Assembly: GCA_965277345.1 (NCBI GenBank)
Contig: CBDICI010000002.1
Coordinates: 208,055 to 272,054, forward strand
Reading direction: 5' to 3'
From: Caulobacteraceae bacterium
GTDB lineage: Bacteria > Pseudomonadota > Alphaproteobacteria > Caulobacterales > Caulobacteraceae
Length of the DNA: 64,000 nt
In this document: piece after piece, positions 1 to 64,000 of the stretch
Position numbering within the stretch: the stretch's first letter is position 1
Layout: the number at the start of each line of letters is the position of its first letter
Notes under the pieces: generated by a model
The model's database searches: none
Seen by the model: the letters and a program-made list of their open reading frames with translations, nothing else
Told to the model about the DNA's origin: nothing
Made by a program: the position numbers and the translations under genes

Positions 1-417
1 GTGAAGGGCCTGCGCGCCGGCGGCGATGACTACCTGACCAAGCCGTTCGCCTCGGAAGAGATGGCGGCGCGACTCGAAGTGCTGCTCCGCCGTCGGAGCG
101 CCGCGCCCGACCCGGTGGTGCGCCTCGGCGAGCTCGACGTGGATACGGCCAGGCATGTGGCGCGCCATCGCGGTGTCGATCTGGGCCTGATGCCGACGGA
201 GTTCAAGCTGTTGGAATACATGGTGCGCAACCCGGCGCAGATCCTGACCCGCACCATGATCTTCGAAGCCGTGTGGGGCTATCACTACGACCCCGGCACC
301 AACCTGATCGACGTCCATATCGCGCGGCTGCGACGCAAGCTCGAGGGGGCGGGTGCGCGGGCGAACGCGATCCAGACCATCCGGGGTTCAGGCTACCGGT
401 TCGATGCAGCTGCCTGA
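1..417 (+). CDS. OmpR/PhoB-family response regulator, C-terminal part (5' end outside window)
   Basis: ORF is open from the window edge. It carries a winged-helix output domain signature (YLTKPF, MPTEFKLLEYMVRNP, IQTIRGSGYRF). Confidence 0.9.
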   Translation: MKGLRAGGDDYLTKPFASEEMAARLEVLLRRRSAAPDPVVRLGELDVDTARHVARHRGVDLGLMPTEFKLLEYMVRNPAQILTRTMIFEAVWGYHYDPGTNLIDVHIARLRRKLEGAGARANAIQTIRGSGYRFDAAA

Positions 418-1762
418 CCTCTGGCGCACCACGGTCTTTCGCCTGACCCTGCTCTACGGCGCGGTGTTCGTGGTCGGCGCCGCGGCCCTGCTGGCGCTGG
501 TCTACGCCCAGACCGCCGGTCTTTTGTCGCACAATGTGGACCGCGCCATCGACGCCGGCATCGCCGACCTGCAGCGCGCCGACGCCGAGCATTTGCCACA
601 GCGCATCCAGGCCGGCGTGGCGGGGGATGTGCGCCGGCTGAACTATTACGGTCTCTATTCGAGAGACGGGGTGTTCATTACCGGCAACGTCCCGCACCTG
701 CCGCCGTCGGCGCTGCCGGATGGACCGGCGCGCGACCTCGGCGGTGGTTCGCAGCCCGACATCAGGGCGCGGGCGGTGACCTTGCCCTGGGGCGAGGTGC
801 TGCTGGTGGGCCGCGACATCTCCCAGCTCACCGGCCTGCGCGCCATCTTGCTGCAGGCCATGCTGATCTCCGGCTCGCTGGTGGTGGTGCTCGGCCTGGT
901 GCTGGGTTCGGCGTTGAGCGTGCGGCCGCTGCGCCGTCTGCAGGCGTTGCAGTCCACCAGCCAACGCATCACCCACGGCGACCTCTCCGCCCGCCTGCCG
1001 GTGAGCGGCGCGCGGGACGAACTCGACCTCCTCGCCGGCATCGTCAACGGCATGATCGCCGAGATCGAGCGGTTGCTGGAGGATGCGCGAAGCGTCGGCG
1101 ACACCCTGGCGCACGACCTTCGCACGCCGCTGACCCGGCTGCGCGCGCTGCTCTACCGGGTGCAGGAAGAGGCGCCGGAGGCCAGCCGGCCCATGGTGGA
1201 GCGTGCGTTGGCGGAGACCGACAGCGTCCTGGCCCGCTTCCGCGCCCTGCTCCGCATCGCCGAGATCGAGCGGCAGGCGAGGCGGTCGGGATTTCGCACC
1301 GTCGATCTGGGCGCCCTGGTCCGTCAGGCGGCGGAGCTGTACGAGCCCCTGGCCGAGGCGGCGGGCGTGACGCTGGCCATGCAGGTGGAGGCGGTCCCCT
1401 TCATCGAAGCGGACCCGGAACTGCTGTTCGAGGCCTTGAGCAACCTGATCGACAACGCCATCAAATTCACCCCCGCTGGCGGTCGGGTCGGCGTTCACCT
1501 GCGCATCGCGCCGGAGGGACCCCTCGTTGAGGTGATCGACGATGGTCCCGGCATCGCCCCGGAGGAACGCGACATGGTGCTGAACCGCTTTCACCGCGGC
1601 GCCAACGCCTCGGCTGTGCCGGGGTCGGGCCTTGGCCTCGCCATCGTCGCCGCGGTGACGCGGCTGCACGGTTTCGGCCTGACCATCGGTGATGCGGAGC
1701 CGGGATTCAAGGTCACGCTGACGTGCCGGGACGACGCCCCGGCGGCGGCCGTCCCGAGATGA
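404..1762 (+). CDS. Sensor histidine kinase (HAMP-HisKA-HATPase)
   Basis: ATG 404 overlaps the regulator stop by 14 nt. The protein has N-terminal TM segments, an H-box LAHDLRTPLTRL, and ATPase boxes NLIDNAIKFTP, DDGPGI and GSGLGLAIV. Confidence 0.9.
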   Translation: MQLPDLWRTTVFRLTLLYGAVFVVGAAALLALVYAQTAGLLSHNVDRAIDAGIADLQRADAEHLPQRIQAGVAGDVRRLNYYGLYSRDGVFITGNVPHLPPSALPDGPARDLGGGSQPDIRARAVTLPWGEVLLVGRDISQLTGLRAILLQAMLISGSLVVVLGLVLGSALSVRPLRRLQALQSTSQRITHGDLSARLPVSGARDELDLLAGIVNGMIAEIERLLEDARSVGDTLAHDLRTPLTRLRALLYRVQEEAPEASRPMVERALAETDSVLARFRALLRIAEIERQARRSGFRTVDLGALVRQAAELYEPLAEAAGVTLAMQVEAVPFIEADPELLFEALSNLIDNAIKFTPAGGRVGVHLRIAPEGPLVEVIDDGPGIAPEERDMVLNRFHRGANASAVPGSGLGLAIVAAVTRLHGFGLTIGDAEPGFKVTLTCRDDAPAAAVPR

Positions 1763-1854
1763 AAATCATTTCATCTTGGGGACAAGACGGCTTCATCCGT
1801 CTCCACCGATAAGCCGCCCCCGAGGCGCCCGGCCGCGCCTGTGGGAACGCCGCC

Positions 1855-4800
1855 ATGCTCGCCGTCGTCAAGCTCGCCCTGACACGCCCGTACACCTTCA
1901 TCGTGCTGGCCATACTGATCGTGATCATGGGGCCGCTGGCGGCGCTGAAGACGCCCACCGACATCTTCCCGGACATCCGCATCCCGGTGATCGCGGTGGT
2001 GTGGACCTATCGCGGGCTGCCGCCGGACGACATGGCCGGGCGGGTGATCTATTACTACGAACGCCAGCTCTCCACCGCCGTGAATGACATCGACCATGTG
2101 GAGAGCCAGTCGCTGAACGGCATCGGCATCGTGAAGATCTTCTTCCGGCCCGGCGTCGATATCCGCACCGCCACCGCCCAGGTCACCTCCGTCTCGCAGA
2201 CGGTGCTGAAGCAGATGCCGCCCGGCATCACCCCGCCGCTGATCCTTAACTACAACGCCTCCACCGTGCCGATCCTGCAGCTGGCCCTGTCGAGTCCGGT
2301 GCTGAGCGAGCAGAAGATCTTCGACCTCGGCCAGAACTTCATCCGCCCGGCCCTGGCCACGGTGCAGGGCACCGCCATCCCGTCGCCCTATGGCGGCAAG
2401 GAGCGGCAGATCCAGATCGACCTCGATCCCCAGGCGCTGGCGGCCAAGGGGCTATCGGCGGAGGACGTCTCCACCGCCATCGCCGCGCAGAACCAGATCG
2501 TGCCGGCCGGCTCCACCAAGATCGGCAGCTATGAATACAACATCAAGCTCAACGACAGCCCCGCGGCGGTGGAGTCGCTGAACGACCTGCCGATCAAGAC
2601 CGTCAACGGCGCGACCCTCTATATCCGTGACGTGGCCCACGTGCGCGACGGCTCGCCGCCGCAGCGCAATGTGGTGCGGGTGGACGGGCGGCGGGCGGTC
2701 TTGATGACGGTGCTGAAGTCGGGCTCAGCCTCGACCCTGTCCATCGTCGATGGGGTGAAGGCGCTGCTGCCGCGGCTGAAGGAGACGCTGCCACCATCAC
2801 TGCAGGTCAAGCCGATCGGCGACCAGTCGCTGTTCGTGAAGGCGGCGGTGGAGGGCGTGGTGCGCGAAGGGATCATCGCCGCCGCCCTGACCGCGGCGAT
2901 GATCCTGATCTTCCTCGGCAGCTGGCGTTCCACCGTCATCATCGCCCTGTCGATCCCGCTGGCCATCCTGGCCTCGCTGGCGGCGCTATCGGCGATGGGG
3001 CAGACGCTCAACATCATGACGCTGGGCGGGCTGGCGCTGGCGGTGGGCATCCTGGTGGACGACGCCACGGTGACCATCGAGAACATCAACTACCACCTGG
3101 AAAACGGCAAGAAGGTGCGCGACGCCATCCTGGATGGGGCGCAGCAGATCGTCGGGCCGGCCTTCGTCTCCCTGCTCTGCATCTGCATCGCCTTCGTGCC
3201 GATGTTCTTCCTCGGCGGCATCGCCGGTTTTCTGTTCGCGCCGATGGCCGAGGCGGTGGTGTTCGCCATGATCGCGTCGTTCGTGCTGTCGCGGACGCTG
3301 GTGCCGACGCTGGCCAACTACCTGCTGCGCGACCACGCCGCCGCGCACACGGTGGAGGCCATGACCACCCACGACGCGGAGGCCGGTCGCCGCCATCCCT
3401 CGCGCAACCCGCTGGTGCGGTTCCAGCACGGATTCGAGCAGCGCTTCGAGGCGGTCCGCGCCGGATATCGGGGTCTGCTGATCCTCGCCATCGCTAGGCG
3501 TCCGGTGTTTCTGATCGGCTTCATGGTGGTGGTGCTCGCCTCCTTCGCCCTGGCGCCGTTCCTTGGACGCAACTTCTTCCCGACGGTGGACGCCGGCACG
3601 ATCAGCCTGCACGTCCGCGCCCCGGTCGGCACCCGGATCGAGGAGACCGCCGCGCTGTTCGATCATATCGAGACGCGCATCCGCCAGGTGGTCCCGCCGA
3701 GCGAACTCGACTCCATCGTCGACAATATCGGCCTGCCGGTTTCCGGCACCAACCGCGCCTATTCCAATACCGGCGGGGTGGGTCCCCAGGACGGCGACAT
3801 CACCGTCACCCTGACCAAGGCCCACCATCCCACCGCGGCTTACGTGAAGGCGCTTCGGGCGACCCTGCCCGCTTCCTTCCCGGGATCGACCTTCTCGTTC
3901 CTGCCCGCCGACATCATCAGCCAGATCCTCAACTTCGGCGCGCCCGCCCCCATCGACGTGCAGGTGGCGGGACCCAGCGCCTCACAGAACGAAGCCTTCG
4001 CCGAAGCCCTGCTGCACAAGCTGCGCGCCATTCCGGGCATCGCCGACGTGCGCCTGCAGCAGTCCAGCCACTATCCCGAGTTCGCGGTGGACGTGGATCG
4101 CACCCGGGCCGACCAGCTCGGCGTCACCGAGCGCAACGTCACCAACAGCCTGGCCGCCAACCTGGCCGGCACCTTCCAGACCGCCCCGGCCTTCTGGCTG
4201 AACCCGAGGAACGGCGTGTCCTACCCCATCGTGGCGCAGACGCCGCAGTATCGGCTCGACACCCTGTCATCGATGGAGAACATCCCGGTCACCGGCAGTC
4301 GTCCGGGCGAGTCGCAGGTGCTGGGCGGCCTCTCCACCTTCCGTCGCCAGACGTCGGACGCGGTGGTGAGCCACTACGCCATCCAGCCGGCCTTCGACAT
4401 CTACGCCACCACCCAGGGCCGCGACCTCGGCGCGGTGGCCGGCGATATCCAGAGGGTGCTGAAGGCCGCCGAGAAGGATCGCCCGGCGGGCGCTACCGTC
4501 GCCCTGCGCGGCCAGGTGGAGACGATGAACTCGGCCTTTTCGGGCCTGTTCTTCGGCCTCGCCGGCGCCATCGTGCTGATCTACCTGCTGATCGTGGTCA
4601 ATTTCCAGAGCTGGACCGACCCGTTCGTCATCATCACCGCCCTGCCCGCCGCCCTGGCCGGCATCGTCTGGATGCTGTTCGCCACCGGCACGACCCTCAG
4701 CGTGCCCGCCCTTACCGGCGCCATCATGTGCATGGGTGTAGCCACGGCGAACAGCGTGCTGGTGGTGAGCTTCGCGCGCGAGCAACTGACCCTCACCGGC

Positions 4801-5079
4801 GATGCGACCCGCGCCGCCATCGAGGCCGGCTTCACGCGCTTTCGTCCGGTGCTGATGACCGCCCTGGCCATGATCATCGGCATGGCGCCCATGGCGCTCG
4901 GTCTCGGCGAGGGCGGCGAGCAGAATGCGCCGCTGGGCCGCGCCGTGATCGGCGGGCTTGTGTTCGCCACCATCGCCACCCTGTTCTTCGTGCCGGCCGT
5001 GTTCAGCCTGGCGCACCGCAAGAGCGCCGCCCCCGCGGCCGACCCATCCCGCTCCGGAGAGCCCGCCTATGGCTATTGA
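1855..5079 (+). CDS. RND efflux transporter permease subunit (AcrB/HAE family)
   Basis: 1074-aa ORF with typical RND N-terminus (LTRPYTFIVLAILIVIMG), two large periplasmic loops and 12 TM segments. Confidence 0.95.
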   Translation: MLAVVKLALTRPYTFIVLAILIVIMGPLAALKTPTDIFPDIRIPVIAVVWTYRGLPPDDMAGRVIYYYERQLSTAVNDIDHVESQSLNGIGIVKIFFRPGVDIRTATAQVTSVSQTVLKQMPPGITPPLILNYNASTVPILQLALSSPVLSEQKIFDLGQNFIRPALATVQGTAIPSPYGGKERQIQIDLDPQALAAKGLSAEDVSTAIAAQNQIVPAGSTKIGSYEYNIKLNDSPAAVESLNDLPIKTVNGATLYIRDVAHVRDGSPPQRNVVRVDGRRAVLMTVLKSGSASTLSIVDGVKALLPRLKETLPPSLQVKPIGDQSLFVKAAVEGVVREGIIAAALTAAMILIFLGSWRSTVIIALSIPLAILASLAALSAMGQTLNIMTLGGLALAVGILVDDATVTIENINYHLENGKKVRDAILDGAQQIVGPAFVSLLCICIAFVPMFFLGGIAGFLFAPMAEAVVFAMIASFVLSRTLVPTLANYLLRDHAAAHTVEAMTTHDAEAGRRHPSRNPLVRFQHGFEQRFEAVRAGYRGLLILAIARRPVFLIGFMVVVLASFALAPFLGRNFFPTVDAGTISLHVRAPVGTRIEETAALFDHIETRIRQVVPPSELDSIVDNIGLPVSGTNRAYSNTGGVGPQDGDITVTLTKAHHPTAAYVKALRATLPASFPGSTFSFLPADIISQILNFGAPAPIDVQVAGPSASQNEAFAEALLHKLRAIPGIADVRLQQSSHYPEFAVDVDRTRADQLGVTERNVTNSLAANLAGTFQTAPAFWLNPRNGVSYPIVAQTPQYRLDTLSSMENIPVTGSRPGESQVLGGLSTFRRQTSDAVVSHYAIQPAFDIYATTQGRDLGAVAGDIQRVLKAAEKDRPAGATVALRGQVETMNSAFSGLFFGLAGAIVLIYLLIVVNFQSWTDPFVIITALPAALAGIVWMLFATGTTLSVPALTGAIMCMGVATANSVLVVSFAREQLTLTGDATRAAIEAGFTRFRPVLMTALAMIIGMAPMALGLGEGGEQNAPLGRAVIGGLVFATIATLFFVPAVFSLAHRKSAAPAADPSRSGEPAYGY

Positions 5080-6256
5080 GACGCGCCCGCCGACCGGTGC
5101 GCCCGCGCCCGGTCACCTGAAATGGGTCGGCCTCGGCGCCCTTGGCGTCGCCGCCGGGGTGGTGGTCGCCGGCGTCCTCGGCCGCGCCCATGCGGAGCGC
5201 GACGTGAAGGGCTGGACGGAGGCGCAGGCCATCCCCACCGTCGCCTATGTGACCCCCACCGGCGCCGCGGCCGGCGGGGCGCTGTCGCTGCCGGGCACGC
5301 TGCAGGCGCTGAACGAGGCGCAGCTGTTCGCCCGCGTGCCGGGCTATGTGCACGCCTGGTACAAGGACATCGGCGCGCACGTGAAGAAGGGCGAGGCGCT
5401 GGCGCTGATCGATACGCCCGAGCTCGACCAGCAGATCGCCCAGGCCCGCGCCGATCTCGCCAACGCCACCGCCGCCCGCGCCCTGTCGCAGACCACCGCC
5501 GCGCGCTGGAGCCAGCTCCTGGCCGCTGACGCCGTATCCAAACAGGAAGCCGAGGAGAAGACCGGGGACCTGGCGGCCAAGACCGCGCTGGTCGCGGCCT
5601 CCCGCGCCAATCTGGATCGCCTGCTGGCGCAGAAGAACTTCGCCCGTATCACCGCGCCCTTCGATGGGGTGGTGACGGGCCGCACCGCCGAGATCGGGGC
5701 CCTGGCCAATGCCGGAACAGGGGGGGCGCCCCTGTTCACCGTCGCGGATATCAGCCGCATCCGCGCCTATGTCCGCGTGCCGCAGTCCTATTCGGCGGCG
5801 ATCCGGCCCGGCCTGCAGGTGCAGCTCACCCTGCCGGAATATCCGGGGCGCAGCTTCCCGGCGGCGCTCGACTCCACCTCCAACGCCATCAGCCAGCAGT
5901 CGGGCACCCTGCTGGTGGAGCTGGTCGCCGCCAATCCGGGCGGGGCGCTCAAGCCCGGCGCCTTCGCCCAGGCCAGCTTCGCCCTGCCCAAGGGGGCCAG
6001 CGCCGCACAGGGCCTGCCGGCCAGCACCCTGATCTTCCGCGCCAAAGGCCTGCAGGTGGCGACCGTGGGGGCCAACAACCACATCCACATGAAGCCGGTC
6101 GTCATCGCCGAGGATCTCGGCCCCACGGTGGAGATCGCCTCCGCCCTGGCGCCCACCGACCGTGTGGTGGACAATCCGCCGGACTCGCTGGCCGAAGGCG
6201 ATCTCGTCCGCATCGCCGGCGCGCAGCAGACGGGAGCCCAGCGTGCGGCGCGCTAG
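5069..6256 (+). CDS. RND efflux periplasmic adaptor (MFP/HlyD family)
   Basis: ATG 5069 overlaps the RND stop by 11 nt. The protein has an N-terminal anchor, a coiled-coil region ([16 protein letters not shown]) and a barrel-sandwich motif ([10 protein letters not shown]). Confidence 0.9.
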
Positions 6257-7670
6257 TCCGCCTGCACCGTTGCTGGGGGCGGCGCTTCTCGGCGCGCTGC
6301 TGGCCAGTTGCTCCTTCGCGCCGCCCTACCAGGTTCCGCCGACGCCGACGGTGACGGCGTTCAAGGAGGCCGGCCCCTGGACCCTCGCCCAGCCCGCCGA
6401 CGCCATGCCGAAGGGACCGTGGTGGACCGTGTTCGACGATCCGGCGCTCAGCGACCTTGAGGCGCGGCTGGATCGGGCCAACCCCACGCTGGCGGAAGCC
6501 TTGTCCCGCTATGACCAGGCCCGCGCCTATTATGGCGAGGCGCAATCGGTGCTGCTGCCCCGGATCGGCGCGGGCGGCTACGTCACCGATAACCGGCAAT
6601 CGGATCACCGCCCCCTGCGCGGCTCCAACCAGCCCGACGACTACGCCGCCAATTCGCTTGCCTTGCAGATCGACTACGAGCTCGACCTGTGGGGTCGGGT
6701 GCGCAACCTCGTGGCCGCCGGCAAGGCCGAGGTCGAGGCCACCCGGTCCGACACCGAGAACGTCCGCCTGAGCCTGGAGGCCCAGTTGGCCGACGCCTAT
6801 CTGCGGCTGCGGGGCCTGGACGTGCAGGCGGGCCTGCTTCGCGACGCCGTCGGCGCCTATCAGCGGGCGTTGACCCTGACCGAGGCCCGGCACAGCGGCG
6901 GCGCGTCCTCCGAGATCGACGTGGAGCGCGCCAGCACCCAGCTCGACAGCGCCCGCGCCCAGGTGTCCGACATCGCCGCCTCCCGTGCACTCTATGAGCA
7001 CGCCATCGCCAGCCTGATCGGTGAGCCCGCCTCGACCTTCGGCCTCGCCCCCGCCGCCACCGAGCCGCGCCTGCCGCACATTCCGCTCGGCGTGCCGTCG
7101 GACCTGTTGCAGCGGCGGCCGGACATCGCCGCCGCCGAGCGCCGCGTGGCCGCCGCCAATGCGCAGATCGGCGTGGCCCGCGCTGCCTTCTTCCCCTCGA
7201 TCACGCTCGACGGCGTGCGCGGCTTTCAGAACACCGGCGCCAACGACTTCTTCGGCAGCGGCAACAGTTTCTGGATGCTGGGCCCCAACCTGGCGCTGAC
7301 CCTGTTCGACGGGGGCCGCCGCCGCGCCGTGGTCGCCGCAGCAAACGCCGCGCGCGAGATCGCCGCCGACGCCTATCGCGCCCGCGTGCTGTCCGCCTTC
7401 CAGGACGTGGAGGACAATCTTGCGCTCCTCAACCATCTGGCGGTGGAGGGAGACGACCAGGCGCGGGCCGTCGCCTCCGCCGGCCGCACCGAGCAGCTGG
7501 CGCTGGCGCGCTATCGGGCCGGCGCGGTCACCTATCTGGAGGTGGTCACCGCCCAGACCGCCGCGCTGCAGGCGCGCCGCGCCGCCGCCGACGTGGGCGA
7601 GCGACGCCTGTCCGCCAGCGTCCGCCTGATCCGCGCCCTGGGCGGCGGCTGGAACGGCTCGGCGGCATAG
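6243..7670 (+). CDS. Efflux outer-membrane factor lipoprotein (NodT/OprM family)
   Basis: GTG 6243 overlaps the adaptor stop by 14 nt. The protein has a lipobox LLAS-C and a duplicated OMF repeat architecture. Confidence 0.9.
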
Positions 7671-7875
7671 CGGCGGCGGCGGTGGGCGACGCGTTCTCGC
7701 CCAGCCCCACGACCGTTCGCTGGTTTGAGTCCCCATCCGGTTGATGCAGCTGATTGTCGAAGGCCTGCCTTTCGAGAGCGGGGTGGATATTGGCCGTGAG
7801 GCGGTTGGCTCTTTGTCGAAAGCGTGCTCCCCAAGATTGGGTCCGGTGTCGACTAGGCGTGGCGCGCCGAGGTTG

Positions 7876-8484
7876 TCACGACACTCCGCCGCCGTAACGC
7901 CAAATCCAGCCGGCGAAGAGCAGGCCCATGGCCGCCAGCCAGCTCCCCGCGACGCGGACGGCGACGATCGGCCAAAATCGCCGCACTCGAAGCGTCAGCG
8001 AGGCCGCAAGCGCGAAGACCACAAACGCGGACGCCGCCATGCCGACCACGCTTAGCAGTCCACCGGTGTCTCCGGCGCCGTCTGCACAGCCGCGCAGGCC
8101 GCCGGCAAGGACGGCGATCATTGCACACACGGCAGCGGCGGTGGAGGCGTTGCTCGCCAGCAGGGCGCCGATGCCGATCATCAACGCCGCCGTCAGCGGT
8201 GCATAGGCGACGTCCAGCCGCCCGGGTCCGATCGCCGCGCCGGCCACCCCGCCCAAAATCCACGCCGCCGTCAGCGCCATCAACGACCAGCGCGCATGAC
8301 GGGGACCCTGCAAGCCCGCGTACAAGGCGAGTGCAGCCGTCGGCAAGCTGTCCTCGGCGCTGAAGGCGAAATGAACGATGCCGTCATAGACCGGGCCCAT
8401 GCCCGTGACGACCAGATGGGCTTGTGCGGCGTGCGGCGCGAGAGCGAGGCCAGCGGCGAGCAGAAGGGGGAGTCGCCGCCTCAT
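7876..8484 (-). CDS. Divergent HupE/UreJ-like membrane protein (signature histidines missing)
   Basis: ATG 8484 forms an ATGA overlap with the upstream gene stop. The protein has a signal peptide (LALAPHAAQA-H) and about 5 further TM segments. Topology matches HupE, but the HPxxGxDH and FHGxAHG motifs are absent. Confidence 0.6.
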   Translation of the reverse strand: MRRRLPLLLAAGLALAPHAAQAHLVVTGMGPVYDGIVHFAFSAEDSLPTAALALYAGLQGPRHARWSLMALTAAWILGGVAGAAIGPGRLDVAYAPLTAALMIGIGALLASNASTAAAVCAMIAVLAGGLRGCADGAGDTGGLLSVVGMAASAFVVFALAASLTLRVRRFWPIVAVRVAGSWLAAMGLLFAGWIWRYGGGVS

Positions 8485-9086
8485 GCGAAGGCCCGCAGCA
8501 AAAAGTAGGCGCCGCCGCAGGCGATGGCGCCGCCGACCCCTTGCAAAGCGATCCGTCCGGCCCGCCAACGATGGATCAGGCCGATGGCGATGCCGGTGGC
8601 GTGCAGCAGGCCCGTCGCCAGCACAAAGCCCGCGCTATAGAGGAGCGCGTTCTGGCGAGGCGGCAGCTCCGCCCCGTGGGCGTAACCGTGGAACAGGCCG
8701 AATAGGCCGACCATGGTCATGGCGAGCGGCAAGGCGGGACGCCACGCGAAGGCGATGGCGCCGCCGAGGCAGAGGCCCGAAAGCGCGATGGCGATCTCGC
8801 TGCCGGGCAAGGGCAAGCCGATCAGCCCGATGAACCCGCCCACGGCCATGATGAGCGGGAAGGTGAGCGGCAGGAGCCATAGGGCCGGCCGCCCCAGTTG
8901 AGCGCCCCAGATGCCCACCGCCACCATGGCGATGATGTGATCGAGCCCGGAAATCGGGTGCCTAAAGCCGCTGACGAAGCCTATCGCCTCGCCGCCCACA
9001 ATGTGCGCCAGGGCGATCTGCGGCGCGCCCGCCGCCAGCACCACGGCGCCCACCGTCAGGCCAGGCTTCTGCCCGGAGCGCGTCAT
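8481..9086 (-). CDS. HupE/UreJ family metal (Ni/Co-type) permease
   Basis: 201 aa with a signal peptide ending ALA-H and the signature motifs HPISGLDH and FHGYAHG. There are ATGA overlaps at both ends. Confidence 0.8.
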   Translation of the reverse strand: MTRSGQKPGLTVGAVVLAAGAPQIALAHIVGGEAIGFVSGFRHPISGLDHIIAMVAVGIWGAQLGRPALWLLPLTFPLIMAVGGFIGLIGLPLPGSEIAIALSGLCLGGAIAFAWRPALPLAMTMVGLFGLFHGYAHGAELPPRQNALLYSAGFVLATGLLHATGIAIGLIHRWRAGRIALQGVGGAIACGGAYFLLRAFA

Positions 9087-10093
9087 CCACCGGCCCCGAA
9101 AACGGCGAGGCCGTATTGGAACGTCCAGGCGGCGCCGAGAATGCCGATGAGATAGGTCGGCGCCATCGCGAAGGGCCGCGGCAAGGTCAGGGCCATCAGG
9201 CGGAATGCGCGATCCAGAGCGAGGATGAGCGCGATGAACGCCAATTGGCCGATCTCCACGCCGAGGTTGAACACGATGAGCGCGCCGGCCAGCGCGCCGG
9301 TTTCCAGTCCAAGCGCGCGCAGTCCGCCGGCGAAGCCCAGCCCATGCAGCAGGCCGAAGACGAAGGCGACCGTCCACGGGTGTCGGATGGTGAGGCTCGT
9401 CTCGCCTCGGCGAGCGCGGACGATCTCCGGCGCGAGGAAAAGGATGGAAAGCGCGATCAGTGTGTTGAGCAGCGATATCGGCAAGCTGATCAGCCCGAAG
9501 GTCGCTGCGGCGAGGGTGAGCGAGTGTGCGGCCGTGAAGGCGGTGACGGTCTTGACCAGCGCCCACCGATCCTTGACCAGCAACATCAGCCCGAGCACGA
9601 ACAGAAGGTGATCTGGGCCGGTCAGGATATGCTGGACGCCGAGGCGCAGGAACGCGATCGCCCCCATGCCGACGCCGCTTTCGAGGGTAATCTCGAGCGA
9701 CGGCGCCTCGGGACGCAACACGCCGTCCATGGCTTGGTCGTGCCGCAATCGTATCCGGACGAACACGTCGGTGATGGTGTCCGCCAGGCCTTCCACGCTC
9801 ACCGTACGCCCGGCCAGTGGGGCGGGGCTGGTGGTGTCGATGCTCCAGGTGCGGATCAGATAACCCGGCGCTGCGAATTGGTCCGCCGGCGCGCGCTCCA
9901 GCCAACCGTTGGACAGGTGGGGCGCAAGATGGATGGCGACGTCGCCGAGTGTGGGTTGCTTCCAGACGATCCGATAGGTGGTCGCCCCCGTCTGATCGAT
10001 CTCGAGATAGGCGGGCCGCACCTCGTGCGCCGCGGCCGCGCCGACGAAGAGCAAGGCGATCAGCGAAAGGAAAATCAGCAACGTCCCCTTCAT
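9083..10093 (-). CDS. HupE/UreJ_2-type membrane protein with N-terminal periplasmic domain
   Basis: ATG 10093 (MKGTLLIFLSL signal) overlaps the PPIase stop. A soluble N-domain of about 130 aa is followed by a TM core with HILTGPDH and LLHGLGFAG motifs. Confidence 0.7.
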   Translation of the reverse strand: MKGTLLIFLSLIALLFVGAAAAHEVRPAYLEIDQTGATTYRIVWKQPTLGDVAIHLAPHLSNGWLERAPADQFAAPGYLIRTWSIDTTSPAPLAGRTVSVEGLADTITDVFVRIRLRHDQAMDGVLRPEAPSLEITLESGVGMGAIAFLRLGVQHILTGPDHLLFVLGLMLLVKDRWALVKTVTAFTAAHSLTLAAATFGLISLPISLLNTLIALSILFLAPEIVRARRGETSLTIRHPWTVAFVFGLLHGLGFAGGLRALGLETGALAGALIVFNLGVEIGQLAFIALILALDRAFRLMALTLPRPFAMAPTYLIGILGAAWTFQYGLAVFGAGG

Positions 10094-11061
10094 CGCGCCC
10101 GATCCTTGCGGATGACGGTGAAGGTCTTGGCCAATCTGTCGAAGGCGGCCTGATTGGCGGCGTCCTGGTGGGCCTGGATATAGTCGGCGCGGACGGCGTC
10201 GCGCACATCCGACAGCGCGGGATGCGACGCAGCCTGGCGGGCGTCCACATAGAGAAGATGCCAGCCATAGGCCGAGCGATAGGGCCCGCCCCAATGGCCG
10301 GGCGGCGCCGTCAAGACCGCGGTCGCAAAGGCTGTATGTCCGAACAGCCGATAGATCTGTTCCGGCTCGTAGGCGGAGAAATCATAGAGGTCGGGGAACG
10401 GGTCGCCCTTGTCGGGCGCCCGGGTCACGGTTGGCGAAAGCGTCTTCAGGACGGCGTCGGCCCGCGCCTTGGCCGGTGCATCCCCCTTGTCGCTGGAAAA
10501 ATAGATGTGGCTGAAGGTGGTCCGGGGCAGCGTGGCGTAGCGTTCTGCATGACTGGTGTAGAAAGCTGCGAGTTGCGGCTCGCTAGGTTCGGCCGGAGGG
10601 TTCAGATCCTGCAGCAGGAACTGTTCCTTTTGGACGACGCGGCGGTGCACGATCTCGTCGCCGACGTCCAGCTTCAGCGCCAGGCCTTGCCGGAACAGGA
10701 TCTCGTCGCGCACGTCCTGGTCGATCAGCCCCTGGAGGGTGTGCGGGTCCGGGCGCTCTCCGAACTGCAGCGCATAGTCGTTCGCCAGTTGAGCCACATG
10801 GGCGGGGGTAATGACGATGCGGTGGACGTCGGCATTGCGTTGATAAATCCGCCCTACCGCGAACAGCACGAACCCGATGATGATGAAGTGGACCAGGGGC
10901 TCTGCAGCAAGCTTGCGAAGCCGTCCCGGCCAGCGTTGGATTGGCGAGCCCTTACGATGTGTGACGGCTGAACGTCCGACGACGTCGGGGTCGGGGTTGG
11001 CGTTCCCCCCATCCGCGTCGGTCGGGCCTGGATCGCTTTCAGACATGCCTTCAAACTGCAT
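10090..11061 (-). CDS. Membrane-anchored parvulin-type peptidyl-prolyl isomerase
   Basis: The protein has an N-terminal anchor (HFIIIGFVLFAVG) and a C-terminal rotamase-like region (GPYRSAYGWHLLYV). The alternative start is ATG 11046. Confidence 0.7.
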   Translation of the reverse strand: MQFEGMSESDPGPTDADGGNANPDPDVVGRSAVTHRKGSPIQRWPGRLRKLAAEPLVHFIIIGFVLFAVGRIYQRNADVHRIVITPAHVAQLANDYALQFGERPDPHTLQGLIDQDVRDEILFRQGLALKLDVGDEIVHRRVVQKEQFLLQDLNPPAEPSEPQLAAFYTSHAERYATLPRTTFSHIYFSSDKGDAPAKARADAVLKTLSPTVTRAPDKGDPFPDLYDFSAYEPEQIYRLFGHTAFATAVLTAPPGHWGGPYRSAYGWHLLYVDARQAASHPALSDVRDAVRADYIQAHQDAANQAAFDRLAKTFTVIRKDRAR

Positions 11062-11233
11062 GGAAGGGTTTCAGAAAGCCACCGACGGCGGCGAGGACGA
11101 TATGGTCCGCCGCCGTCTCGGCGGACAAGGCGCCGAGTTCTTGGCCCACATCACCAAGCCCATGATGGAGAGTGATAGAGCCCGGGGCGATGTTCCGCGC
11201 GACCTTCCGGAGCTTCAACTCCATCCCTACCAT
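11051..11233 (-). CDS. Candidate small ORF (57-60 aa), unknown function
   Basis: An AGGAAG RBS-like sequence precedes ATG 11233, and a second ATG lies at 11224. Third-position codon bias looks coding by eye. The stop overlaps the PPIase start by 11 nt. I recognise no family. Confidence 0.3.
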   Translation of the reverse strand: MVGMELKLRKVARNIAPGSITLHHGLGDVGQELGALSAETAADHIVLAAVGGFLKPFHAV

Positions 11234-11294
11234 GCCCTTCCTCGGCGCCTGTTGGCCGATCGAAGCGGCGATTCGGGCGGCCTACATCGAAAAC

Positions 11295-13268
11295 TCAGCC
11301 CTTGGCCCGCTCTGACTTCGGCGGCGTGAACCAGATCGGGGATGACCAGGCGCGCTCCTGGATGGTCGCCGGCGCCCCGGCCGGGATCGGCAGGGCGTTG
11401 GCGATCGCCAGATGCGTGGTCCAACGGGCGGTCGGGATTTCCAGGGCGCGTGCATAATAGACTGCTGGCGCGTGGGGGTCGAACTGCGGGTCTTCCCAGA
11501 CGGTCGCCAAGGTCGGGGCGCCGATCGAATTGGTATAGTTTCCGGTCTTGAGATCAACGGTGTTCCCGACCGGAGGCGCCTTGCCAGTCCGCCGATCCAC
11601 GGTCCGACCGTTCGATACGGCGACATCGAAGACCTTCTCCTGATAGGTCTTGCCGACCAGCCAGACCTTGATGATCTGAATGCGGTCGAGGTTCGCCCCG
11701 TCGGGGTCCTTGGTCGCCTGCAGGATGAATCGGGGCGCGGACCGCTCACCGGTGGCTGGCAAGTCGGAGCCCATCGGCACTCCCTGCGCATAGGCCTGCC
11801 GCACCCAGCCGGCCTTTTGCAGCAGGGATGGGGCGAAGGACCAGCCCCCGAACATCCTGAGGCGGATGCGCGTGCCGGTGGTGGCGAAGGTTTCCTTGCG
11901 CTTGAGCGCGGCAAAGATCGACGGACGATTGTTCTGTTCTGCCCAGACGCCGGTGATGCTTGCCCCAGAAAACTGGAGGGGATTGTTTTCGCGCTGCCCG
12001 TTGGGACGCACTGCGACTTCGGCGCGATCCATTCCCAGCGCGGCGCGCGCGGCGGCGCCACGCGGCAGCATGGTCTTCGGGTCGAGCCCGCTGATCCGAC
12101 CGGCATAGGCGTTTTCGTCACTGGCGCTGAGCCCGTTATGGATGTCGGAAGCGCCCACCACGCCCATCTTGAAGGGGTTGGCGCCGACCTGAGATTGGAT
12201 GATCAGGCCGCGCCCGTAGGCTTCTCGAACATAAGAGCCATGCTGCACCGGGTGGTTCTCGCCGGCATAGACCCGGTCGACGATCTCGAAATTGGCGAAC
12301 TCGTCGTTGGGCGAGAGTTCGGGGGTGGTGTCGGACGAGCCCTTGGTCTGGGCAATCTCCACCAAAGGCTCGTTCAGCGCGCGCTGCTGGGCGTAGGCCT
12401 CATCGATCGGCCGGCCGTCCGACATATTCCAGTCGAAGTCGCGACCATCGCTGAGGTTGGAATTGTGCGGGATGGCCAGCACATCGATGCCCTGTTTGCG
12501 AACGGCGGTGAGGTACTTCCAGAGGTCTTCGGGCTTGTTCGAGTCCACGGCCGTGAAGGGCGCGGGTGCGTGATCCGCATCGAAGATCACGTTGCGGTGC
12601 ATATGAATCCCCTTCTCCGGGGAGGAGGTCCACTCATACGCCACAAAGGTGGTGAATTTTCCGGGCTGATAGTTGTCGTTGGCGGCCTTCATCTCCAGCG
12701 CCCAGCCGTTGGCGGTCTGGGCGGCGGCTTTCAGATCGGGCGCGGCTGCGTTGTTTTGGCCCGTCACCGCCGCGCCGGCGATATTGAAGGCCTTGGCGCC
12801 TCCGCTGCTGAGTTGCTTGCCGATGTCGCTTTTGGAGAAGGCGCTGTCGGGGTCGTCCAGCTGTTTCATGGCGCCGAGATATTCGGAGTGGTCGGTGACG
12901 GCGGTGAAATCCAGCGGCCAGGCCCGCCTGGCCGGCACCATGCCGTCGACCTGAAGTTGCTGCTCCTTGGCGAGTTGGATGGCTGGGACCATCACCGTCT
13001 CTCCGCGCGCGAACTTGTAGGCCTGATCCGGTGTGACCTTGGTGCCGAACGCCCAAGCATCGAATGACATGACGGTGTGGAGATGGAGTTCGCCGAAGAA
13101 AGCGCGGCGGTTTTCGGGCGCGGCCTGATTTGCATCCGGCATCGTCATCGCCGTGGCGCGGGAAATCATGGTCGGGGCGCCGCGCTCCGGCGCGAAGGCG
13201 ATCGTGGCCCCGGCGCCGGCGACGACTGCCGCGATCCCACCGGTGATCCAAAGCGTGCGATGTCCCAT
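11295..13268 (-). CDS. DUF3604 domain protein (PHP-like metal-dependent hydrolase fold), anchored/secreted
   Basis: A strong GAGGAGG RBS precedes ATG 13268. The protein has an N-terminal hydrophobic anchor and an FFGELHLHTVMSFDA HxH motif typical of DUF3604/PHP. Confidence 0.72.
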   Translation of the reverse strand: MGHRTLWITGGIAAVVAGAGATIAFAPERGAPTMISRATAMTMPDANQAAPENRRAFFGELHLHTVMSFDAWAFGTKVTPDQAYKFARGETVMVPAIQLAKEQQLQVDGMVPARRAWPLDFTAVTDHSEYLGAMKQLDDPDSAFSKSDIGKQLSSGGAKAFNIAGAAVTGQNNAAAPDLKAAAQTANGWALEMKAANDNYQPGKFTTFVAYEWTSSPEKGIHMHRNVIFDADHAPAPFTAVDSNKPEDLWKYLTAVRKQGIDVLAIPHNSNLSDGRDFDWNMSDGRPIDEAYAQQRALNEPLVEIAQTKGSSDTTPELSPNDEFANFEIVDRVYAGENHPVQHGSYVREAYGRGLIIQSQVGANPFKMGVVGASDIHNGLSASDENAYAGRISGLDPKTMLPRGAAARAALGMDRAEVAVRPNGQRENNPLQFSGASITGVWAEQNNRPSIFAALKRKETFATTGTRIRLRMFGGWSFAPSLLQKAGWVRQAYAQGVPMGSDLPATGERSAPRFILQATKDPDGANLDRIQIIKVWLVGKTYQEKVFDVAVSNGRTVDRRTGKAPPVGNTVDLKTGNYTNSIGAPTLATVWEDPQFDPHAPAVYYARALEIPTARWTTHLAIANALPIPAGAPATIQERAWSSPIWFTPPKSERAKG

Positions 13269-13286
13269 GTGAACCTCCTCTTATCC

Positions 13287-13901
13287 TTATAATATCCCGG
13301 ACGCTGCCGCAGGGCCGCCCGTATTGCAGGAAACCCTTCGGATTTCCGGCAATGGAACGCGGTCCCGATGATCTGCGACGCCGGTATTGGGCTGATACAG
13401 GCGAAGCAGGAGCTGCATCAGACCATCGCGCCCGCCGAAGGTCAGCCGGTTTTGCCCCTCCCCCGAGGGCGCCAGCGCTATGGTCCAGCGGCCGTTGGCA
13501 TCGATGGCGGTGTCCGACATCGACCACGAATAGCGGTTGGCCGGATTGTCAATATAGAAGCCGTCGCGATAGAGGGTCAGGCTCCACCAGCGGGTCGGCA
13601 GCGGACCACCGATCACAGTATAGGTGCAGGCGCGCCGAAGCCGCTCGCCCGCGGAGTCGTGGCTGGCGGTGAAATAGACCACCTCGGAGGGCGGCAGGCC
13701 CCAGATGCCGTGGAGGGCGACACGGGCGCGCGTATACGGGTTCTGGTGCGCTTGGCCGATGGCGGCGCTGGTGGACCAGGCGCCGACCTTCTGATCTTCC
13801 TTGGCGTTGGGATTGGTCACGGCCCAGAAGGTGGCGGCGCCGGCGAGCGCACCCAGCACGCCCCCCGTGAGCAGCGACGCGGCGGTCCAGACCCGCTTCA
13901 A
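13287..13901 (-). CDS. DUF1214 domain protein with N-terminal anchor
   Basis: The TTG start overlaps the DUF1254 stop (TTGA) and has a GAAGGAGG RBS 7 nt upstream. DUF1214-like signature: RWWSLTLYRDGFYIDNPANRYS. Confidence 0.72.
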   Translation of the reverse strand: MKRVWTAASLLTGGVLGALAGAATFWAVTNPNAKEDQKVGAWSTSAAIGQAHQNPYTRARVALHGIWGLPPSEVVYFTASHDSAGERLRRACTYTVIGGPLPTRWWSLTLYRDGFYIDNPANRYSWSMSDTAIDANGRWTIALAPSGEGQNRLTFGGRDGLMQLLLRLYQPNTGVADHRDRVPLPEIRRVSCNTGGPAAASGIL

Positions 13902-14473
13902 GACCGAGCCTCCTTCGCCGGACGCATGACGAGGCCCCGACTCTCCGCTTCCAGCGCCGTGACATAGGCCTTGTCCGTGCGGTCGCGTATGAAGCAGCGC
14001 AACAGCACCACGCCTTCGGTCGATGGCAGGATGGCCTCATCCTTGACCGGTTCAGCGACGTGCTGCTGCGCGGTTCCAAGACCGATCGAGATCCGCCCAT
14101 CGGGGGAGTCCCGGTCCGAACGGATGAGGACGGTGTCGGTATTCCGGGCGAATACAGAGGCCGACCAATAGGTGCAGCTATGCGGCCGAACCCCTTCGAC
14201 TATCAAAGGGCCTTTGCGAAGGTCCAGATAGGCGCGCGTGCTGAGCGTGTCCGGGTTGGCCAGCGGCACGCTGGTTGCGCCGGCGCGCGGCGGCTTGGCG
14301 TAGATGAGCGCATTCATCCGCCCGCCGCGCCGCAGCCCCTCGGCGATCTGATGATCGGTCGACCAGTCCGGGCTGAGAAAGAGCACGCCCAGATGCACAA
14401 CGATCGCCATGACGACGAACGCGACGCCGCCGACGATCACGCTGTGCCAAAGCTGAGATTTGCGCTGACCCAT
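13898..14473 (-). CDS. DUF1254 domain protein with N-terminal anchor
   Basis: ATG 14473 gives MGQRKSQLW followed by a TM helix. DUF1254-like signature: NPDTLSTRAYLDLRKGPLIVEG. Confidence 0.68.
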   Translation of the reverse strand: MGQRKSQLWHSVIVGGVAFVVMAIVVHLGVLFLSPDWSTDHQIAEGLRRGGRMNALIYAKPPRAGATSVPLANPDTLSTRAYLDLRKGPLIVEGVRPHSCTYWSASVFARNTDTVLIRSDRDSPDGRISIGLGTAQQHVAEPVKDEAILPSTEGVVLLRCFIRDRTDKAYVTALEAESRGLVMRPAKEARS

Positions 14474-14668
14474 ATCAGATCGTTGAAAACCGACCGATCG
14501 GCTGGCTGGATCGCCGGGACGAATTTTCAACCTCCCGCCCAAGCGACGAGCGCGCCGTCATGTCTGAACCGTGCCGATCATTCACAATTTCTAACCGATC
14601 ATCCGAAAAACTCAAGTGCGCCTGCGACAGAAGGAGCCCTCAACGGGTGAGCACAAACTTTAACGCAT

Positions 14669-14692
14669 TGATTATAAATATATTATTATAGG
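14669..14692. promoter_or_regulatory. A/T-only imperfect palindrome in the divergent control region (candidate operator or promoter element)
   Basis: TGATTATAAATATATTATTATAGG is the most AT-rich stretch I saw in the window. It lies between the divergent DUF1254 operon and the TonB receptor gene. Confidence 0.3.
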
Positions 14693-14879
14693 TTAGACCG
14701 ATGCTTCTTTGCGACTGTTTGAATAAGTTGAGATGTCCTTCAACATTCCGCCAGCCCAATTTATGCCTTGCCGGGTGGAATTTTCTGCATTCATATGCCA
14801 CCAAAATGGAGGATTGGTCCCCTTGCCGGGGATCAAAAACGAACGAGGGAAATGCACGGCAAGTGCAAAAGGGGGAAAT

Positions 14880-17489
14880 ATGACGGGTCAAACCGTGAGC
14901 GGCCGTTGCGGCATCGAGGCATCAGCGAGGGTCGCCAAGTCGCGCACGCTGAGAGCTAAGATATTGGCGAGCGGCGCCGTTTATCTGGCCTTGGGTCTTT
15001 GGGCGCAGGCAGCGTCGGCGCAGCACGCCAGTCGCGAGCCCTCCGCATCCGGCGCGGCGCCCGCGAGCGACACTGCAGCCCAGGCCAGCGCTGCGCAGGC
15101 CGAGGGCGAAACGGCCGAAATCGTGGTGACCGCCACCAAGCGGAATGAGCGTCTGCGCGACGTGCCGGAAGCCATTACAGCCGTTTCGGGCGCATCGCTG
15201 GCCGCGGTCGGTCCCATCGCCAACACGTCCGACATCGTCAGCAGCGTGCCCGGCGCACGGTTCAATAACCTCGGCAATCCGCTACTGAGCGAAATCTCGA
15301 TCCGCGGTTCGGGAACCGAGCGCGCGACCGGCGCCGACTCCTCGGTGGGTCTGTATAGCGACGGCATCTACATCGGGTTCAGCGGTAATGGCGGACGTAA
15401 CTTCGCGCCGGTCGATTCGTTCGACGTCGACCACGTGGAGGTGTTGGAAGGCCCGCAAGGGGCGCTCTATGGCCGGGACGCCGAATACGGGGTGATCAAC
15501 ATCATCTCCCAACGCCACGCCTTCAAGAACTCCGCCTCCGTCGATGAGGTCTACAATTTCGATACGCAGCAGAATATCGTCTCGGCCATCGGCAACTACG
15601 CCATCAATGATAACTGGGCTGTCAGGCTGGGCGCCCAGGATTACATCCAGTCCAAGGGATTTGAATACAATCCGACGCTTAACCGTTATTACGACGTGAC
15701 GAGCGGCTATATCGTCCGCGGGCAGGTGCGCTACTCAGCCAACAACTTCGATGTGGATTTGCTGGCTCAGCGGCAGGAGCTTCGCGTGCCGTCGTTCTAT
15801 TCGGTGGACCAGGTCCAGCCCGCCAATCCGGCAGTCGGCTATCCGGGGTTCTCCACCTATCCGCTGGGCTTCTTCCAAAATCTGCGTTCCGTCCCGCACA
15901 ACGGGACCGACTATGCCAAGGAAGACATCGACAACGTCTCGCTGTTCATCAATTACGACTTCGGCTGGTCCAAGCTGAGTTCGACGTCGAGCTGGCGTCG
16001 CATCAACACGACCCAGATGATCGATGCGGACTATATCGATCTGGCCACCGAGATCGCCGTTCAGCAACTCGGCGAGAAGGGTGCTTACCCCTTCGTTCAG
16101 CAGAACAATATCGGCCAAACCGACACCTATTTCGAGGATATACACTTGGCTGGTGCGCCGATGTTTCATAACCGACTGAGCTGGCTCGGCGGTCTGGAAC
16201 TGCTGGATCAGCCGCAGAACTCGCGCCAGACGGTGACGCAGAACCCCTGCGCCACCAACCAGAATCCCAACCCCGTGATCGGACAGGGCGCCTGTACCGG
16301 CACGCCGACGGCGCCGACCTGCACGCCCCTGTTGGGCTCGACCTGCCCGACCCCCGTCAGCCCCTATGGTTCGGACTCGCCCACCGCCAGTAAATACTAT
16401 TCCTGGGCGCCCTATGTATCGCTGACCTACAAGATCGGCTGGGGCTTCACCATCGCGGGGGACCTGCGATACTCGCACGATCACAAGACGGCGACCAATT
16501 CGGTGTCTCAACTCTACACCAACCTCTCATACCCTTATCTGACGGGCGGCACGATCCCGGCCGCCAGTTACAGACTGGACTCGGGCAACACCAATTATGC
16601 GGTGACGCTGAGCTACAAGGTTCCAGACTCCGACACGATATTCTACGGCAAGGTGGGGACGGGCTATCGGGTCGGTGGGTTCAATTTCGGCCACACCCCG
16701 CCGCTGTTGGCGCCGCCCTATCCAAAGGGCATCAGCGCCGCGCCCAACTATGCGCCGGTCGTGCCGTCCTATAGCGACGAGACCAGCACCAGCTTCGAGG
16801 TCGGTGTGAAGGGCACGATCGCCCCGCGCACCTATCTGACCCTAGCGGCCTATTACCAGGATACGCTCAACGCCCTCGCCGGCGTGCAGGATGGCTGTAC
16901 GGCCACCAATGCCTGTGAAGCCGGCAATACCAACTACACCGTGAACGGCGGAACGGTGCATGGCAAAGGGTTGGAAGCGCAGTTCACAACGTCTCTCAAT
17001 CTGCTCGGCGGCGTGCTCAACGTGCAGGTCAACGGGTCGACCCAGACGGCTAAATACGTGAGCAACCCCACAGTCGGGGTCAATGGGCAGAAGTTGAACG
17101 GTCTGCCGCTGATCGGCACCTCGATCGCGGAGAACCCGCATTACCTCCTCGACGCGACGCTGAATTACGTTCATCCGATCACCAACGATATCCTGGGCTT
17201 CGCCAATTTGCGGATGCACGATCAGTGGGGCGGCATCCAGGATCCGCAAACCAGTGTGCTGGTGTTTCATATGGACAACTACCAAGACTACGATCTTCGC
17301 GCCGGCGTCGATTACAAGGCACTCGAGTTCGCTGTCATTGTCCGCAATTTGACCGACGAGTTCCACCGCACGGCTCAGTTCCAACAGGCGGGCGTCAACA
17401 CCATCACCGGCGCCACCGTGCCGGTAGTGACGCAGATCCGGCCCAATCTTCCGCGCTCGATCTCACTGGAAGTGAAATACAAGTGGTAA
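14880..17489 (+). CDS. TonB-dependent outer-membrane receptor
   Basis: An AAAGGGGG RBS precedes ATG 14880. The protein has a signal peptide (AQAASA-Q), a TonB-box/plug region (EIVVTATKR, VEVLEGPQGALYG) and a C-terminal aromatic residue (EVKYKW). Confidence 0.9.
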   Translation: MTGQTVSGRCGIEASARVAKSRTLRAKILASGAVYLALGLWAQAASAQHASREPSASGAAPASDTAAQASAAQAEGETAEIVVTATKRNERLRDVPEAITAVSGASLAAVGPIANTSDIVSSVPGARFNNLGNPLLSEISIRGSGTERATGADSSVGLYSDGIYIGFSGNGGRNFAPVDSFDVDHVEVLEGPQGALYGRDAEYGVINIISQRHAFKNSASVDEVYNFDTQQNIVSAIGNYAINDNWAVRLGAQDYIQSKGFEYNPTLNRYYDVTSGYIVRGQVRYSANNFDVDLLAQRQELRVPSFYSVDQVQPANPAVGYPGFSTYPLGFFQNLRSVPHNGTDYAKEDIDNVSLFINYDFGWSKLSSTSSWRRINTTQMIDADYIDLATEIAVQQLGEKGAYPFVQQNNIGQTDTYFEDIHLAGAPMFHNRLSWLGGLELLDQPQNSRQTVTQNPCATNQNPNPVIGQGACTGTPTAPTCTPLLGSTCPTPVSPYGSDSPTASKYYSWAPYVSLTYKIGWGFTIAGDLRYSHDHKTATNSVSQLYTNLSYPYLTGGTIPAASYRLDSGNTNYAVTLSYKVPDSDTIFYGKVGTGYRVGGFNFGHTPPLLAPPYPKGISAAPNYAPVVPSYSDETSTSFEVGVKGTIAPRTYLTLAAYYQDTLNALAGVQDGCTATNACEAGNTNYTVNGGTVHGKGLEAQFTTSLNLLGGVLNVQVNGSTQTAKYVSNPTVGVNGQKLNGLPLIGTSIAENPHYLLDATLNYVHPITNDILGFANLRMHDQWGGIQDPQTSVLVFHMDNYQDYDLRAGVDYKALEFAVIVRNLTDEFHRTAQFQQAGVNTITGATVPVVTQIRPNLPRSISLEVKYKW

Positions 17490-17496
17490 GGCGATC

Positions 17497-17922
17497 ATGG
17501 ATGATCTGCAGCGATCGCTGATCGAACGGGCGTGTGGTCGGCTAGTGACGCAGTACTGTCACTATATCGACCACGGTCAGGCCTCGCGTGTGGCGAGGTT
17601 GTTCTCGGTCGATGGAGTCTGGTGCTCTGCCGAGCAGACCATGAGCGGGGTCGCAGAAATCGAGCGTGGCTTCATGCGGCGTGAGACTAATGTCGGTCGG
17701 TTTTCGCGCCACGTGTGCAACAACCTGCTGATCGACGTCGAGGATGCCGATCATGCGACCGGCGTGGTGTATTTGACGCTCTATCGGCACGATGGCGAGG
17801 TGGGGCGGCGGAGCGCCCCGACCGGGCCGCCGACTTTTATCGGCGAATACCGCGACCGGTTTGTCCACACCGTGGACGGGTGGCGGTTCCAGCGCCGCGA
17901 TGTATCGGCCGACTTCGTATGA
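17497..17922 (+). CDS. SnoaL-like / NTF2-fold protein
   Basis: 141 aa, starting 7 nt after the receptor stop. The pattern is SnoaL_4-like (YCHYIDHG, GVVYLTLY, DGWRF). Confidence 0.7.
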   Translation: MDDLQRSLIERACGRLVTQYCHYIDHGQASRVARLFSVDGVWCSAEQTMSGVAEIERGFMRRETNVGRFSRHVCNNLLIDVEDADHATGVVYLTLYRHDGEVGRRSAPTGPPTFIGEYRDRFVHTVDGWRFQRRDVSADFV

Positions 17923-17932
17923 GCGGGTCATC

Positions 17933-18736
17933 GTGACGTCATCACGCGTGTTCAAGGAGCGCCACCTCGGCGCGGTCTTCATCGTCACCGGCGGCGGAAG
18001 CGGCATCGGCGCCGCGACCGCCGAGCGGCTGGCGGCGGAGGGCGCCAAGGTGGTCGTCGCCGACGTGCGGGGCCCCTCCGCCGAGGCAATCGCGCAGACC
18101 ATCAACGCCGCCGGGGGCGAAGCGATCGGGCTGTCCTGCGATGTCTCTTGTGAGGACGACGTTCGCGCCATGGTCCGCCATGCCAGTGAACGGTTCGGCC
18201 CGGTATCGGGTCTATTCGCCAACGCGGGCACGGCCGGGCGCGGCTGGATCCACGAGACCGAACTCGCCGATTGGCAGCGCGTACTATCCGTCAACCTGAC
18301 CGGCCCATTTCTGTGCGCCAAACACCTGCTGCCGGCGATGGTCGAGCAGGGGCGGGGCGTGATCGTCACTACCGGATCAATCGCCTCGGTCGTGATCGGC
18401 GGCGCCGGTTCGGCCGCCAGTTATGCGTCCAGCAAGGGTGGCCTGCTTCAACTCACCAAGCAGATCGCAGTGGACTACGGCGCCCAGGGCATTCGGGCCG
18501 TCTGTGTCTGTCCCGGGGCGGTGAAGACGCAGATGGGGGTGCACGTAAGCCAAGACCGTCAGGCCGACCAGACCCAGGCGACAACATCGCTGCCGCGCCC
18601 ATCGCCTTGGACGCCGCTGTCGCGAGCCGCCGCTCCCGAAGAAATTGCGTCGGTGGTCTCGTTCCTGCTGTCCGACGAAGCGTCCTTCATCACGGGAAGC
18701 GCGGTATTCGTCGATGGCGGCCTGCTCGCCATCTGA
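17933..18736 (+). CDS. SDR family oxidoreductase
   Basis: GTG start 10 nt after the previous stop. Motifs: TGGGSGIG Rossmann motif, NAG, and the YASSK catalytic motif. Confidence 0.9.
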   Translation: MTSSRVFKERHLGAVFIVTGGGSGIGAATAERLAAEGAKVVVADVRGPSAEAIAQTINAAGGEAIGLSCDVSCEDDVRAMVRHASERFGPVSGLFANAGTAGRGWIHETELADWQRVLSVNLTGPFLCAKHLLPAMVEQGRGVIVTTGSIASVVIGGAGSAASYASSKGGLLQLTKQIAVDYGAQGIRAVCVCPGAVKTQMGVHVSQDRQADQTQATTSLPRPSPWTPLSRAAAPEEIASVVSFLLSDEASFITGSAVFVDGGLLAI

Positions 18737-20226
18737 TGGCCATGGCCGGACCCGAGTCCGCCGCAAAAGGACCGGCGGCGGCCGACGTCGAACCCCGGCC
18801 CCTCGCCTTCCATACAAAGGTGCTATTTGGCATCGGCTCGATGGAGGACGGGTCGCAGCTCATCATCGTCGGCGGCATCCTGCTGTTTTACTACAGCCAG
18901 ATCCTGAAGGCGCCGGTGGGACTGGTCAGCCTGGTGCTGGGCGCATCGCTCTTTGTCGATGCCTTCTTCGATCTATTGGTGGCGCAGGTCTCGGACAATC
19001 TTCGGTCGCCGCTCGGCCGGCGGCATCCGCTGATGTACGCCTCGGTGCTGCCGGTGGGGCTGTTCTTCGCGGCCATGTGGATTCCGCCGGCGCACCTGGC
19101 TCGAAACCACTTGCTCCTATGGCTCGGCGTGACGGTGACCCTGTTCCGCTTCAGTCACAGCCTTTACATGGTGCCGTCGGGCTCCCTCCTGCCGGAGCTC
19201 GCGCCGGGCTATCATGATCGGACACAGCTGTTCGGCTTTCGCTATACACTTGGCGCCATCGGCGGAGGCATCGCCGCCATCCTCGCTTACGGCGTATTCC
19301 TTCACCGGACGCCGGCCTACCCCCTCGGTCAGTTCAATCCGGCCGGTTACGCGCCGTTGGGCGTGGCGATCGCGGCGTTCATCATGAGCGCCAACCTGGT
19401 CTCCGATCTCGGTACGCACTCGCGCATCCCGTATCTCTATCGGCCCAAGAAGCGCGACCTGACCCTGGGTGCGTGGCTGCACGAGATCGGCAGCATCTTC
19501 GACAATCGCAATTTCCTGGTCTCGATCCTCGGCGGGATGCTGTCGGCGGTGCCGCCGGCGCTGATCGCCGGCCTCGGCATCTACATCAACACCTATATCT
19601 TCAGTCTGCCCGCTAGCAATGTCATGTGGCTGGTGGCGAGCCAGGCCCTGGCTGCGCCGGTCGCCTTCGCCATGGCGAGCCTGGTTTCGCGCCGGCTCGG
19701 CAAGCGCGGCGCCTATCTTGGCTTTTACGCCGCCAGCCTGGTGTTCGTGCACGGACCCCTGGTCTGTCGGTTGTTGAACATCCTTCCAGCCAATGGAACC
19801 GCGCTTTTGCTGCCGGTGCTGATCGGCGCGCAACTCATCGCCGGCGCCCTGTCCATCGCCGCCTCCATTCTCAACACCTCGATGATCGCCGACATCGTCG
19901 AAGACAACCAGGCGCGAACCGGCAGGCGATCCGAAGGCCTCGTCCTGTTCTCCGAGCGCCTGATCCTGAAGCTGGTCGGCGGGCTCGCGACGGTGTTGCC
20001 CGGCATCCTGCTGGCGCTCGTCCATTTTCCGACTGGCGCGCGCCCCGCGCATCTTGAGCCGGCGGTCACCCGCAATCTGGCCGAACTCTACCTCGGCGTA
20101 TCACTGAGCTTCAGCCTGATGGCTATGCTCGTCTGGTTGCTGTTCCGGATCGATCATGAGGTTCACCAGCGCAACCTCGCCGCCGTCGCGGCGCGCCGGG
20201 CCGAAGAACAGCGGTTGGAGCGGTGA
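18736..20226 (+). CDS. MFS transporter, glycoside-pentoside-hexuronide (GPH) cation symporter-like
   Basis: The ATG shares 1 nt with the SDR stop. The protein has 12 predicted TM segments and the GPH signature DAFFDLLVAQVSDNLRSPLGRRHP. Confidence 0.85.
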   Translation: MAMAGPESAAKGPAAADVEPRPLAFHTKVLFGIGSMEDGSQLIIVGGILLFYYSQILKAPVGLVSLVLGASLFVDAFFDLLVAQVSDNLRSPLGRRHPLMYASVLPVGLFFAAMWIPPAHLARNHLLLWLGVTVTLFRFSHSLYMVPSGSLLPELAPGYHDRTQLFGFRYTLGAIGGGIAAILAYGVFLHRTPAYPLGQFNPAGYAPLGVAIAAFIMSANLVSDLGTHSRIPYLYRPKKRDLTLGAWLHEIGSIFDNRNFLVSILGGMLSAVPPALIAGLGIYINTYIFSLPASNVMWLVASQALAAPVAFAMASLVSRRLGKRGAYLGFYAASLVFVHGPLVCRLLNILPANGTALLLPVLIGAQLIAGALSIAASILNTSMIADIVEDNQARTGRRSEGLVLFSERLILKLVGGLATVLPGILLALVHFPTGARPAHLEPAVTRNLAELYLGVSLSFSLMAMLVWLLFRIDHEVHQRNLAAVAARRAEEQRLER

Positions 20227-20265
20227 TGCTGAAGCGCCACGCTTTCGACCGCCGAAAGCCGCTCG

Positions 20266-21594
20266 ATGATGACGCGAGCGCCGGCTGATGCGCGACTTCG
20301 GCCCATGGATGTGAGCAGGCGCGAAACCCTCATGGCGGCAGTTCTCGGCGCGAGCCATGGCGGACCCCTTCCCGCTGACCGGACAGCGCGGGTACAGACC
20401 CTGCTCGACCGATACATCGCCCTCGGCGACAAACGCTCTGGCGGCGCGGGCGACAACGCCGCCGGGGCGTGGCTCGAAGGCGAGCTGAAGGGCCTCGGCT
20501 TCGCCCTGTCGCGGCAGGCCTTCCCGTCGCCTTTCTTCGAGGTCGACAAGGGCGAACTCACGGTGGGTTCGCACACCGTCGCCGTGGCGCCGCAGCCCCT
20601 GGTGACATCTACCGCGCCCAGCGGTGTCTCCGGCCGACTAAGGGTGTTGGAGCCATGGTCACAGCCCGGGCCGATGGACGGCGCCATCGTGCTCATACCG
20701 CTGCCCCATGCCCGCTGGTCGACGTCGTTGGCGCCGGCCATTGTGGGCCCGATCAAGACGGCGACATCGGCGGGAGCCGCCGCCATCGTCCTGATCACCA
20801 CCGGGCCGACCGGCGAGGCCATCATGCTCAACGCCGATGCCGCCAGACCGCTGTCCGACAGACCCGTGGCGATTCTCGGCCCCAAGGCCGCCGCGCCACT
20901 TCTCAAGGCGGCCGCAGAGGGCGCAGACGCGCGACTGACCATCACGGGGCGGGCGGGACACCGGCCGGCGTTCAACATCGTCGGCCGTTTGGAACGCGGA
21001 TTTGGCCGATGGCTGGTCGTCTCTACCCCCCGATCCGGTTGGGACGTCTGCGCTGGTGAGCGCGGCCCGGGCATTGCCTTGTGGTTGCTGCTCGCGGCAT
21101 GGGCCTGCTCCCACCTCCGGCACGACCTGCTCTTTCTCTGCAACAGCGGGCACGAGTATGAGAATCTTGGCGCCGAAAACATCCTGCGCGCGGCCGCGCC
21201 TCCCGTTGACGAGACGGCGCTTTGGCTGCACCTCGGGGCCAATCTGGCGGCGCGCGACTGGCGGCAGGCTGCGGAGCTCCAGCCGCTGCCGAGCGCCGAT
21301 CCCCAGCGCTTTCTCGCGGCGACGTCTGTCCTCGTCGCAGCCTGCGAGGCGGCGTTCAGGGGCCTGCCAGGGCTTGAGGCGGTGACGCGCGTAGACCGTA
21401 CGGGCGCTCCCGGTGAACTCGGCCCGATCCTGCAGGCCGGCTATACGCGCGTTGCGGGCGCCTTCGGTGCGCACCGCTTCCATCACACCGTCAAGGACGA
21501 TGCCCGCTGCGTTTCAGCGCCTCTGGTCGTTCCGGTGTTCGATGCGTTTCGGAACTTGGCCGAGCGTGTGTTGATACAGGGCCTTGACCGATGA
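20266..21594 (+). CDS. PA-domain / M28-peptidase-like protein with apparently degenerate zinc ligands; possible Tat signal
   Basis: The layout resembles M28 plus an inserted PA domain. The positions expected for HxD, GAxDD and EE read STPRSGW, AGERGPG and GHEYENLG. SRRETLMAAVLGAS near the N-terminus resembles a twin-arginine signal. The alternative start is ATG 20305. Confidence 0.5.
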   Translation: MMTRAPADARLRPMDVSRRETLMAAVLGASHGGPLPADRTARVQTLLDRYIALGDKRSGGAGDNAAGAWLEGELKGLGFALSRQAFPSPFFEVDKGELTVGSHTVAVAPQPLVTSTAPSGVSGRLRVLEPWSQPGPMDGAIVLIPLPHARWSTSLAPAIVGPIKTATSAGAAAIVLITTGPTGEAIMLNADAARPLSDRPVAILGPKAAAPLLKAAAEGADARLTITGRAGHRPAFNIVGRLERGFGRWLVVSTPRSGWDVCAGERGPGIALWLLLAAWACSHLRHDLLFLCNSGHEYENLGAENILRAAAPPVDETALWLHLGANLAARDWRQAAELQPLPSADPQRFLAATSVLVAACEAAFRGLPGLEAVTRVDRTGAPGELGPILQAGYTRVAGAFGAHRFHHTVKDDARCVSAPLVVPVFDAFRNLAERVLIQGLDR

Positions 21595-21709
21595 CGCGAA
21601 CTGACCGCCGTGCAGTAGGCGAACCCTTGTTTGACAATAATGCCGCTGCGGCGGTCGGCGCCGCACCCTACTCGCCTGATGAGCGAAAAACTCCAGCTGT
21701 CTTTTTCTA

Positions 21710-22954
21710 ATGTCAGAGTTGAGCGTCCGTCGGGGCAAGCAAGACCGTCCCGTGAAATACGAGCGGCGAAAGACCGAAATCCTCGCCGCTGCGGTTGAGG
21801 CCGTTAACCGCAAGGGTGTACGCGCGATGACCCTGGGCGACGTAGCCGCTCACCTCGGTCTGGGCTCGACGGCGGTCAGCTACTACTACCGCAAGAAGGA
21901 ACAACTGGCGGCGGCCTGTTTTCTCCAGGCCCTGGAGCGATACGAAGACCTGATTGCTCAAGCTGAGCCCGAACGGGACCCGCGCGTACGCCTGCGTAGT
22001 TTCTTTCACGTCTTCGCGCGCTATTTCGCCAAAGTGGCGTTAGGCGAAAGCCCAGCGATCGCGATGTTCAACGACGTGCGCGCCATCCGCGACAGCGCCG
22101 TGAATTCAGCGTTCACCCACATGTTTCGGCGCGTTCGCCAGTTGATCGCAAACGGCCCCCCTAACGTGGGGACCCCGATGGAAAGGAATGCACGCGCACA
22201 CCTCGTCATCTCTCAGGCGTTCTGGGCGGTGCTCTGGCTTGAGCGGTATGACCCTCGCGATTATGAGCGAATGATCGATCGCATGGTCGATATTCTGCTG
22301 GATGGTTTCGCGCCATCGGGCGCACGCTGGTCCCAGCCCGTGCCGCCCGCATCAAAGCCAGCGAGCGAGGAAGGGGGGGGCGTGTCCCGCGCCGCCTTCC
22401 TGCGCGTCGCCACCGAAATGATCAACGAGGAAGGCTATCACGGCGCATCGGTGGCGCGGATTTGCGAGCGGCTGCAAGTCACGAAGGGCGCCTTCTATCA
22501 CCACAACGACGCCAAGAGCGAACTTGTCGCGGCGTGCTTCGATCGAACATTGACGACCGTGCGCCAGACCCAGGTCGAGGCCGAGCAGATCAGCAGCAAC
22601 GGGTTCGACGGCTTGTGGTGGGCGACAGCGACCCTGGTGAGCCGCGATATATCGGGCGAAGCGCCGCTTTTGCGGACCTCGGCGCTGTCAACGGTGCCGG
22701 AAGACATGCGGGCGCAGCTGATCCGCCGGTTCGATCAAACCTCGGCCCGGTTCGCAAGTATGGTCAGCGACGGCGTCGCCGATGGGTCAGTGCGCGCCAT
22801 CGACGCCAACGTCGCCGCGCAGATGGTGACAACGACCGTCAATGCGAGTGCCGAACTCAAGCACTGGGCCCCCGGCGTCACACCCGAAAATTCGGCGGAG
22901 GTCTATGCCCGGCCGCTCTTCACCGGACTTTTTCCATCTCCGGCCAAGCAATGA
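21710..22954 (+). CDS. Tandem (fused double) TetR/AcrR-family transcriptional regulator
   Basis: 414 aa holding two complete TetR units. HTH 1 is ILAAAVEAVNRKGVRAMTLGDVAAHLGLGSTAVSYYY. HTH 2 is FLRVATEMINEEGYHGASVARICERLQVTKGAFYHH. Confidence 0.85.
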   Translation: MSELSVRRGKQDRPVKYERRKTEILAAAVEAVNRKGVRAMTLGDVAAHLGLGSTAVSYYYRKKEQLAAACFLQALERYEDLIAQAEPERDPRVRLRSFFHVFARYFAKVALGESPAIAMFNDVRAIRDSAVNSAFTHMFRRVRQLIANGPPNVGTPMERNARAHLVISQAFWAVLWLERYDPRDYERMIDRMVDILLDGFAPSGARWSQPVPPASKPASEEGGGVSRAAFLRVATEMINEEGYHGASVARICERLQVTKGAFYHHNDAKSELVAACFDRTLTTVRQTQVEAEQISSNGFDGLWWATATLVSRDISGEAPLLRTSALSTVPEDMRAQLIRRFDQTSARFASMVSDGVADGSVRAIDANVAAQMVTTTVNASAELKHWAPGVTPENSAEVYARPLFTGLFPSPAKQ

Positions 22955-23040
22955 CGCTCCTGGATGTCCGTGGCGGAGTTCTTTGTTATTTCGGATGCGT
23001 TCCGCGATGGCGAGACCTTAACCTTCTCCGCAGGTTGAGA

Positions 23041-23114
23041 TGGCTGGGGGACAAGGACTCGAACCTTGAATGACGGTACCAAAAACCGCAGTGTTACCAT
23101 TACACCATCCCCCA
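23041..23114 (-). tRNA. tRNA-Gln (anticodon UUG)
   Basis: Manual cloverleaf of 74 nt: acceptor TGGGGGA/TCCCCCA, D stem GTGT/ACAC, anticodon stem GCGGT/ACCGT with loop TTTTGGT, T arm CAAGG-TTCGAGT-CCTTG, encoded CCA. Confidence 0.9.
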
Positions 23115-23257
23115 AGGATGGTCCCGCGAGCCCGCCGTGGCGGCGGGGTTCGCGTCGGAAGGCGGTGCACATAGCCTACCGCACCGAGCCTTGCAACACC
23201 GCGCCCGGCCTCCGCCAAACACGGGCGGCCCGCGTAAAACAAGGCCGCCGGGTTCGC

Positions 23258-23286
23258 TTGCGGGGGGGGGACCTCTCCTCTATAAG
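23258..23286 (+). promoter_or_regulatory. Candidate sigma70-type promoter for tRNA-Pro (TTGCGG-N17-TATAAG) with a G9 tract in the spacer
   Basis: The hexamers and 17-nt spacing were read directly. The -10 element ends 16 nt before the tRNA 5' end. Confidence 0.35.
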
Positions 23287-23301
23287 GCGCGCCTCCGAGG
23301 A

Positions 23302-23378
23302 CGGAGTATAGCTCAGCCTGGTAGAGCACCACGTTCGGGACGTGGGGGTCGCAAGTTCGAATCTTGCTACTCCGACCA
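23302..23378 (+). tRNA. tRNA-Pro (anticodon CGG)
   Basis: Manual cloverleaf of 77 nt: acceptor CGGAGTA/TACTCCG, D arm GCTC-AGCCTGGTA-GAGC, anticodon stem CCACG/CGTGG with loop TTCGGGA, T arm GCAAG-TTCGAAT-CTTGC, encoded CCA. Confidence 0.92.
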
Positions 23379-23543
23379 TCGGAACCGGCGCCTTGGCGAT
23401 CCCGACGCCAGGGCCCTGCGCAGACCCCCGTCCGATGGCGCGCCGGCGCTCGCGTCCGGCGTGCAGGGCGTTTGACCGCGCGCGTCCAATCGTTACCTTG
23501 GCCGGATCGACGCGGCCGCGTCGCGGCCCACGACGGACGCCCG

Positions 23544-25319
23544 ATGAAACAGTTCATTTTGACGCTCGCGGGCGTCTTTGCCGGCCTGCTGCTGTTCTTC
23601 ATCGGCGTGCCCATCGTGCTGCTGATGGCGGTGGCCAGCTCGGCCAGGCCGACGCCGCCGCCGGCCAACAGCCTGCTGACGCTGGACCTGCGCCAGGCGC
23701 TGGCGGACCAGGACAGCGCCAACCCCTTCGCCTTCCTCGGCGGCAGGTCGCTGTCGGTGATCTCGGTGGTGGAGACGCTGCACCGCGCGGAGCGGGACGG
23801 CCGGGTCAAGGGCCTGCTGATTCGCCTGCCGGAGGGCGGGGTCGCTCCGGCCGCGGCGGACGAGCTGCGCCTCGCCATCCGCGCCTTCCGCGCCACGGGC
23901 AAGCCGGTGCTGGCGCACAGCCAGGGCCTCTATGCCTCCGGCGTCTCCACCGCCACCTACATGCTGGGCAGCGCCTCGGGCGATTTCTGGATGCAGCCGG
24001 GGGCGGCGCTGCAGTCGGTGGGGCTGTCGGCCAGCGAGACCTTCTTCAAGCGCGCGTTCGACAAGTACGGCGTCCATGCCGACTATCAGCAGCGCTATGA
24101 ATACAAGAATGCGGTGAACCCGTTCCTCTATTCCGACTTCACCCCGGCCCACCGCGAGGCGGAGCTGGGCTGGATGACCTCGGTCTATGAGAGCGAGCTG
24201 GCGGCGGCGGCCGCCGACCGCAAGCTCGACCCCGCCAGGCTGCGCGCCGCGCTGGAGGCCGGCCCCTATGCCGCGGAGGACGCCAGGGCGCGCAACCTGA
24301 TCGACCATGTGGGCCAGGTGGACGAGGCGGAGGCGGCGCTGCGCAAGGCCACGGGGGACGCGCAGTGGGTCGATTTCGCCACCTACAAGGCCAGCGCCCC
24401 GGCCAATACGGCGAACGCGGGGACCAGCCTCGCGGTGATCGGCGCGGAGGGCGACATCGTCACCGGCACGTCCAGCAACGGCGGACTGAACGGCCAGTCG
24501 GGCGTCTATTCCGACGACGTGGCCAAGGCCTTCCATGACGCCATCGACGATCGGACGGTCAAGGCCATCGTGTTCCGCGTCTCCTCGCCCGGCGGCTCGG
24601 ATACCGCGTCGGAGCAGATCCTGGCCGGCGTGCGGGCGGCCAAGGCCGCCGGCAAGCCGGTGGTGGTGTCCATGGGGACCTATGCGGCGTCCGGCGGCTA
24701 TTGGATATCGTCGGAGGCGTCGGAGATCATCGCCGAGCCCACCACCCTCACCGGCTCCATCGGCGTGTTCGGCGGCAAGTTCGCGCTCGGCGAGGCGCTC
24801 GGCCGGTTCGGCATCGACCAGCGCTCCATCGGCGTGGGCGGCGATTTCGCCGGCGCCTTCTCCTCCGCCCAGCCGTTCACGCCCGTCCAGAGCGCGCAGG
24901 TCTCCGCCTGGATGGACCGCATCTACGCCGGCTTCGTCGCCCGCGTGGCGGAAGGGCGCCGCCTGCCGGTGGAGCGCGTGCGCGAGATCGCCAGGGGCCG
25001 GGTCTGGACCGGCGCGCAGGCCAGACAGCTCGGCCTGGTGGACGGCCTCGGCGGCTTTCTGGATGCGGTGCGTGAGGCCAAGCGGCTGGCGCACCTGCCG
25101 CTCGATCAGGCGGTGCAACTGAAGACCCTGCCGGCGCGCAAGTCCCCGTTCGCCGTCTTCTCCCACGCCCTGGGCGTCTCCTCGGCCTCGCTGCAGACGC
25201 TGGCGGCCTCGGCCTGGATCCTCGGCGATCCCCGGGCGCAGGGGGTGATGGACGCGATGATCCGCGCCCGCCTGGGCCCCGACGCCGCCACCGTGCGCGC
25301 GCCGACGCCGGTGCGGTAG
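23544..25319 (+). CDS. sppA: Signal peptide peptidase SppA, 67K type
   Basis: ATG 23544 gives MKQFILTLAGVFAGLLLFFIG (a TM segment). Two S49 peptidase repeats follow (GGSDTASEQI, MGTYAASGGYWIS). Confidence 0.9.
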   Translation: MKQFILTLAGVFAGLLLFFIGVPIVLLMAVASSARPTPPPANSLLTLDLRQALADQDSANPFAFLGGRSLSVISVVETLHRAERDGRVKGLLIRLPEGGVAPAAADELRLAIRAFRATGKPVLAHSQGLYASGVSTATYMLGSASGDFWMQPGAALQSVGLSASETFFKRAFDKYGVHADYQQRYEYKNAVNPFLYSDFTPAHREAELGWMTSVYESELAAAAADRKLDPARLRAALEAGPYAAEDARARNLIDHVGQVDEAEAALRKATGDAQWVDFATYKASAPANTANAGTSLAVIGAEGDIVTGTSSNGGLNGQSGVYSDDVAKAFHDAIDDRTVKAIVFRVSSPGGSDTASEQILAGVRAAKAAGKPVVVSMGTYAASGGYWISSEASEIIAEPTTLTGSIGVFGGKFALGEALGRFGIDQRSIGVGGDFAGAFSSAQPFTPVQSAQVSAWMDRIYAGFVARVAEGRRLPVERVREIARGRVWTGAQARQLGLVDGLGGFLDAVREAKRLAHLPLDQAVQLKTLPARKSPFAVFSHALGVSSASLQTLAASAWILGDPRAQGVMDAMIRARLGPDAATVRAPTPVR

Positions 25320-25338
25320 GGCGGCTCAACCTCCCGTC

Positions 25339-25380
25339 CTGTCATCCCGGAAGGCGCGACGAGCTACCCGGGACCCAGCG
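25339..25380. repeat. Single unit of the CTGTCATCCCGG-N-CCGGGACC intergenic repeat family
   Basis: CTGTCATCCCGGAAGGCGCGACGAGCTACCCGGGACCCAGCG matches each arm of the palindromic element at 34785-34887. Confidence 0.55.
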
Positions 25381-25430
25381 CGAGGCATCACAGGCCGGAG
25401 ACCTCAATCCCGGTTCAGCCCAAAGAAAAA

Positions 25431-25452
25431 GGGGCGGCCCAAAGGCCGCCCC
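25431..25452 (-). terminator. Rho-independent terminator downstream of the minus-strand TonB receptor gene
   Basis: GGGGCGGCC-CAAA-GGCCGCCCC is a perfect 9-bp GC stem. On the minus strand it is followed by TTTTTCTTTG. Confidence 0.65.
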
Positions 25453-25474
25453 CTGATCGTGTCTGGTATCGGCC

Positions 25475-28400
25475 TTAGAACTTCTTCGTCACCCGGGCAT
25501 AGTACGACCGGCCGATCATCACTTCGTCGGAATAGCCGATGGCGGCGTCGCCGATCCTGAACTGACCGGTGGACTCCAGCGGAGGCGCCTCGTCGAACAG
25601 GTTGCTGATTCCAACGGTTACTTCGGCGTCGAATTGCGGCAGGCGCTTGCGCACGGACACAGTATGGAAGATCAGCGCCTCGGTCTCGTACTTGTAATGA
25701 ACCGCCGTGGGAATTGCGGCGCCGGTCGTCGGGCTCAAAGTCGTTGCATAACGACTCGTCGGTGAAGTGTCGAAGCCAATGAACGAGGTGTCGGAACCTT
25801 TACCGACGCCGCTGACGCGCCAGAACACAGTCCAATCACGCAGATCGTACTGGATATTGATGTCGCCGCTCATCGCAGGCGCGTCATAATTATAGGTGCC
25901 CCCATTGTAGTTAGTCGGGATAGAGTTACCCAGCAGTCGCCTCTTGTCAGAGAAGGTAAAGGTGGCCTTCGTCTCCACACTTAACTTACCAAATTCACCG
26001 AAGTTATGATCCATATGAATGTTGGCGTCGAGGAAACGAACCCCCTGCGAAGCGACATTCACGTAATTGTTGTTAACCGAGATGATGTTGAAGTAGGTCG
26101 GCGACGTCGGGTTCAGGTCGCGCTTATACAAGGAGCAGAACGCGGTCACGCCCTGCAGGCACTGCGAGATGATGTTGTAGGCGCCGAAGGTGGCGACCTC
26201 GTTGTGGACCTGAATATCGGTGTAATCGACAGACACCGCCAGATTAGACCAACGATCAATGCCGAAGTGCTTGGGCGAAACGATAAATCCAATGCTCTTG
26301 GCCTGAGAGGTTTCGGCTTGGAGGCTGCCTTTGCCGCCGCCAGTGGAGAGAGTCGCGCTCGACCCACCGCCAGGATTTTGCACACCGACATAGTTGTTCG
26401 GAATGCCCAAGGCCGCGCAAGCGTTCTGGATGGTCTGGCTTGGGTTGTTGGTGCCGTAATTGTAGCAAGGATCGACAGAACTCTGCCCCGAGAAACTGGT
26501 CTGGTGGGCGAGATAAAGTTCATACAGCGCCGGAGCACGGAAGGAGGTGCCCACCGACCCACGGAAGCGCAGGTCGGGGATAACCGTCCAGTTGCCCGAC
26601 ACCTTGTAGGTGCTGGTCGAACCGTAGCTGTCATAGTCGCTGTAACGACCGGACAGGTCGAAGCTCAGGTTCTTGACGAACGGGAAGTCCTTCAGGATCG
26701 GCACGGTGACTTCGGCATAGACTTCCTTCACCGCGTCGGAGCCGACCGTATGGCCCGCGGCCGAGAAGCCCCAGGAGTTGCCGGCCTGGACCTGCGGGTC
26801 GGGGGTGTCGTCGATATGGTCGTGACGATAGGAGGCGCCGATGGCCAGGGAGACCACCCCCGCCGGCAGGGTAAACAGGTCGCCGGTAATGTCGCCTTCC
26901 AGAATATACTGGTCGTATGTAGTAGTTCCGTTTGCTTTGAAGAACAGGAAGTTCCGCTCGGCCTGGGTGAAGTTGCCGCTCAGCACGCGCTGGCTGAACA
27001 GGGGAATGCCGTTCGGTAGGTTGGCGCAGCTATAGTTCGAGACATTGATGATCCCTACTGTCGTGCAGGGCGCCGCGGAATTGGTCAGCGCATCCGTGCG
27101 ATCCAGATATATCTGATCGACCGAGTAGTCTGCGTCCGACCGCGAATAGACGCCGTAAACATCGTAGCTGAAGCGGCTGAACCAGCCCGCATTAGCGAAA
27201 TCACCCTTAAGGCCCACCACACCACGGTAATACTTCACGTTCTGGTGAGAGTCATAAGGTTGTTCTATGATCGGATAGATGGGATTAACCCCGGTGCCCG
27301 CGAAGATATTGTTCGGGTTGCCACCGATGAAGGCCGCGTTCAGCGCATTACCCGCCGCGCCGCTGCCCGGGAAATACTGACGCGCGCCATTCTGGGTCGA
27401 AATCCGGTCGTTGAACAGCAATTGACCGTAAAGCTGGGTGTGCGAAGTGAAGTCGTAGGCCGCGTTCAGGTTGGCCGAGAAGTGCTTGTCCGGGCTGATC
27501 ACAGACGCGCGGTCAACATAGGGGCTTGTATAGTTGCCGTAGCCGAATGTGCCTGGGAAGCCGTTTCTCGCCTGACGCGCGAAGGTAGCCGCAATGCTCG
27601 CCGGCACGTCATTGCCGCCCGCATAGCCCGGATATGCGTAACCCGGCTGCAGGTACTGGATCGTGGCGCTTTGCCCTTGCGGCTTGCCCGTCGCCGGGTT
27701 TATCGCCGTATAGCTCACCGCGATGTCGTTGTTTGACGAGTTATAACACTTGTAGTTATGGCCATCGTTCGCCGTGGTGCCGACGAAGTCGGCCCGCGCG
27801 CCGGTGGTGGGATTGAAAACGTAATCCTCAGCGCAACTGGTGTAGTAGCGCTGGCCGCGCGAAACGCGCTCCTGCTCGAAATATTCGCCGCCGATGTCGA
27901 TATAGCCCTTGTCGAAGGTCTTGCCGAATTCGCCGCTGATCGAATAGGCGTTGCCGCCCGCCAATTCTGCCTGGCTGGTATAGGCCGACAGGCTGCCGCC
28001 GTCGTGTTTGCGCTTGGTGATGATGTTCACCACGCCCGCCACAGCGTCCGATCCGTAGATCGATGAGGCCCCGTCGCGCAGCACTTCGATACGCTCGATC
28101 GAATATTCCGGGATGGTGTCGAGGCTGACGGGCCCGACGGTGCCGCTGATGCCCGCGGGGCCGAGGCGCTTGCCGTCGAGCAGGATGATGGTGCGCTGGG
28201 CGCCGAGGCGGCTGAGCGCCAAGGTCTTGTTGCCCGCGCCGCCGGTGGTGACGAAGCCGGTGAGCTGGTCGCCCGTCTGGAAGGTGCCGGTGGCGATGGA
28301 GGACTGCTGCAACAGCGACGCGGTATCGGCATAGCCCGAGAGGCTGGCCTGCTCCGCGGTGATGACCTGGATCGGGTCCGGCGAGGTGAAGGAGTCGCGC

Positions 28401-28570
28401 TTGATGCGCGAGCCGGTGACGACCACGTCGTCGGTGCAGTTGCCGTTCTTGTCGGGCGACGGGCAGTTCTGGGTGCTCTGCGCGAAGGCGTGGCCGGTCA
28501 GCAGGGTGAATGCGGCGCCGGCCACAAGGGTGGACGCCAGCAGTCGCGCGCGATGTGAACTGTGTTGCAA
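25475..28570 (-). CDS. TonB-dependent outer-membrane receptor (about 1030 aa)
   Basis: TTG start at 28570 lies 7 nt after GGAGGA. The protein has a signal peptide (LLTGHAFA-Q), a TonB box/plug (DDVVVTGSRIKR, IEVLRDGASSIYGSDA) and a terminal Phe (RVTKKF). Confidence 0.88.
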   Translation of the reverse strand: MQHSSHRARLLASTLVAGAAFTLLTGHAFAQSTQNCPSPDKNGNCTDDVVVTGSRIKRDSFTSPDPIQVITAEQASLSGYADTASLLQQSSIATGTFQTGDQLTGFVTTGGAGNKTLALSRLGAQRTIILLDGKRLGPAGISGTVGPVSLDTIPEYSIERIEVLRDGASSIYGSDAVAGVVNIITKRKHDGGSLSAYTSQAELAGGNAYSISGEFGKTFDKGYIDIGGEYFEQERVSRGQRYYTSCAEDYVFNPTTGARADFVGTTANDGHNYKCYNSSNNDIAVSYTAINPATGKPQGQSATIQYLQPGYAYPGYAGGNDVPASIAATFARQARNGFPGTFGYGNYTSPYVDRASVISPDKHFSANLNAAYDFTSHTQLYGQLLFNDRISTQNGARQYFPGSGAAGNALNAAFIGGNPNNIFAGTGVNPIYPIIEQPYDSHQNVKYYRGVVGLKGDFANAGWFSRFSYDVYGVYSRSDADYSVDQIYLDRTDALTNSAAPCTTVGIINVSNYSCANLPNGIPLFSQRVLSGNFTQAERNFLFFKANGTTTYDQYILEGDITGDLFTLPAGVVSLAIGASYRHDHIDDTPDPQVQAGNSWGFSAAGHTVGSDAVKEVYAEVTVPILKDFPFVKNLSFDLSGRYSDYDSYGSTSTYKVSGNWTVIPDLRFRGSVGTSFRAPALYELYLAHQTSFSGQSSVDPCYNYGTNNPSQTIQNACAALGIPNNYVGVQNPGGGSSATLSTGGGKGSLQAETSQAKSIGFIVSPKHFGIDRWSNLAVSVDYTDIQVHNEVATFGAYNIISQCLQGVTAFCSLYKRDLNPTSPTYFNIISVNNNYVNVASQGVRFLDANIHMDHNFGEFGKLSVETKATFTFSDKRRLLGNSIPTNYNGGTYNYDAPAMSGDINIQYDLRDWTVFWRVSGVGKGSDTSFIGFDTSPTSRYATTLSPTTGAAIPTAVHYKYETEALIFHTVSVRKRLPQFDAEVTVGISNLFDEAPPLESTGQFRIGDAAIGYSDEVMIGRSYYARVTKKF

Positions 28571-28699
28571 CTCGATATCCTCCAACCGCTGGCTGCGGCG
28601 AATCCGGTGCGTCAATGCGGAGGGCCCCCTACCGCACCTTCTCGCTAACGGCGGGCGCCGGGCGCCGTCAATACAATTGACACAAACCCGCCACACCGA

Positions 28700-28723
28700 T
28701 GTCAACGTGTCGCAAGGTTGACA
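28700..28723. promoter_or_regulatory. Perfect inverted repeat TGTCAAC-N10-GTTGACA (candidate operator)
   Basis: Read directly from the sequence. It lies in the divergent region between the receptor gene and the TIGR01244-like gene. A further TTGACA is at 28677-28682. Confidence 0.35.
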
Positions 28724-28834
28724 CAGTTTTAACGCCCTCACCGCGCCATGCGGCGGAACGGGATCGGTGGAGACTGTCGGGCCGGGGCCGCAAGGTCGGT
28801 TCCCAAGTGCGACGAGGCGTCCTACCTTTGGGGC

Positions 28835-29239
28835 ATGATGGATATCCGCACCGTAACGCCCGACTTCGCCGTGGCGCCGCAGATCGAGCCCGCGGACCTC
28901 GCCGCCGCCAAGGCGCGGGGCTTCACCCTGGTGATCAACAACCGGCCGGACGGCGAGGCGCCGGACCAGCCGACCAGCGCCGAGATACAGGCGGCGGCGG
29001 CGGCGGCCGGGCTGGATTATGTGCACGTGCCCGTGGTCGGCCGGCCGGGCGAGGCGCAGGTCGAGGCGGTGTCCGCCGCGCTGACGGAGGCCAAGGGCCC
29101 GGTGCTGGCCTTCTGCCGCTCGGGCACGCGCTCCATCGTCACCTGGGCGCTCGGCCAGGCGGCGGGCGGGCGGCGCACCCGGGAGGATTTGGTCGGCCTC
29201 GGACAGGCGGCAGGCTACGACCTCACCGGCGTCGTTTGA
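28835..29239 (+). CDS. TIGR01244/DUF442-type (beta-lactamase hydrolase-like N-domain) sulfur-transferase/phosphatase-fold protein
   Basis: MMDIRTVTPDFAVAPQIEPADL...VINNRPDGE...FCRSGTRS is the typical signature of this small family. The alternative start is ATG 28838. Confidence 0.72.
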   Translation: MMDIRTVTPDFAVAPQIEPADLAAAKARGFTLVINNRPDGEAPDQPTSAEIQAAAAAAGLDYVHVPVVGRPGEAQVEAVSAALTEAKGPVLAFCRSGTRSIVTWALGQAAGGRRTREDLVGLGQAAGYDLTGVV

Positions 29240-29242
29240 GGC

Positions 29243-29398
29243 CTAGCGTGAAAGGGCGACGCGGACCGCGCCCATGGGGAGCGGCTCCTCGTGACAGCCG
29301 GAGAGGGTAATGAACAGCTGCATCGCCATGAGACAGAGCAGGGCCGCCACCGGCGGCTGGAGCCGTTTTGAGACGAAAACCGCGGCGTGGGCGGCCAT
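29243..29398 (-). CDS. Candidate 51-aa lipoprotein
   Basis: An AAGGA sequence lies 8 nt upstream of ATG 29398. The protein has a basic n-region, a hydrophobic core and a canonical lipobox LSG-C. The mature peptide would be only about 17 aa. Confidence 0.3.
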   Translation of the reverse strand: MAAHAAVFVSKRLQPPVAALLCLMAMQLFITLSGCHEEPLPMGAVRVALSR

Positions 29399-29464
29399 GG
29401 GGCGCATCCTTACTGAAATCCTGACCCCGCTTCGCAAGGACCGGGCCGCGGACGGGACCCGCCG

Positions 29465-30346
29465 GTGATCCCCTTCGTGCGCGAGATCGATCCGGCCTAT
29501 GGGCGGGCGGTGGTGGTCTCCCCGCTGGTGCGGCGGGTGACCGCCCACAATCCGGGCCCGTTCACCTATCTCGGCACGGGGACCTATATCGTCGGCCACG
29601 GCGAGGTGGCGGTGATCGACGCCGGGCCGGACCTGCCCGACCATCTCGAAGCGCTGGTGAGCGCGCTGGACGGGGAGCGGGTGACGGCGATCCTCACCAC
29701 CCACACCCATGCGGACCACTCGCCCCTGTCTCATCCGCTGGCCGCGCGCGTGGGGCGAGCGACCGTCTATGGCCGGGCCGACCCCATGCTGGGCTCTTCC
29801 GAGGCGGCGAGCGACACCGCCTTTCGCCCGGATGTGGCGGTGGCGGACGGGCAGCGCGTCGCCGGCCCCGGTTGGACGCTGGAGGCCATCGCCACCCCCG
29901 GCCACGCCTCCAACCACGTCTGCTATGCGCTGCTGGAGGAGAATACGCTGTTTTCCGGCGACCACGTGATGGGCTGGTCCACCACAGTGGTCTCGCCGCC
30001 TGACGGGGACATGACCGCCTATTACGCCAGCCTGACCAGAGTGGAGGCGCGGAACTTCGCCACCCTGATACCCACCCACGGCCCGCCGATTACCGAGGTT
30101 CAACCCTTCCTTTCCGCCTATCGCGCCCACCGGCTGGAGCGCGAGCGCCAGATTCTGGAGCAGATCGCGCTCGGCCGCCCGACCATCGCCGAGATGGTTC
30201 CGGCGATGTACGCGGCGGTGGATCCGCGCCTGCATCCCGCCGCCGCCCGTTCGGTGCTGGCCCACCTGATCCATCTGGTGCGCGCGGGGGTCGTCGCCAC
30301 CGATGGCGAAGCCGGCCCGCTTAGCCGCTATCGGCTAACCGGTTAG
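29465..30346 (+). CDS. MBL-fold metallo-hydrolase
   Basis: The HTHADH motif and downstream His/Asp ligands are present. Length is 293 aa. Confidence 0.85.
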   Translation: MIPFVREIDPAYGRAVVVSPLVRRVTAHNPGPFTYLGTGTYIVGHGEVAVIDAGPDLPDHLEALVSALDGERVTAILTTHTHADHSPLSHPLAARVGRATVYGRADPMLGSSEAASDTAFRPDVAVADGQRVAGPGWTLEAIATPGHASNHVCYALLEENTLFSGDHVMGWSTTVVSPPDGDMTAYYASLTRVEARNFATLIPTHGPPITEVQPFLSAYRAHRLERERQILEQIALGRPTIAEMVPAMYAAVDPRLHPAAARSVLAHLIHLVRAGVVATDGEAGPLSRYRLTG

Positions 30347-31113
30347 TTCGGGGTCAGCGCCGCCCTGATCTGGGTGATGCGGCGGCAGTTGTGGCCGTGG
30401 TCGACCTGCCCCTGGCGGCTGATGGAGCGCAGGTCGATGCGCGATCCCGCGCCGTCGGGCCGGACGCGGACCATCAGGTCCTCCTTCATGTTCCAGAAGT
30501 TGGTGGAGACGCCCTCGATGACGCCGTGCGGCGCATCGGTGGTCACCAGGTGCAGGCCCCGGCCGCTCACCGCCTTCAGCGCCAGGGCATAGGCCTTGTC
30601 CGTTGGCTGCATCAGGGTGATCGGCACGGCGGCGGGACAGGTGCGGGCGTTCACCTCGCCGACGGGGTGGCCCGCGTCCACCGCGGCGCCCGCCGGGACC
30701 GTCGGCGCGGCCTCCACCGGATTGGCGTCCGCGCCGCGCTGGGCGGCCAGGGCCGCGCTCGGCATCGGCGGATCGGTCCAGCTGGTGGCGACATCGTGCA
30801 CCGGCGGATACTTGGCCCGCTCCGCCTGCTGCATGGACATCGCCATATAGACGAGAGCGCCGAGCACGACGGCCGCCAGTGCGGTCATGAATCCGACCCG
30901 AAGCCGGCTGATCGCGGCCATGAGCACGGCGACCAGGCCGAGCGCGACGGCGACCAGCGCCAGTGGCTGGGGTGCACGATAGAGCAGGAACGCCGCCGTC
31001 CCCCACTTCAGCCAGCCGTATTTGAAGCCGAACAAGGCGAGGCCGATCACCGCGCCGCTCATGAGGGCGAAGGCCAGCGCCAGAGAGGCCATCCAATGGG
31101 GGCGGCGCATCAC
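30343..31113 (-). CDS. Membrane protein with C-terminal DUF1499-like domain
   Basis: Three or four N-terminal TM segments are followed by a soluble domain ending MVRVRPDGAGSRIDLRSISRQGQVDHGHNCRRI. There is a 4-nt overlap with the upstream acyl-CoA ligase gene. Confidence 0.6.
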   Translation of the reverse strand: MMRRPHWMASLALAFALMSGAVIGLALFGFKYGWLKWGTAAFLLYRAPQPLALVAVALGLVAVLMAAISRLRVGFMTALAAVVLGALVYMAMSMQQAERAKYPPVHDVATSWTDPPMPSAALAAQRGADANPVEAAPTVPAGAAVDAGHPVGEVNARTCPAAVPITLMQPTDKAYALALKAVSGRGLHLVTTDAPHGVIEGVSTNFWNMKEDLMVRVRPDGAGSRIDLRSISRQGQVDHGHNCRRITQIRAALTPN

Positions 31114-32741
31114 TCCGCCGCCACGGCTTCCGGCCAGCGATAGCCCTCATACTTCTGGCGGATCAGCTTCTTGTCGATCTTGCCGGTGGCGCCGAGGGGC
31201 ACGGTGTCGAACACCACGTCGTTGGGCGTCCACCACTTGGCGATCTTGCCGTCGAGAAAGCTCAGGAACTCCTCCTTGGTGGCGTGCTCGCCGGGCTTGA
31301 GCTGGACGATCAGCAGCGGGCGCTCGTCCCATTTGGGATGGGGCAGGCCCACCACCGCGGCCAGGGCCGCCTTGGGGTGGCCGGCGGCGATGTTCTCGAT
31401 CTCGATGGAGGATATCCACTCGCCGCCGGACTTGATCACATCCTTGGCGCGGTCGGTGATCTGCATGTAGCCGAGCGAATCCAGGGTGGCCACGTCGCCG
31501 GTGTCGAAAAAGCCCTGCTCGTCGAGGATATCGCCACCCTCCGCCTTGAAATAGGCCCTGGCCACCGAATGGCCCGCCACCTTCAGCCGGCCGAAGGTCT
31601 CGCCGTCGTGGGGCAACAGGTCGCCCTCGTCGTCGGTCAGCTTCATGTCCACGCCCAGCGGCACGCGGCCCTGCTTCAGCCGATAGGGCATCTGTGCATC
31701 GAACGGCAGCGCCGCCACCGTGGCGCAGGGCACGCCCACAGACCCCACCGGCGACATCTCCGTCATGCCCCACAGGTGGAGCACCTCCACGTTATAATCG
31801 TCGTTGAAGGTGCGGATGATGCTTTCCGGACAGGCGGAGCCGCCGATCAAGACCTTCTTCAGATGCGGCAGTTTGGCGCCCGTCTTCTGCAGGTGCTGCA
31901 GCAGCATCTGGAACACGGTGGGCACGGCGGCGGAGACGGTGACCGCTTCGCTCTCCAGCAACTCAAGGATCGCCGCCCCGTCCATCTGGTTGCCGGGCAG
32001 CACCAGCTTGGCCCCCACCGCTGGGCCGGAGAAGCTGAGACCCCAGGCGTTGGCGTGGAACATGGGCACCACCATCAGCACGCTGTCGGCCGAGGAGAGG
32101 CCCTGCACGTCCGCCTGCAGGCTCATCAGCGTGTGCAGATAGTTGGAGCGGTGGGAATACAGCACGCCCTTGGGATTGCCGGTGGTGCCCGACGTGTAGC
32201 AGAGCCCCGCGGCGGTATCCTCCGCGAACCGGCCCCAGGGGCACTGGTCCGACTGGCCCTGGATAAAGCTCTCGTAGGAGACGCCCTCAAGCTCGCCCGG
32301 CACGTGCGCGTCGGAGGTCAGCCAGACGATCCGCTCCACCTTGGGGCACTGGCCGATGACGCCTTGCAGGATCGGGGCGGTGACGGTGTCCGCCAGGATG
32401 ATGCGATCCTCGGCGTGGTTGATGATGTAGATCAGCTGTTCGGCGAACAGGCGCGGGTTCAGCGTGTGGCAGACCGCGCCGATGCCCATGACGCCGTACC
32501 AGGCCTCGATATGGCGGGCGGTGTTGAAGGCCAGGGTGGCCACCCGGTCGCCCGGCTTGATCCCGTGCGCGAGCAGCGCGTTGGACAGCTTCTTGGCGCG
32601 GGCGCGGATCTGGCCATAGGTGGTGCGCACGATACCGCCCTCGATGGAACGGCTGACCACCTCGCGGCCGCCATGCCACGTCGCCCCGTGATCCAGGATC
32701 TTGTCGACCGTCAGCGGCCAGTCCTGCATCAAGCCTTCCAT
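31110..32741 (-). CDS. Long-chain fatty-acid--CoA ligase (AMP-binding enzyme)
   Basis: The AMP-binding motif [12 protein letters not shown] is present, along with GWFDTGD-like and C-terminal domain motifs. Length is 543 aa. Confidence 0.9.
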
Positions 32742-32822
32742 ACGCCTTCTCCCACCGGCTATTTGCCCCTAAGCCTAATCGCAGCGCGCCCGGCGGGCAA
32801 CGCGGCGTAGCGGCGGAATGGC

Positions 32823-33473
32823 ATGACGATCCTGGTGGCGATCACGGGCGGCTCCGGCTCGGGCAAGAGCACCCTGGCGGCGGGGCTGGCGGCGGCCCTG
32901 CCGCCCGGGGCGGCGACGCTGATCTCCGAGGACTGGTACTATCGCGACTGTTCGCTGTTTCCGGACTTCGACCCCGCCACCTTCGATTTCGACGACATCG
33001 CCGTGCGCGATCATGACCTGATGGTCGAGCATCTCGCGGCGCTGCGGGCGGGGCGGTCCGTCAGCGCGCCGGTCTACGACTTCGTCGCCCATGCGCGCAG
33101 GCCTGACGCCTTCCAGCCCATCGCCCCCGCCCCGGTGGTGATCGTCGAGGGAACCCACCTGCTCTGTTCCGCAAAGGTGGCGGCCCGGTTCGACCTGCGC
33201 CTCTATCTCGATACGCCCGACGACGTGCGCTTCATCCGCCGCCTGTTGCGCGATCAGGAACACCGCGGCCGCACCGCCCGTTCAGTGATCGCGCAGTATC
33301 TCGCCACCGTGCGCCCGGCCCACTTTCGCCTGACGCACGAAAGCCGGGCGCGCGCCGACCTCATCGTCCGCGACGACTCGACCACCGTGGACCGACCCGA
33401 CCCGGATGCGGTGGCGGCGCTGGTGCGGCCGCTGCTGGCGCACCCGCTGTTCGCCGCCTTGACCGGCCCTTAG
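32823..33473 (+). CDS. udk: Uridine kinase / PRK-family nucleoside kinase
   Basis: P-loop ITGGSGSGKST is present and the protein has uridine kinase-like length and motifs. Confidence 0.8.
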   Translation: MTILVAITGGSGSGKSTLAAGLAAALPPGAATLISEDWYYRDCSLFPDFDPATFDFDDIAVRDHDLMVEHLAALRAGRSVSAPVYDFVAHARRPDAFQPIAPAPVVIVEGTHLLCSAKVAARFDLRLYLDTPDDVRFIRRLLRDQEHRGRTARSVIAQYLATVRPAHFRLTHESRARADLIVRDDSTTVDRPDPDAVAALVRPLLAHPLFAALTGP

Positions 33474-34066
33474 AGCGGCTCGGGGTCCGCCTCCACCGGC
33501 GGTTCGGCCATGTCCTGGGTCTCCTTGATCGCCTCCAGCATCACCCCGGGATTGGCCGGCTGCGCCATGGCGACCGCCTCGGCGTCATAGCGGTTGTGCA
33601 CCTGCGGCATGTCGCGGCGGAGCTCCTCGATCAGCTGGATCAGCTTGGCCGTCTTCTGTTCGCTGGTGATGACCAGTTCCAGATTGAGCTGCTCGCGCAG
33701 TTCCGACAGTTCGTTCTCCCGCCGTTGCGTGGCGAGGATGAAGACCGCGATGTAAAGCGCCATCAGACTGGCCGCGCCCTGCAGCCAGTTGAACGGCGCT
33801 GGGTCCGGACGGGGCAGCCCCATGAGCGGAGCCAGCAGATTGTAGCCGAGCCAGAGCGCGACCACGACGCTGAGGCCGCCGACGAAGGTAGTGCGGCCGA
33901 TGAAGGCGGTCAGGCGCTCCACCGCGCGCTGGAACGGGGTCGCGTTCTTGCGATGCTCGGCCTGCAGCCGCGCGATCGCCTGGATCGTTTCCTCGATATG
34001 CGCCGGGAGGATAGGCGTCGATTCGCTCATGGCGACGGATCCTGGCAGGAGTTGGCTCAGCGGCAT
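33470..34066 (-). CDS. DUF1003 domain membrane protein
   Basis: Two TM helices are followed by a coiled C-terminus (ATQRRENELSELREQLNLELV), as is typical of DUF1003. Confidence 0.72.
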   Translation of the reverse strand: MPLSQLLPGSVAMSESTPILPAHIEETIQAIARLQAEHRKNATPFQRAVERLTAFIGRTTFVGGLSVVVALWLGYNLLAPLMGLPRPDPAPFNWLQGAASLMALYIAVFILATQRRENELSELREQLNLELVITSEQKTAKLIQLIEELRRDMPQVHNRYDAEAVAMAQPANPGVMLEAIKETQDMAEPPVEADPEPL

Positions 34067-34172
34067 GAGCGCGTTCTTTTTTCAGCCGTTCAGCGATCGA
34101 CGCCCTCAGACTGGCAGCTAAGTCCCGGGCGGGCAATCACACGCGTCAGCCCTGGCCCTCGCCGGGGACATA

Positions 34173-34769
34173 TCAGGGATAGAGCCGCACGGTCTCCCAG
34201 CCCCGCGCGGTGCTGGTGAACTTCAGCCGGTCGTGCAGGCGAAAGGCGCCGTCCTTCCAGAACTCGATCTCGCTGGGCGCGATGCGAAAGCCCGACCAGT
34301 GGGGCGGGCGGGGAATCTCGCCCAGCCCGAACTTCAGGGCGTATTCGCCCACCCGCTTCTCCAGCGCGAAGCGACCCTCCAGCGGGCGCGACTGGTCGGA
34401 GGCCCAGGCGCCGATGCGGCTGTCGCGCGGCCGGCTGGCGAAATAGGCGTCGGCCTCCGCCCCCGTCACGGGCTCCACCGGCCCGCGGATGCGCACCTGG
34501 CGGCGGAGCGACTTCCAGTGGAACAGCAGCGCCGCCTTGGGCGTGGCCAGAAGCTCCCGCCCCTTGGCCGACTCGAAATTGGTGTAGAACACAAAGCCCC
34601 GCGCATCGTGCCCCTTGAGCAGCACCATGCGTACATCGGGCAGGCCCTCCGCATCGACGGTGGCCAGGGCCATGCCGGTGGGATCGTTGAGCTCGCTCGT
34701 TGTCGCCTCCGCCAGCCAGGCGTCGAACAGGGCGAGAGGCTCAGTGCGGTTGTCGAACGGATCGGCCAT
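34173..34769 (-). CDS. pdxH: Pyridoxamine 5'-phosphate oxidase
   Basis: PdxH signatures are present ([32 protein letters not shown]-terminal RLYP). Confidence 0.93.
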
Positions 34770-34784
34770 GACCGCTCCTATACT

Positions 34785-34887
34785 CTGTCATCCCGGAAAG
34801 CGCGTAGCGCTTATCCGGGACCTCGATAGGCAAGGCGAACATTCATCGAGGTCCCGGCTCTTCGCTACGCTACGGCCGGGATGACAG
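34785..34887. repeat. 103-bp palindromic element: two inverted CTGTCATCCCGG-N18-CCGGGACCTCGAT units
   Basis: The arms at 34785-34829 and 34853-34887 are reverse complements at their conserved ends. The element lies between divergent pdxH and aroC. Confidence 0.65.
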
Positions 34888-34918
34888 GGGGTGAGTTGCT
34901 CGGCTAAAACCCTTCCCC

Positions 34919-36004
34919 ATGTCGCACAACACTTTCGGTCATCTGTTCCGCGTGACCACCTGGGGCGAGAGCCATGGGCCGGCGCTGGGCTGTGTGGTGG
35001 ACGGCTGCCCGCCCGGTCTCGCCCTCGACGAGGCGGAGGTGCAGCACTGGCTGGATCGGCGCAAGCCCGGCGGCTCGCGCTTTGTCACCCAGCGGCGCGA
35101 GCCGGACGCGGTGAAAATCCTCTCCGGCGTGTTCGAGGGGCAGACCACCGGTACGCCGATCTCGATGATGATCGAGAACGTCGATCCGCGCTCGACCGAC
35201 TATGGCGAGATCGCCCGCCAGTACCGGCCGGGCCACGCGGATTACACCTACCAGGCCAAGTATGGCGTGCGCGATTACCGCGGCGGCGGCCGATCCAGCG
35301 CGCGGGAGACCGCGGCGCGGGTGGCGGCGGGGGCGGTGGCGCGCCAGGTGCTGGGCGAGGCGGTGGCGATCCGCGCCTGTCTGGTGCAGATCGGACCGCA
35401 CCGGATCGACCGGGGCCGCTTGGACTGGGCGGAGCGCGAGAACAATCCGTTCTGGTGTCCCGATCCGGCCATGGTCCCGGTGTGGGAGGCCTTCCTCGAT
35501 GGGGTGCGCAAGGCCGGCTCCTCCACCGGCGCCGTGGTCGAGGTGCAGGCCACGGGCGCGCCCGCCGGCTGGGGCGCCCCCGTCTATGGCAAGCTCGACG
35601 CCGAGATCGCCGGCGCGCTGATGTCGATCAATGCGGTCAAGGGGGTGGAGATCGGCGCGGGTTTCGCCGCCGCCGCGCTCTCGGGCGAGGAGAACGCCGA
35701 CGAGATGCGCGCGGGCACGGCGGACACCAACGGCGCGCCCGCGTTCCTGTCCAACAGCGCCGGCGGGATCCTCGGCGGCATCTCCACCGGGCAGACCCTG
35801 GTGGCGCGCATGGCGCTGAAGCCCACCTCCTCGATCCTGACCCCCCGCCGCTCCATCGACATGGACAATCACGAGATCGAGGTGCGCACCACCGGCCGTC
35901 ACGACCCGTGCGTGGGTATCCGCGCCGCGCCGGTGGCGGAGGCCATGCTGGCCTGCGTCCTGGCCGACGCCAAGCTGCGCCATCGCGGCCAGACCGGCCG
36001 CTGA
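34919..36004 (+). CDS. aroC: Chorismate synthase
   Basis: The N-terminus [20 protein letters not shown] and conserved AroC motifs run throughout. Length is 361 aa. Confidence 0.97.
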
Positions 36005-36105
36005 CGCTTCCAACGCCCCCGCGTACCGGGGAGGCGAGGGCGAGCGAGGGGTGAGGGCCGCCACTTATCCTCGGGATATCCCACCGTCCGTTCCCCTCAC
36101 CCCGG

Positions 36106-36155
36106 CCCTCTCCCAGGGGGAGAGGGGGGAGGGAGGCGCCGGCCTTGCGCCGGCG
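36106..36155. repeat. GC-rich REP-like double hairpin between convergent aroC and SDR genes
   Basis: Hairpin 1 is CCCTCTCCC-AGG-GGGAGAGGG. Hairpin 2 is CGCCGGC-CTTGC-GCCGGCG. No U-tract follows either. Confidence 0.4.
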
Positions 36156-36170
36156 TGGCCCGCGCCGCGC

Positions 36171-37130
36171 TCAGGCTCCGGTGGTCTCCGCCGACAGCGC
36201 CCAGAGGCGCTCGGCGGCCTCGGGATCGAGGGCGTGGGGCATGACGCCGACGCGGGGGTCGGCCTTGTCGAAGGGCGCGGCCTCGGCGCAGTTCTCCAGA
36301 TAGCGGCCCCCGACGCCCTCCAGCTCGGGCGCCACGGCGGCCCAGACGCTGGTGGAGGCGCCCTGCTCCGGGGTCTTGAACCCCTCCGCCACCGTCCCGT
36401 CCGCGTCGATCCAGCCGAACGCCTCCATCTCCGCGCGCGGCAGATGGCGCTGCAGCGGGGTCATGATGCCGCCCGGCATGACCGCGTTGGCGGTGACGCC
36501 GAGATCGTGGAAGCGCCGGTTGAAGCCGACGGCGAAGAGGGCGTTGGCGGTCTTGGACTGACCGTAGGCCTCCCACTTGTCGTAGGGGCGGTGGCGGAAG
36601 TTCGGGTCGTCGAAGTTCATGGCGCTGCGGCGATGGCCGATGGAGGAGAGCGCCACCACCCGCGCGGTGCGGCCGGCCTTGGCGCCCTGCAACAAGGCCG
36701 GAACCAGCCCCGTGGCCAAACGGTAGTGGCCAAAATGGTTCGTGCCGATCTGCATCTCCAGCCCATCGGCGGTGTAGGTCAGGGGGCAGGCCATCACCCC
36801 CGCATTGTTGATCAGCAGGTGCAGCGGATGCTCGCCCCAGCGGTGGGTGAAGTCGTTCACCGAGGCCAGGCTGGCGAGATCCAGCGCCTCCACCGTCACC
36901 GGGGCGCGGGCGCTTTCAGCGATGTCGGCCGCCGCCCTCGCCCCGGCTTCCAGATTGCGCACCGCCAGCACCACCCGCGCGCCGGCCTCGGACAGCGCCC
37001 GCGCCGTCTCGATCCCGATGCCCGAGGCGCCGCCGGTGACGATCGCCGTGCGGCCGGAAAGGTCCACGCCCTGCACGACCTCCCGCGCCGGGGTGAAGGC
37101 GCCGAAGCGCGAGGTGATGCGGTCGCTCAT
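36171..37130 (-). CDS. SDR family oxidoreductase (retinol-dehydrogenase-like)
   Basis: ATG 37130 gives MSDRITSRFG. The protein has a TGGASGIG motif and a Y-x3-K motif (YGQSK). Confidence 0.85.
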   Translation of the reverse strand: MSDRITSRFGAFTPAREVVQGVDLSGRTAIVTGGASGIGIETARALSEAGARVVLAVRNLEAGARAAADIAESARAPVTVEALDLASLASVNDFTHRWGEHPLHLLINNAGVMACPLTYTADGLEMQIGTNHFGHYRLATGLVPALLQGAKAGRTARVVALSSIGHRRSAMNFDDPNFRHRPYDKWEAYGQSKTANALFAVGFNRRFHDLGVTANAVMPGGIMTPLQRHLPRAEMEAFGWIDADGTVAEGFKTPEQGASTSVWAAVAPELEGVGGRYLENCAEAAPFDKADPRVGVMPHALDPEAAERLWALSAETTGA

Positions 37131-37226
37131 ATCAGTCCTCCCTACGCTCAATTTTGACCTCATGCTGAGCTTGTCGAAGGACGAGGCGAACGCACCGCCG
37201 GTGCAACGACCCCACCTCCGACATGC

Positions 37227-38297
37227 TCAGGCCGCCCGCCACCACCGCACGCCGCTTTCGTCCAGCGTAGCCTCCGCATGGCCGCGCTTCCACAGGCAAT
37301 TCAGGTGCGCCTGCGCCTCGCCCGTGGCCATACCGAGCAAATCGGGGCCGATCTGGCGGGCGAACAGGGCGCCGAACACGTCCACCGTGCGCCGGGGCTC
37401 GGCCAGCCGCTGGGCCAGCCGCGTCAGCCCGCGCTCGTGCCCCCGGATCAGGTGGTCGATGCGCAGGTGCAGGCCGTGGAAGGGCTCGTTATGCGCCGGC
37501 AACACCAGCACGTCGTCGGGCACGGCGCCCTTCACCTTGGCCAGGGAGGTCAGCCAGTCGGTGAGCGGATCGGCCTCCGGCTCGGTGGGATGCACCGAGA
37601 CGTTGGAGGAGATGCGCGGCAGCACCTGATCGCCCGAGATCAGCAGCTTCAGCCCCGGACAATAGAGGCAGGCGTGTTCGGGCGAGTGGCCGCAGCCCAC
37701 CACCACCCGCCAGTCGTGGCTCCCGATCCGCACCTCGTCGCCGTCGCCGAGCCGGCGATAGCTGTCCGGCAGGGGATAGAGCCCGCGCCCGAAGCCGCCG
37801 AAGCGCTGGCGGTAGGTCTCGATAGGCCCCTCCTCCCATCCGGCGGCCTTGTAGAAGCGCACGCCGTCCTCCGGCGCCTCGCGCCCCGTATCGGCCGACA
37901 GCATCCGGCAGGTGATGTATTCCAGCCGCGTCATCCACAGCCGCGCGCCGGGGAACTTGCGCAGGATCCAGCCGGCCATGCCCACATGGTCCGGATGCAT
38001 GTGGGTGCAGATCACCCGCGTTACCGGCTTGCCGGCCAGGACGCCGCCGAACGCGGCGCGCCAGCCGTCGGCGGTCTCCTTCGTGCGCAGGCCGGTATCG
38101 ACGAGGGTCCAGCCCGCGCCGTCGTCCAGCGCCCAGACATTGATGGCCTTCAGCGAACCGCCGAGCGGCATCCGCAGCCACAGCACCCCCGGCGCGATCT
38201 CCACCGCCTGGCCCGAACCCGCCTCCGGCACGGTCTCGAACGGATAGACCAGGACCGGACGCGCCTCCTCCGGCGGTTCGTCGAACCCATCGCTCAT
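37227..38297 (-). CDS. MBL-fold metallo-hydrolase
   Basis: The THMHPDH motif is present. Length is 356 aa. Confidence 0.8.
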   Translation of the reverse strand: MSDGFDEPPEEARPVLVYPFETVPEAGSGQAVEIAPGVLWLRMPLGGSLKAINVWALDDGAGWTLVDTGLRTKETADGWRAAFGGVLAGKPVTRVICTHMHPDHVGMAGWILRKFPGARLWMTRLEYITCRMLSADTGREAPEDGVRFYKAAGWEEGPIETYRQRFGGFGRGLYPLPDSYRRLGDGDEVRIGSHDWRVVVGCGHSPEHACLYCPGLKLLISGDQVLPRISSNVSVHPTEPEADPLTDWLTSLAKVKGAVPDDVLVLPAHNEPFHGLHLRIDHLIRGHERGLTRLAQRLAEPRRTVDVFGALFARQIGPDLLGMATGEAQAHLNCLWKRGHAEATLDESGVRWWRAA

Positions 38298-38476
38298 GCT
38301 TGAACTCCAACCTCGCGCCGTTGTGCGCGCAAAGTCGGGCGGCCGTCAAAGCGTCCCGCCTACATTCAGGGCCGATGGCCGCAGCGCTTGACCCTCGTGG
38401 CCCGGGTGCGCTTAAGCTCCACCTCAAGCGCCGGGCGCCGCGCCGGGCGAACCAGAAACGTACCAGGAGACCTCCC

Positions 38477-39817
38477 GTGATCAAATCCCTTGGCCTGGCG
38501 CTGGCGACGCTCATCGCGTTCGCGGCCGCGCCCATGGCGGCGCACGCCGCCGATCCTGCGCCGAAGATCGATGTCGCCATCGACGCCGATCACCACAAGC
38601 AGGGTCAGAAGGAAGCGCCCGCCGTGGTGGCGCGCTCCAACCTCACCTGCCCGATCAGCGACGCCTATTTCATCGGCGTCTCCAACCCCAAGGGCGACGA
38701 CGGCAAGCCGGTGGAGACCAAGCTGTACGAAGTGGCCTGCACCGGCGGCCTCGGCTACATCCTGTTGGCCCCCGCCGCCGGCCCGGCCAAGCACTATGAC
38801 TGCATCACCATCACCTCCAGTCCGACCCTGCGCTGCCGCCTGCCGGCCAATGCCGACGCCAAGGCGGCGATCTCGCCCTGGGTGCAGGCCTCGGGCCAGA
38901 CCTGCGCGGTCAGCGACGTGCACGGCATCGGCTCCACCCCGGCCGGCGACACCTTCTTCGAGGTGGCGTGCAGGGATCGGCTGGGCTTCATCCTGAAGCA
39001 CGACGCGGCCGGCGCCTCCACGGCGACCGATTGCGCGCTGGCGGTGGGCACCAATGTGGAATGCAAGATGACCACGGTGGAGCAGATCAAGGCCGCCGAC
39101 CGCAAGACCATCGAGACCCTGACCGCCGCCTCCGGCAAGACCTGTCAGATCAAGGACACCCGCACCATCGGCAAGCTGACCTCGGGCGGCTCGGCCTATG
39201 AGGTCGCCTGCACGGCCGGCGACGGCTATGTGCTGATGACCAAGCCGGACGGGGCGTTCCAGACGGCGGTGGCCTGCGGCAACGCCGACGCCATCGCCGG
39301 CGGTTGCAAGCTGACCGACGCGGTCGCGGCCCAGACCTCGGAAGCCGGCACCTATTCCCGCCTGGCCAAGGCCTCCAGCTTCCCCTGCGAGGTGTCGAAG
39401 TATCACTTCATCGGCATGGACAAGAACAACAACGAGGTGGTGGAGCTGGCCTGCTCCAACCGTCCCGACGGCGGCATCGCGGTGTTCCCGGCCAACAACA
39501 GCCCGGGCCACGTGTTCGACTGCGTGCAGGCCGGTTCGCTCGGCCAGCAGTGCCACCTGTCCGACCCGGCGCTGGTCTACAACCGCTATACCGCGGCCCT
39601 CGCCGCCAAGGGGCGTAACAGCTGCAAGGTATCGGGCGCGCACTGGGTCGGTCACTCGGCCGAGCACAACTCCGACCTGATCGAGACCGCCTGCGCCGAC
39701 GGCCTGCCGGGCTATGTGGTGGAGGTCAGCACCGCCGGCCAGGCGATGGACGTGCTGAGCTGCGGCCAGGCCAAGGCCTCCGGCATCCAGTGCACCCTGC
39801 CGACCAACCGGAAGTAG
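38477..39817 (+). CDS. Secreted protein composed of five ~80-90-aa four-cysteine repeats, unknown function
   Basis: GTG 38477 lies 6 nt after AGGAGA. The signal peptide is AAPMAAHA-A. The pattern C-x(20-25)-[YFVI]E[VLT]AC-x(25-30)-C-x(7-10)-C recurs five times. Confidence 0.8.
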   Translation: MIKSLGLALATLIAFAAAPMAAHAADPAPKIDVAIDADHHKQGQKEAPAVVARSNLTCPISDAYFIGVSNPKGDDGKPVETKLYEVACTGGLGYILLAPAAGPAKHYDCITITSSPTLRCRLPANADAKAAISPWVQASGQTCAVSDVHGIGSTPAGDTFFEVACRDRLGFILKHDAAGASTATDCALAVGTNVECKMTTVEQIKAADRKTIETLTAASGKTCQIKDTRTIGKLTSGGSAYEVACTAGDGYVLMTKPDGAFQTAVACGNADAIAGGCKLTDAVAAQTSEAGTYSRLAKASSFPCEVSKYHFIGMDKNNNEVVELACSNRPDGGIAVFPANNSPGHVFDCVQAGSLGQQCHLSDPALVYNRYTAALAAKGRNSCKVSGAHWVGHSAEHNSDLIETACADGLPGYVVEVSTAGQAMDVLSCGQAKASGIQCTLPTNRK

Positions 39818-39931
39818 GCCGAACGCGCGAGCCGAGCTCCGCCCGCCTGCGCTGCGCCATGGATGCCCGGAACGAGTCAGGGCAGGACGGAGAAAGGAGT
39901 GCGAGCGGCAGGTCTTCAATCGTCGCCGCGC

Positions 39932-40035
39932 CTAGAGCATGATCGTTTCGGATGGAATCATCCGAACGTGAATCATGCTTTAAACTCAAAGTGTAGACCC
40001 TGATTCACGGTTCAAGATGAACCGATCAGGGTCTA
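39932..40035 (+). repeat. ~105-bp double-hairpin repeat element, copy 1
   Basis: Near-identical to 45750-45854 in the same orientation. It contains the nested hairpins AGAGCATGAT...ATCATGCT and TAGACCCTGAT...ATCAGGGTCTA. Confidence 0.8.
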
Positions 40036-41580
40036 ACCCAGCACGGCCTCGATCAGCACGGGGCCGTCCGCGGCGATGGCTCTGGCCAGGGCGGCATCGA
40101 AGCTCTCCGCCTCGGCGCAGCGCACGGCGGGCACGCCGAAGCCCTGGGCCATGGCCACCCAGTCCATCCGCGGGTCGCCGAGATCGAGCATCCGGCGGGC
40201 GTTCGGCCCGGCATTGCCGGCGCGCGTCCGCTGCAGTTCGATGTTCAGGATGCGATAGGCGTGGTTGGCGAAGATCACCGTCACCACGTCCAGTCCCTCG
40301 CGCGCCATGGTCCACAGCCCCTGCGCCGTATAGGCGCCCGCGCCGTCGCCGCTGAGCGCCAGCACCGTGCGCCCCGGCGCGGCGACCGCGGCGCCGACGG
40401 CCATGGGTAGGGCCGCGCCGATGGCGCCGCCGGTGAGCGAGAGCCAGTCGTGCGGGCGGGCGCCGCGGGTCTGCATGTAGATCGGCAGGCCGGCGGTCAC
40501 CGCGTCGTCGCACACCACCGCCTGTTCGGGCATCCAGCGGGCGATGGAATCGCCGATGGCGTAGGGATTGAGATCGCCCTTCGGCGCGGCGGGCAGGTGC
40601 AGCGCCTGCGCGGCCACGGCCTCCGGCGCGCCCAGCGCATCGGCCAGCGCCTCCAGCGCGGCGGCCGAATCCTCGTGCAGGGCCGACAGCGTCTCCACCC
40701 CGCACCCCTCGGGCACGAGCACGCTCGGCATGGCCGGATAGGCGAAGAAGGCCACCGGCGTCTTGGTCCCCACCAGCAGCATCAGATCGACGCCCGCGAG
40801 ATCGCCGAGCGCCATCTCGCCGAAATAGAGCATCTTGTCCGGCGCGAACCGTCCGGCGCCCCGGGGCTGGCGGGTCAGAAAGGTATCCACCAGCACGCGC
40901 ACGCCCTTGGCGGCCAGCCGTCCGGCCGCGGCCAGCCCCGCCTCGCTGCAGGCGCAGGAGCCGAGCAGCAGCACCGGCTTTGACGCCGCCCTAACCGCCC
41001 GCGCCGCCGCCTCGATGGCGTGGGGGTTCACCGGCAATGGGCCGCGGCGCAGCGCCGGCGAAGGCGGCCTGCCCGGTTTCACTTCGGTCCAGGCGCTGTC
41101 GGCGGGCAGGATCAGGGTGGCGACGCCGCCGGGGGGGCCGAAGCTGGCGGCCACCGCCTCCGCGGTCAGGGCGGCGGCCTGGTCGGCGCTTTCCACCGAC
41201 TTCACCCAAACCGAGTGCGGTTTGGCCAGCGCCTCGATATCGGAGTTCAGCGGGGCGTCGTACTGGCGGTGATAGGTGGCGTGGTCGCCGACGATGTTGA
41301 CCATGGGCACGTGCGCACGGCGGGCATTGTGCAGGTTGGCCCCGCCGTTCGACAGGCCGGGGCCGAGGTGCAGCAGGGTGGAGGCGGGCTTGCCGGCCAT
41401 GCGCGCATAGCCGTCGGCCGCACCGGTGGCCACCCCCTCGAACAGGGCCAGCACCGGGCGCACCCGCGGTTCGCGGTCGAAGGCGGCCACCATCTGCATC
41501 TCGCTGGTGCCGGGATTGGAGAAGCAGATATCGACCCCCGCATCCGCCAGGGTCTTCAACACCGCTTCGGCGCCGTTCAT
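40033..41580 (-). CDS. Thiamine pyrophosphate-dependent enzyme (acetolactate synthase large-subunit-like)
   Basis: The N-terminal TPP-PYR domain (FSNPGTSEM, GYARMAGKP) and the C-terminal TPP-binding motif (GDGAGAYT...N) are present. Confidence 0.88.
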   Translation of the reverse strand: MNGAEAVLKTLADAGVDICFSNPGTSEMQMVAAFDREPRVRPVLALFEGVATGAADGYARMAGKPASTLLHLGPGLSNGGANLHNARRAHVPMVNIVGDHATYHRQYDAPLNSDIEALAKPHSVWVKSVESADQAAALTAEAVAASFGPPGGVATLILPADSAWTEVKPGRPPSPALRRGPLPVNPHAIEAAARAVRAASKPVLLLGSCACSEAGLAAAGRLAAKGVRVLVDTFLTRQPRGAGRFAPDKMLYFGEMALGDLAGVDLMLLVGTKTPVAFFAYPAMPSVLVPEGCGVETLSALHEDSAAALEALADALGAPEAVAAQALHLPAAPKGDLNPYAIGDSIARWMPEQAVVCDDAVTAGLPIYMQTRGARPHDWLSLTGGAIGAALPMAVGAAVAAPGRTVLALSGDGAGAYTAQGLWTMAREGLDVVTVIFANHAYRILNIELQRTRAGNAGPNARRMLDLGDPRMDWVAMAQGFGVPAVRCAEAESFDAALARAIAADGPVLIEAVLG

Positions 41581-41836
41581 GCGGCTGCTCCATTGGTTCA
41601 GGGTTTCGCGACCCTAGGGCGCGCTGGGTGAAACGGTGTGCGTTTCGCCGCTCGAACGCACTCTAGGCCTGTAGGTATAGACCCTTTTTGTCGGTTCGGA
41701 TCACTCCGTCTCAGCCGGAGCGGGTCTGGGCCGGTTCGACGGTCATGGGGAAACCGCAAAGCCCCTCCCCCTTGCGGGGGTTCTTGATAAGCCGCCGGGG
41801 CGGGTGGGCGGGACCACTTCCCGGCAGGCCTGCAGG

Positions 41837-43171
41837 TTAGGCCCCCAGCGTCTCCATGAACCGCACGGGTTCGCCGGCGGCGGGGCCGAGGATCTGGTCG
41901 TCGCGCATCACCACCCGGCCACGGATGATCGTCGCCATGGGCCAGCCGGTGACCGCCATGCCGTCGAAGGGCGTCCAGGCGGAACGGGTCTTCATGTCGG
42001 CGTGGCGCAGGGTGCGGCGCGCCTTCAGATCCACGAGGGTCAGGTCGGCGTCCCAGCCCTCCATCATCCGGCCCTTGTGGGCGATGCCGAACACGCGCTG
42101 GGGGCCGTGGCTGGTGAGGTCCACCAGCCGCTCCAGCGTCAGCCGCCCCGCCGCCACATGGGTCAGCATCACCGGCAGCAGGGTCTGCACCCCCGGCATT
42201 CCCGAGGGCGAGGCGGGATAGGGTCGCGCCTTCTCCTCCAGCGTATGGGGCGCGTGGTCGGAGCCGAGCACGTCCACCACCCCGTCGGCGATCCCCCGCC
42301 ACAGGCCGGCCCGGTGGCGCGCTTCGCGGATCGGCGGGTTCATCTGGGCCAGCCCCTTCATCCGCTCATAGGCCTCCGGCCCTTCCAGCGTCAGGTGCTG
42401 GGGCGTCGCCTCCACACTGGCCACGTCGCGGTGATGGGAGAGGAACGCGATCTCCTCCGCCGTGGTCACGTGCAGCACGTGGATGCGCTTGCCGGCGGCT
42501 CTCGCCAGGCGCACCAGCCGCTGGGTGGACTGGATGGCGGACTGGGCGTCGCGCACCTCCGGATGGCTGGTCCAGTCGCCGGTGCGGGCCAGCGGGCGGC
42601 GCTCGGCCAGGCGGTACTCGTCCTCGGAGTGGAAGGCGGCCCGGCGGCGGATGCTGGCCAGCACCGCCGCCACCCCCGCATCGTCGGCCACCAGCAGGGT
42701 GCCGGTGGAGGCGCCCATGAACACCTTGATCCCGCAACAGCCGGGCAGGCGCTCCATCTCGCCGAGATAGGCGGCGTTGGCGTGGGTGCCGCCCACATAG
42801 AAGGCGTGGTCGCAGTGCATCCGGCCGGCGGCGCGGTTCAGCTTGTCGGCCAAAGCGTTCGGGTCCGTGGTGGTGGGCTCGGTGTTCGGCATCTCGAACA
42901 CAGCGGTGACCCCGCCCATGACCGCGCATTCCGAGCCGGTGGCCAAATCCTCCTTCCACTCCAGTCCCGGTTCGCGGAAGTGGACCTGGCTGTCGATCAC
43001 GCCCGGCATCACGGTCAGCCCGCGCGCATCGAACACCTCGCCCGCCTCCGCCTGGCCGAGGTCGCCGACGGTGACGATCCGGCCGGCGCGCACCCCCACG
43101 TCGGCCATCCCGCGTCCGGAATGATTCACCACCTCGCCGCCGCGGACGATCAGGTCATAGGTTTCAGGCAT
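41837..43171 (-). CDS. pyrC: Dihydroorotase (amidohydrolase, allantoinase-like class)
   Basis: The DSQVHFREPG metal motif is present. Length is 444 aa, with a typical multifunctional-type dihydroorotase pattern. Confidence 0.85.
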   Translation of the reverse strand: MPETYDLIVRGGEVVNHSGRGMADVGVRAGRIVTVGDLGQAEAGEVFDARGLTVMPGVIDSQVHFREPGLEWKEDLATGSECAVMGGVTAVFEMPNTEPTTTDPNALADKLNRAAGRMHCDHAFYVGGTHANAAYLGEMERLPGCCGIKVFMGASTGTLLVADDAGVAAVLASIRRRAAFHSEDEYRLAERRPLARTGDWTSHPEVRDAQSAIQSTQRLVRLARAAGKRIHVLHVTTAEEIAFLSHHRDVASVEATPQHLTLEGPEAYERMKGLAQMNPPIREARHRAGLWRGIADGVVDVLGSDHAPHTLEEKARPYPASPSGMPGVQTLLPVMLTHVAAGRLTLERLVDLTSHGPQRVFGIAHKGRMMEGWDADLTLVDLKARRTLRHADMKTRSAWTPFDGMAVTGWPMATIIRGRVVMRDDQILGPAAGEPVRFMETLGA

Positions 43172-43183
43172 CGGGGGTCTCGG

Positions 43184-44200
43184 TCATTCGCTTCGCTCGC
43201 TGGAGCCCACCACCGACAGCCCCGGCGTGAGGGTCTCGCGATAGAGGGCCCCGGCCGCGCGGGCCACCCATTCCACCGGCAGGTCGAGCATGTGGCAGAT
43301 CTCCAGATCCAGGCCGGGGTCGATCTTCTGCAGCGTCTCGAACTCGCGCGGGGTGCGCAGCACCCGGGCCTTGGGACCCCAGGGCGCGTAGAGCCGATCG
43401 TCGGAGGGGCCGAACAGGCCGAGCGTCGGCGCCCCGGCCGCCGCCGCCAGGTGCATCAGGCCACTGTCGTTGCCGACGAACAGCCGGGCGCGCTTCAGGC
43501 AGGCATAGGTGGTGAGCAGGTCGACCCGGCCGACCAGATCGATCAGGCGGGCGCTGGCCATCGAGCGGCGCACCACCTCGCCCGCCATCCGGTCCCCGGG
43601 CCCGCCGACGATCATCAGCCGGCCGCCGGCCAGGAGACCGCCCGGACCCAGCAGCTCCGCCGCCAGCACGGCGAACCGCTCCGCCGGCCAGGTCTTGCCG
43701 ACCCAGTTGGCGGCGGGGGCCAGGGCCAGGATCGGGCCGCCGCCCCGGGTCAGCGCCTCGGCCTTGGCCTCGGTCTCCGCCGAGGTGAACAGATAGGGCG
43801 CGGGCGGATCGTCCTCCACGCGCAGCACGTGCGCCGCCTCCACCACCTTGTGCAGGGGGCCGAGCGCGGGCGGCAGGGCCCTGCGCACCGCCCGCCGGCG
43901 CGCCCGCAGGAAGCGGGCGAGGCCCGAGCCGCGCATGTCCAGCACCAGGCCCCAGCGGCGCTTGCGCGCCATGCCCCACAGCTCGAACCAATGGCCGGCC
44001 ATGGGCTTCTTCTCGAACGGGATCAGCCTGTCCAGCCCCGGCGTATCGCGGAACAGGGGCAGCACCAGCGGCCCCCCGGCGATGGTGAAGCTGGCGTGCG
44101 GCGCCTCGTCGATCAGGCGGCGGATCAGGCCCGAACTCAGCACCGCGTCGCCGATGCGGCTGGAGGTAATGAACAGAATCGGGAAGCGCGGCGCGACCAT
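43184..44200 (-). CDS. Glycosyltransferase family 9 (heptosyltransferase-like)
   Basis: ATG 44200 gives MVAPRFPILFITSSRIGDAVL. A C-terminal GNDSGLMHLAAA motif is present. Confidence 0.85.
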   Translation of the reverse strand: MVAPRFPILFITSSRIGDAVLSSGLIRRLIDEAPHASFTIAGGPLVLPLFRDTPGLDRLIPFEKKPMAGHWFELWGMARKRRWGLVLDMRGSGLARFLRARRRAVRRALPPALGPLHKVVEAAHVLRVEDDPPAPYLFTSAETEAKAEALTRGGGPILALAPAANWVGKTWPAERFAVLAAELLGPGGLLAGGRLMIVGGPGDRMAGEVVRRSMASARLIDLVGRVDLLTTYACLKRARLFVGNDSGLMHLAAAAGAPTLGLFGPSDDRLYAPWGPKARVLRTPREFETLQKIDPGLDLEICHMLDLPVEWVARAAGALYRETLTPGLSVVGSSERSE

Positions 44201-44297
44201 GGCCGCCTTATAGACCCAGATCGGGTAAGCGCGCACGGCCGGCGGTGGGATCGGCACGGGTCTTTCCGCCGGGCCGAAGCCGCCCCACATTCCAGGC

Positions 44298-45131
44298 ATG
44301 ACCGAACCCCAGCTCGCCGCCCTGCCCGACCGCGCCCTGATCGAGGTCGGCGGCCCCGATGCGCGGAGCTTCCTGCAGGGGCTGGTGACCCAGGATGTGG
44401 AGACGCTGGCGCCGGGCGCGCTGCGCTATGGTGCGCTGCTCACGCCGCAGGGCCGTTTGCGCTGGGACGCCTTCCTGTTCGGGCAGGCGGACGGCGTGAC
44501 CCTGGACGTGGCCGCCGCGGCGCGCGATGAGGTCGTGCAGGCGCTGAGCCTTTATCGCCTGCGGGCCAGGGTGGAGATCGCGCCGCGGACCGGGGTCGTC
44601 CTCGCCGCCTGGGGCGAGGCTCCGGCCGGGGCGCACTGGCGCCCCGATCCGCGCCTTGCCGCGCTGGGCTGGCGGGCTATCGCAGACGGTGCGCAGGGCC
44701 GCGCCGACTACGCTTCCCATCGCCTCGCCCACGGCGTCGCCGATCCGGCGCTGGACGGGATCGAGCCGCTCTATCCCATCGACGCCAATCTCGACCTGCT
44801 GAACGGCATCGACTTCCGCAAGGGCTGCTTCGTCGGCCAGGAGACCACCTCGCGCATGAAGCGGCGCGGGCCGGTGAAGACCCGCATCGCCCCCATCGCC
44901 TATGACGGCCCGCAGATCGAGTCCGGCGCGGAGGTGATGGCGGGCGAGCTTCGCGCCGGAAAGGTGTTGTCCGGCCTGGCCGGGCGCAGCCTCGCCCTCG
45001 TTCGCATCGACCGGGCGCTGGACGCTGGGTTGATTGCGGCGGATCGACCCGTGCGGCTCGACGTTCCACCCTGGCTGGCAGGCGATTTCGCCGAGGAGAA
45101 AGTGCTCCGTTCAGGCGCGGTTCAGGTGTAA
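44298..45131 (+). CDS. ygfZ: YgfZ/CAF17-type folate-binding Fe-S cluster repair protein
   Basis: The KGCFVGQE signature and a GcvT-like N-domain are present. Confidence 0.85.
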   Translation: MTEPQLAALPDRALIEVGGPDARSFLQGLVTQDVETLAPGALRYGALLTPQGRLRWDAFLFGQADGVTLDVAAAARDEVVQALSLYRLRARVEIAPRTGVVLAAWGEAPAGAHWRPDPRLAALGWRAIADGAQGRADYASHRLAHGVADPALDGIEPLYPIDANLDLLNGIDFRKGCFVGQETTSRMKRRGPVKTRIAPIAYDGPQIESGAEVMAGELRAGKVLSGLAGRSLALVRIDRALDAGLIAADRPVRLDVPPWLAGDFAEEKVLRSGAVQV

Positions 45132-45162
45132 TATGCCACGCGAAGCGATCAAGGAGATCGAC

Positions 45163-45720
45163 ATGCGCAAGTTCGTTTTGATGACGACCCTGTCCTTCAC
45201 CGCCCTGACCTGCGGCGTCATGGCCGGCGCCGTCCAGGCCCAGCCCGCGCCCGCGGTCACCGTCGGCGTCGGCGCGGAGTTGCAGCACAAGGCCGAGAAC
45301 CTCGGCAGCCGGGACGTGGACGACATCCGCAGGGACCTCGGCGATTCGGTGAGCCGCGCCCTGGTCAGAAACCCCGGCATCGCCCGCGCCGACCTGGTGA
45401 TCGAGGACGCCCAGCCCAACCGCCCCACCTTCGAGCAGCTGAGCCGCACCGTCGGCCTGTCGTTCCGGAGCATCGGCATCGGCGGGGCGCGCATTTCCGG
45501 CACGGTGACCCTGGCCGACGGCTCGGTACGTCCGCTGCGCTACCAGTGGTACGAGACCGACCTGCGTGACGAGCGCGCGGCCGGCACCTGGAGCGACGCG
45601 GACCGCAGCTTCGACTACCTGGCCGACGCCCTGCGGAGCGGCAAGGTCCCGGACCGCTATACCGGCCCCGGCCCCTCCTCGCCCAACAGCCACTTCGGCT
45701 ATCCCTACACCGGGGAATAG
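45163..45720 (+). CDS. Secreted hypothetical protein
   Basis: An AAGGAG RBS lies 6 nt upstream of ATG 45163. The signal peptide is GAVQA-Q. I recognise no family. Confidence 0.65.
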   Translation: MRKFVLMTTLSFTALTCGVMAGAVQAQPAPAVTVGVGAELQHKAENLGSRDVDDIRRDLGDSVSRALVRNPGIARADLVIEDAQPNRPTFEQLSRTVGLSFRSIGIGGARISGTVTLADGSVRPLRYQWYETDLRDERAAGTWSDADRSFDYLADALRSGKVPDRYTGPGPSSPNSHFGYPYTGE

Positions 45721-45749
45721 ACGCGGTTGCGCCCCCGGCCGGGCGACCG

Positions 45750-45854
45750 CTAGAGCATGATCGTTTCGGATGGAATCATCCGAAGCGTGAATCATGCTCT
45801 AAACTCAAAGTGTAGACCCTGATTCACGGCTCGATATGAACCGATCAGGGTCTA
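45750..45854 (+). repeat. ~105-bp double-hairpin repeat element, copy 2
   Basis: Same orientation as 39932-40035 and differs at only a few positions. Stems AGAGCATGAT/ATCATGCTCT and TAGACCCTGAT/ATCAGGGTCTA are perfect. Confidence 0.8.
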
Positions 45855-45864
45855 GGCTCGGGGC

Positions 45865-46455
45865 ATGATCGAAGGATGCGACGACCGTCCCCGCTGTCCC
45901 TGGCCGGGGACCGACCCGCTCTATTGCGCTTACCACGACGAGGAATGGGGCGTGCCCGAGTACGACTCCCGCGCCCTGTGGGAAAAGCTGATGCTGGACG
46001 GGTTCCAGGCCGGGCTGGCCTGGATCACCATCCTGCGCAAGCGCGAGGCGTTCCGCGCCGCTTTCCATGACTTCGATCCCGAGATCATCGCCCGCTATGG
46101 CGATGAGGACATGGAGCGGCTGATGGGCGATTCCGGCATCGTCCGCTCCGGCGCCAAGATCCGCGCCGCCATCGGCAACGCCCAGGCCTATCTGGCCATG
46201 CGCGACCGAGGGGAGGCCTTCTCCCCCTTCCTGTGGGGCTTCGTCGACGGGAAGCCCATCCAGAACGCCTGGAGCGATCGCGGCCAGGTTCCGGTCACGA
46301 CGCCCGAGGCCGAGGCGATGTCCAGGGCGCTGAAGCAGCGCGGCTTCAAGTTCGTCGGCCCGGTGATCGTCTACGCCTTCATGCAGGCGGTGGGCATAGT
46401 GAACGACCACACCAGCGAATGCTTCCGCCACGAGGCGTGCCGGCGGCTGGGGTGA
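45865..46455 (+). CDS. tag: DNA-3-methyladenine glycosylase I
   Basis: Tag signatures are present ([21 protein letters not shown] and a C-terminal zinc-site Cys/His). Confidence 0.93.
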
Positions 46456-46477
46456 CGGTGCGCCGGGCGCAGCCCCG

Positions 46478-46560
46478 TCTCCTCCCCCCGCGCAGCGGGG
46501 GAGGTGGAGCGGCGCAGCCATGCGCCGTGACGGAGGGGGCTGCGCGGGGACGGAGAACAG
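46478..46560. repeat. GC-rich REP-like hairpin region
   Basis: CCTCCCCCCGCGCAGCGGGGGAGG forms an imperfect hairpin and is followed by GACGGAGGGGGCTGCGCGGGG. It lies between tag and rnhB. Confidence 0.3.
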
Positions 46561-46613
46561 GCCGCCTTTCGTTCGGGCGCGAGCGGGGGTATCACCGGGG
46601 CGTGACCGTCCGG

Positions 46614-47300
46614 ATGACCAAGCCTGCGATTCCTTCCACCAAGCCGCAGAAGAGCATCGCGCCGACCCTGACGCTGGAAAAACGGGCGGCCCAGTCCCTG
46701 AGTGGCGGGCCGGTGTGCGGGGTGGACGAGGCCGGGCGTGGGCCCTGGGCCGGGCCGGTCTGCGCCGCCGCCGTCGTGCTGAACCCCCGCCGCGTGCCCA
46801 AGGGCATCGACGACTCCAAGCGCCTGACCGCCGCCGAGCGCGAACGGCTGGAGGGCGAGATCATGGACCGGGCGGTGGCGTTCGCCGTCGCCTTCGCCAC
46901 GGTGGAGGAGATCCACCGGCTGAACATCCTGCACGCCACGGGCCTGGCCATGCACCGGGCGGTCAGCGCGCTCAGCCCCGCCCCGCTTCACGCGCTGGTG
47001 GACGGCGCCTATGCGTTCAAGCTGCCCTGCACGGTGAGGACGGTGGTGGGGGGCGATGGGTTGTCGCTGTCCATCGCCGCGGCCTCGATCCTGGCCAAGG
47101 TGGCGCGCGACCGGCTGATGATTGAGATGGACGAGCTGCATCCCGGCTATGGCTTTCGCAGCCACAAGGGCTATGGCGCGCCCCGGCATATCGAGGCGCT
47201 GAAGACCCTCGGCCCCTGCCCTATTCACCGTCTGACCTGGACGCCGGTTCGCCTGGTGCTGGAAGCGTGGGACTCTCGGCCGAACGGCAACGCATCATGA
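46614..47300 (+). CDS. rnhB: Ribonuclease HII
   Basis: The [14 protein letters not shown] catalytic motif, DDSKRL and [11 protein letters not shown] are present. Confidence 0.93.
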
Positions 47301-49132
47301 GCGCCTCCGAACCCGGTCGCCTGCGCTTTCGCGTCGGGGCCGGCGACGGGGTGAAGCTGCGCCTGCCCAAACCGGTGGAGGCGCGGGGCTTCGCCGCCCA
47401 GTTGCGCGCCTCGGTCCGCTCCTCCGAGGTGCTGCTGGTGATGGTCGCCGCCCTGGTGGGCGTCGGCGCGGGCGTGCTGGTCACCGGCATGAGCTACATG
47501 ACCCAACTGGCGCACGTGCTGTTCTTCGGCATCGCGCTGGATCAGCGGCTGTCGGCGGTGGACCATGTGAGCCTCCTCGCCGCCCTGGTCACGCCCACCC
47601 TGGCGGGGCTGGCCATCGGCGGGATCGAGCTGATCCGGCGCCACCGCAAGAGCCGCACCCCCGTCGACCCGATCGAGGCCAATGCGCTGCGCGGCGGGCG
47701 GATGAGCCTGAAGGACAGCCTGGTGGTCAGCCTGCAGACCATGATCTCCAACGGCGGCGGCGCCTCGGTGGGGCTGGAGGCGGGCTATACCCAGATCGGC
47801 GCCGGGCTGGCCTCGCGCCTCGGCATGATGCTGCGGCTGCGGCGCAAGGATTTGCGCATCATGGTCGGCTGCGGGGCGGCGGGCGCCATCGCCGCGGCGT
47901 TCGGCGCACCGCTCACCGGGGCCTTCTACGCCTTCGAGCTGATCGTCGGGGTCTATTCCATCGGCAATGTGGCGGCGGTGACCGCCGCCTCGCTTTCGGC
48001 GGTGCTGACCGCCACCGCGCTCGGCGGCGCGCCCTATGCCCTGGCCACCGCGCCGGTGGTGGGCATCCACCCGATCCATTACCTGATGCTGATGGCCATC
48101 GGCCTGGTGGCCGCCAGCATCGGGGTGGCGGTGATGCAGACCACCGCCTGGGTGGAGCGCGGGTTCGAGTGGTCGCGCCTGCCGAGCTGGGTGCGCCCGG
48201 CGGTGGGCGGGCTGATGGTGGGATGCCTGGCGCTGGTCTCGCCCCAGGTGCTGGCCGCCGGACACGGCGCCATGCGGCTGGACGTGCCGCTCGACCTGCC
48301 GATGAAGGCGCTGGCGCTGCTGATCGGGCTGAAGCTGGTGGCGGCGATGATCTCGCTCGGCTCGGGCTTTCGCGGCGGGCTGTTCTTCGCCAGCCTGTTC
48401 GTGGGCGCCCTGATCGGCAAGTTCAGCGCCGCCGTCTATGGCCGCTGGCTGCCGGGGTTCGGGCTCGACCCCACCGCCTGCGTGCTGACCGGCATGGGCG
48501 TATTCGCCGTGGCGGTGGTGGGCGGGCCGCTGACCATGTCGTTCCTGGTGCTGGAGACCACCGGCGACTTTTCCGTCACCGCCCCGATTCTCGCCGCCTG
48601 CGTGGCCACCAGCCTGGTGGTGCGCGAGACCTTCGGCTTCTCCTTCTCCACCTGGCGGCTGCACCTTCGAGGCGAAACCATCCGCAGCGCCGCCGATGTG
48701 GGCTGGGTGCGCTCCATGACCGTGGGCAAGCTGATGCGGCGCGACCCCAGCACCATCCCCGCCGCCTCGACCCTGGCGGAGTTCCGCCGCCGCTTTCCCC
48801 TCGGCTCCGGCGCCACCGTAGTCGTGCTGGATGGGGAGGAGCGCTATGCCGGCATCGTCGCCACCGCCGAGCTGTTCGCCAACGAACTGGACGCCGACAA
48901 GGACAGGCTGAAGGTCGGCGACCTGGCCAAGCTGCCGGAGGTGGCGCTCTTGCCGCAATGGAACATCAAGGAGGCCCTGGCCGTGTTCGAGCGCGCCGAG
49001 GCCGAGACCCTGGCCGTGGTGGAGGGCGAGGACACCGGCGCGGTGATCGGCTCCATGACCGAAGCCTTCGCCACCCGCCGCTACGCCGAGGAACTCGACA
49101 AGGCCAACCAGGGCGTGACGGGGGAGTTGTAG
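47297..49132 (+). CDS. ClC-family chloride channel/antiporter with C-terminal CBS pair
   Basis: ATG 47297 overlaps the rnhB stop (ATGA). ClC motifs ([21 protein letters not shown]) are present, followed by two CBS-like segments. Confidence 0.9.
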
Positions 49133-49251
49133 GATGCGGTGACGATTTAGGATTTGTAGTTCTTCATTTCTTTCGGCCGTCTTGCCCGGACTTGTTGCGG
49201 GCATCCATAGCGCGGCGTTAACGGTTGCGCCGTGGACCCGCAGAACCACAC

Positions 49252-49579
49252 TCACCAATTCAACCGGTTATACAGATCGAGCCAATCGGGGTTCTCCGCC
49301 TCGATCAGGTTGATTTTCCATTGCCGTGGATAGCCCTTGATCGTGTGTTCGCGCTGGATCGCCGACGTGATCAGCTCGAAGGGATTGAACCATGCCAGCC
49401 GCTTCACGCCATAGCGCTTGGTGAACCCTTCCATGGCGCCTTCCCGATGTTCAAAGGCTCGCCGGGAGAGATCACTCTCGCCGGGAGAGATCACTGGTGA
49501 CACCGGTGTAGAGCGTGCCGTTCTTGCGGCTCGCCATGATGTAGACCGCGATGATCCCGTCAGGGTTTATGGGGCCAAG
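49252..49579 (-). pseudogene. GIY-YIG nuclease family (COG2827-like) gene, frameshifted by a 19-bp tandem duplication
   Basis: The upstream frame reads ...YIMASRKNGTLYTGVTSDLSRRE-stop. The downstream ORF reads ...SDLSRRAFEHREG...IKGYPRQWKINLIE. Removing one 19-bp copy joins them in frame. Confidence 0.8.
49458..49495. repeat. Perfect 19-bp tandem duplication (CTCGCCGGGAGAGATCACT x2)
   Basis: Read directly: copies at 49458-49476 and 49477-49495. Confidence 0.95.
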
Positions 49580-49685
49580 CTAGCGTTGCGATAGTGACAC
49601 GCAAGTCATTCCATTCCCGAAGCTGTGTTGGTTAACTCAACGCTCGATTAACCCTGTACCGACAAGCCTGTGCGCCTGACTCTAG

Positions 49686-50771
<1,086 letters not shown>

Positions 50772-50778
50772 TCGGCGA

Positions 50779-51354
50779 TCAATCCTTGTCCTTGGCGCGC
50801 TCCACATAGGCGCCGTCGGCGGTCATCACCACGATGCGGGTGCCGGCGGTGATATAGGTGGGCACCATGGTGCGCACGCCGTTGGCCAGCATGGCGGGCT
50901 TGTAGGAGCCGGAGGCGGTCTGGCCCTTCATCACCGCCTCGGTCTCCACCACCTCCACCGTGGCGCGCTGAGGGAGTTCGATGGCGATGGGCACCTCGTC
51001 GTGCAGCGACAGGTGCACCGTCGTGCCGTCGGTGAGATAGTTGGCGGCCTCGCCCACCAGCTCCTTCGGTACGGTGACCTGATCGAAGGTCTCCGGGTTC
51101 ATGAAGTGGAAGCCGTCGCCGTCGCTGTAGAGGAAGTTGTATTCCCGCTCGTCGACAAAGGCGCGCTCCACCTGTTCGGTGGTGCGATAGCGCTCGGACA
51201 CCTTCACCCCGTCGGAGATGCGGCGCATGTCGAGCTGGGTCACCGGGGTGCCCTTGCCGGGGTGGATGTTCTCCACGCTGAGCACGACATAGAGCTTGGT
51301 GTCGATATCGACGACGGACCCCTTGCGGAGGGAGCTGGCGGCTACTTTTGGCAT
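50779..51354 (-). CDS. efp: Elongation factor P
   Basis: ATG 51354 gives [15 protein letters not shown]. The conserved loop HPGKGTP and EF-P domains II and III are present. Confidence 0.95.
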
Positions 51355-51436
51355 TGTTCTCGCAACCTTGGCCGCGCGGGTGGGCCGGCGGCAGTCATGA
51401 CTTGATTCCCCGCGCACCTACACGCACGAGGCGGGG

Positions 51437-52492
51437 ATGACAAACCCTTCACCCGATGGACGCGCCCGGAGCCATGCGGCCAAGCGGCCTCACCTGCTGG
51501 CGCGCAACGCCCTGACCCGCGCGGTGCGCGCCTGGTTCGAGGCGCGGGACTTCACCGAGGTGGAGACCGCGGCGCTGCAGGTCTCGCCCGGCAACGAGGC
51601 GCATCTGCACGCCTTCGCCACCGACCTGGTCGGCCCGGGCGGCGCGGCGCACCGGCTCTATCTGCACACCTCGCCGGAGTTCGCGTGCAAGACCCTGCTG
51701 GCGGCGGGGGAGCGGCGCATCTTCGACTTCGCCCGGGTATGGCGCAACCGCGAGCGGGGGCCGCTGCACCATCCGGAATTCACCCTGCTGGAATGGTATC
51801 GCGCCGAGGCGCCCTATGAGGCGCTGATGGCCGACTGCGCCGCCCTGCTGGTTTTGGCGGCGCAGAGCGGCGGCCGACGCGCGTTCGCCTTTCGCGGCCG
51901 GACCATGGACCCCTTCGCCGCGCCCGAACGCCTGACGGTGGCGGACGCCTTCACCCACATGGCGGGCGTGGACCTGCTGGCCACCGTGGGGACGGAGGGG
52001 GAGACCGATCGCGACGCCCTCGCCGCCGCCGCGCGTGGGAAGGGTATCCGCGTGGCGGACGACGACACCTGGGCCGACGTGTTCAGCCGCGTGATGGTGG
52101 AAAGGGTCGAGCCCAACCTCGGCGTCGGCCGCGCCACCATCCTTCATGAGTACCCGGTGAGCGAGGCCGCCCTGGCGCGGATCAGTGCGCGCGATCCCAG
52201 GGTGGCGGACCGGTTCGAGCTCTATGCCTGCGGGGTGGAGCTGGCCAACGCCTTCGCCGAACTCACCGACCCGGCCGAACAGCGCCGCCGCTTCGAGGCG
52301 GAGATGGCGGAGAAGGCCCGCGTCTACGGCGAGCGCTACCCCCTCGACGAGGATTTCCTGGCGGCGCTGGCGCACATGCCGCGGGCGTCGGGCGCGGCGC
52401 TGGGCTTCGACCGCCTGGCCATGCTGGCCACCGGCGCGGAGCGGATCGAACAGGTGCTGTGGACGCCGGTGGTCGATCCGGACGGCGCCTAG
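51437..52492 (+). CDS. epmA: EF-P-lysine lysyltransferase (EpmA/GenX/PoxA, class II LysRS paralogue)
   Basis: Class II aaRS motifs are present without an anticodon-binding domain (LHTSPEFACK, FTLLEWY, GFDRL). Confidence 0.88.
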   Translation: MTNPSPDGRARSHAAKRPHLLARNALTRAVRAWFEARDFTEVETAALQVSPGNEAHLHAFATDLVGPGGAAHRLYLHTSPEFACKTLLAAGERRIFDFARVWRNRERGPLHHPEFTLLEWYRAEAPYEALMADCAALLVLAAQSGGRRAFAFRGRTMDPFAAPERLTVADAFTHMAGVDLLATVGTEGETDRDALAAAARGKGIRVADDDTWADVFSRVMVERVEPNLGVGRATILHEYPVSEAALARISARDPRVADRFELYACGVELANAFAELTDPAEQRRRFEAEMAEKARVYGERYPLDEDFLAALAHMPRASGAALGFDRLAMLATGAERIEQVLWTPVVDPDGA

Positions 52493-52562
52493 CTCGGGAC
52501 CCGATATCACCCCCTTACCCATTTGCTCTGGAAGCGCGGACGGGCCATATCGCGGCCTGCCA

Positions 52563-53618
52563 ATGAACGCTCCCCTCTTCACCAAGACCCTCCGCACGCC
52601 CCAGGCCCTGGCGCGGGCCGGGCTGATCGCGCCCGAACGGCTGGCCGAGCTCGTCCCCGTGGCGGCGCGCTACGCCCTCGCCATCACCCCCGCCAGCGCC
52701 GCCCTGATCGACCCGAGCGATCCGGACGATCCCATCGCCCGCCAGTTCGTGCCGAGCGCGGCCGAGCTGATCGCCGCACCGGGAGAGCGCGCCGACCCGG
52801 TGGGCGATGGGGCGCACAGCCCGGTGGAGGGGATCGTGCATCGCTATCCCGACCGGGTGCTGCTGATGGCCACCCACACCTGCGCCACCTATTGCCGCTT
52901 CTGCTTTCGCCGCGAGGTGGTGGGGCCCGGCAAGGCCGACGGGTTGTCGCCCGAGGCGCTGGACGCGGCCCTGGCCTATATCGCCGGGCGGCCGGACATC
53001 TGGGAAGTGATCCTCACCGGCGGCGATCCCCTGGTGCTGTCCGACCGGCGGCTCGGCGCGGTGATGGAGCGGCTGGGCGAGATCGGGCACGTGAAGGTGG
53101 TGCGGCTGCACACGCGTGTCCCCGCGGTCGATCCGGGGCGGGTGACCTCCGCCCTCGTCGCCGCGCTGAAGCGGTCCGGCAAGGCGGTCTATGTGGCGCT
53201 GCACGCCAACCATCCGCGCGAGCTGACGGGGGCGGCGCGCGCCGCCTGCGCCCGCCTGATCGACGCCGGCATCCCCATGCTCAGCCAGACCGTGCTGCTG
53301 AAGGGGGTGAATGACGACATCGGGACGCTGACCGCCCTGATGCGCGGCTTCGTGGAGATGCGGGTGCGACCGTACTACCTGCACCACGGCGATCTGGCGC
53401 CCGGCACGGGCCATCTGCGCACCGGCCTGGAGGACGGGCAGACGCTGATGCGGGGCCTGCGCGGCGGCGTCTCCGGCCTCTGCCAACCCACCTACGTGCT
53501 CGACATTCCCGGCGGCCACGGCAAGGTCCCCGTCGGCCCGGCCTATCTCGACCACGGCGGGAGCGAGGCGACGGTCACCGATCCCTGGGGAGAGATGCAC
53601 CCCTACCCGCCGCGCTGA
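52563..53618 (+). CDS. epmB: EF-P beta-lysylation protein EpmB (lysine 2,3-aminomutase-like radical SAM)
   Basis: The CATYCRFCFRR radical-SAM cysteine motif is present, with KamA-family length and motifs. Confidence 0.88.
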   Translation: MNAPLFTKTLRTPQALARAGLIAPERLAELVPVAARYALAITPASAALIDPSDPDDPIARQFVPSAAELIAAPGERADPVGDGAHSPVEGIVHRYPDRVLLMATHTCATYCRFCFRREVVGPGKADGLSPEALDAALAYIAGRPDIWEVILTGGDPLVLSDRRLGAVMERLGEIGHVKVVRLHTRVPAVDPGRVTSALVAALKRSGKAVYVALHANHPRELTGAARAACARLIDAGIPMLSQTVLLKGVNDDIGTLTALMRGFVEMRVRPYYLHHGDLAPGTGHLRTGLEDGQTLMRGLRGGVSGLCQPTYVLDIPGGHGKVPVGPAYLDHGGSEATVTDPWGEMHPYPPR

Positions 53619-53715
53619 ATCAACGCATACATTCGGTCCCGTCTTGTCAGGGACCCGCCCTTGACCGATGGATCGCGCCAATGCGTTGGAACCTAACATG
53701 GAATAAGCAGGCCGC

Positions 53716-55020
53716 ATGACCGACGCGCCGCCGCGCCGCACCATCCTTGGTCCCTGGACCCTGGTGATCCTGCTGTGCTTGACCCACATGATGGCCTTTG
53801 TGGACCGTTTCGCCCTGGCCGCGGTGGCCGGACCGCTCAAGACCGCGTTCGGGCTGAACGAGACCGGCCTCGGCGCCCTGCAGGGGCTGGCCATCGCCCT
53901 GCCCTATGCCGCGGTCATCCTGCCCTTCGGCCGGCTGGCCGACCGCATATCGCCGCGCCCCCTGATCGTCGGGGGGATTGTGGCCTGGACCCTCGGCGGC
54001 CTCGCCTGCGCCTTCAGCGCCACGATCCAGCAGCTTTGGGCCGCGCGTATGCTCATGGGCGCCGGGCAGGCGGCGTTCATTCCGGCGGCCCTGACCCTGT
54101 TTCGCGGCGCGTTCGGCGTCCAGGGTCTGGCCCGGCCGCTCTCGCTGTTCACCGCCGGTGCGACCCTCGGCAAGAGCGTGGCCCTGTTGATGAGCGGGTG
54201 GATCCTCACCGCCTATCTGACCGCCCCGATCCTGCACGCCCTGTTCGGGGCGCCGTGGCGGGCGGTGCTGGCCCTGACCGCGGCGCCCAACCTGATCCTG
54301 GCCGCGGCCTTGCTGTTCACCCCCGCGCCGGCCCTGAGCGCCGCCCCCGCCCGCCCGCCTGTGGACCGGCCGGCCGGCCGCCTGATCCGCAGCGTCTGCT
54401 TCTGGAGCTTCGCCCTTCTGGCCGTGGCGCCGATTATCCTGATCCAGGCCACCGCCGCCTGGACGCCGGTCTTCTTCGCGCGCAGCTTCCAGCTTTCGAC
54501 GGCCAGGGCCGCCCTCCTGGTGGGGAGCGTGGTGCTAATCTTCGCCCCGCTCGGCCATCTCATCGGCGGACAACTCACCGCCGCCGGCATCAAAAGAGGC
54601 ATCGAACCGGGACGGCTGGTGGCGCTCTGCCTGGCGCTGGCCTGCCCGGTGGGCCTCGCCTTCTGCCTGTCGCCCAACCTCGCCGTGTCGCTGTCGGCTT
54701 ACGGACTGATCGTCATGATCCTCGGCATCGCCGGGCCGGCCGGCCTGACCGGCGTCAGCCGCCTGGCGCCTACGGGACAAGTGGCCTCGGCCAACGCCCT
54801 GTTCATGGGTCTGGTCACCCTGGTGGGCGTGGGCCTTGGGCCGACCCTGGTGGGGCTGATCAGCGACACCGTCTTCGGCGGCGCGGCCGGCCTCAGATAC
54901 GCCCTCGCCGCCCTGCTGGTCGTCGTGCCCCTGGTCGGGGTTGCGCTCATGCTCGGCTATGAGAGGCTGTGGCGGCCAGCACCCGCCGGCGGCCCTGGCA
55001 GGCAACCCTTAACCGCTTAG
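53716..55020 (+). CDS. MFS transporter
   Basis: 12 predicted TM segments and the MFS loop motif GRLADRISPR are present. Confidence 0.85.
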   Translation: MTDAPPRRTILGPWTLVILLCLTHMMAFVDRFALAAVAGPLKTAFGLNETGLGALQGLAIALPYAAVILPFGRLADRISPRPLIVGGIVAWTLGGLACAFSATIQQLWAARMLMGAGQAAFIPAALTLFRGAFGVQGLARPLSLFTAGATLGKSVALLMSGWILTAYLTAPILHALFGAPWRAVLALTAAPNLILAAALLFTPAPALSAAPARPPVDRPAGRLIRSVCFWSFALLAVAPIILIQATAAWTPVFFARSFQLSTARAALLVGSVVLIFAPLGHLIGGQLTAAGIKRGIEPGRLVALCLALACPVGLAFCLSPNLAVSLSAYGLIVMILGIAGPAGLTGVSRLAPTGQVASANALFMGLVTLVGVGLGPTLVGLISDTVFGGAAGLRYALAALLVVVPLVGVALMLGYERLWRPAPAGGPGRQPLTA

Positions 55021-55036
55021 GCCGCTTCAGTTTCGT

Positions 55037-56047
55037 ATGCTCGACAGTCTGAATTTCTCGACCGAGTCCTATCGGCCCTCCGAGCGCTTCACCCGCTATC
55101 GCGATTTCTACCAGCCCGGCGCGGACGGGGTGCAGATCGGCGCAAACGTGGCGGTGGAGGTGCACGGGTGGCGGCTGGAGGGGCTGGTCCTCTATGGCCG
55201 CAGGATGCGCGGCGTGGGCGGCGAGCGGCTGGCCGACCGGGTGCGCCAGAACCAGTTCGACCATTTCACCCTGCAGCTCAACCTCGGCGGCGAGTTCCAT
55301 GGCGAGGGCGCGCAGGGGTTCCACGCCGTGCGGCCGGGCGAAATCCTGCTGCTCGACATGACCAGGCCCATGCGAACCCGCATGTCCGACGCCCACCTCA
55401 TCACCCTCGGCCTGCCGCGCAAGACGGTCGAAGCGGCGGCGTTGTCGGTGGACGATCTGCACGGGCTGGTCATTCCCGCCCGGCACGGCGCGCCGCTGGC
55501 GAGCCTTCTGGTGTCGTCCGTCGAGCGGATGAGGTTCGCATCCAGCCCTCTGGACGCCGGCGTCGGGCCCGCCCTCGCCACGCTGCTCGGCGCGGCGCTG
55601 AACCGGATGGGGCTGGGGCGGCGGCTGGACGGTGAGCGGAGCGAGGAGGAGCGGCGGGAAGCCGCCCGCCGGTTCATCCGCGCCCACCTGGCGGACGAGG
55701 CGCTCGACCCCGAGCGGGTCGCCCGCGCCACCAACCTGTCGCGCGCCACCCTCTACCGGGTGTTCGAGGGCTCGGGCGGCGTGCGGAAATACATCCAGGC
55801 CCAGCGGCTGGTGCGCCTGAAGGGCAGCCTGATCGACCTGCACGGCGCGGCGCCGGTCTCGGCCCTCGCCTATGACGCCGGCTTCGCCAGCGAGCACCAT
55901 GCCAGCCGCAGTTTCCGCCAGGAGTTCGGCCTGCCCCCCGCCGCCTTCCGCCGCCGCGCCCGCCAGATGGCGCAATCGCCGTTCGGCGAGCAGGCCAGCC
56001 AGCTGAAGCGCCGGATGCTGTCCTGGTACGCCCACCTGGACGTGTAG
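55037..56047 (+). CDS. AraC-family transcriptional regulator
   Basis: A C-terminal double HTH is present (ATNLSRATLYRVF...SEHHASRSFRQEFG). Confidence 0.85.
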   Translation: MLDSLNFSTESYRPSERFTRYRDFYQPGADGVQIGANVAVEVHGWRLEGLVLYGRRMRGVGGERLADRVRQNQFDHFTLQLNLGGEFHGEGAQGFHAVRPGEILLLDMTRPMRTRMSDAHLITLGLPRKTVEAAALSVDDLHGLVIPARHGAPLASLLVSSVERMRFASSPLDAGVGPALATLLGAALNRMGLGRRLDGERSEEERREAARRFIRAHLADEALDPERVARATNLSRATLYRVFEGSGGVRKYIQAQRLVRLKGSLIDLHGAAPVSALAYDAGFASEHHASRSFRQEFGLPPAAFRRRARQMAQSPFGEQASQLKRRMLSWYAHLDV

Positions 56048-56049
56048 CT

Positions 56050-57588
56050 CTAAGCCGGCGGGTGGCGATAGTCGGAGCAGCCCGTATTGACGATATCGAC
56101 CTTCGGCGTGTCCACCAGCAGCAGCCGGTAGGTCGCCTGGCGCCCGCCCGGCCGCCCGCGCGCCACCGTGCCGAGATCGACGATATGGGCGAAGCATCGG
56201 CCCAGCATGACCGTATCGACGCGCCGCGACAGGTCGGCGACGAGACCCGGCTGGCGCGGGTCGAAGCCCGGAACCGCCCAGCCCCGATAGCGGGCGCGCT
56301 CGTCGAGCTGAAGCACCGGCGTCGGCCCCGGGGTCACCAGGGCGAGCTGCGCGGCGGCGCCGTAGCTCACCGCGCCCTGCCAATGCGCCCCATGCGCCGC
56401 CCGGACCGCGGCCAGCTTGTCGGAGAGGGCGGACCACCCCTCCACCGGCAGGGCGGGATCGGGCAGCCGGCTGAACGGCGGCCCAAGCGGCGGCAAGGCG
56501 AAATAGGCCGCCACGGCGAAGGGCGCGAGAAGCCCGACGAGGGGAAGGGCCTGCAACCCCTTGCGCGGCGGGCTGAGCTCGGTCCCCAGCGCCGCCAGGA
56601 TCGTCGCGCCGGCGAACAGGGGCGCCGGCCAGTGCTCCTCCACCGTGCTGTGCAGGCTGTGCAGCAGGAGATAGCCCAGGAACGGCGCGCTGATCACGCC
56701 GATGAAGACGACGGCCCGGCGGATGAAGGGGGTTGTGGACCGCACCGCCCGCCACACGAAATAGATCAGGATCGGGCCGAACAGCAGCGACTGCAGCCCG
56801 ATGAACTCCAGGAGGTGCACCGGCGCGAACCGTTCGGGCGCGATGCGGCCGAACTGCTTGACCATGGTGACCCAGTGGTTCCGCGCGTTCCAGATCAGGT
56901 TGGGGGTGGCGATCAGCGCCGCCAGCGCCGCGCAGAGCCAGGGGGCCGGCGTCCGCAGCCTCGCCCGCCCCGTGCGTGAGGACAGCAGCCACAGCCCCAC
57001 GCCCGGGGCCAGGAACAGGGCGGAATATTTCGACAGCACGGCGAGGCCCGCGAACGCCCCGGCGCCCAGCCACCAGCGCAGCCCCCCCGGCCCGGTCCGC
57101 GCCAGACACCAGAGGGTGAGCAGCCAGAACAGGCTGGCCGGCGCATCGGGCACGGCCAGCAGGCTGCCGAGGCCGATGGTGATGGTGGCGTTGTACCAGA
57201 TCGCCGCCAGCACGGCGGTGCGCCGCGCCGCGCCCAGCACCCGCGCCAGATCGACGATGACCAGGCTGGCCAGAAAGCTCGACAGCACCGGCAGGGCGCG
57301 GATGCCGAGCGCCGTATCGCCGAAGAGGGTCGTGCCGAGCCGGACCCACCAGGCGATCATGGGCGGATGGTCGTAGTAGCCGAAACTGAGATGCTGCGCC
57401 CACAGCCGGTAATAGGCCTCGTCCTCGGTCAACGGCGCGGAGGCGGCGGCGGCGACGCGCACCAGCGCCAGAGCGAAGAGCAGGGCGGCGACGGCCATGC
57501 CCCAAGGCGTCCGGATCGGCAGGGCGCGATCGACACTGTCCTGCCCCGTCCGATCCACCGACCCATCCACTGTGTGCGTTCCCCCCAA
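56050..57588 (-). CDS. Glycosyltransferase family 39 (ArnT/PMT-like, lipid-linked sugar transferase)
   Basis: The polytopic membrane protein carries an N-terminal DEAYY motif and a YYDHPPM loop. The start could instead be ATG 57498. Confidence 0.8.
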   Translation of the reverse strand: MGGTHTVDGSVDRTGQDSVDRALPIRTPWGMAVAALLFALALVRVAAAASAPLTEDEAYYRLWAQHLSFGYYDHPPMIAWWVRLGTTLFGDTALGIRALPVLSSFLASLVIVDLARVLGAARRTAVLAAIWYNATITIGLGSLLAVPDAPASLFWLLTLWCLARTGPGGLRWWLGAGAFAGLAVLSKYSALFLAPGVGLWLLSSRTGRARLRTPAPWLCAALAALIATPNLIWNARNHWVTMVKQFGRIAPERFAPVHLLEFIGLQSLLFGPILIYFVWRAVRSTTPFIRRAVVFIGVISAPFLGYLLLHSLHSTVEEHWPAPLFAGATILAALGTELSPPRKGLQALPLVGLLAPFAVAAYFALPPLGPPFSRLPDPALPVEGWSALSDKLAAVRAAHGAHWQGAVSYGAAAQLALVTPGPTPVLQLDERARYRGWAVPGFDPRQPGLVADLSRRVDTVMLGRCFAHIVDLGTVARGRPGGRQATYRLLLVDTPKVDIVNTGCSDYRHPPA

Positions 57589-57756
57589 CAGCTACCCTTT
57601 TAGGACGCCGGCGCCCAGCCAGCCCCCCGAGCTGGCCCCCGGGCCAACAGCCCCATGCCGCGCGGGCCTGGTCGGCTCCCAAATCACAGCCTTGCCTTGA
57701 CCGCGCGGCCAAGTCCAAGTTCCCTCGATCCCGGGTGGATGGGTATGGAGGCGGTG

Positions 57757-58890
57757 ATGAAGCATGGCTGGATCGCGGCGCTGGTTCTGGGGCTCGCCCT
57801 GCCCGCCCTGGCGCAGGATCGCACCGCCGCCCTGTTGGCGGCCCTGTCGAACGCGCCGGGACCCTCGGGCTTCGAGGAGCCGGTGCGCAAGATCATGGTG
57901 GGCGAGCTGCGGCCGCTGTCCGAGACCCTGCGCTATGACGGGCTGGGCTCGGTGATCGCCACGCAGGGGTCGTCGGGTCCCCGCATCATGATCGACGCCC
58001 ACATGGACGAGCTCGGCGGCATGGTGCGGCGGGTGACGCCCGACGGCTTCTTGTCCATGCAGATGCTGGGCGGCTGGCTCGATCAGGCGCTGGTGGGCCA
58101 GCGCTGGACCATCATCGGCCGCAAGGGACCGGTGCACGCCGTCACCGGCATCCGCGACATCCACGTCCTGCCGGCGGAGGATCGCACCAAGGCCTTCCCC
58201 CGCGATTCGGTGTTCCTCGACCTCGGCGCGCGGACCGCCAAGGAGGTGGAGGCGCTGGGCGTCTCTCCCGGCGATCCGGTGGTTCCCGACTCCCCGTTTC
58301 AGGAATTGAACGGCACGGGCGCCTATCTCGGCAAGGCCTGGGACGACCGGGTCGGCTGCGCGGTGCTGGTGGAGGCCATGCGCCGCACCGCCAGGACCGC
58401 CCACGCCAACCAGTTGTTCTACGTGGCCACGGTGCAGGAGGAGGTTGGCCTACGCGGCGCGCAGTCCTCCGCCGCCCTGGTCAGGCCCGATGTGGCCATC
58501 GCCATCGAGGGCGGGGTGGCGGGCGATGCGCCGGGCGCCCGGCCCGAGGAGACCCAGGCCCGGCTCGGCGGCGGCCCCGGCATATTCCTGTACGATTCCA
58601 GCGCCCTGCCCAACCGGCGCTTCGTCGATCTGGTCAAGCGCGTGGCGCGGGAGCATGGCATCCCCCTGCAGCTCGACCTGGTGCAGGGCTATGGCGACGA
58701 CTCCGCCGAAATCCAGCGCAGCAACGGCGGCGCGCCGACCGTGAACCTGGTGGTGCCGGTGCGCTATACCCACGTCCACAACGGCGTGATGACCCGCGCC
58801 GACTTCGACCGCATGGTCGATCTCGTGGTCGGCCTGCTGACCCGGCTGGACGCCCCCACCGTCGCCCACCTGCGGGACTTCGAACCGTAG
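57757..58890 (+). CDS. M42-family metallopeptidase with N-terminal signal peptide
   Basis: ATG 57757 lies 5 nt after GGAGG. The signal peptide is LALPALA-Q. M42 motifs are present (APGPSGFEEPV, DAHMDELG, VQEEVGLRGA). Confidence 0.85.
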   Translation: MKHGWIAALVLGLALPALAQDRTAALLAALSNAPGPSGFEEPVRKIMVGELRPLSETLRYDGLGSVIATQGSSGPRIMIDAHMDELGGMVRRVTPDGFLSMQMLGGWLDQALVGQRWTIIGRKGPVHAVTGIRDIHVLPAEDRTKAFPRDSVFLDLGARTAKEVEALGVSPGDPVVPDSPFQELNGTGAYLGKAWDDRVGCAVLVEAMRRTARTAHANQLFYVATVQEEVGLRGAQSSAALVRPDVAIAIEGGVAGDAPGARPEETQARLGGGPGIFLYDSSALPNRRFVDLVKRVAREHGIPLQLDLVQGYGDDSAEIQRSNGGAPTVNLVVPVRYTHVHNGVMTRADFDRMVDLVVGLLTRLDAPTVAHLRDFEP

Positions 58891-59004
58891 GGGCGTGGTC
58901 CTCCGCCCCGGTTTAAGGACTGAGGCGCTGGTTGGTCGCGCCGCCCTAGCCTTCGGCCTCATCCTGATGAGGCGAATAGATGCGGTGGCCTGCTCAAGAA
59001 CGAT

Positions 59005-59613
59005 TCAGCGCTTCAGCAGCTCGTCCGACTTGGCGTTGATCTTGCGGATCAGTTCGCTCGCGCCGCCGGGGGTGGCGGTGGCGGTGAAGTCGGAGCGTTG
59101 GGCGGTGAGCTGGCTGACCGCGCCGAAATAGACGTCGATCACCTTCCACGTGCCGCCGGCCTCGCGCATCCGGTAGTTCAGGTCCATCGGCTCGCCGTGG
59201 GCGGGGACGATCTGGCTGCGCACCAGCTTGTCGGGGCCCCGGGTCTGCACCGTGGGGCTGACCTTGAACTGTTCGCCGTCATAGCTGGCGAAGTTGTGGG
59301 CGAGGTTGGCGGCGGTCAGCCGCGCGAAGGCCCGGGTCAGCGCTGCCCGTTCCGCCGGCGTATAGCCCGCGAAGGCGGAGCCCACCGCGAAGCGGGTCAT
59401 GGTCGGAATATCGAAGGTGCGGTCCACCACGGGCACGAGCCGCGCATAGCGGGCCTCCGCGCCGCTCTTGCCGGCCTTCATCGCCTCCACCAGGGCGCCG
59501 TCGAAGCTGTCGATGGTGGCGATGGCCGGGTCGCTCGCCTGCGCCCGCACGGCCGGCGGTGCGGCGAAGAGGACGCCGCACATCAAAGCGAGGTTCAGAT
59601 AGGTCTTCCCCAT
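59005..59613 (-). CDS. MlaC/Ttg2D-family periplasmic lipid-binding protein (HpnM-like)
   Basis: The signal peptide is PPAVRA-Q. A Ttg2D-like pattern is present (FDIPTMTRFAVG, WKVIDVYFGAVSQL). The gene starts 2 nt after the dxs stop. Confidence 0.72.
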   Translation of the reverse strand: MGKTYLNLALMCGVLFAAPPAVRAQASDPAIATIDSFDGALVEAMKAGKSGAEARYARLVPVVDRTFDIPTMTRFAVGSAFAGYTPAERAALTRAFARLTAANLAHNFASYDGEQFKVSPTVQTRGPDKLVRSQIVPAHGEPMDLNYRMREAGGTWKVIDVYFGAVSQLTAQRSDFTATATPGGASELIRKINAKSDELLKR

Positions 59614-59615
59614 GA

Positions 59616-61517
59616 TCAGGCGCTCAACCGCAGACTGGCCTGGACAACGCGCACGATATCGGCGGCGTTCAATCCGGCCACGTCATACTGCTTGAACTGG
59701 TCGTCATGGTCCTGGAACACGTCGGGCAGGGTCAGGGTGCGCAGGCGCAGGCCCGGCCGGATGAGGTCCTGATTGGCCAGATAGGTGGCCACATGGCTGC
59801 CGAAGCCGCCGCGCGCGCCCTCCTCCACCGTGACCAGCACGTCGTGGCTGCGCGCCAGGCGGGCCACCAGCGCCTCGTCGATCGGCTTGGCGAAGCGGGC
59901 GTCGGCCACGGTGCAACCGATGCCGCGCGTGGCCAGGTAGTCGGCGGCGGCGAGCGCGGCGCCGAGCCGCGTGCCGAGGCTGAGGATGGCCACATCGGCC
60001 CCCTCGCGCACCACCCGGCCCTTGCCCACCGCCAGCACCTCGCCCCGCTTCGGCAACGGCGCGCCGACGCCCTCGCCCCGCGGATAGCGGAAGGCGAAGG
60101 GCCCGGTATCGTGGGCGGCGGCGGTGGCCACGGCGTGCACCAGTTCCGCCTCGTCCGCCGGCGCCATCACCGTCATGTTGGGCAGGCAGGTGAGATAGGC
60201 GAGGTCGAAACTGCCCGCATGGGTGGCGCCGTCCGCCCCCACCAGCCCGGCCCGGTCCATGGCGAAGCGCACCGGCAGGTTCTGGATCGCCACGTCGTGC
60301 ACCACCTGGTCGTAGGCGCGCTGCAGGAAGGTGGAGTAGATGGCGCAGAACGGCTTGAACCCCTCCGCCGCCAGGCCGGCGGCGAAGGTCACCGCGTGCT
60401 GCTCGGCGATGCCCACATCGAAGCTGCGCTCGGGAAAGGCCTTGGCGAAGGCGTCCAGCCCGGTGCCGGAGGGCATGGCGGCGGTGATGGCGACGATCCT
60501 GGGGTCGGCCTGGGCCTCGGCGATCAGGCTGTCGGCGAACACCCTGGTATAGCTCGGCGCGCCGGGCGCGCCCTTGGCCTGCACGCCGGTGGAGACATCG
60601 AACTTGCCCACCGCGTGCAGCCGGTCGGCCGACCCTTCCGCCGGCTTGTAGCCAAAGCCCTTCTGGGTGCGCACGTGCAGCAGCACCGGGCCGTGGCTGT
60701 TGTCGTCGCGGATGGCCTCCAGCAGCGGCACGAGCACGTCGAGGTCGTGCCCGTCCACGGGGCCGAGATAGAGGAAACCCATCTTCTCGAACAGGGTCGC
60801 GGCGGCCGCCGAGCCGTCGGCGATCTTGCCCGCCCGCGCCGTCGCCTCGGCCAGGTTGGAGGGCCGGCGCACCTCGGCATAGGCCTCGGCGCCGTGCAGC
60901 CGGGTCAGATAGGTGGAGAGGGCCCCCACCGGCGGGGCGATGGACATGTCGTTGTCGTTCAGGATCACCAGCAGCCGGCTGTCGGAGGCGCCGGCATTGT
61001 TCATCGCCTCATAGGCCATGCCGGCGGTGATGGCGCCGTCGCCGATCACGGCGACCACGTGATGGTCCCCCCCCGCCAGATCGCGCGCCACGGCCATGCC
61101 GAAGCCGGCCGAGATGGAGGTGGAGGAGTGGGCGGCGCCGAAAGGATCGTACTCGCTCTCGGTGCGCTTGGTGAAGCCGCTGAGCCCGCCGCCCTTGCGC
61201 AGGGTGCGGATGCGGTCGCGCCGGCCGGTGAGGATCTTGTGCGGATAGGCCTGATGGCCCACGTCCCAGATCAGCCGGTCCCTCGGCGTATCGAACACGT
61301 AGTGGAGCGCGGTGGTCAGCTCCACCACGCCGAGACCGGCGCCGAGATGGCCGCCCGTCACCGAAACGGCGGAAAGCGTCTCCTGACGCAGTTCATCCGC
61401 CACCTGCCGCAGCCGCGCGGGATCCAGACGCCGCAGATCGGCGGGCGTCCTCAGCGTGTCGAGGAGCGGGGTGGTCGAGACGATGGTCGCAGACGTATTC
61501 AAAAACCCAATCCCCAA
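59616..61517 (-). CDS. dxs: 1-deoxy-D-xylulose-5-phosphate synthase
   Basis: Dxs motifs run throughout ([27 protein letters not shown], transketolase-like domains). Length is 633 aa. Confidence 0.97.
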
Positions 61518-61543
61518 GCCTGACGCATTTGTAGCGCCTTTTT

Positions 61544-62470
61544 TTAGGACGACCGGCCGAGCAGATAGAACGGCAGGGCGCGTAATTCATCCGCCGCCGG
61601 ACCGAAGCTCGTCAAGGCGTCCGCGGCGCTGCCGGCCAGATCGTCGGCGCGGCGGCGGGCGCCCTCGACGCCCCACAGCCCGATCAGGGTCGCCTTGCCC
61701 TGCGCCGCGTCCTTGCCCACCGCCTTGCCGGCGGCGGCGGCGTCGCCCGTGGCGTCGATCAGGTCGTCGGCGATCTGGAAGGCCAGGCCCATGTCGCGGG
61801 CGAAGCGGCGCAGGCGCTGGTGGGCCTCCGCATCGGCCTGCGCCAAGATGGCGCCCGCCTCGGCGGCGAACTCGAACAGGGCGCCGGTCTTCAGGCGCTG
61901 GAGCAGGATGATCTCGGCCTCGTCATAGGCGCGGCCCGGCGCCTCGATGTCCATCATCTGCCCACCGATCATGCCCTGGCCGCCCGCCGCCTGCGCCAGA
62001 CGCGACACCAGATGGGCCCGCACCTCGCCCGAGGGGTGGGTCTCGCCATCGGCCAGGATTTCGAAGGCCAGGGTGAGCAGGCCGTCGCCGGCCAGGACCG
62101 CCGTGGCCTCGTCGAACTGGCGATGGGTGGTGGGCCGGCCGCGGCGCAGGTCGTCATCGTCCATGCAGGGCAGGTCGTCGTGCACCAGCGAATAGGTGTG
62201 CACCGCCTCGATGGCGGCGGCGGCGCGCAGGGCGCGCGCCTCGGGCACGTCGAACAGCCGCGCCCCGGCGACCACCAGATAGGGCCGCAGGCGCTTGCCG
62301 CCGGCGAAGGTGGCGTAGCGCATGGCCTCCAGCACCCGGGCGTGGCGGCCCGTGGGCTGCGCCAGCACGCGCTCCAGCACCCGCTCCACCGCGCTCGCCG
62401 CCGCGCTCAGCCCCTCGGCCACGGTGCGGCGCGTGGGGGTCGTCGGGGCGGCCATGGCGATATCGGTCAT
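61544..62470 (-). CDS. ispA: Polyprenyl (farnesyl/geranylgeranyl) diphosphate synthase
   Basis: ATG 62470 is the start. [21 protein letters not shown] and [13 protein letters not shown] are present. Confidence 0.9.
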
Positions 62471-62477
62471 TCGGACT

Positions 62478-63641
62478 CTATTCCGCAGCGACCGGGGTCG
62501 GGGTTTCGCCCGGCGCGGCGGCTTCGATCTCCCGCGCCTTGCGTTCCACCAGTTCGACGATGTGTTCGACCATGTCGCGCTCGCCGAGCTTGTGGTCGGC
62601 CTTGCCCGCCAGATAGACCATGCCGGTGCCCTTGCCCGACCCGCCGCCGGTGAAGCCCACATCGGTCATCAGGGCCTCGCCCGGGCCATTCACCACGCAG
62701 CCGATGATCGAGAGGCTGATCGGCGTCGAGACGTGCGCCAGCCGCCGCTCCAGCGTCTCCACCGTGCGGATCACGTCATAGCCCTGCCGCGCGCAGGAGG
62801 GACAGGCGATGATGTTCACCCCCCGATGGCGCAGGCCGAGCGACTTCAGCATGTCGAAGCCGACCTTGATCTCCTCCTCGGGTTCGGCGGCCAGCGAAAC
62901 CCGGATGGTGTCGCCGATCCCCGCCCACAGCAGCGCGCCCATGCCGATGGAGGACTTCACCGTGCCCGTGCGCAGCGCCCCCGCCTCGGTGATGCCGAGG
63001 TGCAGCGGACAGTCCACCACCTCGGCCAGTTGCTGATAGGCCGCCACGGTCATGAAGATGTCCGAGGCCTTCACGCTGATCTTGTATTCGTGGAAGTCCA
63101 GGTCCTGCAGGATGCGCGCGTGATAGAGGGCGCTCTCCACCATGGCGTCGGGGCAGGGCTCGCCGTACTTCTCCAGCAGGTCGCGCTCCAGCGAGCCGGC
63201 ATTGACCCCGATCCGCATCGAGCAGCCGTGGTCGCGCGCCGCCTGCACCACATCGCGCACGCGGTCCTTCGAGCCGATATTGCCGGGATTGATGCGCAGG
63301 CACGCCGCCCCCGCCTTGGCCGCCTCGATGCCGCGCTTGTAGTGGAAGTGGATGTCCGCCACGAGGGGGACCTTGCTCTCCCGCGCGATGGTGGCGAAGG
63401 CCCTGGTCGAGTCCTCGTCCGGGCAGGACACCCGCACGATGTCGGCGCCCGCTTCCTCCAGCCGGCGGATCTGGTCGATCGTGGCCGCGGCGTCCGCCGT
63501 CAGGGTGTTGGTCATCGACTGCACCGTGATCGGCGCATCGCCGCCGACCTCCACGGAGCCCACGCGGATCTTGCGCGATACCCGCCGATCGATCCGGCGC
63601 CACGGACGATGATGCGATGGATCAGTGCTCATGGCGGGCAA
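62478..63641 (-). CDS. ispG: 4-hydroxy-3-methylbut-2-en-1-yl diphosphate synthase
   Basis: GcpE motifs are present ([23 protein letters not shown]...GCVVNGPGE). Confidence 0.97.
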
Positions 63642-63680
63642 GATAGGGGCAAAGCGCCCCGCTCGCCATGGGCAAGCCGA

Positions 63681-64000
63681 CTAGTTCTGGCGCTGTGGAT
63701 AGTAGGCCACATCGCCCTGCGGCGGCGCGCCGCGCGGCTGGGGGTCGGCATAGTCGCCCTCGGCCGGCGGCGGGACTGCGCGCGGACGCGCCGCCGGCGG
63801 GCGATGCACCGCCGCGTGGATCGGCGCCGCCGGCGTGGGCGAGGTCGCGGCCGAGGTCGCGGCGGGGCGGACGGCCAGCTTGTCGAGCGCGGTCTGCTGG
63901 GAGACCAGCGCGCCCTTGTTGTCGCCGGCGACGTAGAGGACGAAGGCGACGGGATCGACCACCTCGGCGCTCAGCCCCTCGCCGGCCGGGGCGCGGAAGG
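63681..64000 (-). CDS. C-terminal part of a hypothetical protein with proline-rich tail (5' end outside window)
   Basis: The frame stays open from the window edge (FRAPAGEGLSAEVVDPVAFVLYVAGDNKG...). The tail is rich in P and A. I recognise no family. Confidence 0.45.
   Translation of the reverse strand, partial: FRAPAGEGLSAEVVDPVAFVLYVAGDNKGALVSQQTALDKLAVRPAATSAATSPTPAAPIHAAVHRPPAARPRAVPPPAEGDYADPQPRGAPPQGDVAYYPQRQN

Follow-up and report, generated by a model that had tools for sequence, protein, structure and literature searches.

Seven minus-strand genes between positions 7876 and 14473 of the window (the whole 64,000-nt stretch of Caulobacteraceae DNA analyzed here) form a tightly packed envelope gene set, whose core order recurs in several bacterial phyla. 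The string is composed of two evolutionary units, designated unit A (13287-14473) and unit B (7876-13268). In the explanation that we favor, at somewhat less than even confidence, the DUF3604 protein of unit B would be an exported trinuclear metallohydrolase acting on a TonB-imported organic ester, and the adjoining parvulin-type PPIase and HupE-type proteins would serve it as dedicated accessories for folding and metal handling. The module offers a lead, open to testing, on what DUF3604 and these HupE-type permeases do.

Gene calling in the window yields seven co-directional minus-strand genes. An earlier note on this DNA had described eight consecutive minus-strand ORFs; the co-directional string stands, but the count is seven. 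The sole candidate for an eighth gene, a 60-aa ORF at 11051-11233 in the gap between the DUF3604 and PPIase genes, was rejected, as a tblastn search of 81 related loci gave no match. The four 4-nt start/stop overlaps described in the note are read directly from the DNA, as TTGA at 13898-13901 and as ATGA at 10090-10093, 9083-9086, and 8481-8484, and the GAGGAGG ribosome-binding site of the DUF3604 gene is present 7 nt ahead of the ATG. The DUF1214 and DUF3604 genes are separated by 18 nt (13269-13286). All six Pfam matches exceed the curated cut-offs, and the last gene has no match. Each of the seven products has a predicted N-terminal hydrophobic segment or is polytopic, in agreement with the proposed envelope location. 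Searches found no riboswitch, and no urease, hydrogenase, or cobalamin genes are seen among the other genes of the window, as the note had also stated.

Unit A encodes two small membrane-anchored proteins. Its first gene (13898-14473, minus strand) encodes a 191-aa DUF1254 protein (PF06863, E = 4.6e-11, 43.5 bits against a cut-off of 22.2) with a transmembrane segment predicted at residues 12-30. The second gene (13287-13901, minus strand) encodes a 204-aa DUF1214 protein (PF06742, E = 1e-18, 68.3 bits against a cut-off of 25), and begins with a TTG codon that overlaps the stop of the DUF1254 gene. DUF1254 homologs of 182-197 aa and 57-65% identity are paired with a small DUF1214 gene in four other loci (L165-L168), and stand-alone DUF1214 homologs of about 190 aa number 58. 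No DUF3604 gene lies within 8 kb of the pair in any of the four other contexts, except for a fragment at the end of L167. Elsewhere the pair is accompanied by a sulfatase with FGE, a TonB receptor, a TetR regulator, an SDR, and an MFS transporter. Most of these usual companions also flank the pair in the window, which is syntenic with the set; the DUF3604 module stands in place of the sulfatase and FGE, and the window itself contains no sulfatase. The pair is a separate unit, and the earlier view of a single eight-gene functional unit is not supported. The same two domains are found in fused DUF1254-DUF1214 proteins (PDB 3U07, 3VB9, and 2P3Y; function unassigned), whereas in the window each domain is a protein in its own right, of about 190-200 aa and separately anchored to the membrane. 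The fused forms are recurrent neighbors of the DUF3604 module.

A divergent intergenic region (14474-14879) separates unit A from a receptor operon on the plus strand. The region is AT-rich in its core, at about 14660-14700, and contains a perfect 8-bp inverted repeat (14482-14489 and 14524-14531). No Fur, Zur, NikR, Irr, RirA, or PhoB-like (Pho) box better than those in shuffled sequences was found in it, which speaks against metal regulation. The 869-aa TonB-dependent receptor (14880-17489) is identified by its Plug domain (E = 1.3e-17, 64.7 bits). The barrel model gives no match at E ≤ 0.01, and the length of the protein and its clustering with other receptors support its membership. The same receptor cluster adjoins DUF3604 in 13 other loci, and the C-terminal 266 residues are 76% identical to a receptor fragment that ends L166, another locus containing a DUF1254/DUF1214 pair. 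By Pfam, the remainder of the operon (17497-22954, plus strand) is sequentially composed of a SnoaL_4 protein (17497-17922), an SDR (to 18736), an MFS_2 transporter (about 18700-20226), and, after a conserved 442-aa protein of unknown family (20266-21594), a double-length TetR regulator (21710-22954). Homologs of the 442-aa protein, TetR, MFS, and SDR lie beside the DUF1254/DUF1214 pairs of L165-L168. An organic substrate is indicated because the divergent operon has its own MFS_2 importer, SDR, SnoaL-like protein, and TetR; the presence of this importer makes import of the processed substrate through the HupE permeases, as suggested earlier, less likely.

Unit B begins with the DUF3604 gene (11295-13268, minus strand). 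Its 657-aa product matches PF12228 over model positions 2-591 of 591 (E = 7e-199, 662.5 bits against a cut-off of 20.4) and contains a predicted N-terminal signal or anchor (residues 8-26) and an Ig-like β-sandwich at the C terminus. The FFGELHLHT motif pointed out earlier occupies residues 57-65. The residues H62, H64, D70, H127, E212, H224, H268, and D375 do not vary among 42 diverse sequences sharing 34-60% identity, and H377 reaches at least 90% conservation. These residues follow the PHP ligand order of HxH, D/H, H, E, H, H, and DxH. An hhalign alignment pairs H62, H64, D70, H127, H224, H268, D375, and H377 with H7, H9, H15, H40, H101, H131, D192, and H194 of YcdX, which we take to be metal ligands of that enzyme. 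The YcdX reference sequence checked is that of PDB 1M65. With YcdX alone the hhalign probability is 20%, and with a small alignment of PHP sequences it is 66%. Searches of DUF3604 with hmmscan and hmmsearch recovered no PHP relative, and PHP_C gives one match, at E = 0.22, among the 42 members. In an AlphaFold2 model (pLDDT 71; 37 for a domain-only model), H62/H64 and H268 lie at or just past strand ends, and E212 and H224 lie inside strands. Foldseek of the model against the PDB returns no PHP structure and only weak matches to the C-terminal sandwich. Nine conserved ligands in matching order, together with the profile alignment to YcdX, support the PHP-type site proposed from the HxH motif. 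Judged from its sequence, DUF3604 is a putative Sec-exported hydrolase with a PHP-type trinuclear metal center.

The next gene (10090-11061, minus strand) encodes a membrane-anchored, periplasmic parvulin-type PPIase/chaperone of 323 aa by its provisional start. It matches Rotamase_2 (E = 3.4e-13, 50.9 bits against a cut-off of 27) and, weakly, SurA_N_3, SurA, and NifM, and a transmembrane segment is predicted at residues 51-69. A 233-nt gap (11062-11294, minus strand) with a stable predicted RNA structure lies between the DUF3604 and PPIase genes. Its minimum free energy is -120.5 kcal/mol, compared with -104.3 ± 5 in shuffles (z = -3.2), and a GC-rich hairpin is predicted at about 11083-11118, immediately ahead of the PPIase start. 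The gap has no match in Rfam; its structure may act in attenuation or RNA processing, or may be without function.

DUF3604 may share a transcript with the four genes that follow it, but the gap and the provisional PPIase start make continuity of the operon uncertain. The seven genes could instead be two or three separately regulated operons (DUF1254/DUF1214; DUF3604; PPIase with the three HupE-type genes) that are merely co-directional. The structured gap ahead of the PPIase gene, the autonomy of the DUF1254/DUF1214 pair in other loci, and the position of the PPIase-HupE genes before DUF3604 in two loci (L001 and L082) are consistent with this arrangement. It is nevertheless doubtful, given the short DUF1214-DUF3604 spacing with its strong ribosome-binding site and the lack of any called promoter-like or terminator-like site in the gaps. 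The functional linkage within unit B stands under any transcript structure.

Three HupE-type genes complete unit B. The first (9083-10093, minus strand) encodes a 336-aa HupE_UreJ_2 protein (PF13795, E = 8e-45, 152.7 bits against a cut-off of 24.5, residues 148-296), with a signal peptide, an N-terminal histidine, and periplasmic and membrane domains. The mature protein starts at H23 after AAA (HEVRPAYLEI), and its periplasmic domain spans about 120 aa. Twelve diverse homologs all retain H23, E24, R26, P27, H155, D161, H162, H190, and H250, and 57 of 69 homologs from metagenomes have the HExRP motif. The second gene (8481-9086, minus strand) encodes a canonical 201-aa HupE/UreJ permease (PF04955, E = 4.3e-53, 179.9 bits against a cut-off of 23) with a mature N-terminal histidine after ALA; its HPISGLDH and FHGYAHG segments match HPxxGxDH and FHGxxHG. 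The third (7876-8484, minus strand) encodes a divergent 202-aa HupE-like membrane protein with a mature N-terminal histidine after AQA. It has no Pfam match even at E ≤ 10 and carries HFAFSAED and LRGCADG in place of the canonical His motifs; its family profile aligns with the HupE profile by hhalign (98%, E = 1.8e-13, 173 columns). Of the three HupE/UreJ paralogs named earlier, the first two therefore stand and the third is only a remote paralog. The HupE-like gene accompanies HupE in 12 of 12 loci.

The order of unit B, namely DUF3604, parvulin PPIase, HupE_UreJ_2, HupE, and HupE-like, is kept in Proteobacteria, Acidobacteriota, Bacteroidota, and Verrucomicrobiota. The gene combination thus recurs across loci of four phyla in the form of unit B, and the window has the canonical order; one locus (L084) contains all window families in a different arrangement. 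Around HupE_UreJ_2 seeds, 58 of 59 loci have the PPIase gene immediately upstream. DUF3604 is found in 35 of 43, four of the eight misses being without an upstream flank; among informative loci, about 35 of 39 (about 90%) have it adjacent. Around DUF3604 seeds, PPIase and HupE_UreJ_2 are adjacent in 27-29 of 55 flanked loci, in four phyla. One to three tandem DUF3604 copies, at most five, are present per PPIase-HupE_UreJ_2 pair. DUF3604 frequently occurs without PPIase and HupE_UreJ_2, in tandem copies, and also adjoins sulfatases, acyl-CoA ligases, and enoyl-CoA hydratases.

Four loci with good flanks (L085, L108, L150, and L157) contain HupE_UreJ_2 and PPIase without DUF3604, and other HupE_UreJ_2 proteins have different neighbors, for example DUF4198 and PfkB (PMC12537917). 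The HupE-type proteins and PPIase might thus form a general metal-uptake and chaperone unit of the cell without a client, DUF3604 being a mere frequent neighbor or a periplasmic metal store or buffer. The roughly 90% adjacency and fixed order across phyla make this very unlikely, and the conserved PHP-type ligand set would indicate catalysis rather than storage.

The linkage is asymmetric: HupE_UreJ_2 and PPIase are nearly always found with DUF3604, and DUF3604 is often found without them. Because of this asymmetry, accessory factors for an enzyme fit better than an enzyme for metal import, the pathway favored in the earlier note. In a metal or metallophore acquisition system, the receptor would import a chelate, DUF3604 would hydrolyze the chelator in the periplasm, and the metal would enter the cytoplasm via the HupE-type permeases. 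The predicted receptor link does hold, as TonB receptors are the commonest neighbor family of the module (15 of 222 neighbor ORFs in 47 loci), the other leading families being DUF1214 and DUF1254 (10 and 8) and sulfatases (9 + 2). Furthermore, HupE/UreJ proteins are metal permeases, three paralogs in a row make transport look central, and metal capture followed by uptake is what the 2025 anglerase model proposes (PMC12537917). We nonetheless consider acquisition improbable. The promoter region has no outstanding box of the Fur, Zur, NikR, Irr, or RirA type, a TetR is encoded nearby as regulator, the receptor operon holds its own MFS_2, SDR, and SnoaL genes, no metallophore synthesis genes are seen, and DUF3604 is often without permeases, in tandem arrays and beside the enzymes listed above.

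In the favored explanation, unit A together with the TonB receptor, SnoaL, SDR, MFS_2, and TetR would serve to take up and catabolize an organic compound that is probably esterified. The receptor would carry the compound inward, DUF3604 would de-esterify it in the periplasm, MFS_2 would import the product, and SDR and SnoaL would process it under TetR control. The membrane-anchored parvulin may serve as the periplasmic foldase of DUF3604. The HupE-type proteins would expose an N-terminal histidine after signal-peptide cleavage, with an intramembrane His triad added in HupE_UreJ_2, and would capture and move the divalent metal needed by DUF3604, either for periplasmic loading or for control of local supply. 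We infer the foldase and metal-loading roles, the metal direction, and the identity of metal and substrate. Against this explanation, the HupE/UreJ proteins characterized so far deliver metal to the cytoplasm rather than to periplasmic clients, and a trinuclear Zn/Fe/Mn site does not obviously need a dedicated periplasmic supply.

A sharper version of the same explanation takes DUF3604 as a new PHP-type periplasmic sulfatase or phosphatase that replaces sulfatase and FGE, with PPIase and HupE in an FGE-like maturation role. The syntenic loci L165, L166, and L168 have sulfatase and FGE at the place of the DUF3604 module, the commonest enzyme neighbors of the module are sulfatases and alkyl sulfatases, and DUF3604 copies are interleaved with sulfatases in L105. 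All of this is gene context, and the co-occurrence is equally compatible with complementary activities. Moreover, the PHP enzymes characterized so far are phosphoesterases, and we know of no sulfatase among them. We assign this version a low probability. More broadly, and as a speculative possibility, the module could be an unrecognized periplasmic metalloenzyme maturation system, in which a foldase and His-brace "metal-fishing" permeases load a PHP-type hydrolase, possibly of a fourth sulfate- or phospho-ester hydrolase class, that feeds TonB-dependent catabolism. A literature search found no paper describing this gene combination, in line with the earlier note, and no description of a foldase combined with a metal permease. 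The module appears undescribed, and study of the HupE_UreJ_2 proteins has so far covered just their N-terminal "anglerase" domain class (2025).

Several known systems resemble parts of the module. In sulfatase with FGE, NifH with the parvulin NifM, and lipase with the Lif foldase, the accessory always adjoins its client and client paralogs can lack the accessory, as here; NifM is a precedent for a parvulin as a specific maturation factor. In the window, the pairing of client and accessories is a putative one, seen in the gene order. PHP phosphoesterases (YcdX 1M65, histidinol phosphatase, and the PolX PHP domain) share with DUF3604 the order and identity of nine ligands and an HxH after the first strand. 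Unlike them, DUF3604 is exported, is about 600 aa long, carries large insertions, and ends in an Ig-like domain, and the kinship is visible in profile-profile alignment (66%) only, not by HMM or Foldseek.

The permease encoded at 8481-9086 belongs fully to PF04955 and has both motifs, like HupE/UreJ of hydrogenase, urease, and B12 clusters (for example Rhizobium leguminosarum HupE). As in these Ni/Co clusters, its gene adjoins that of a putative metalloenzyme. However, the partner is exported and PHP-like rather than a cytoplasmically assembled Ni enzyme, three paralogs are in tandem, and hydrogenase, urease, and cobalamin genes are absent from the window.

The window HupE_UreJ_2 protein has the architecture of anglerase-HupE/UreJ-2 proteins (Ang-1/Ang-2; RbAng-1a, PDB 9GCE; Nat Commun 2025, PMC12537917), consisting of a signal peptide, an invariant mature histidine, a periplasmic β-rich domain, and PF13795. 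In one HupE/UreJ-2 protein, the N-terminal domain uses His1 to bind Cu2+ (74 nM) and Ni2+ (220 nM) (PMC12537917). The residues of the H155/H162/H190 triad lie 7 and 28 positions apart, as do the modeled His194/201/229 of MmAng-2a-HupE/UreJ-2 (PMC12537917). In contrast, when the N-terminal domain of the window protein (HExRPAYLEI, about 120 aa) was compared with PDB chains, both as a profile and as the domain itself, none of the chains searched matched in sequence. Published anglerase neighborhoods (unknowns, DUF4198, indigoidine-A-like, and PfkB) lack DUF3604 and PPIase (PMC12537917), whereas the window HupE_UreJ_2 is tied to DUF3604 and a parvulin.

Seven co-directional genes occupy the minus strand between 7876 and 14473. 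In order of transcription they encode a DUF1254 protein (13898-14473, 191 aa), a DUF1214 protein (13287-13901, 204 aa), a DUF3604 protein (11295-13268, 657 aa), a parvulin PPIase (10090-11061, 323 aa), a HupE_UreJ_2 protein (9083-10093, 336 aa), a HupE_UreJ protein (8481-9086, 201 aa; HupE hereafter) and a seventh, HupE-like protein (7876-8484, 202 aa). The earlier note had recognized the string but counted eight genes. The additional gene would be a 60-aa ORF (11051-11233) in the 233-nt gap between DUF3604 and PPIase, and was dropped because it lacks conservation, with no counterpart in 81 related loci. The four 4-nt overlaps described there are present, TTGA at 13898-13901 and ATGA at 10090-10093, 9083-9086 and 8481-8484, as is the GAGGAGG ribosome-binding site of DUF3604, 7 nt ahead of the start. 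All seven products contain an N-terminal hydrophobic segment or are polytopic, in agreement with the proposed envelope location. Profile-HMM searches support six of the seven family calls above the Pfam curated cut-offs, but not the call of a third HupE, which is without a Pfam match even at E≤10. NCBIfam provides no name for any of the seven products, save a sub-threshold NifM match.

Comparison of gene contexts indicates that the string is composed of two evolutionary units, the DUF1254/DUF1214 pair (13287-14473) and a module running from DUF3604 to the HupE-like gene (7876-13268). The module is widely conserved. A DUF3604-seeded survey, based on a DUF3604 alignment scan with one genome per species, located relatives of the window proteins in 80 loci. 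Where at least 4 kb of sequence flanks DUF3604 on each side (55 loci), PPIase and HupE_UreJ_2 adjoin it in 27-29, and loci with DUF3604 and this accessory pair span Alpha-, Beta- and Gammaproteobacteria, Acidobacteriota, Bacteroidota and Verrucomicrobiota. Isolates of Pseudomonas, Novosphingobium and Rhizobium are among the carriers (L011, L024, L025 and L028). The HupE and HupE-like genes occur together in 12/12 loci of this set. In the reverse test, a HupE_UreJ_2-seeded survey in metagenomes, PPIase lies directly upstream of HupE_UreJ_2 in 58 of the 59 loci having upstream sequence. Of 43 loci whose flanks are long enough, 35 contain DUF3604, and four of the other eight have no upstream flank; a HupE or HupE-like gene follows downstream in 28/49. 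The linkage is thus asymmetric: the accessory pair is nearly always found with DUF3604, and DUF3604 with the pair about half the time.

In the canonical arrangement, one to three DUF3604 copies come first, then PPIase, HupE_UreJ_2 and optionally HupE plus HupE-like, as in the window. In two close relatives (L001 and L082) the module is rearranged with PPIase first, and another locus, L084, contains all window families in a different arrangement. Persistence of the association despite such reshuffling argues for a functional link within the module. Tandem copies of DUF3604 are frequent, and a Flavobacterium MAG (L047) has the most, five. In L047 and three further loci (L006, L054 and L105), one PPIase-HupE_UreJ_2 pair accompanies an array of three to five paralogues of DUF3604, and sulfatases are interleaved among the copies in L105. 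The commonest families among 222 neighbor ORFs of 47 module-bearing loci are TonB receptors (15), DUF1214/DUF1254 (10/8) and sulfatases (9, plus 2 alkyl sulfatases); fused DUF1254-DUF1214 proteins are recurrent neighbors. Among the matches listed, the best relatives are Phenylobacterium and Caulobacteraceae MAGs.

The split DUF1254/DUF1214 pair is a separate unit. The earlier proposal of one eight-gene functional unit is not supported, because such pairs occur elsewhere with other neighbors in 4/4 contexts examined. Small stand-alone DUF1214 proteins form a family of their own (58 matches). In each of the four contexts, a small DUF1254 gene lies directly ahead of a small DUF1214 gene, with an overlap or a gap of ≤14 nt, and the neighbors include sulfatase plus its partner gene FGE, TonB receptor, TetR, SDR, MFS, alkyl sulfatase, acyl-CoA ligase and enoyl-CoA hydratase. 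Within 8 kb of these pairs, DUF3604 is represented by a single fragment, at the end of one locus (L167). The divergent plus-strand receptor operon of the window (14880-22954) has counterparts in the same loci: homologues were found for its TonB receptor, 442-aa protein, double-length TetR, MFS_2 and SDR, with identities to the L166 homologues reaching 76% (receptor) and 64% (442-aa protein). In the window, this uptake/catabolic set is therefore joined to a DUF3604 module, which occupies the place held by sulfatase plus FGE in relatives.

Several features of the receptor operon and its surroundings are worth describing. The 442-aa protein (20266-21594) is without a Pfam match and shares 47-64% identity with proteins encoded beside such pairs of DUF1254 and DUF1214 genes in L166, L167 and L168; its gene context assigns it to the DUF1254/DUF1214 gene set as an unrecognized member. 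The TetR protein (21710-22954) is of double length, with 414 aa and two TetR_N stretches, and a 421-aa counterpart lies beside the L166 pair. The longest SDR ORF (start 17792; region 17497-18736) has about 130 nt in common with the SnoaL_4 gene, and translation of SDR probably starts near 17975, at the onset of its Pfam match. GC content is high in the window (about 0.6-0.73). GC3 is 0.75-0.82 in genes at 7876-22954 and 25475-29026, and 0.85-0.94 in nearly all other window genes, one exception being an ORF at 46233-47300 (0.79). Two tRNA genes mark the end of the low-GC3 block, tRNA-Gln (23041-23114, minus strand) and tRNA-Pro (23302-23378, plus strand). The block may be a horizontally acquired island carrying the module, the receptor operon and a second TonB receptor. 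On the other side, 353-7670 contains a histidine kinase gene and then an RND efflux operon ordered AcrB, membrane-fusion protein and outer-membrane factor. Genes of both kinds, RND and sensor kinase, border the module in L001 and L084 as well, suggesting a synteny common to this lineage.

The DUF3604 family is large, with at least 7,994 proteins below E 1e-10, and has no assigned function; a single paper in the searched library mentions it, in an unrelated context. Across 42 sequences of 34-60% identity, conserved residues include H62, H64, D70, H127, E212, H224, H268 and D375, and H377 is nearly invariant. These residues match, in order and chemistry, the nine ligands of the PHP-type trinuclear site of YcdX and histidinol phosphatase. 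The YcdX sequence used is identical to PDB 1M65. When the DUF3604 profile was compared by hhalign with YcdX alone, the first four ligands were aligned (20%). The comparison with a small PHP alignment yielded a probability of 66% across 233 columns and placed H224, H268 and D375/H377 onto H101, H131 and D192/H194; this PHP profile is shallow, since the YcdX protein search gave only homologues of ≥79% identity. In the full-length AF2 model (pLDDT 71; 37 for the catalytic domain modeled separately), H62/H64 and H268 lie at or just past strand ends, E212 and H224 lie inside strands, and a C-terminal β-sandwich follows. Profile HMM searches against PDB sequences and Pfam recovered no PHP relative and no solved relative, and Foldseek of the full-length model against the PDB returned weak Ig-like matches and no PHP structures. 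The PHP-type call of the earlier note is therefore supported by motif and profile, but not proven. A lipobox-like motif is located near the N terminus in about 16 of the 42 proteins, and many family members may be lipoproteins; the window protein has an AFA-type signal or anchor in its place.

In the PPIase, a single TM segment separates a cytoplasmic tail from a SurA/PpiD-like periplasmic part, which contains the parvulin domain. The mature N terminus of HupE_UreJ_2 is an invariant histidine (AAA|HEVRPAYLEI), and H155, D161, H162, H190 and H250 are invariant in its membrane domain. The mature HupE and HupE-like chains also start with histidine, after an AxA site. The homologue profile of the seventh protein aligns end to end with the HupE profile (hhalign 98%, E 1.8e-13), which identifies it as a divergent HupE paralogue that has lost the canonical histidine motifs.

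The most economical reading is that of a working enzyme, its accessories and a substrate-handling set. DUF3604 would be an exported metallohydrolase, served by the PPIase and HupE-type proteins as dedicated accessories in folding and in metal capture and movement. The TonB receptor would supply substrate, MFS_2, SDR and SnoaL would handle products under TetR control, and the split DUF1254/DUF1214 pair would belong to the substrate-handling set. The asymmetric linkage, the sharing of one accessory set by several DUF3604 copies and the organic-catabolism neighbors support this reading. So does the absence of metal-regulator boxes: matches to consensus sequences for Fur, Zur, NikR, Irr, RirA, PhoB and MerR-type boxes in 14474-14880 are no better than in shuffles. 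The model of the earlier note, in which a metal chelate is processed in the periplasm and then imported by HupE-type permeases, fits these four observations less well. As had been noted, urease, hydrogenase and cobalamin genes are absent among the window's other genes examined, which are mainly housekeeping genes, the RND efflux operon and the histidine kinase. The positional equivalence to sulfatase plus FGE, itself an enzyme with its maturase, suggests an ester substrate, and raises the possibility of a new ester-hydrolase class.

Two intergenic regions contain potential regulatory structures. The minus-strand gap between DUF3604 and PPIase (11062-11294) folds more stably than shuffles (z = -3.2). 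At about 11083-11118 it contains a GC-rich hairpin with a weak U tract after it, directly ahead of the PPIase ATG. The gap has no Rfam match, and its structure could act as an attenuator controlling the ratio of enzyme to accessories. A perfect inverted repeat of 8 bp (14482-14489 / 14524-14531; GTTGAAAA...TTTTCAAC) lies directly ahead of the DUF1254 start. It encloses an inner palindrome, CCGATCGG, and may serve as an operator, perhaps for TetR, or form a hairpin in the 5' UTR. Rfam scans by gathering threshold and E-value recovered the two tRNAs only, with no riboswitch or other Rfam family.

All components are members of known families, and HupE genes are known to neighbor metalloenzyme genes. 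The novelty appears to lie in the module, its wide conservation and the implied service of a parvulin and histidine-brace permeases to an exported PHP-like enzyme; no description of the module was found in the searchable literature. Metallation of Sec-exported enzymes in the periplasm is a long-standing metal-selectivity problem. If the accessory reading is true, the module would show how Gram-negative bacteria achieve such metallation, and could uncover a new class of ester hydrolases that takes part in the carbon and sulfur cycles of soil and marine environments. As one HupE_UreJ_2 subfamily is almost always tied to DUF3604 and parvulin, it yields a genetically testable hypothesis for both families, and the module hypothesis is directly testable by genetics and biochemistry.

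The HupE context in the Sphingobium nickel transcriptome paper differs from that of the window. The N-terminal domains of PF13795 proteins, named 'anglerases', were studied in 2025, when metal binding was first shown: they bind Cu2+ and Ni2+ via a mono-histidine brace, and no partner was identified (PMC12537917). The N-terminal domain of the window HupE_UreJ_2 has no detectable PDB sequence match. The intramembrane histidine site modeled in a PF13795 protein (PMC12537917), His194/201/229, has the same spacing as H155/H162/H190 of the window HupE_UreJ_2. The published anglerase neighborhoods are without DUF3604 or PPIase (PMC12537917).

What the first reader, a model, noticed from the sequence alone, without database searches (positions are those of the whole stretch)
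38477..39817. Secreted protein made of five tandem four-cysteine repeats (20 Cys), unknown family
Seen: a Sec signal (AAPMAAHA-A) is followed by five units of about 80-90 aa. They begin at LTCPISD, TCAVSD, TCQIKD, PCEVSK and SCKVSG. Each unit shares the pattern C-x-[VI]-[SK]-x(15-22)-[YFVI]-E-[VLT]-A-C-x(2-4)-G-x(20-30)-C-x(7-10)-C. The regular spacing suggests two disulfides per module and a beads-on-a-string periplasmic or surface protein. I cannot assign it to a named domain. It has its own promoter-like TTGACC-N17-CTTAAG upstream (about 38389-38417).
Basis: seen in the sequence. Interest (0 to 1): 0.65.

Follow-up and report, generated by a model that had tools for sequence, protein, structure and literature searches.

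The report
Exported five-module cysteine-repeat protein, undescribed family
This is a real gene for an exported protein made of five similar small modules, each held by four unchanging cysteines; it belongs to a widespread protein family of stalked freshwater and soil bacteria (Caulobacterales) that nobody has described, and its function is still unknown.

Summary
Window 38477-39817 (+) encodes a 446-aa protein with a Sec-type signal peptide and 20 Cys in five homologous units (all ten unit-versus-unit profile comparisons significant, E 3e-8 to 6e-24). AlphaFold2 models are confident (pLDDT 89-90).

No known family matches: Pfam, NCBIfam, PHROGs, PADLOC and PDB sequence or profile searches return nothing, and Foldseek finds nothing significant for a single unit.

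The family has at least 654 representative clusters, all annotated 'hypothetical'. Named members are Caulobacter, Asticcacaulis and Brevundimonas. Across 227 full-length members down to 25 % identity, the 20 Cys and one Glu per unit are invariant. Orthologs keep one syntenic slot but have 5, 4 or 3 units (Brevundimonas has 3).

Rare fusions attach the block to exported caspase-like peptidases, Sel1+TonB_C or cytochrome c. The TTGACC-N17-CTTAAG promoter is conserved upstream of four orthologs.

Best reading: a disulfide-stapled periplasmic binding or scaffold protein. The architecture is well supported; the function is inferred. This is a new domain family of a familiar general kind, of moderate interest.

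The parts
38388..38416 (+). Promoter-like element: -35 TTGACC (38388-38393), 17-nt spacer, -10-like CTTAAG (38411-38416)
   Evidence: Read directly. TTGACC-N17/18-[CT]TTA[AT]G is conserved 46-64 nt before the start codon in the window, L005, L007 and L002 while the spacers differ. L001 has TTGACC-N17-CTATGT by eye in the alignment; the regex did not match it. The E. coli sigma-70 consensus scan does not call it. It resembles the alphaproteobacterial housekeeping consensus CTTGAC-N17-CTATAT (from memory, not tested).
38465..38469 (+). Shine-Dalgarno AGGAG, 7 nt before the GTG start
   Evidence: Sequence. CCAGGAG is conserved in the orthologous upstream regions.
38477..39817 (+). CDS of the 446-aa cysteine-repeat protein (GTG start, TAG stop)
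   Evidence: GC3 0.93. 575 homologs at E<=1e-3. N-termini of homologs align to this start.
38477..38548 (+). Signal peptide, aa 1-24 (MIKSLGLALATLIAFAAAPMAAHA, predicted cleavage AHA|AD)
   Evidence: Sequence features. Modelled as disordered, pLDDT below 50 for residues 1-25. A hydrophobic N-terminus with an AXA-like site occurs in 226 of 227 homologs, and a lipobox-like motif in only 6.
38573..38839 (+). Unit 1 (aa 33-121): helix 37-53, four strands 60-108; Cys 58, 88, 109, 120; invariant E85 and G93
38840..39070 (+). Unit 2 (aa 122-198): starts with junction motif L122-P123-x-N125; Cys 143, 165, 186, 196; invariant E162
39071..39313 (+). Unit 3 (aa 199-279): helix 201-219, strands 225-266; Cys 223, 245, 267, 277; invariant E242
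   Evidence: (single-unit model, pLDDT 89.8).
39314..39559 (+). Unit 4 (aa 280-361): the most conserved unit (EVVELACSNRPDG); Cys 304, 326, 349, 359; invariant E323; absent from 3-unit orthologs
39560..39814 (+). Unit 5 (aa 362-446): Cys 383, 406, 429, 439; invariant E403; conserved ETAC-x-DG-x-PG and C-terminal C-x-LP-x-N motifs; absent from 3-unit orthologs
39932..40035 (.). 104-bp two-hairpin palindromic repeat element in the convergent spacer between this gene and the TPP-enzyme gene. It is a possible terminator and is not specific to this gene.
   Evidence: The RNA fold of 39818-40000 is -76.2 kcal/mol, z = -3.2. A second copy of about 95 % identity lies at 45750-45853. No canonical intrinsic terminator was found.

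Best explanation
The gene encodes a Sec-exported, soluble protein of the cell envelope, most likely periplasmic. The mature form is 422 aa, 43.5 kDa, pI about 6. It consists of five homologous modules of about 80 aa that arose by ancient internal duplication. Each module is one alpha-helix packed on a four-stranded antiparallel beta-meander. Each module carries four invariant cysteines that most likely form two disulfides made by the periplasmic Dsb system. Short, conserved junctions (C4-x-L-[PT]-x-[ND]) join the modules in a fairly fixed geometry. The gene is transcribed alone from a conserved housekeeping-type promoter and is inherited vertically as a core-like gene of Caulobacterales. I propose that it works as a non-catalytic, oxidation-stabilised binding platform that holds or presents a partner in the envelope, either a protein or a wall/glycan component. 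The invariant Glu of each module would be a candidate contact or fold-critical residue. Shown here: the gene, the repeats, export-type N-terminus, the fold class, absence from known families, distribution, synteny, variable module number and domain fusions. Inferred: disulfide formation and pairing, periplasmic location, and the binding or scaffold role.
For: The gene and repeats are real. AlphaFold2 gives pLDDT 89.0 and pTM 0.68 for the whole protein, with helix plus four strands in each unit, and pLDDT 89.8 and pTM 0.77 for a single unit. In 227 full-length proteins down to 25 % identity, 189 have exactly 20 Cys, and all 20 Cys, five Glu and the Gly after Cys2 are invariant. In 1,354 units, 1,187 keep all four Cys; the others are gap or edge truncations plus one substitution. 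A signal peptide occurs in 226 of 227 and lipobox-like motifs in 6. There is no CxxC or CxC redox or metal motif. No catalytic family is detected. The whole five-unit block is reused as the non-catalytic part of exported multidomain proteins: Peptidase_C14 plus block (P0173 E 1e-34; P0198 E 1e-29), Sel1+TonB_C plus block (P0165), and cytochrome c plus block (P0219). Prokaryotic caspase homologs typically carry interaction or sensor domains in that C-terminal position (PMC5756287). The gene is monocistronic with a conserved promoter. It occupies one syntenic slot next to the DHOase-like/GT9/YgfZ block in the window, Caulobacter, Asticcacaulis and a 3-unit ortholog.
Against: There is no direct evidence for any partner or ligand. 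No functionally linked neighbour is conserved, because the syntenic genes are housekeeping and the upstream neighbour varies (MBL-fold, FlmG, enoyl-CoA hydratase). The fusions are rare metagenomic singletons. Units 4 and 5, which have the most conserved loops, are missing in Brevundimonas-type orthologs, so any single conserved binding site on them cannot be universal. An invariant Glu per unit could equally be purely structural.
Confidence: 0.5

Rival explanations
1. It is a periplasmic inhibitor or regulator of proteases or wall hydrolases. Each helix-plus-sheet module would act like a cystatin, PepSY or BLIP-type inhibitory domain, and the multi-module chain would inhibit several enzyme molecules or one large target, for example the exported caspase-like peptidases.
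For: The unit topology, one helix packed on a four-stranded antiparallel sheet, is that of the cystatin-like and PepSY/BLIP-like inhibitor folds (my knowledge of SCOP and Pfam descriptions). The best, non-significant Foldseek hits include small Bacteroides periplasmic proteins 4poi and 4dsd (E 0.19-1.1, TM 0.36-0.37) and the cystatin-derived Adhiron 4n6t (74 aligned columns, TM 0.42, E 3.2). The block is fused to Peptidase_C14 in two independent representatives, and a second C14 gene sits next to one of them. Tandem disulfide-bonded cystatin domains exist in kininogens and fetuins (my knowledge).
Against: No sequence or profile match to Cystatin, PepSY, PepSY_like or BLIP appears, even at E<=10 on 85 separate units. 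There is no QxVxG motif. All fold matches have TM below 0.5 and E above 0.05. No protease gene is a conserved neighbour of the stand-alone gene.
Confidence: 0.15
2. It is a structural envelope protein: a rigid disulfide-stapled strut or spacer in the periplasm. It might be tethered to peptidoglycan or the outer membrane and contribute to the envelope or stalk architecture typical of Caulobacterales.
For: Named members are restricted to Caulobacterales. The housekeeping-type promoter and core-like vertical inheritance fit a structural role. The junctions are short, conserved and confidently modelled, with pTM 0.68. Module number varies (3, 4, 5) as expected for a length-tunable spacer. The family often ends in Lys (74 of 227), which recalls the peptidoglycan-linked C-terminal Lys of Braun's lipoprotein (my knowledge).
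Against: There is no lipobox, no peptidoglycan-binding, OmpA-like, SPOR or LysM domain, and no beta-barrel or anchor. The C-terminal Lys is not conserved, being last in only 74 of 227. The mature N-terminus is variable, so there is no conserved attachment motif. Abundance is unknown.
Confidence: 0.15
3. The cysteines are functional thiols rather than disulfides, so the protein would be a metal-binding or redox-buffering protein of the envelope.
For: There are 20 invariant Cys plus 12 His in the window protein. One family member is fused to a cytochrome c domain. A CusF-like gene lies a few genes away in one relative (L005).
Against: There are no CxxC, CxC or other clustered Cys motifs. The Cys sit at strand ends with 10-30-residue spacing, typical of structural disulfides. 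The protein is exported by Sec into an oxidising compartment. The His residues are not conserved. The confident models were obtained without any cofactor.
Confidence: 0.05
4. It is secreted beyond the outer membrane or displayed on the surface, and acts as an adhesin or matrix or holdfast-associated protein.
For: Tandem disulfide-rich modules are common in extracellular adhesive proteins (general knowledge). The organisms are surface-attached and prosthecate.
Against: There is no autotransporter, T1SS, PEP-CTERM, sortase-like or S-layer anchoring signal and no Pfam adhesin domain. No secretion-system gene is linked. The fusion partners (TonB_C, cytochrome c, signal-peptide caspase) are periplasmic-type domains.
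Confidence: 0.07

Closest known systems
PepSY / PepSY_like / BLIP-like small periplasmic alpha+beta domains (Pfam PF03413, PF11396, PF07467)
   Same: Both are exported bacterial modules of 60-80 aa with one N-terminal helix packed on a four-stranded antiparallel sheet. Both often occur in tandem and act by binding proteins. The top, non-significant Foldseek PDB hits are small Bacteroides 'putative periplasmic proteins' 4poi and 4dsd, which I recall as PepSY-like (unverified).
   Different: There is no HMM match even at E<=10 on the whole protein or on 85 single units. The fold matches have TM 0.36-0.37 and E of at least 0.19. PepSY and BLIP domains do not carry the invariant four-Cys plus Glu signature.
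Cystatin-like fold and tandem cystatin-domain proteins (kininogen, fetuin; Pfam PF00031)
   Same: Both have alpha-beta(4) topology and, in type-2 and type-3 cystatins, two disulfides per domain and tandem arrays of domains in secreted proteins (my knowledge). The cystatin-derived Adhiron 4n6t aligns over 74 columns with TM 0.42.
   Different: That match is not significant (E 3.2). There is no QxVxG inhibitory loop and no Pfam Cystatin hit. The Cys positions differ, and cystatins are eukaryotic families.
Helicobacter cysteine-rich proteins (Hcp) and other Sel1-like repeat proteins
   Same: These are also Sec-exported bacterial proteins built of tandem modules, each stapled by a disulfide, with lineage-restricted distribution and a binding or scaffold role (my knowledge).
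   Different: Hcp modules are all-alpha Sel1-like repeats of about 36 aa with one disulfide each, and Pfam Sel1 detects them. Here the units are about 80-aa alpha+beta modules with four Cys and no Sel1 signal.
Beta-propeller proteins (WD40, NHL, prolyl-oligopeptidase and lectin propellers)
   Same: Both contain repeated four-stranded antiparallel meanders. The full-length model draws propellers as its top Foldseek hits (E about 1e-4).
   Different: Global superposition fails (TM 0.10-0.15, rmsd 17-27 A). Each unit also has a long helix, which propeller blades lack. This is not a propeller.

Membership tests
Internal tandem-repeat protein (five homologous units) | The units are detectably homologous to one another beyond their shared cysteines | tested here: met
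   hhalign of the five unit profiles gives probability 95-99.6 % and E 3e-8 to 6e-24 in all 10 pairs. A pooled-unit HMM finds exactly five domains in the window, i-E 1e-20 to 5e-24, and none elsewhere.
Sec/SPase I exported soluble protein | An N-terminal signal peptide with a positive n-region, a hydrophobic h-region and an AXA cleavage site, and no lipobox Cys | tested here: met
   MIKSLGLALATLIAFAAAPMAAHA|AD. The same features occur in 226 of 227 homologs, and a lipobox-like motif in 6. The test was rule-based only; no SignalP was available and no experiment was done.
Disulfide-bonded module (two S-S per unit) | The cysteines are oxidised and paired within each unit | not testable with these tools
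   This is inferred from invariance, export, an even number of Cys per unit and the absence of CxxC motifs. Model coordinates were not returned, so S-S distances and pairing (C1-C2/C3-C4 or C1-C4/C2-C3) are unknown.
PepSY / PepSY_like / BLIP (Pfam PF03413, PF11396, PF07467) | A match to the family HMM | tested here: not met
   Pfam gives 0 families at E<=10 for the whole protein. Among 85 single units scanned separately, none hits these families.
PepSY / PepSY_like / BLIP (Pfam PF03413, PF11396, PF07467) | The fold superposes on solved members (TM above 0.5, significant E) | tested here: inconclusive
   The best PDB hits are 4poi_A (E 0.19, TM 0.37) and 4dsd_A (E 1.1, TM 0.36). The topology is compatible but the scores are below significance, and the family assignment of those entries is from memory.
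Cystatin (Pfam PF00031) | A family HMM match and the QxVxG inhibitory hairpin | tested here: not met
   There is no Pfam hit and no QxVxG in the sequence. The Adhiron 4n6t match has TM 0.42 and E 3.2.
Beta-propeller | Blades arranged in a closed ring, giving a global structural match | tested here: not met
   Full-length Foldseek hits to propellers have TM 0.10-0.15 and rmsd 17-27 A.
Any curated family (Pfam-A, NCBIfam, PHROGs, PADLOC, PDB sequences) | A sequence or profile match at permissive thresholds | tested here: not met
   all returned 0 hits. The precomputed Pfam column is empty for all listed homologs.
Thiol-redox or metal-binding Cys proteins | CxxC, CxC or clustered Cys/His ligand motifs | tested here: not met
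   There is no CxxC or CxC, and the His residues are not conserved.

The most novel reading that the evidence does not exclude
The module is a previously unrecognised, Caulobacterales-centred periplasmic domain superfamily. Its invariant Glu, one per module, would form a repeated ligand-binding site. The free-standing 3-5-module protein would then be a specific envelope receptor or regulator, for example one that docks and controls exported caspase-like peptidases or reads out a peptidoglycan or LPS-core feature. In that case it would be neither a passive scaffold nor a diverged PepSY or cystatin.
Probability: 0.15. Interest if true: 0.6.

Novelty: new variant of a known kind. Interest (0 to 1): 0.4.

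Why it matters
The family is large (at least 654 clusters at 50 % identity), strongly constrained, and apparently a core envelope component of Caulobacterales, yet no curated family describes it and no function is known. Defining it as a domain family, with its C-x(21-29)-C-x(20-22)-C-x(9-10)-C signature and an invariant Glu three residues before Cys2, would improve annotation of hundreds of 'hypothetical proteins'. It would also give the Caulobacter, Asticcacaulis and Brevundimonas model systems a tractable new envelope protein. The natural 3-, 4- and 5-module series and the fusions to caspase-like peptidases suggest direct experiments. It does not by itself bear on a long-standing open question.

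Tried and rejected
1. 'It is the classical Caulobacter flaG gene.' In two Caulobacter-type genomes the gene follows a 575-589-aa TPR protein divergent from flbT-flaF. The literature shows that this neighbour is FlmG, the flagellin O-glycosyltransferase CCNA_01524, and that its downstream gene in C. crescentus is flmH, an acetyltransferase (PMC7591256). The upstream neighbour differs in other lineages (MBL-fold, enoyl-CoA hydratase). The adjacency is therefore positional, and the idea was rejected.

2. 'It partners with the divergent MBL-fold protein', by analogy with BLIP and beta-lactamase. The MBL-fold protein has no signal peptide (translation) and is not the neighbour in Caulobacter or Asticcacaulis. 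Rejected.

3. Beta-propeller. Rejected because TM is about 0.1.

4. 'Repeat number is fixed at five.' This was my own interim conclusion. Searches overturned it: there are complete 3- and 4-unit positional orthologs.

5. Inferring disulfide pairing from correlated Cys loss. This was impossible, because no unit has lost a pair.

6. Searching with the single-unit profile through the word-indexed database returned only C-terminal fragments.

As a result, a systematic species table and the C. crescentus question could not be completed.

8. Literature searches for locus tags and for cysteine-rich periplasmic Caulobacter proteins found nothing relevant.

9. No phage or defence relationship was found.

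10. A covalent-attachment motif (N-terminal Ala-Asp or C-terminal Lys) is not conserved.
Full report
**1. The observation**

It runs from GTG 38477 to the TAG stop at 39815-39817 on the + strand and encodes 446 aa. GC at codon position 3 is 0.93, against 0.61 and 0.52 at positions 1 and 2, which in this 68 % GC window marks the frame as coding. An AGGAG at 38465-38469 lies 7 nt before the GTG. The N-termini of homologs align to this start.

The protein has 20 Cys in five groups of four with nearly constant gaps: 30-21-11, 22-21-10, 22-22-10, 22-23-10 and 23-23-10. Profiles of the five units, built from 41 homologs, match each other in all ten pairings (hhalign probability 95-99.6 %, E from 3e-8 to 6e-24). 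The units are therefore truly homologous, the product of ancient internal duplication, and not a chance Cys pattern. A pooled-unit HMM finds exactly five domains in this ORF and nothing else in the six-frame translation of the window.

The N-terminus, MIKSLGLALATLIAFAAAPMAAHA|ADPAP, has the features of a Sec/SPase I signal and no lipobox.

**2. Structure**

AlphaFold2 with a 41-sequence alignment gives mean pLDDT 89.0 and pTM 0.68. Only residues 1-25, the signal peptide, fall below 50. Each unit is one helix followed by four antiparallel strands: H37-53/E60-108, H123-138/E145-185, H201-219/E225-266, H282-299/E306-347 and H364-377/E385-427.

A single unit modelled with an 85-unit alignment gives pLDDT 89.8 and pTM 0.77, with the same alpha1-beta1-beta2-beta3-beta4 order. 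Cys1 lies just before beta1, Cys2 ends beta2, Cys3 follows beta4 and Cys4 lies in the tail. That tail leads straight into the next helix through a conserved C4-x-L-[PT]-x-[ND] junction.

High confidence across the junctions and the pTM value argue for a defined inter-unit geometry rather than floppy beads. I could not inspect coordinates, so the overall shape and the disulfide pairing remain unknown.

**3. Comparison with known families**

These searches returned nothing:
- Pfam-A and NCBIfam at E<=10 on the whole protein.
- PHROGs and PADLOC at E<=1.
- PDB sequences with the protein and with the single-unit profile.
- Pfam on each of the 85 single units separately at E<=10, which gave only scattered one-off noise and no PepSY, cystatin or BLIP.

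Foldseek results were also uninformative:
- The full-length model against the PDB returned beta-propellers at E about 1e-4 but with TM 0.10-0.15 and rmsd 17-27 Å. That is local blade-like similarity only.
- The single unit gave nothing significant. The best hits were 4poi_A (E 0.19, TM 0.37) and 4dsd_A, both small Bacteroides periplasmic proteins that I recall as PepSY-like (unverified), and the cystatin-derived Adhiron 4n6t (TM 0.42, E 3.2).
- The viral library gave no hit below E 0.06.

The unit thus has the common helix-on-four-stranded-sheet (cystatin-like, PepSY/BLIP-like) topology, but it is not a detectable member of any described family.

**4. The family**

The word-indexed search found 575 homologs at E<=1e-3. 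All were named 'hypothetical protein' or unnamed, and none had a precomputed Pfam domain. The exhaustive HMMER scan of 1.84 billion representatives with the single-unit profile found 654 clusters at E<=1e-3, of which 183 scored E<=1e-30.

Among 227 full-length five-unit proteins, 189 have exactly 20 Cys, the median length is 449 aa, and identity to the window protein falls to about 25 %. Over this set the invariant positions are:
- the 20 Cys;
- one Glu per unit, always three residues before Cys2 (E85, E162, E242, E323, E403);
- G93, with its equivalents in the other units at 0.94-0.98;
- N125, at 0.99.

Of 1,354 units, 1,187 show all four Cys. The rest are alignment-edge or fragment truncations plus a single substitution.

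All named members belong to Caulobacterales:
- Caulobacter sp. S45 and Caulobacteraceae MAGs;
- Asticcacaulis taihuensis, A. sp. AC402, A. sp. AC460 and A. biprosthecium C19 (ABI_32010);
- Brevundimonas vesicularis and B. sp. SPF441.

**5. Repeat number varies**

Five units dominate (216 apparently complete proteins). There are also complete 4-unit proteins of 366-391 aa and 3-unit proteins of 286-334 aa.

The 3-unit protein P0258 is internal on a 102-kb contig, is seen on at least 24 contigs, and occupies the same slot as the window gene: divergent MBL-fold gene | gene | DHOase-like amidohydrolase, then GT9. The 4-unit P0234 is complete within its contig.

Unit-specific HMMs show that the 3-unit form is U1-U2-U3 and the 4-unit forms are U1-(U2 or U3)-U4-U5. 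The Brevundimonas proteins are of the 3-unit type. Units 4 and 5 carry the most conserved loops of the five-unit proteins (EVVELACSNRPDG; ETAC-x-DG-x-PG), yet they are dispensable in some lineages.

**6. Genomic context and expression**

In the window the gene is flanked by a divergent MBL-fold gene (37227-38297, -) and a convergent TPP-enzyme gene (40033-41580, -). A DHOase-like amidohydrolase follows at 41837-43171 (-) (families by comparison).

Across the eight distinct contexts examined, the only constant neighbours are the DHOase-like amidohydrolase and the GT9 glycosyltransferase, with YgfZ alongside wherever the fetched locus reaches it. The upstream gene varies: MBL-fold, FlmG, or enoyl-CoA hydratase. 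This is the pattern of a vertically inherited single gene, not of a functional operon.

An E. coli-consensus scan does not call it. However, TTGACC-N17/18-[CT]TTA[AT]G is conserved 46-64 nt before the start codon in four loci with unrelated spacers, which is a phylogenetic footprint. It resembles the alphaproteobacterial housekeeping consensus CTTGAC-N17-CTATAT (from memory).

No canonical terminator follows the gene. The convergent spacer holds a strongly folding 104-bp palindromic element that is repeated at 45750-45853.

**7. Fusions**

In rare metagenomic proteins the intact five-unit block is joined to other exported domains:
- Peptidase_C14 (caspase) in P0173 (E 1e-34) and P0198 (E 1e-29). 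Both have a signal peptide and the His/Cys dyad motifs. In L009 a second C14 gene precedes P0173.
- Sel1 + TonB_C in P0165.
- Cytochrome c in P0219. In L008 this gene lies near PBP2/RodA, a DegP-like protease and signal peptidase.

Prokaryotic caspase homologs typically carry protein-interaction or sensor domains C-terminal to the catalytic domain (PMC5756287). That is the position this block occupies.

**8. Interpretation**

*Shown:*
- an exported-type protein of five homologous alpha+beta modules of about 80 aa;
- a four-Cys plus one-Glu signature that is invariant across the family;
- an undescribed family centred on Caulobacterales;
- its own conserved promoter;
- a variable module number;
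- reuse of the block as a non-catalytic module.

*Inferred:*
- two Dsb-made disulfides per module;
- periplasmic location;
- a binding or scaffold function.

I commit to 'disulfide-stapled periplasmic binding platform' at a confidence of about 0.5 overall. That figure combines about 0.85 for the architecture and export with about 0.35 for the binding role.

The rivals are:
- a protease or hydrolase inhibitor of cystatin/PepSY/BLIP type (0.15);
- a structural strut or tether of the envelope (0.15);
- a surface or secreted adhesin (0.07);
- a thiol or metal protein (0.05).

**9. Novelty and interest**

The proteins are present in databases only as hypotheticals, and no curated family, structure or paper covers them. 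The general kind, an exported tandem disulfide-rich alpha+beta module protein, is familiar. I therefore rate it a new variant of a known kind, in effect a new domain family, with moderate interest (0.4). It is strongly conserved and experimentally tractable, but there is no surprising mechanism yet.

Noticed in passing
window 39932-40035 and 45750-45853: A palindromic element of about 104 bp with two hairpins, AT-richer than the genome, occurs twice at about 95 % identity with unrelated flanks. Its exact 20-mer core is TTCGGATGGAATCATCCGAA, with 0 matches expected by chance. Copy A ends exactly at the stop codon of the TPP-enzyme gene (40033-40035). It looks like a REP/MITE-like intergenic repeat and a possible bidirectional terminator. 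It was not found in the 12 related loci fetched by then.
   Followed up: partly
window 37227-38297 (-) and orthologous loci L005, L007, L013: A 356-aa cytoplasmic MBL-fold protein (Lactamase_B + B_lactamase-like_C) is divergently transcribed from the same 179-bp intergenic region in several lineages, but not in Caulobacter or Asticcacaulis. No functional link to the exported protein is evident.
   Followed up: partly
L002, L010, L011 (Caulobacter-type genomes), just upstream of the ortholog: In these genomes the ortholog lies 55-130 bp downstream of, and co-directional with, the flagellin O-glycosyltransferase gene flmG (TPR + GT-B), which is divergent from flbT-flaF. In C. crescentus the gene after flmG is flmH instead (PMC7591256). 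Co-transcription with flmG in L010 and L011, where the gap is 55 bp, was not examined.
   Followed up: partly
L009 931-5006: Two adjacent, overlapping Peptidase_C14 (caspase-like) genes. The second (P0173, 829 aa) carries a signal peptide, a caspase domain, a linker and the complete five-unit cysteine-repeat block.
   Followed up: partly
window 23041-23114 (-) and 23302-23378 (+): Divergent tRNA-Gln(TTG) and tRNA-Pro(CGG) genes. These are the only Rfam and ARAGORN hits in the window.
   Followed up: no
window 38300-39817 (+) and 38366-39919 (-): Long alternative ORFs overlap the gene: a TTG-started 505-aa extension in the same frame and a 517-aa antisense ORF. Both are typical high-GC artefacts. 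Homolog N-termini and GC3 support only the 38477 start on the + strand.
   Followed up: yes
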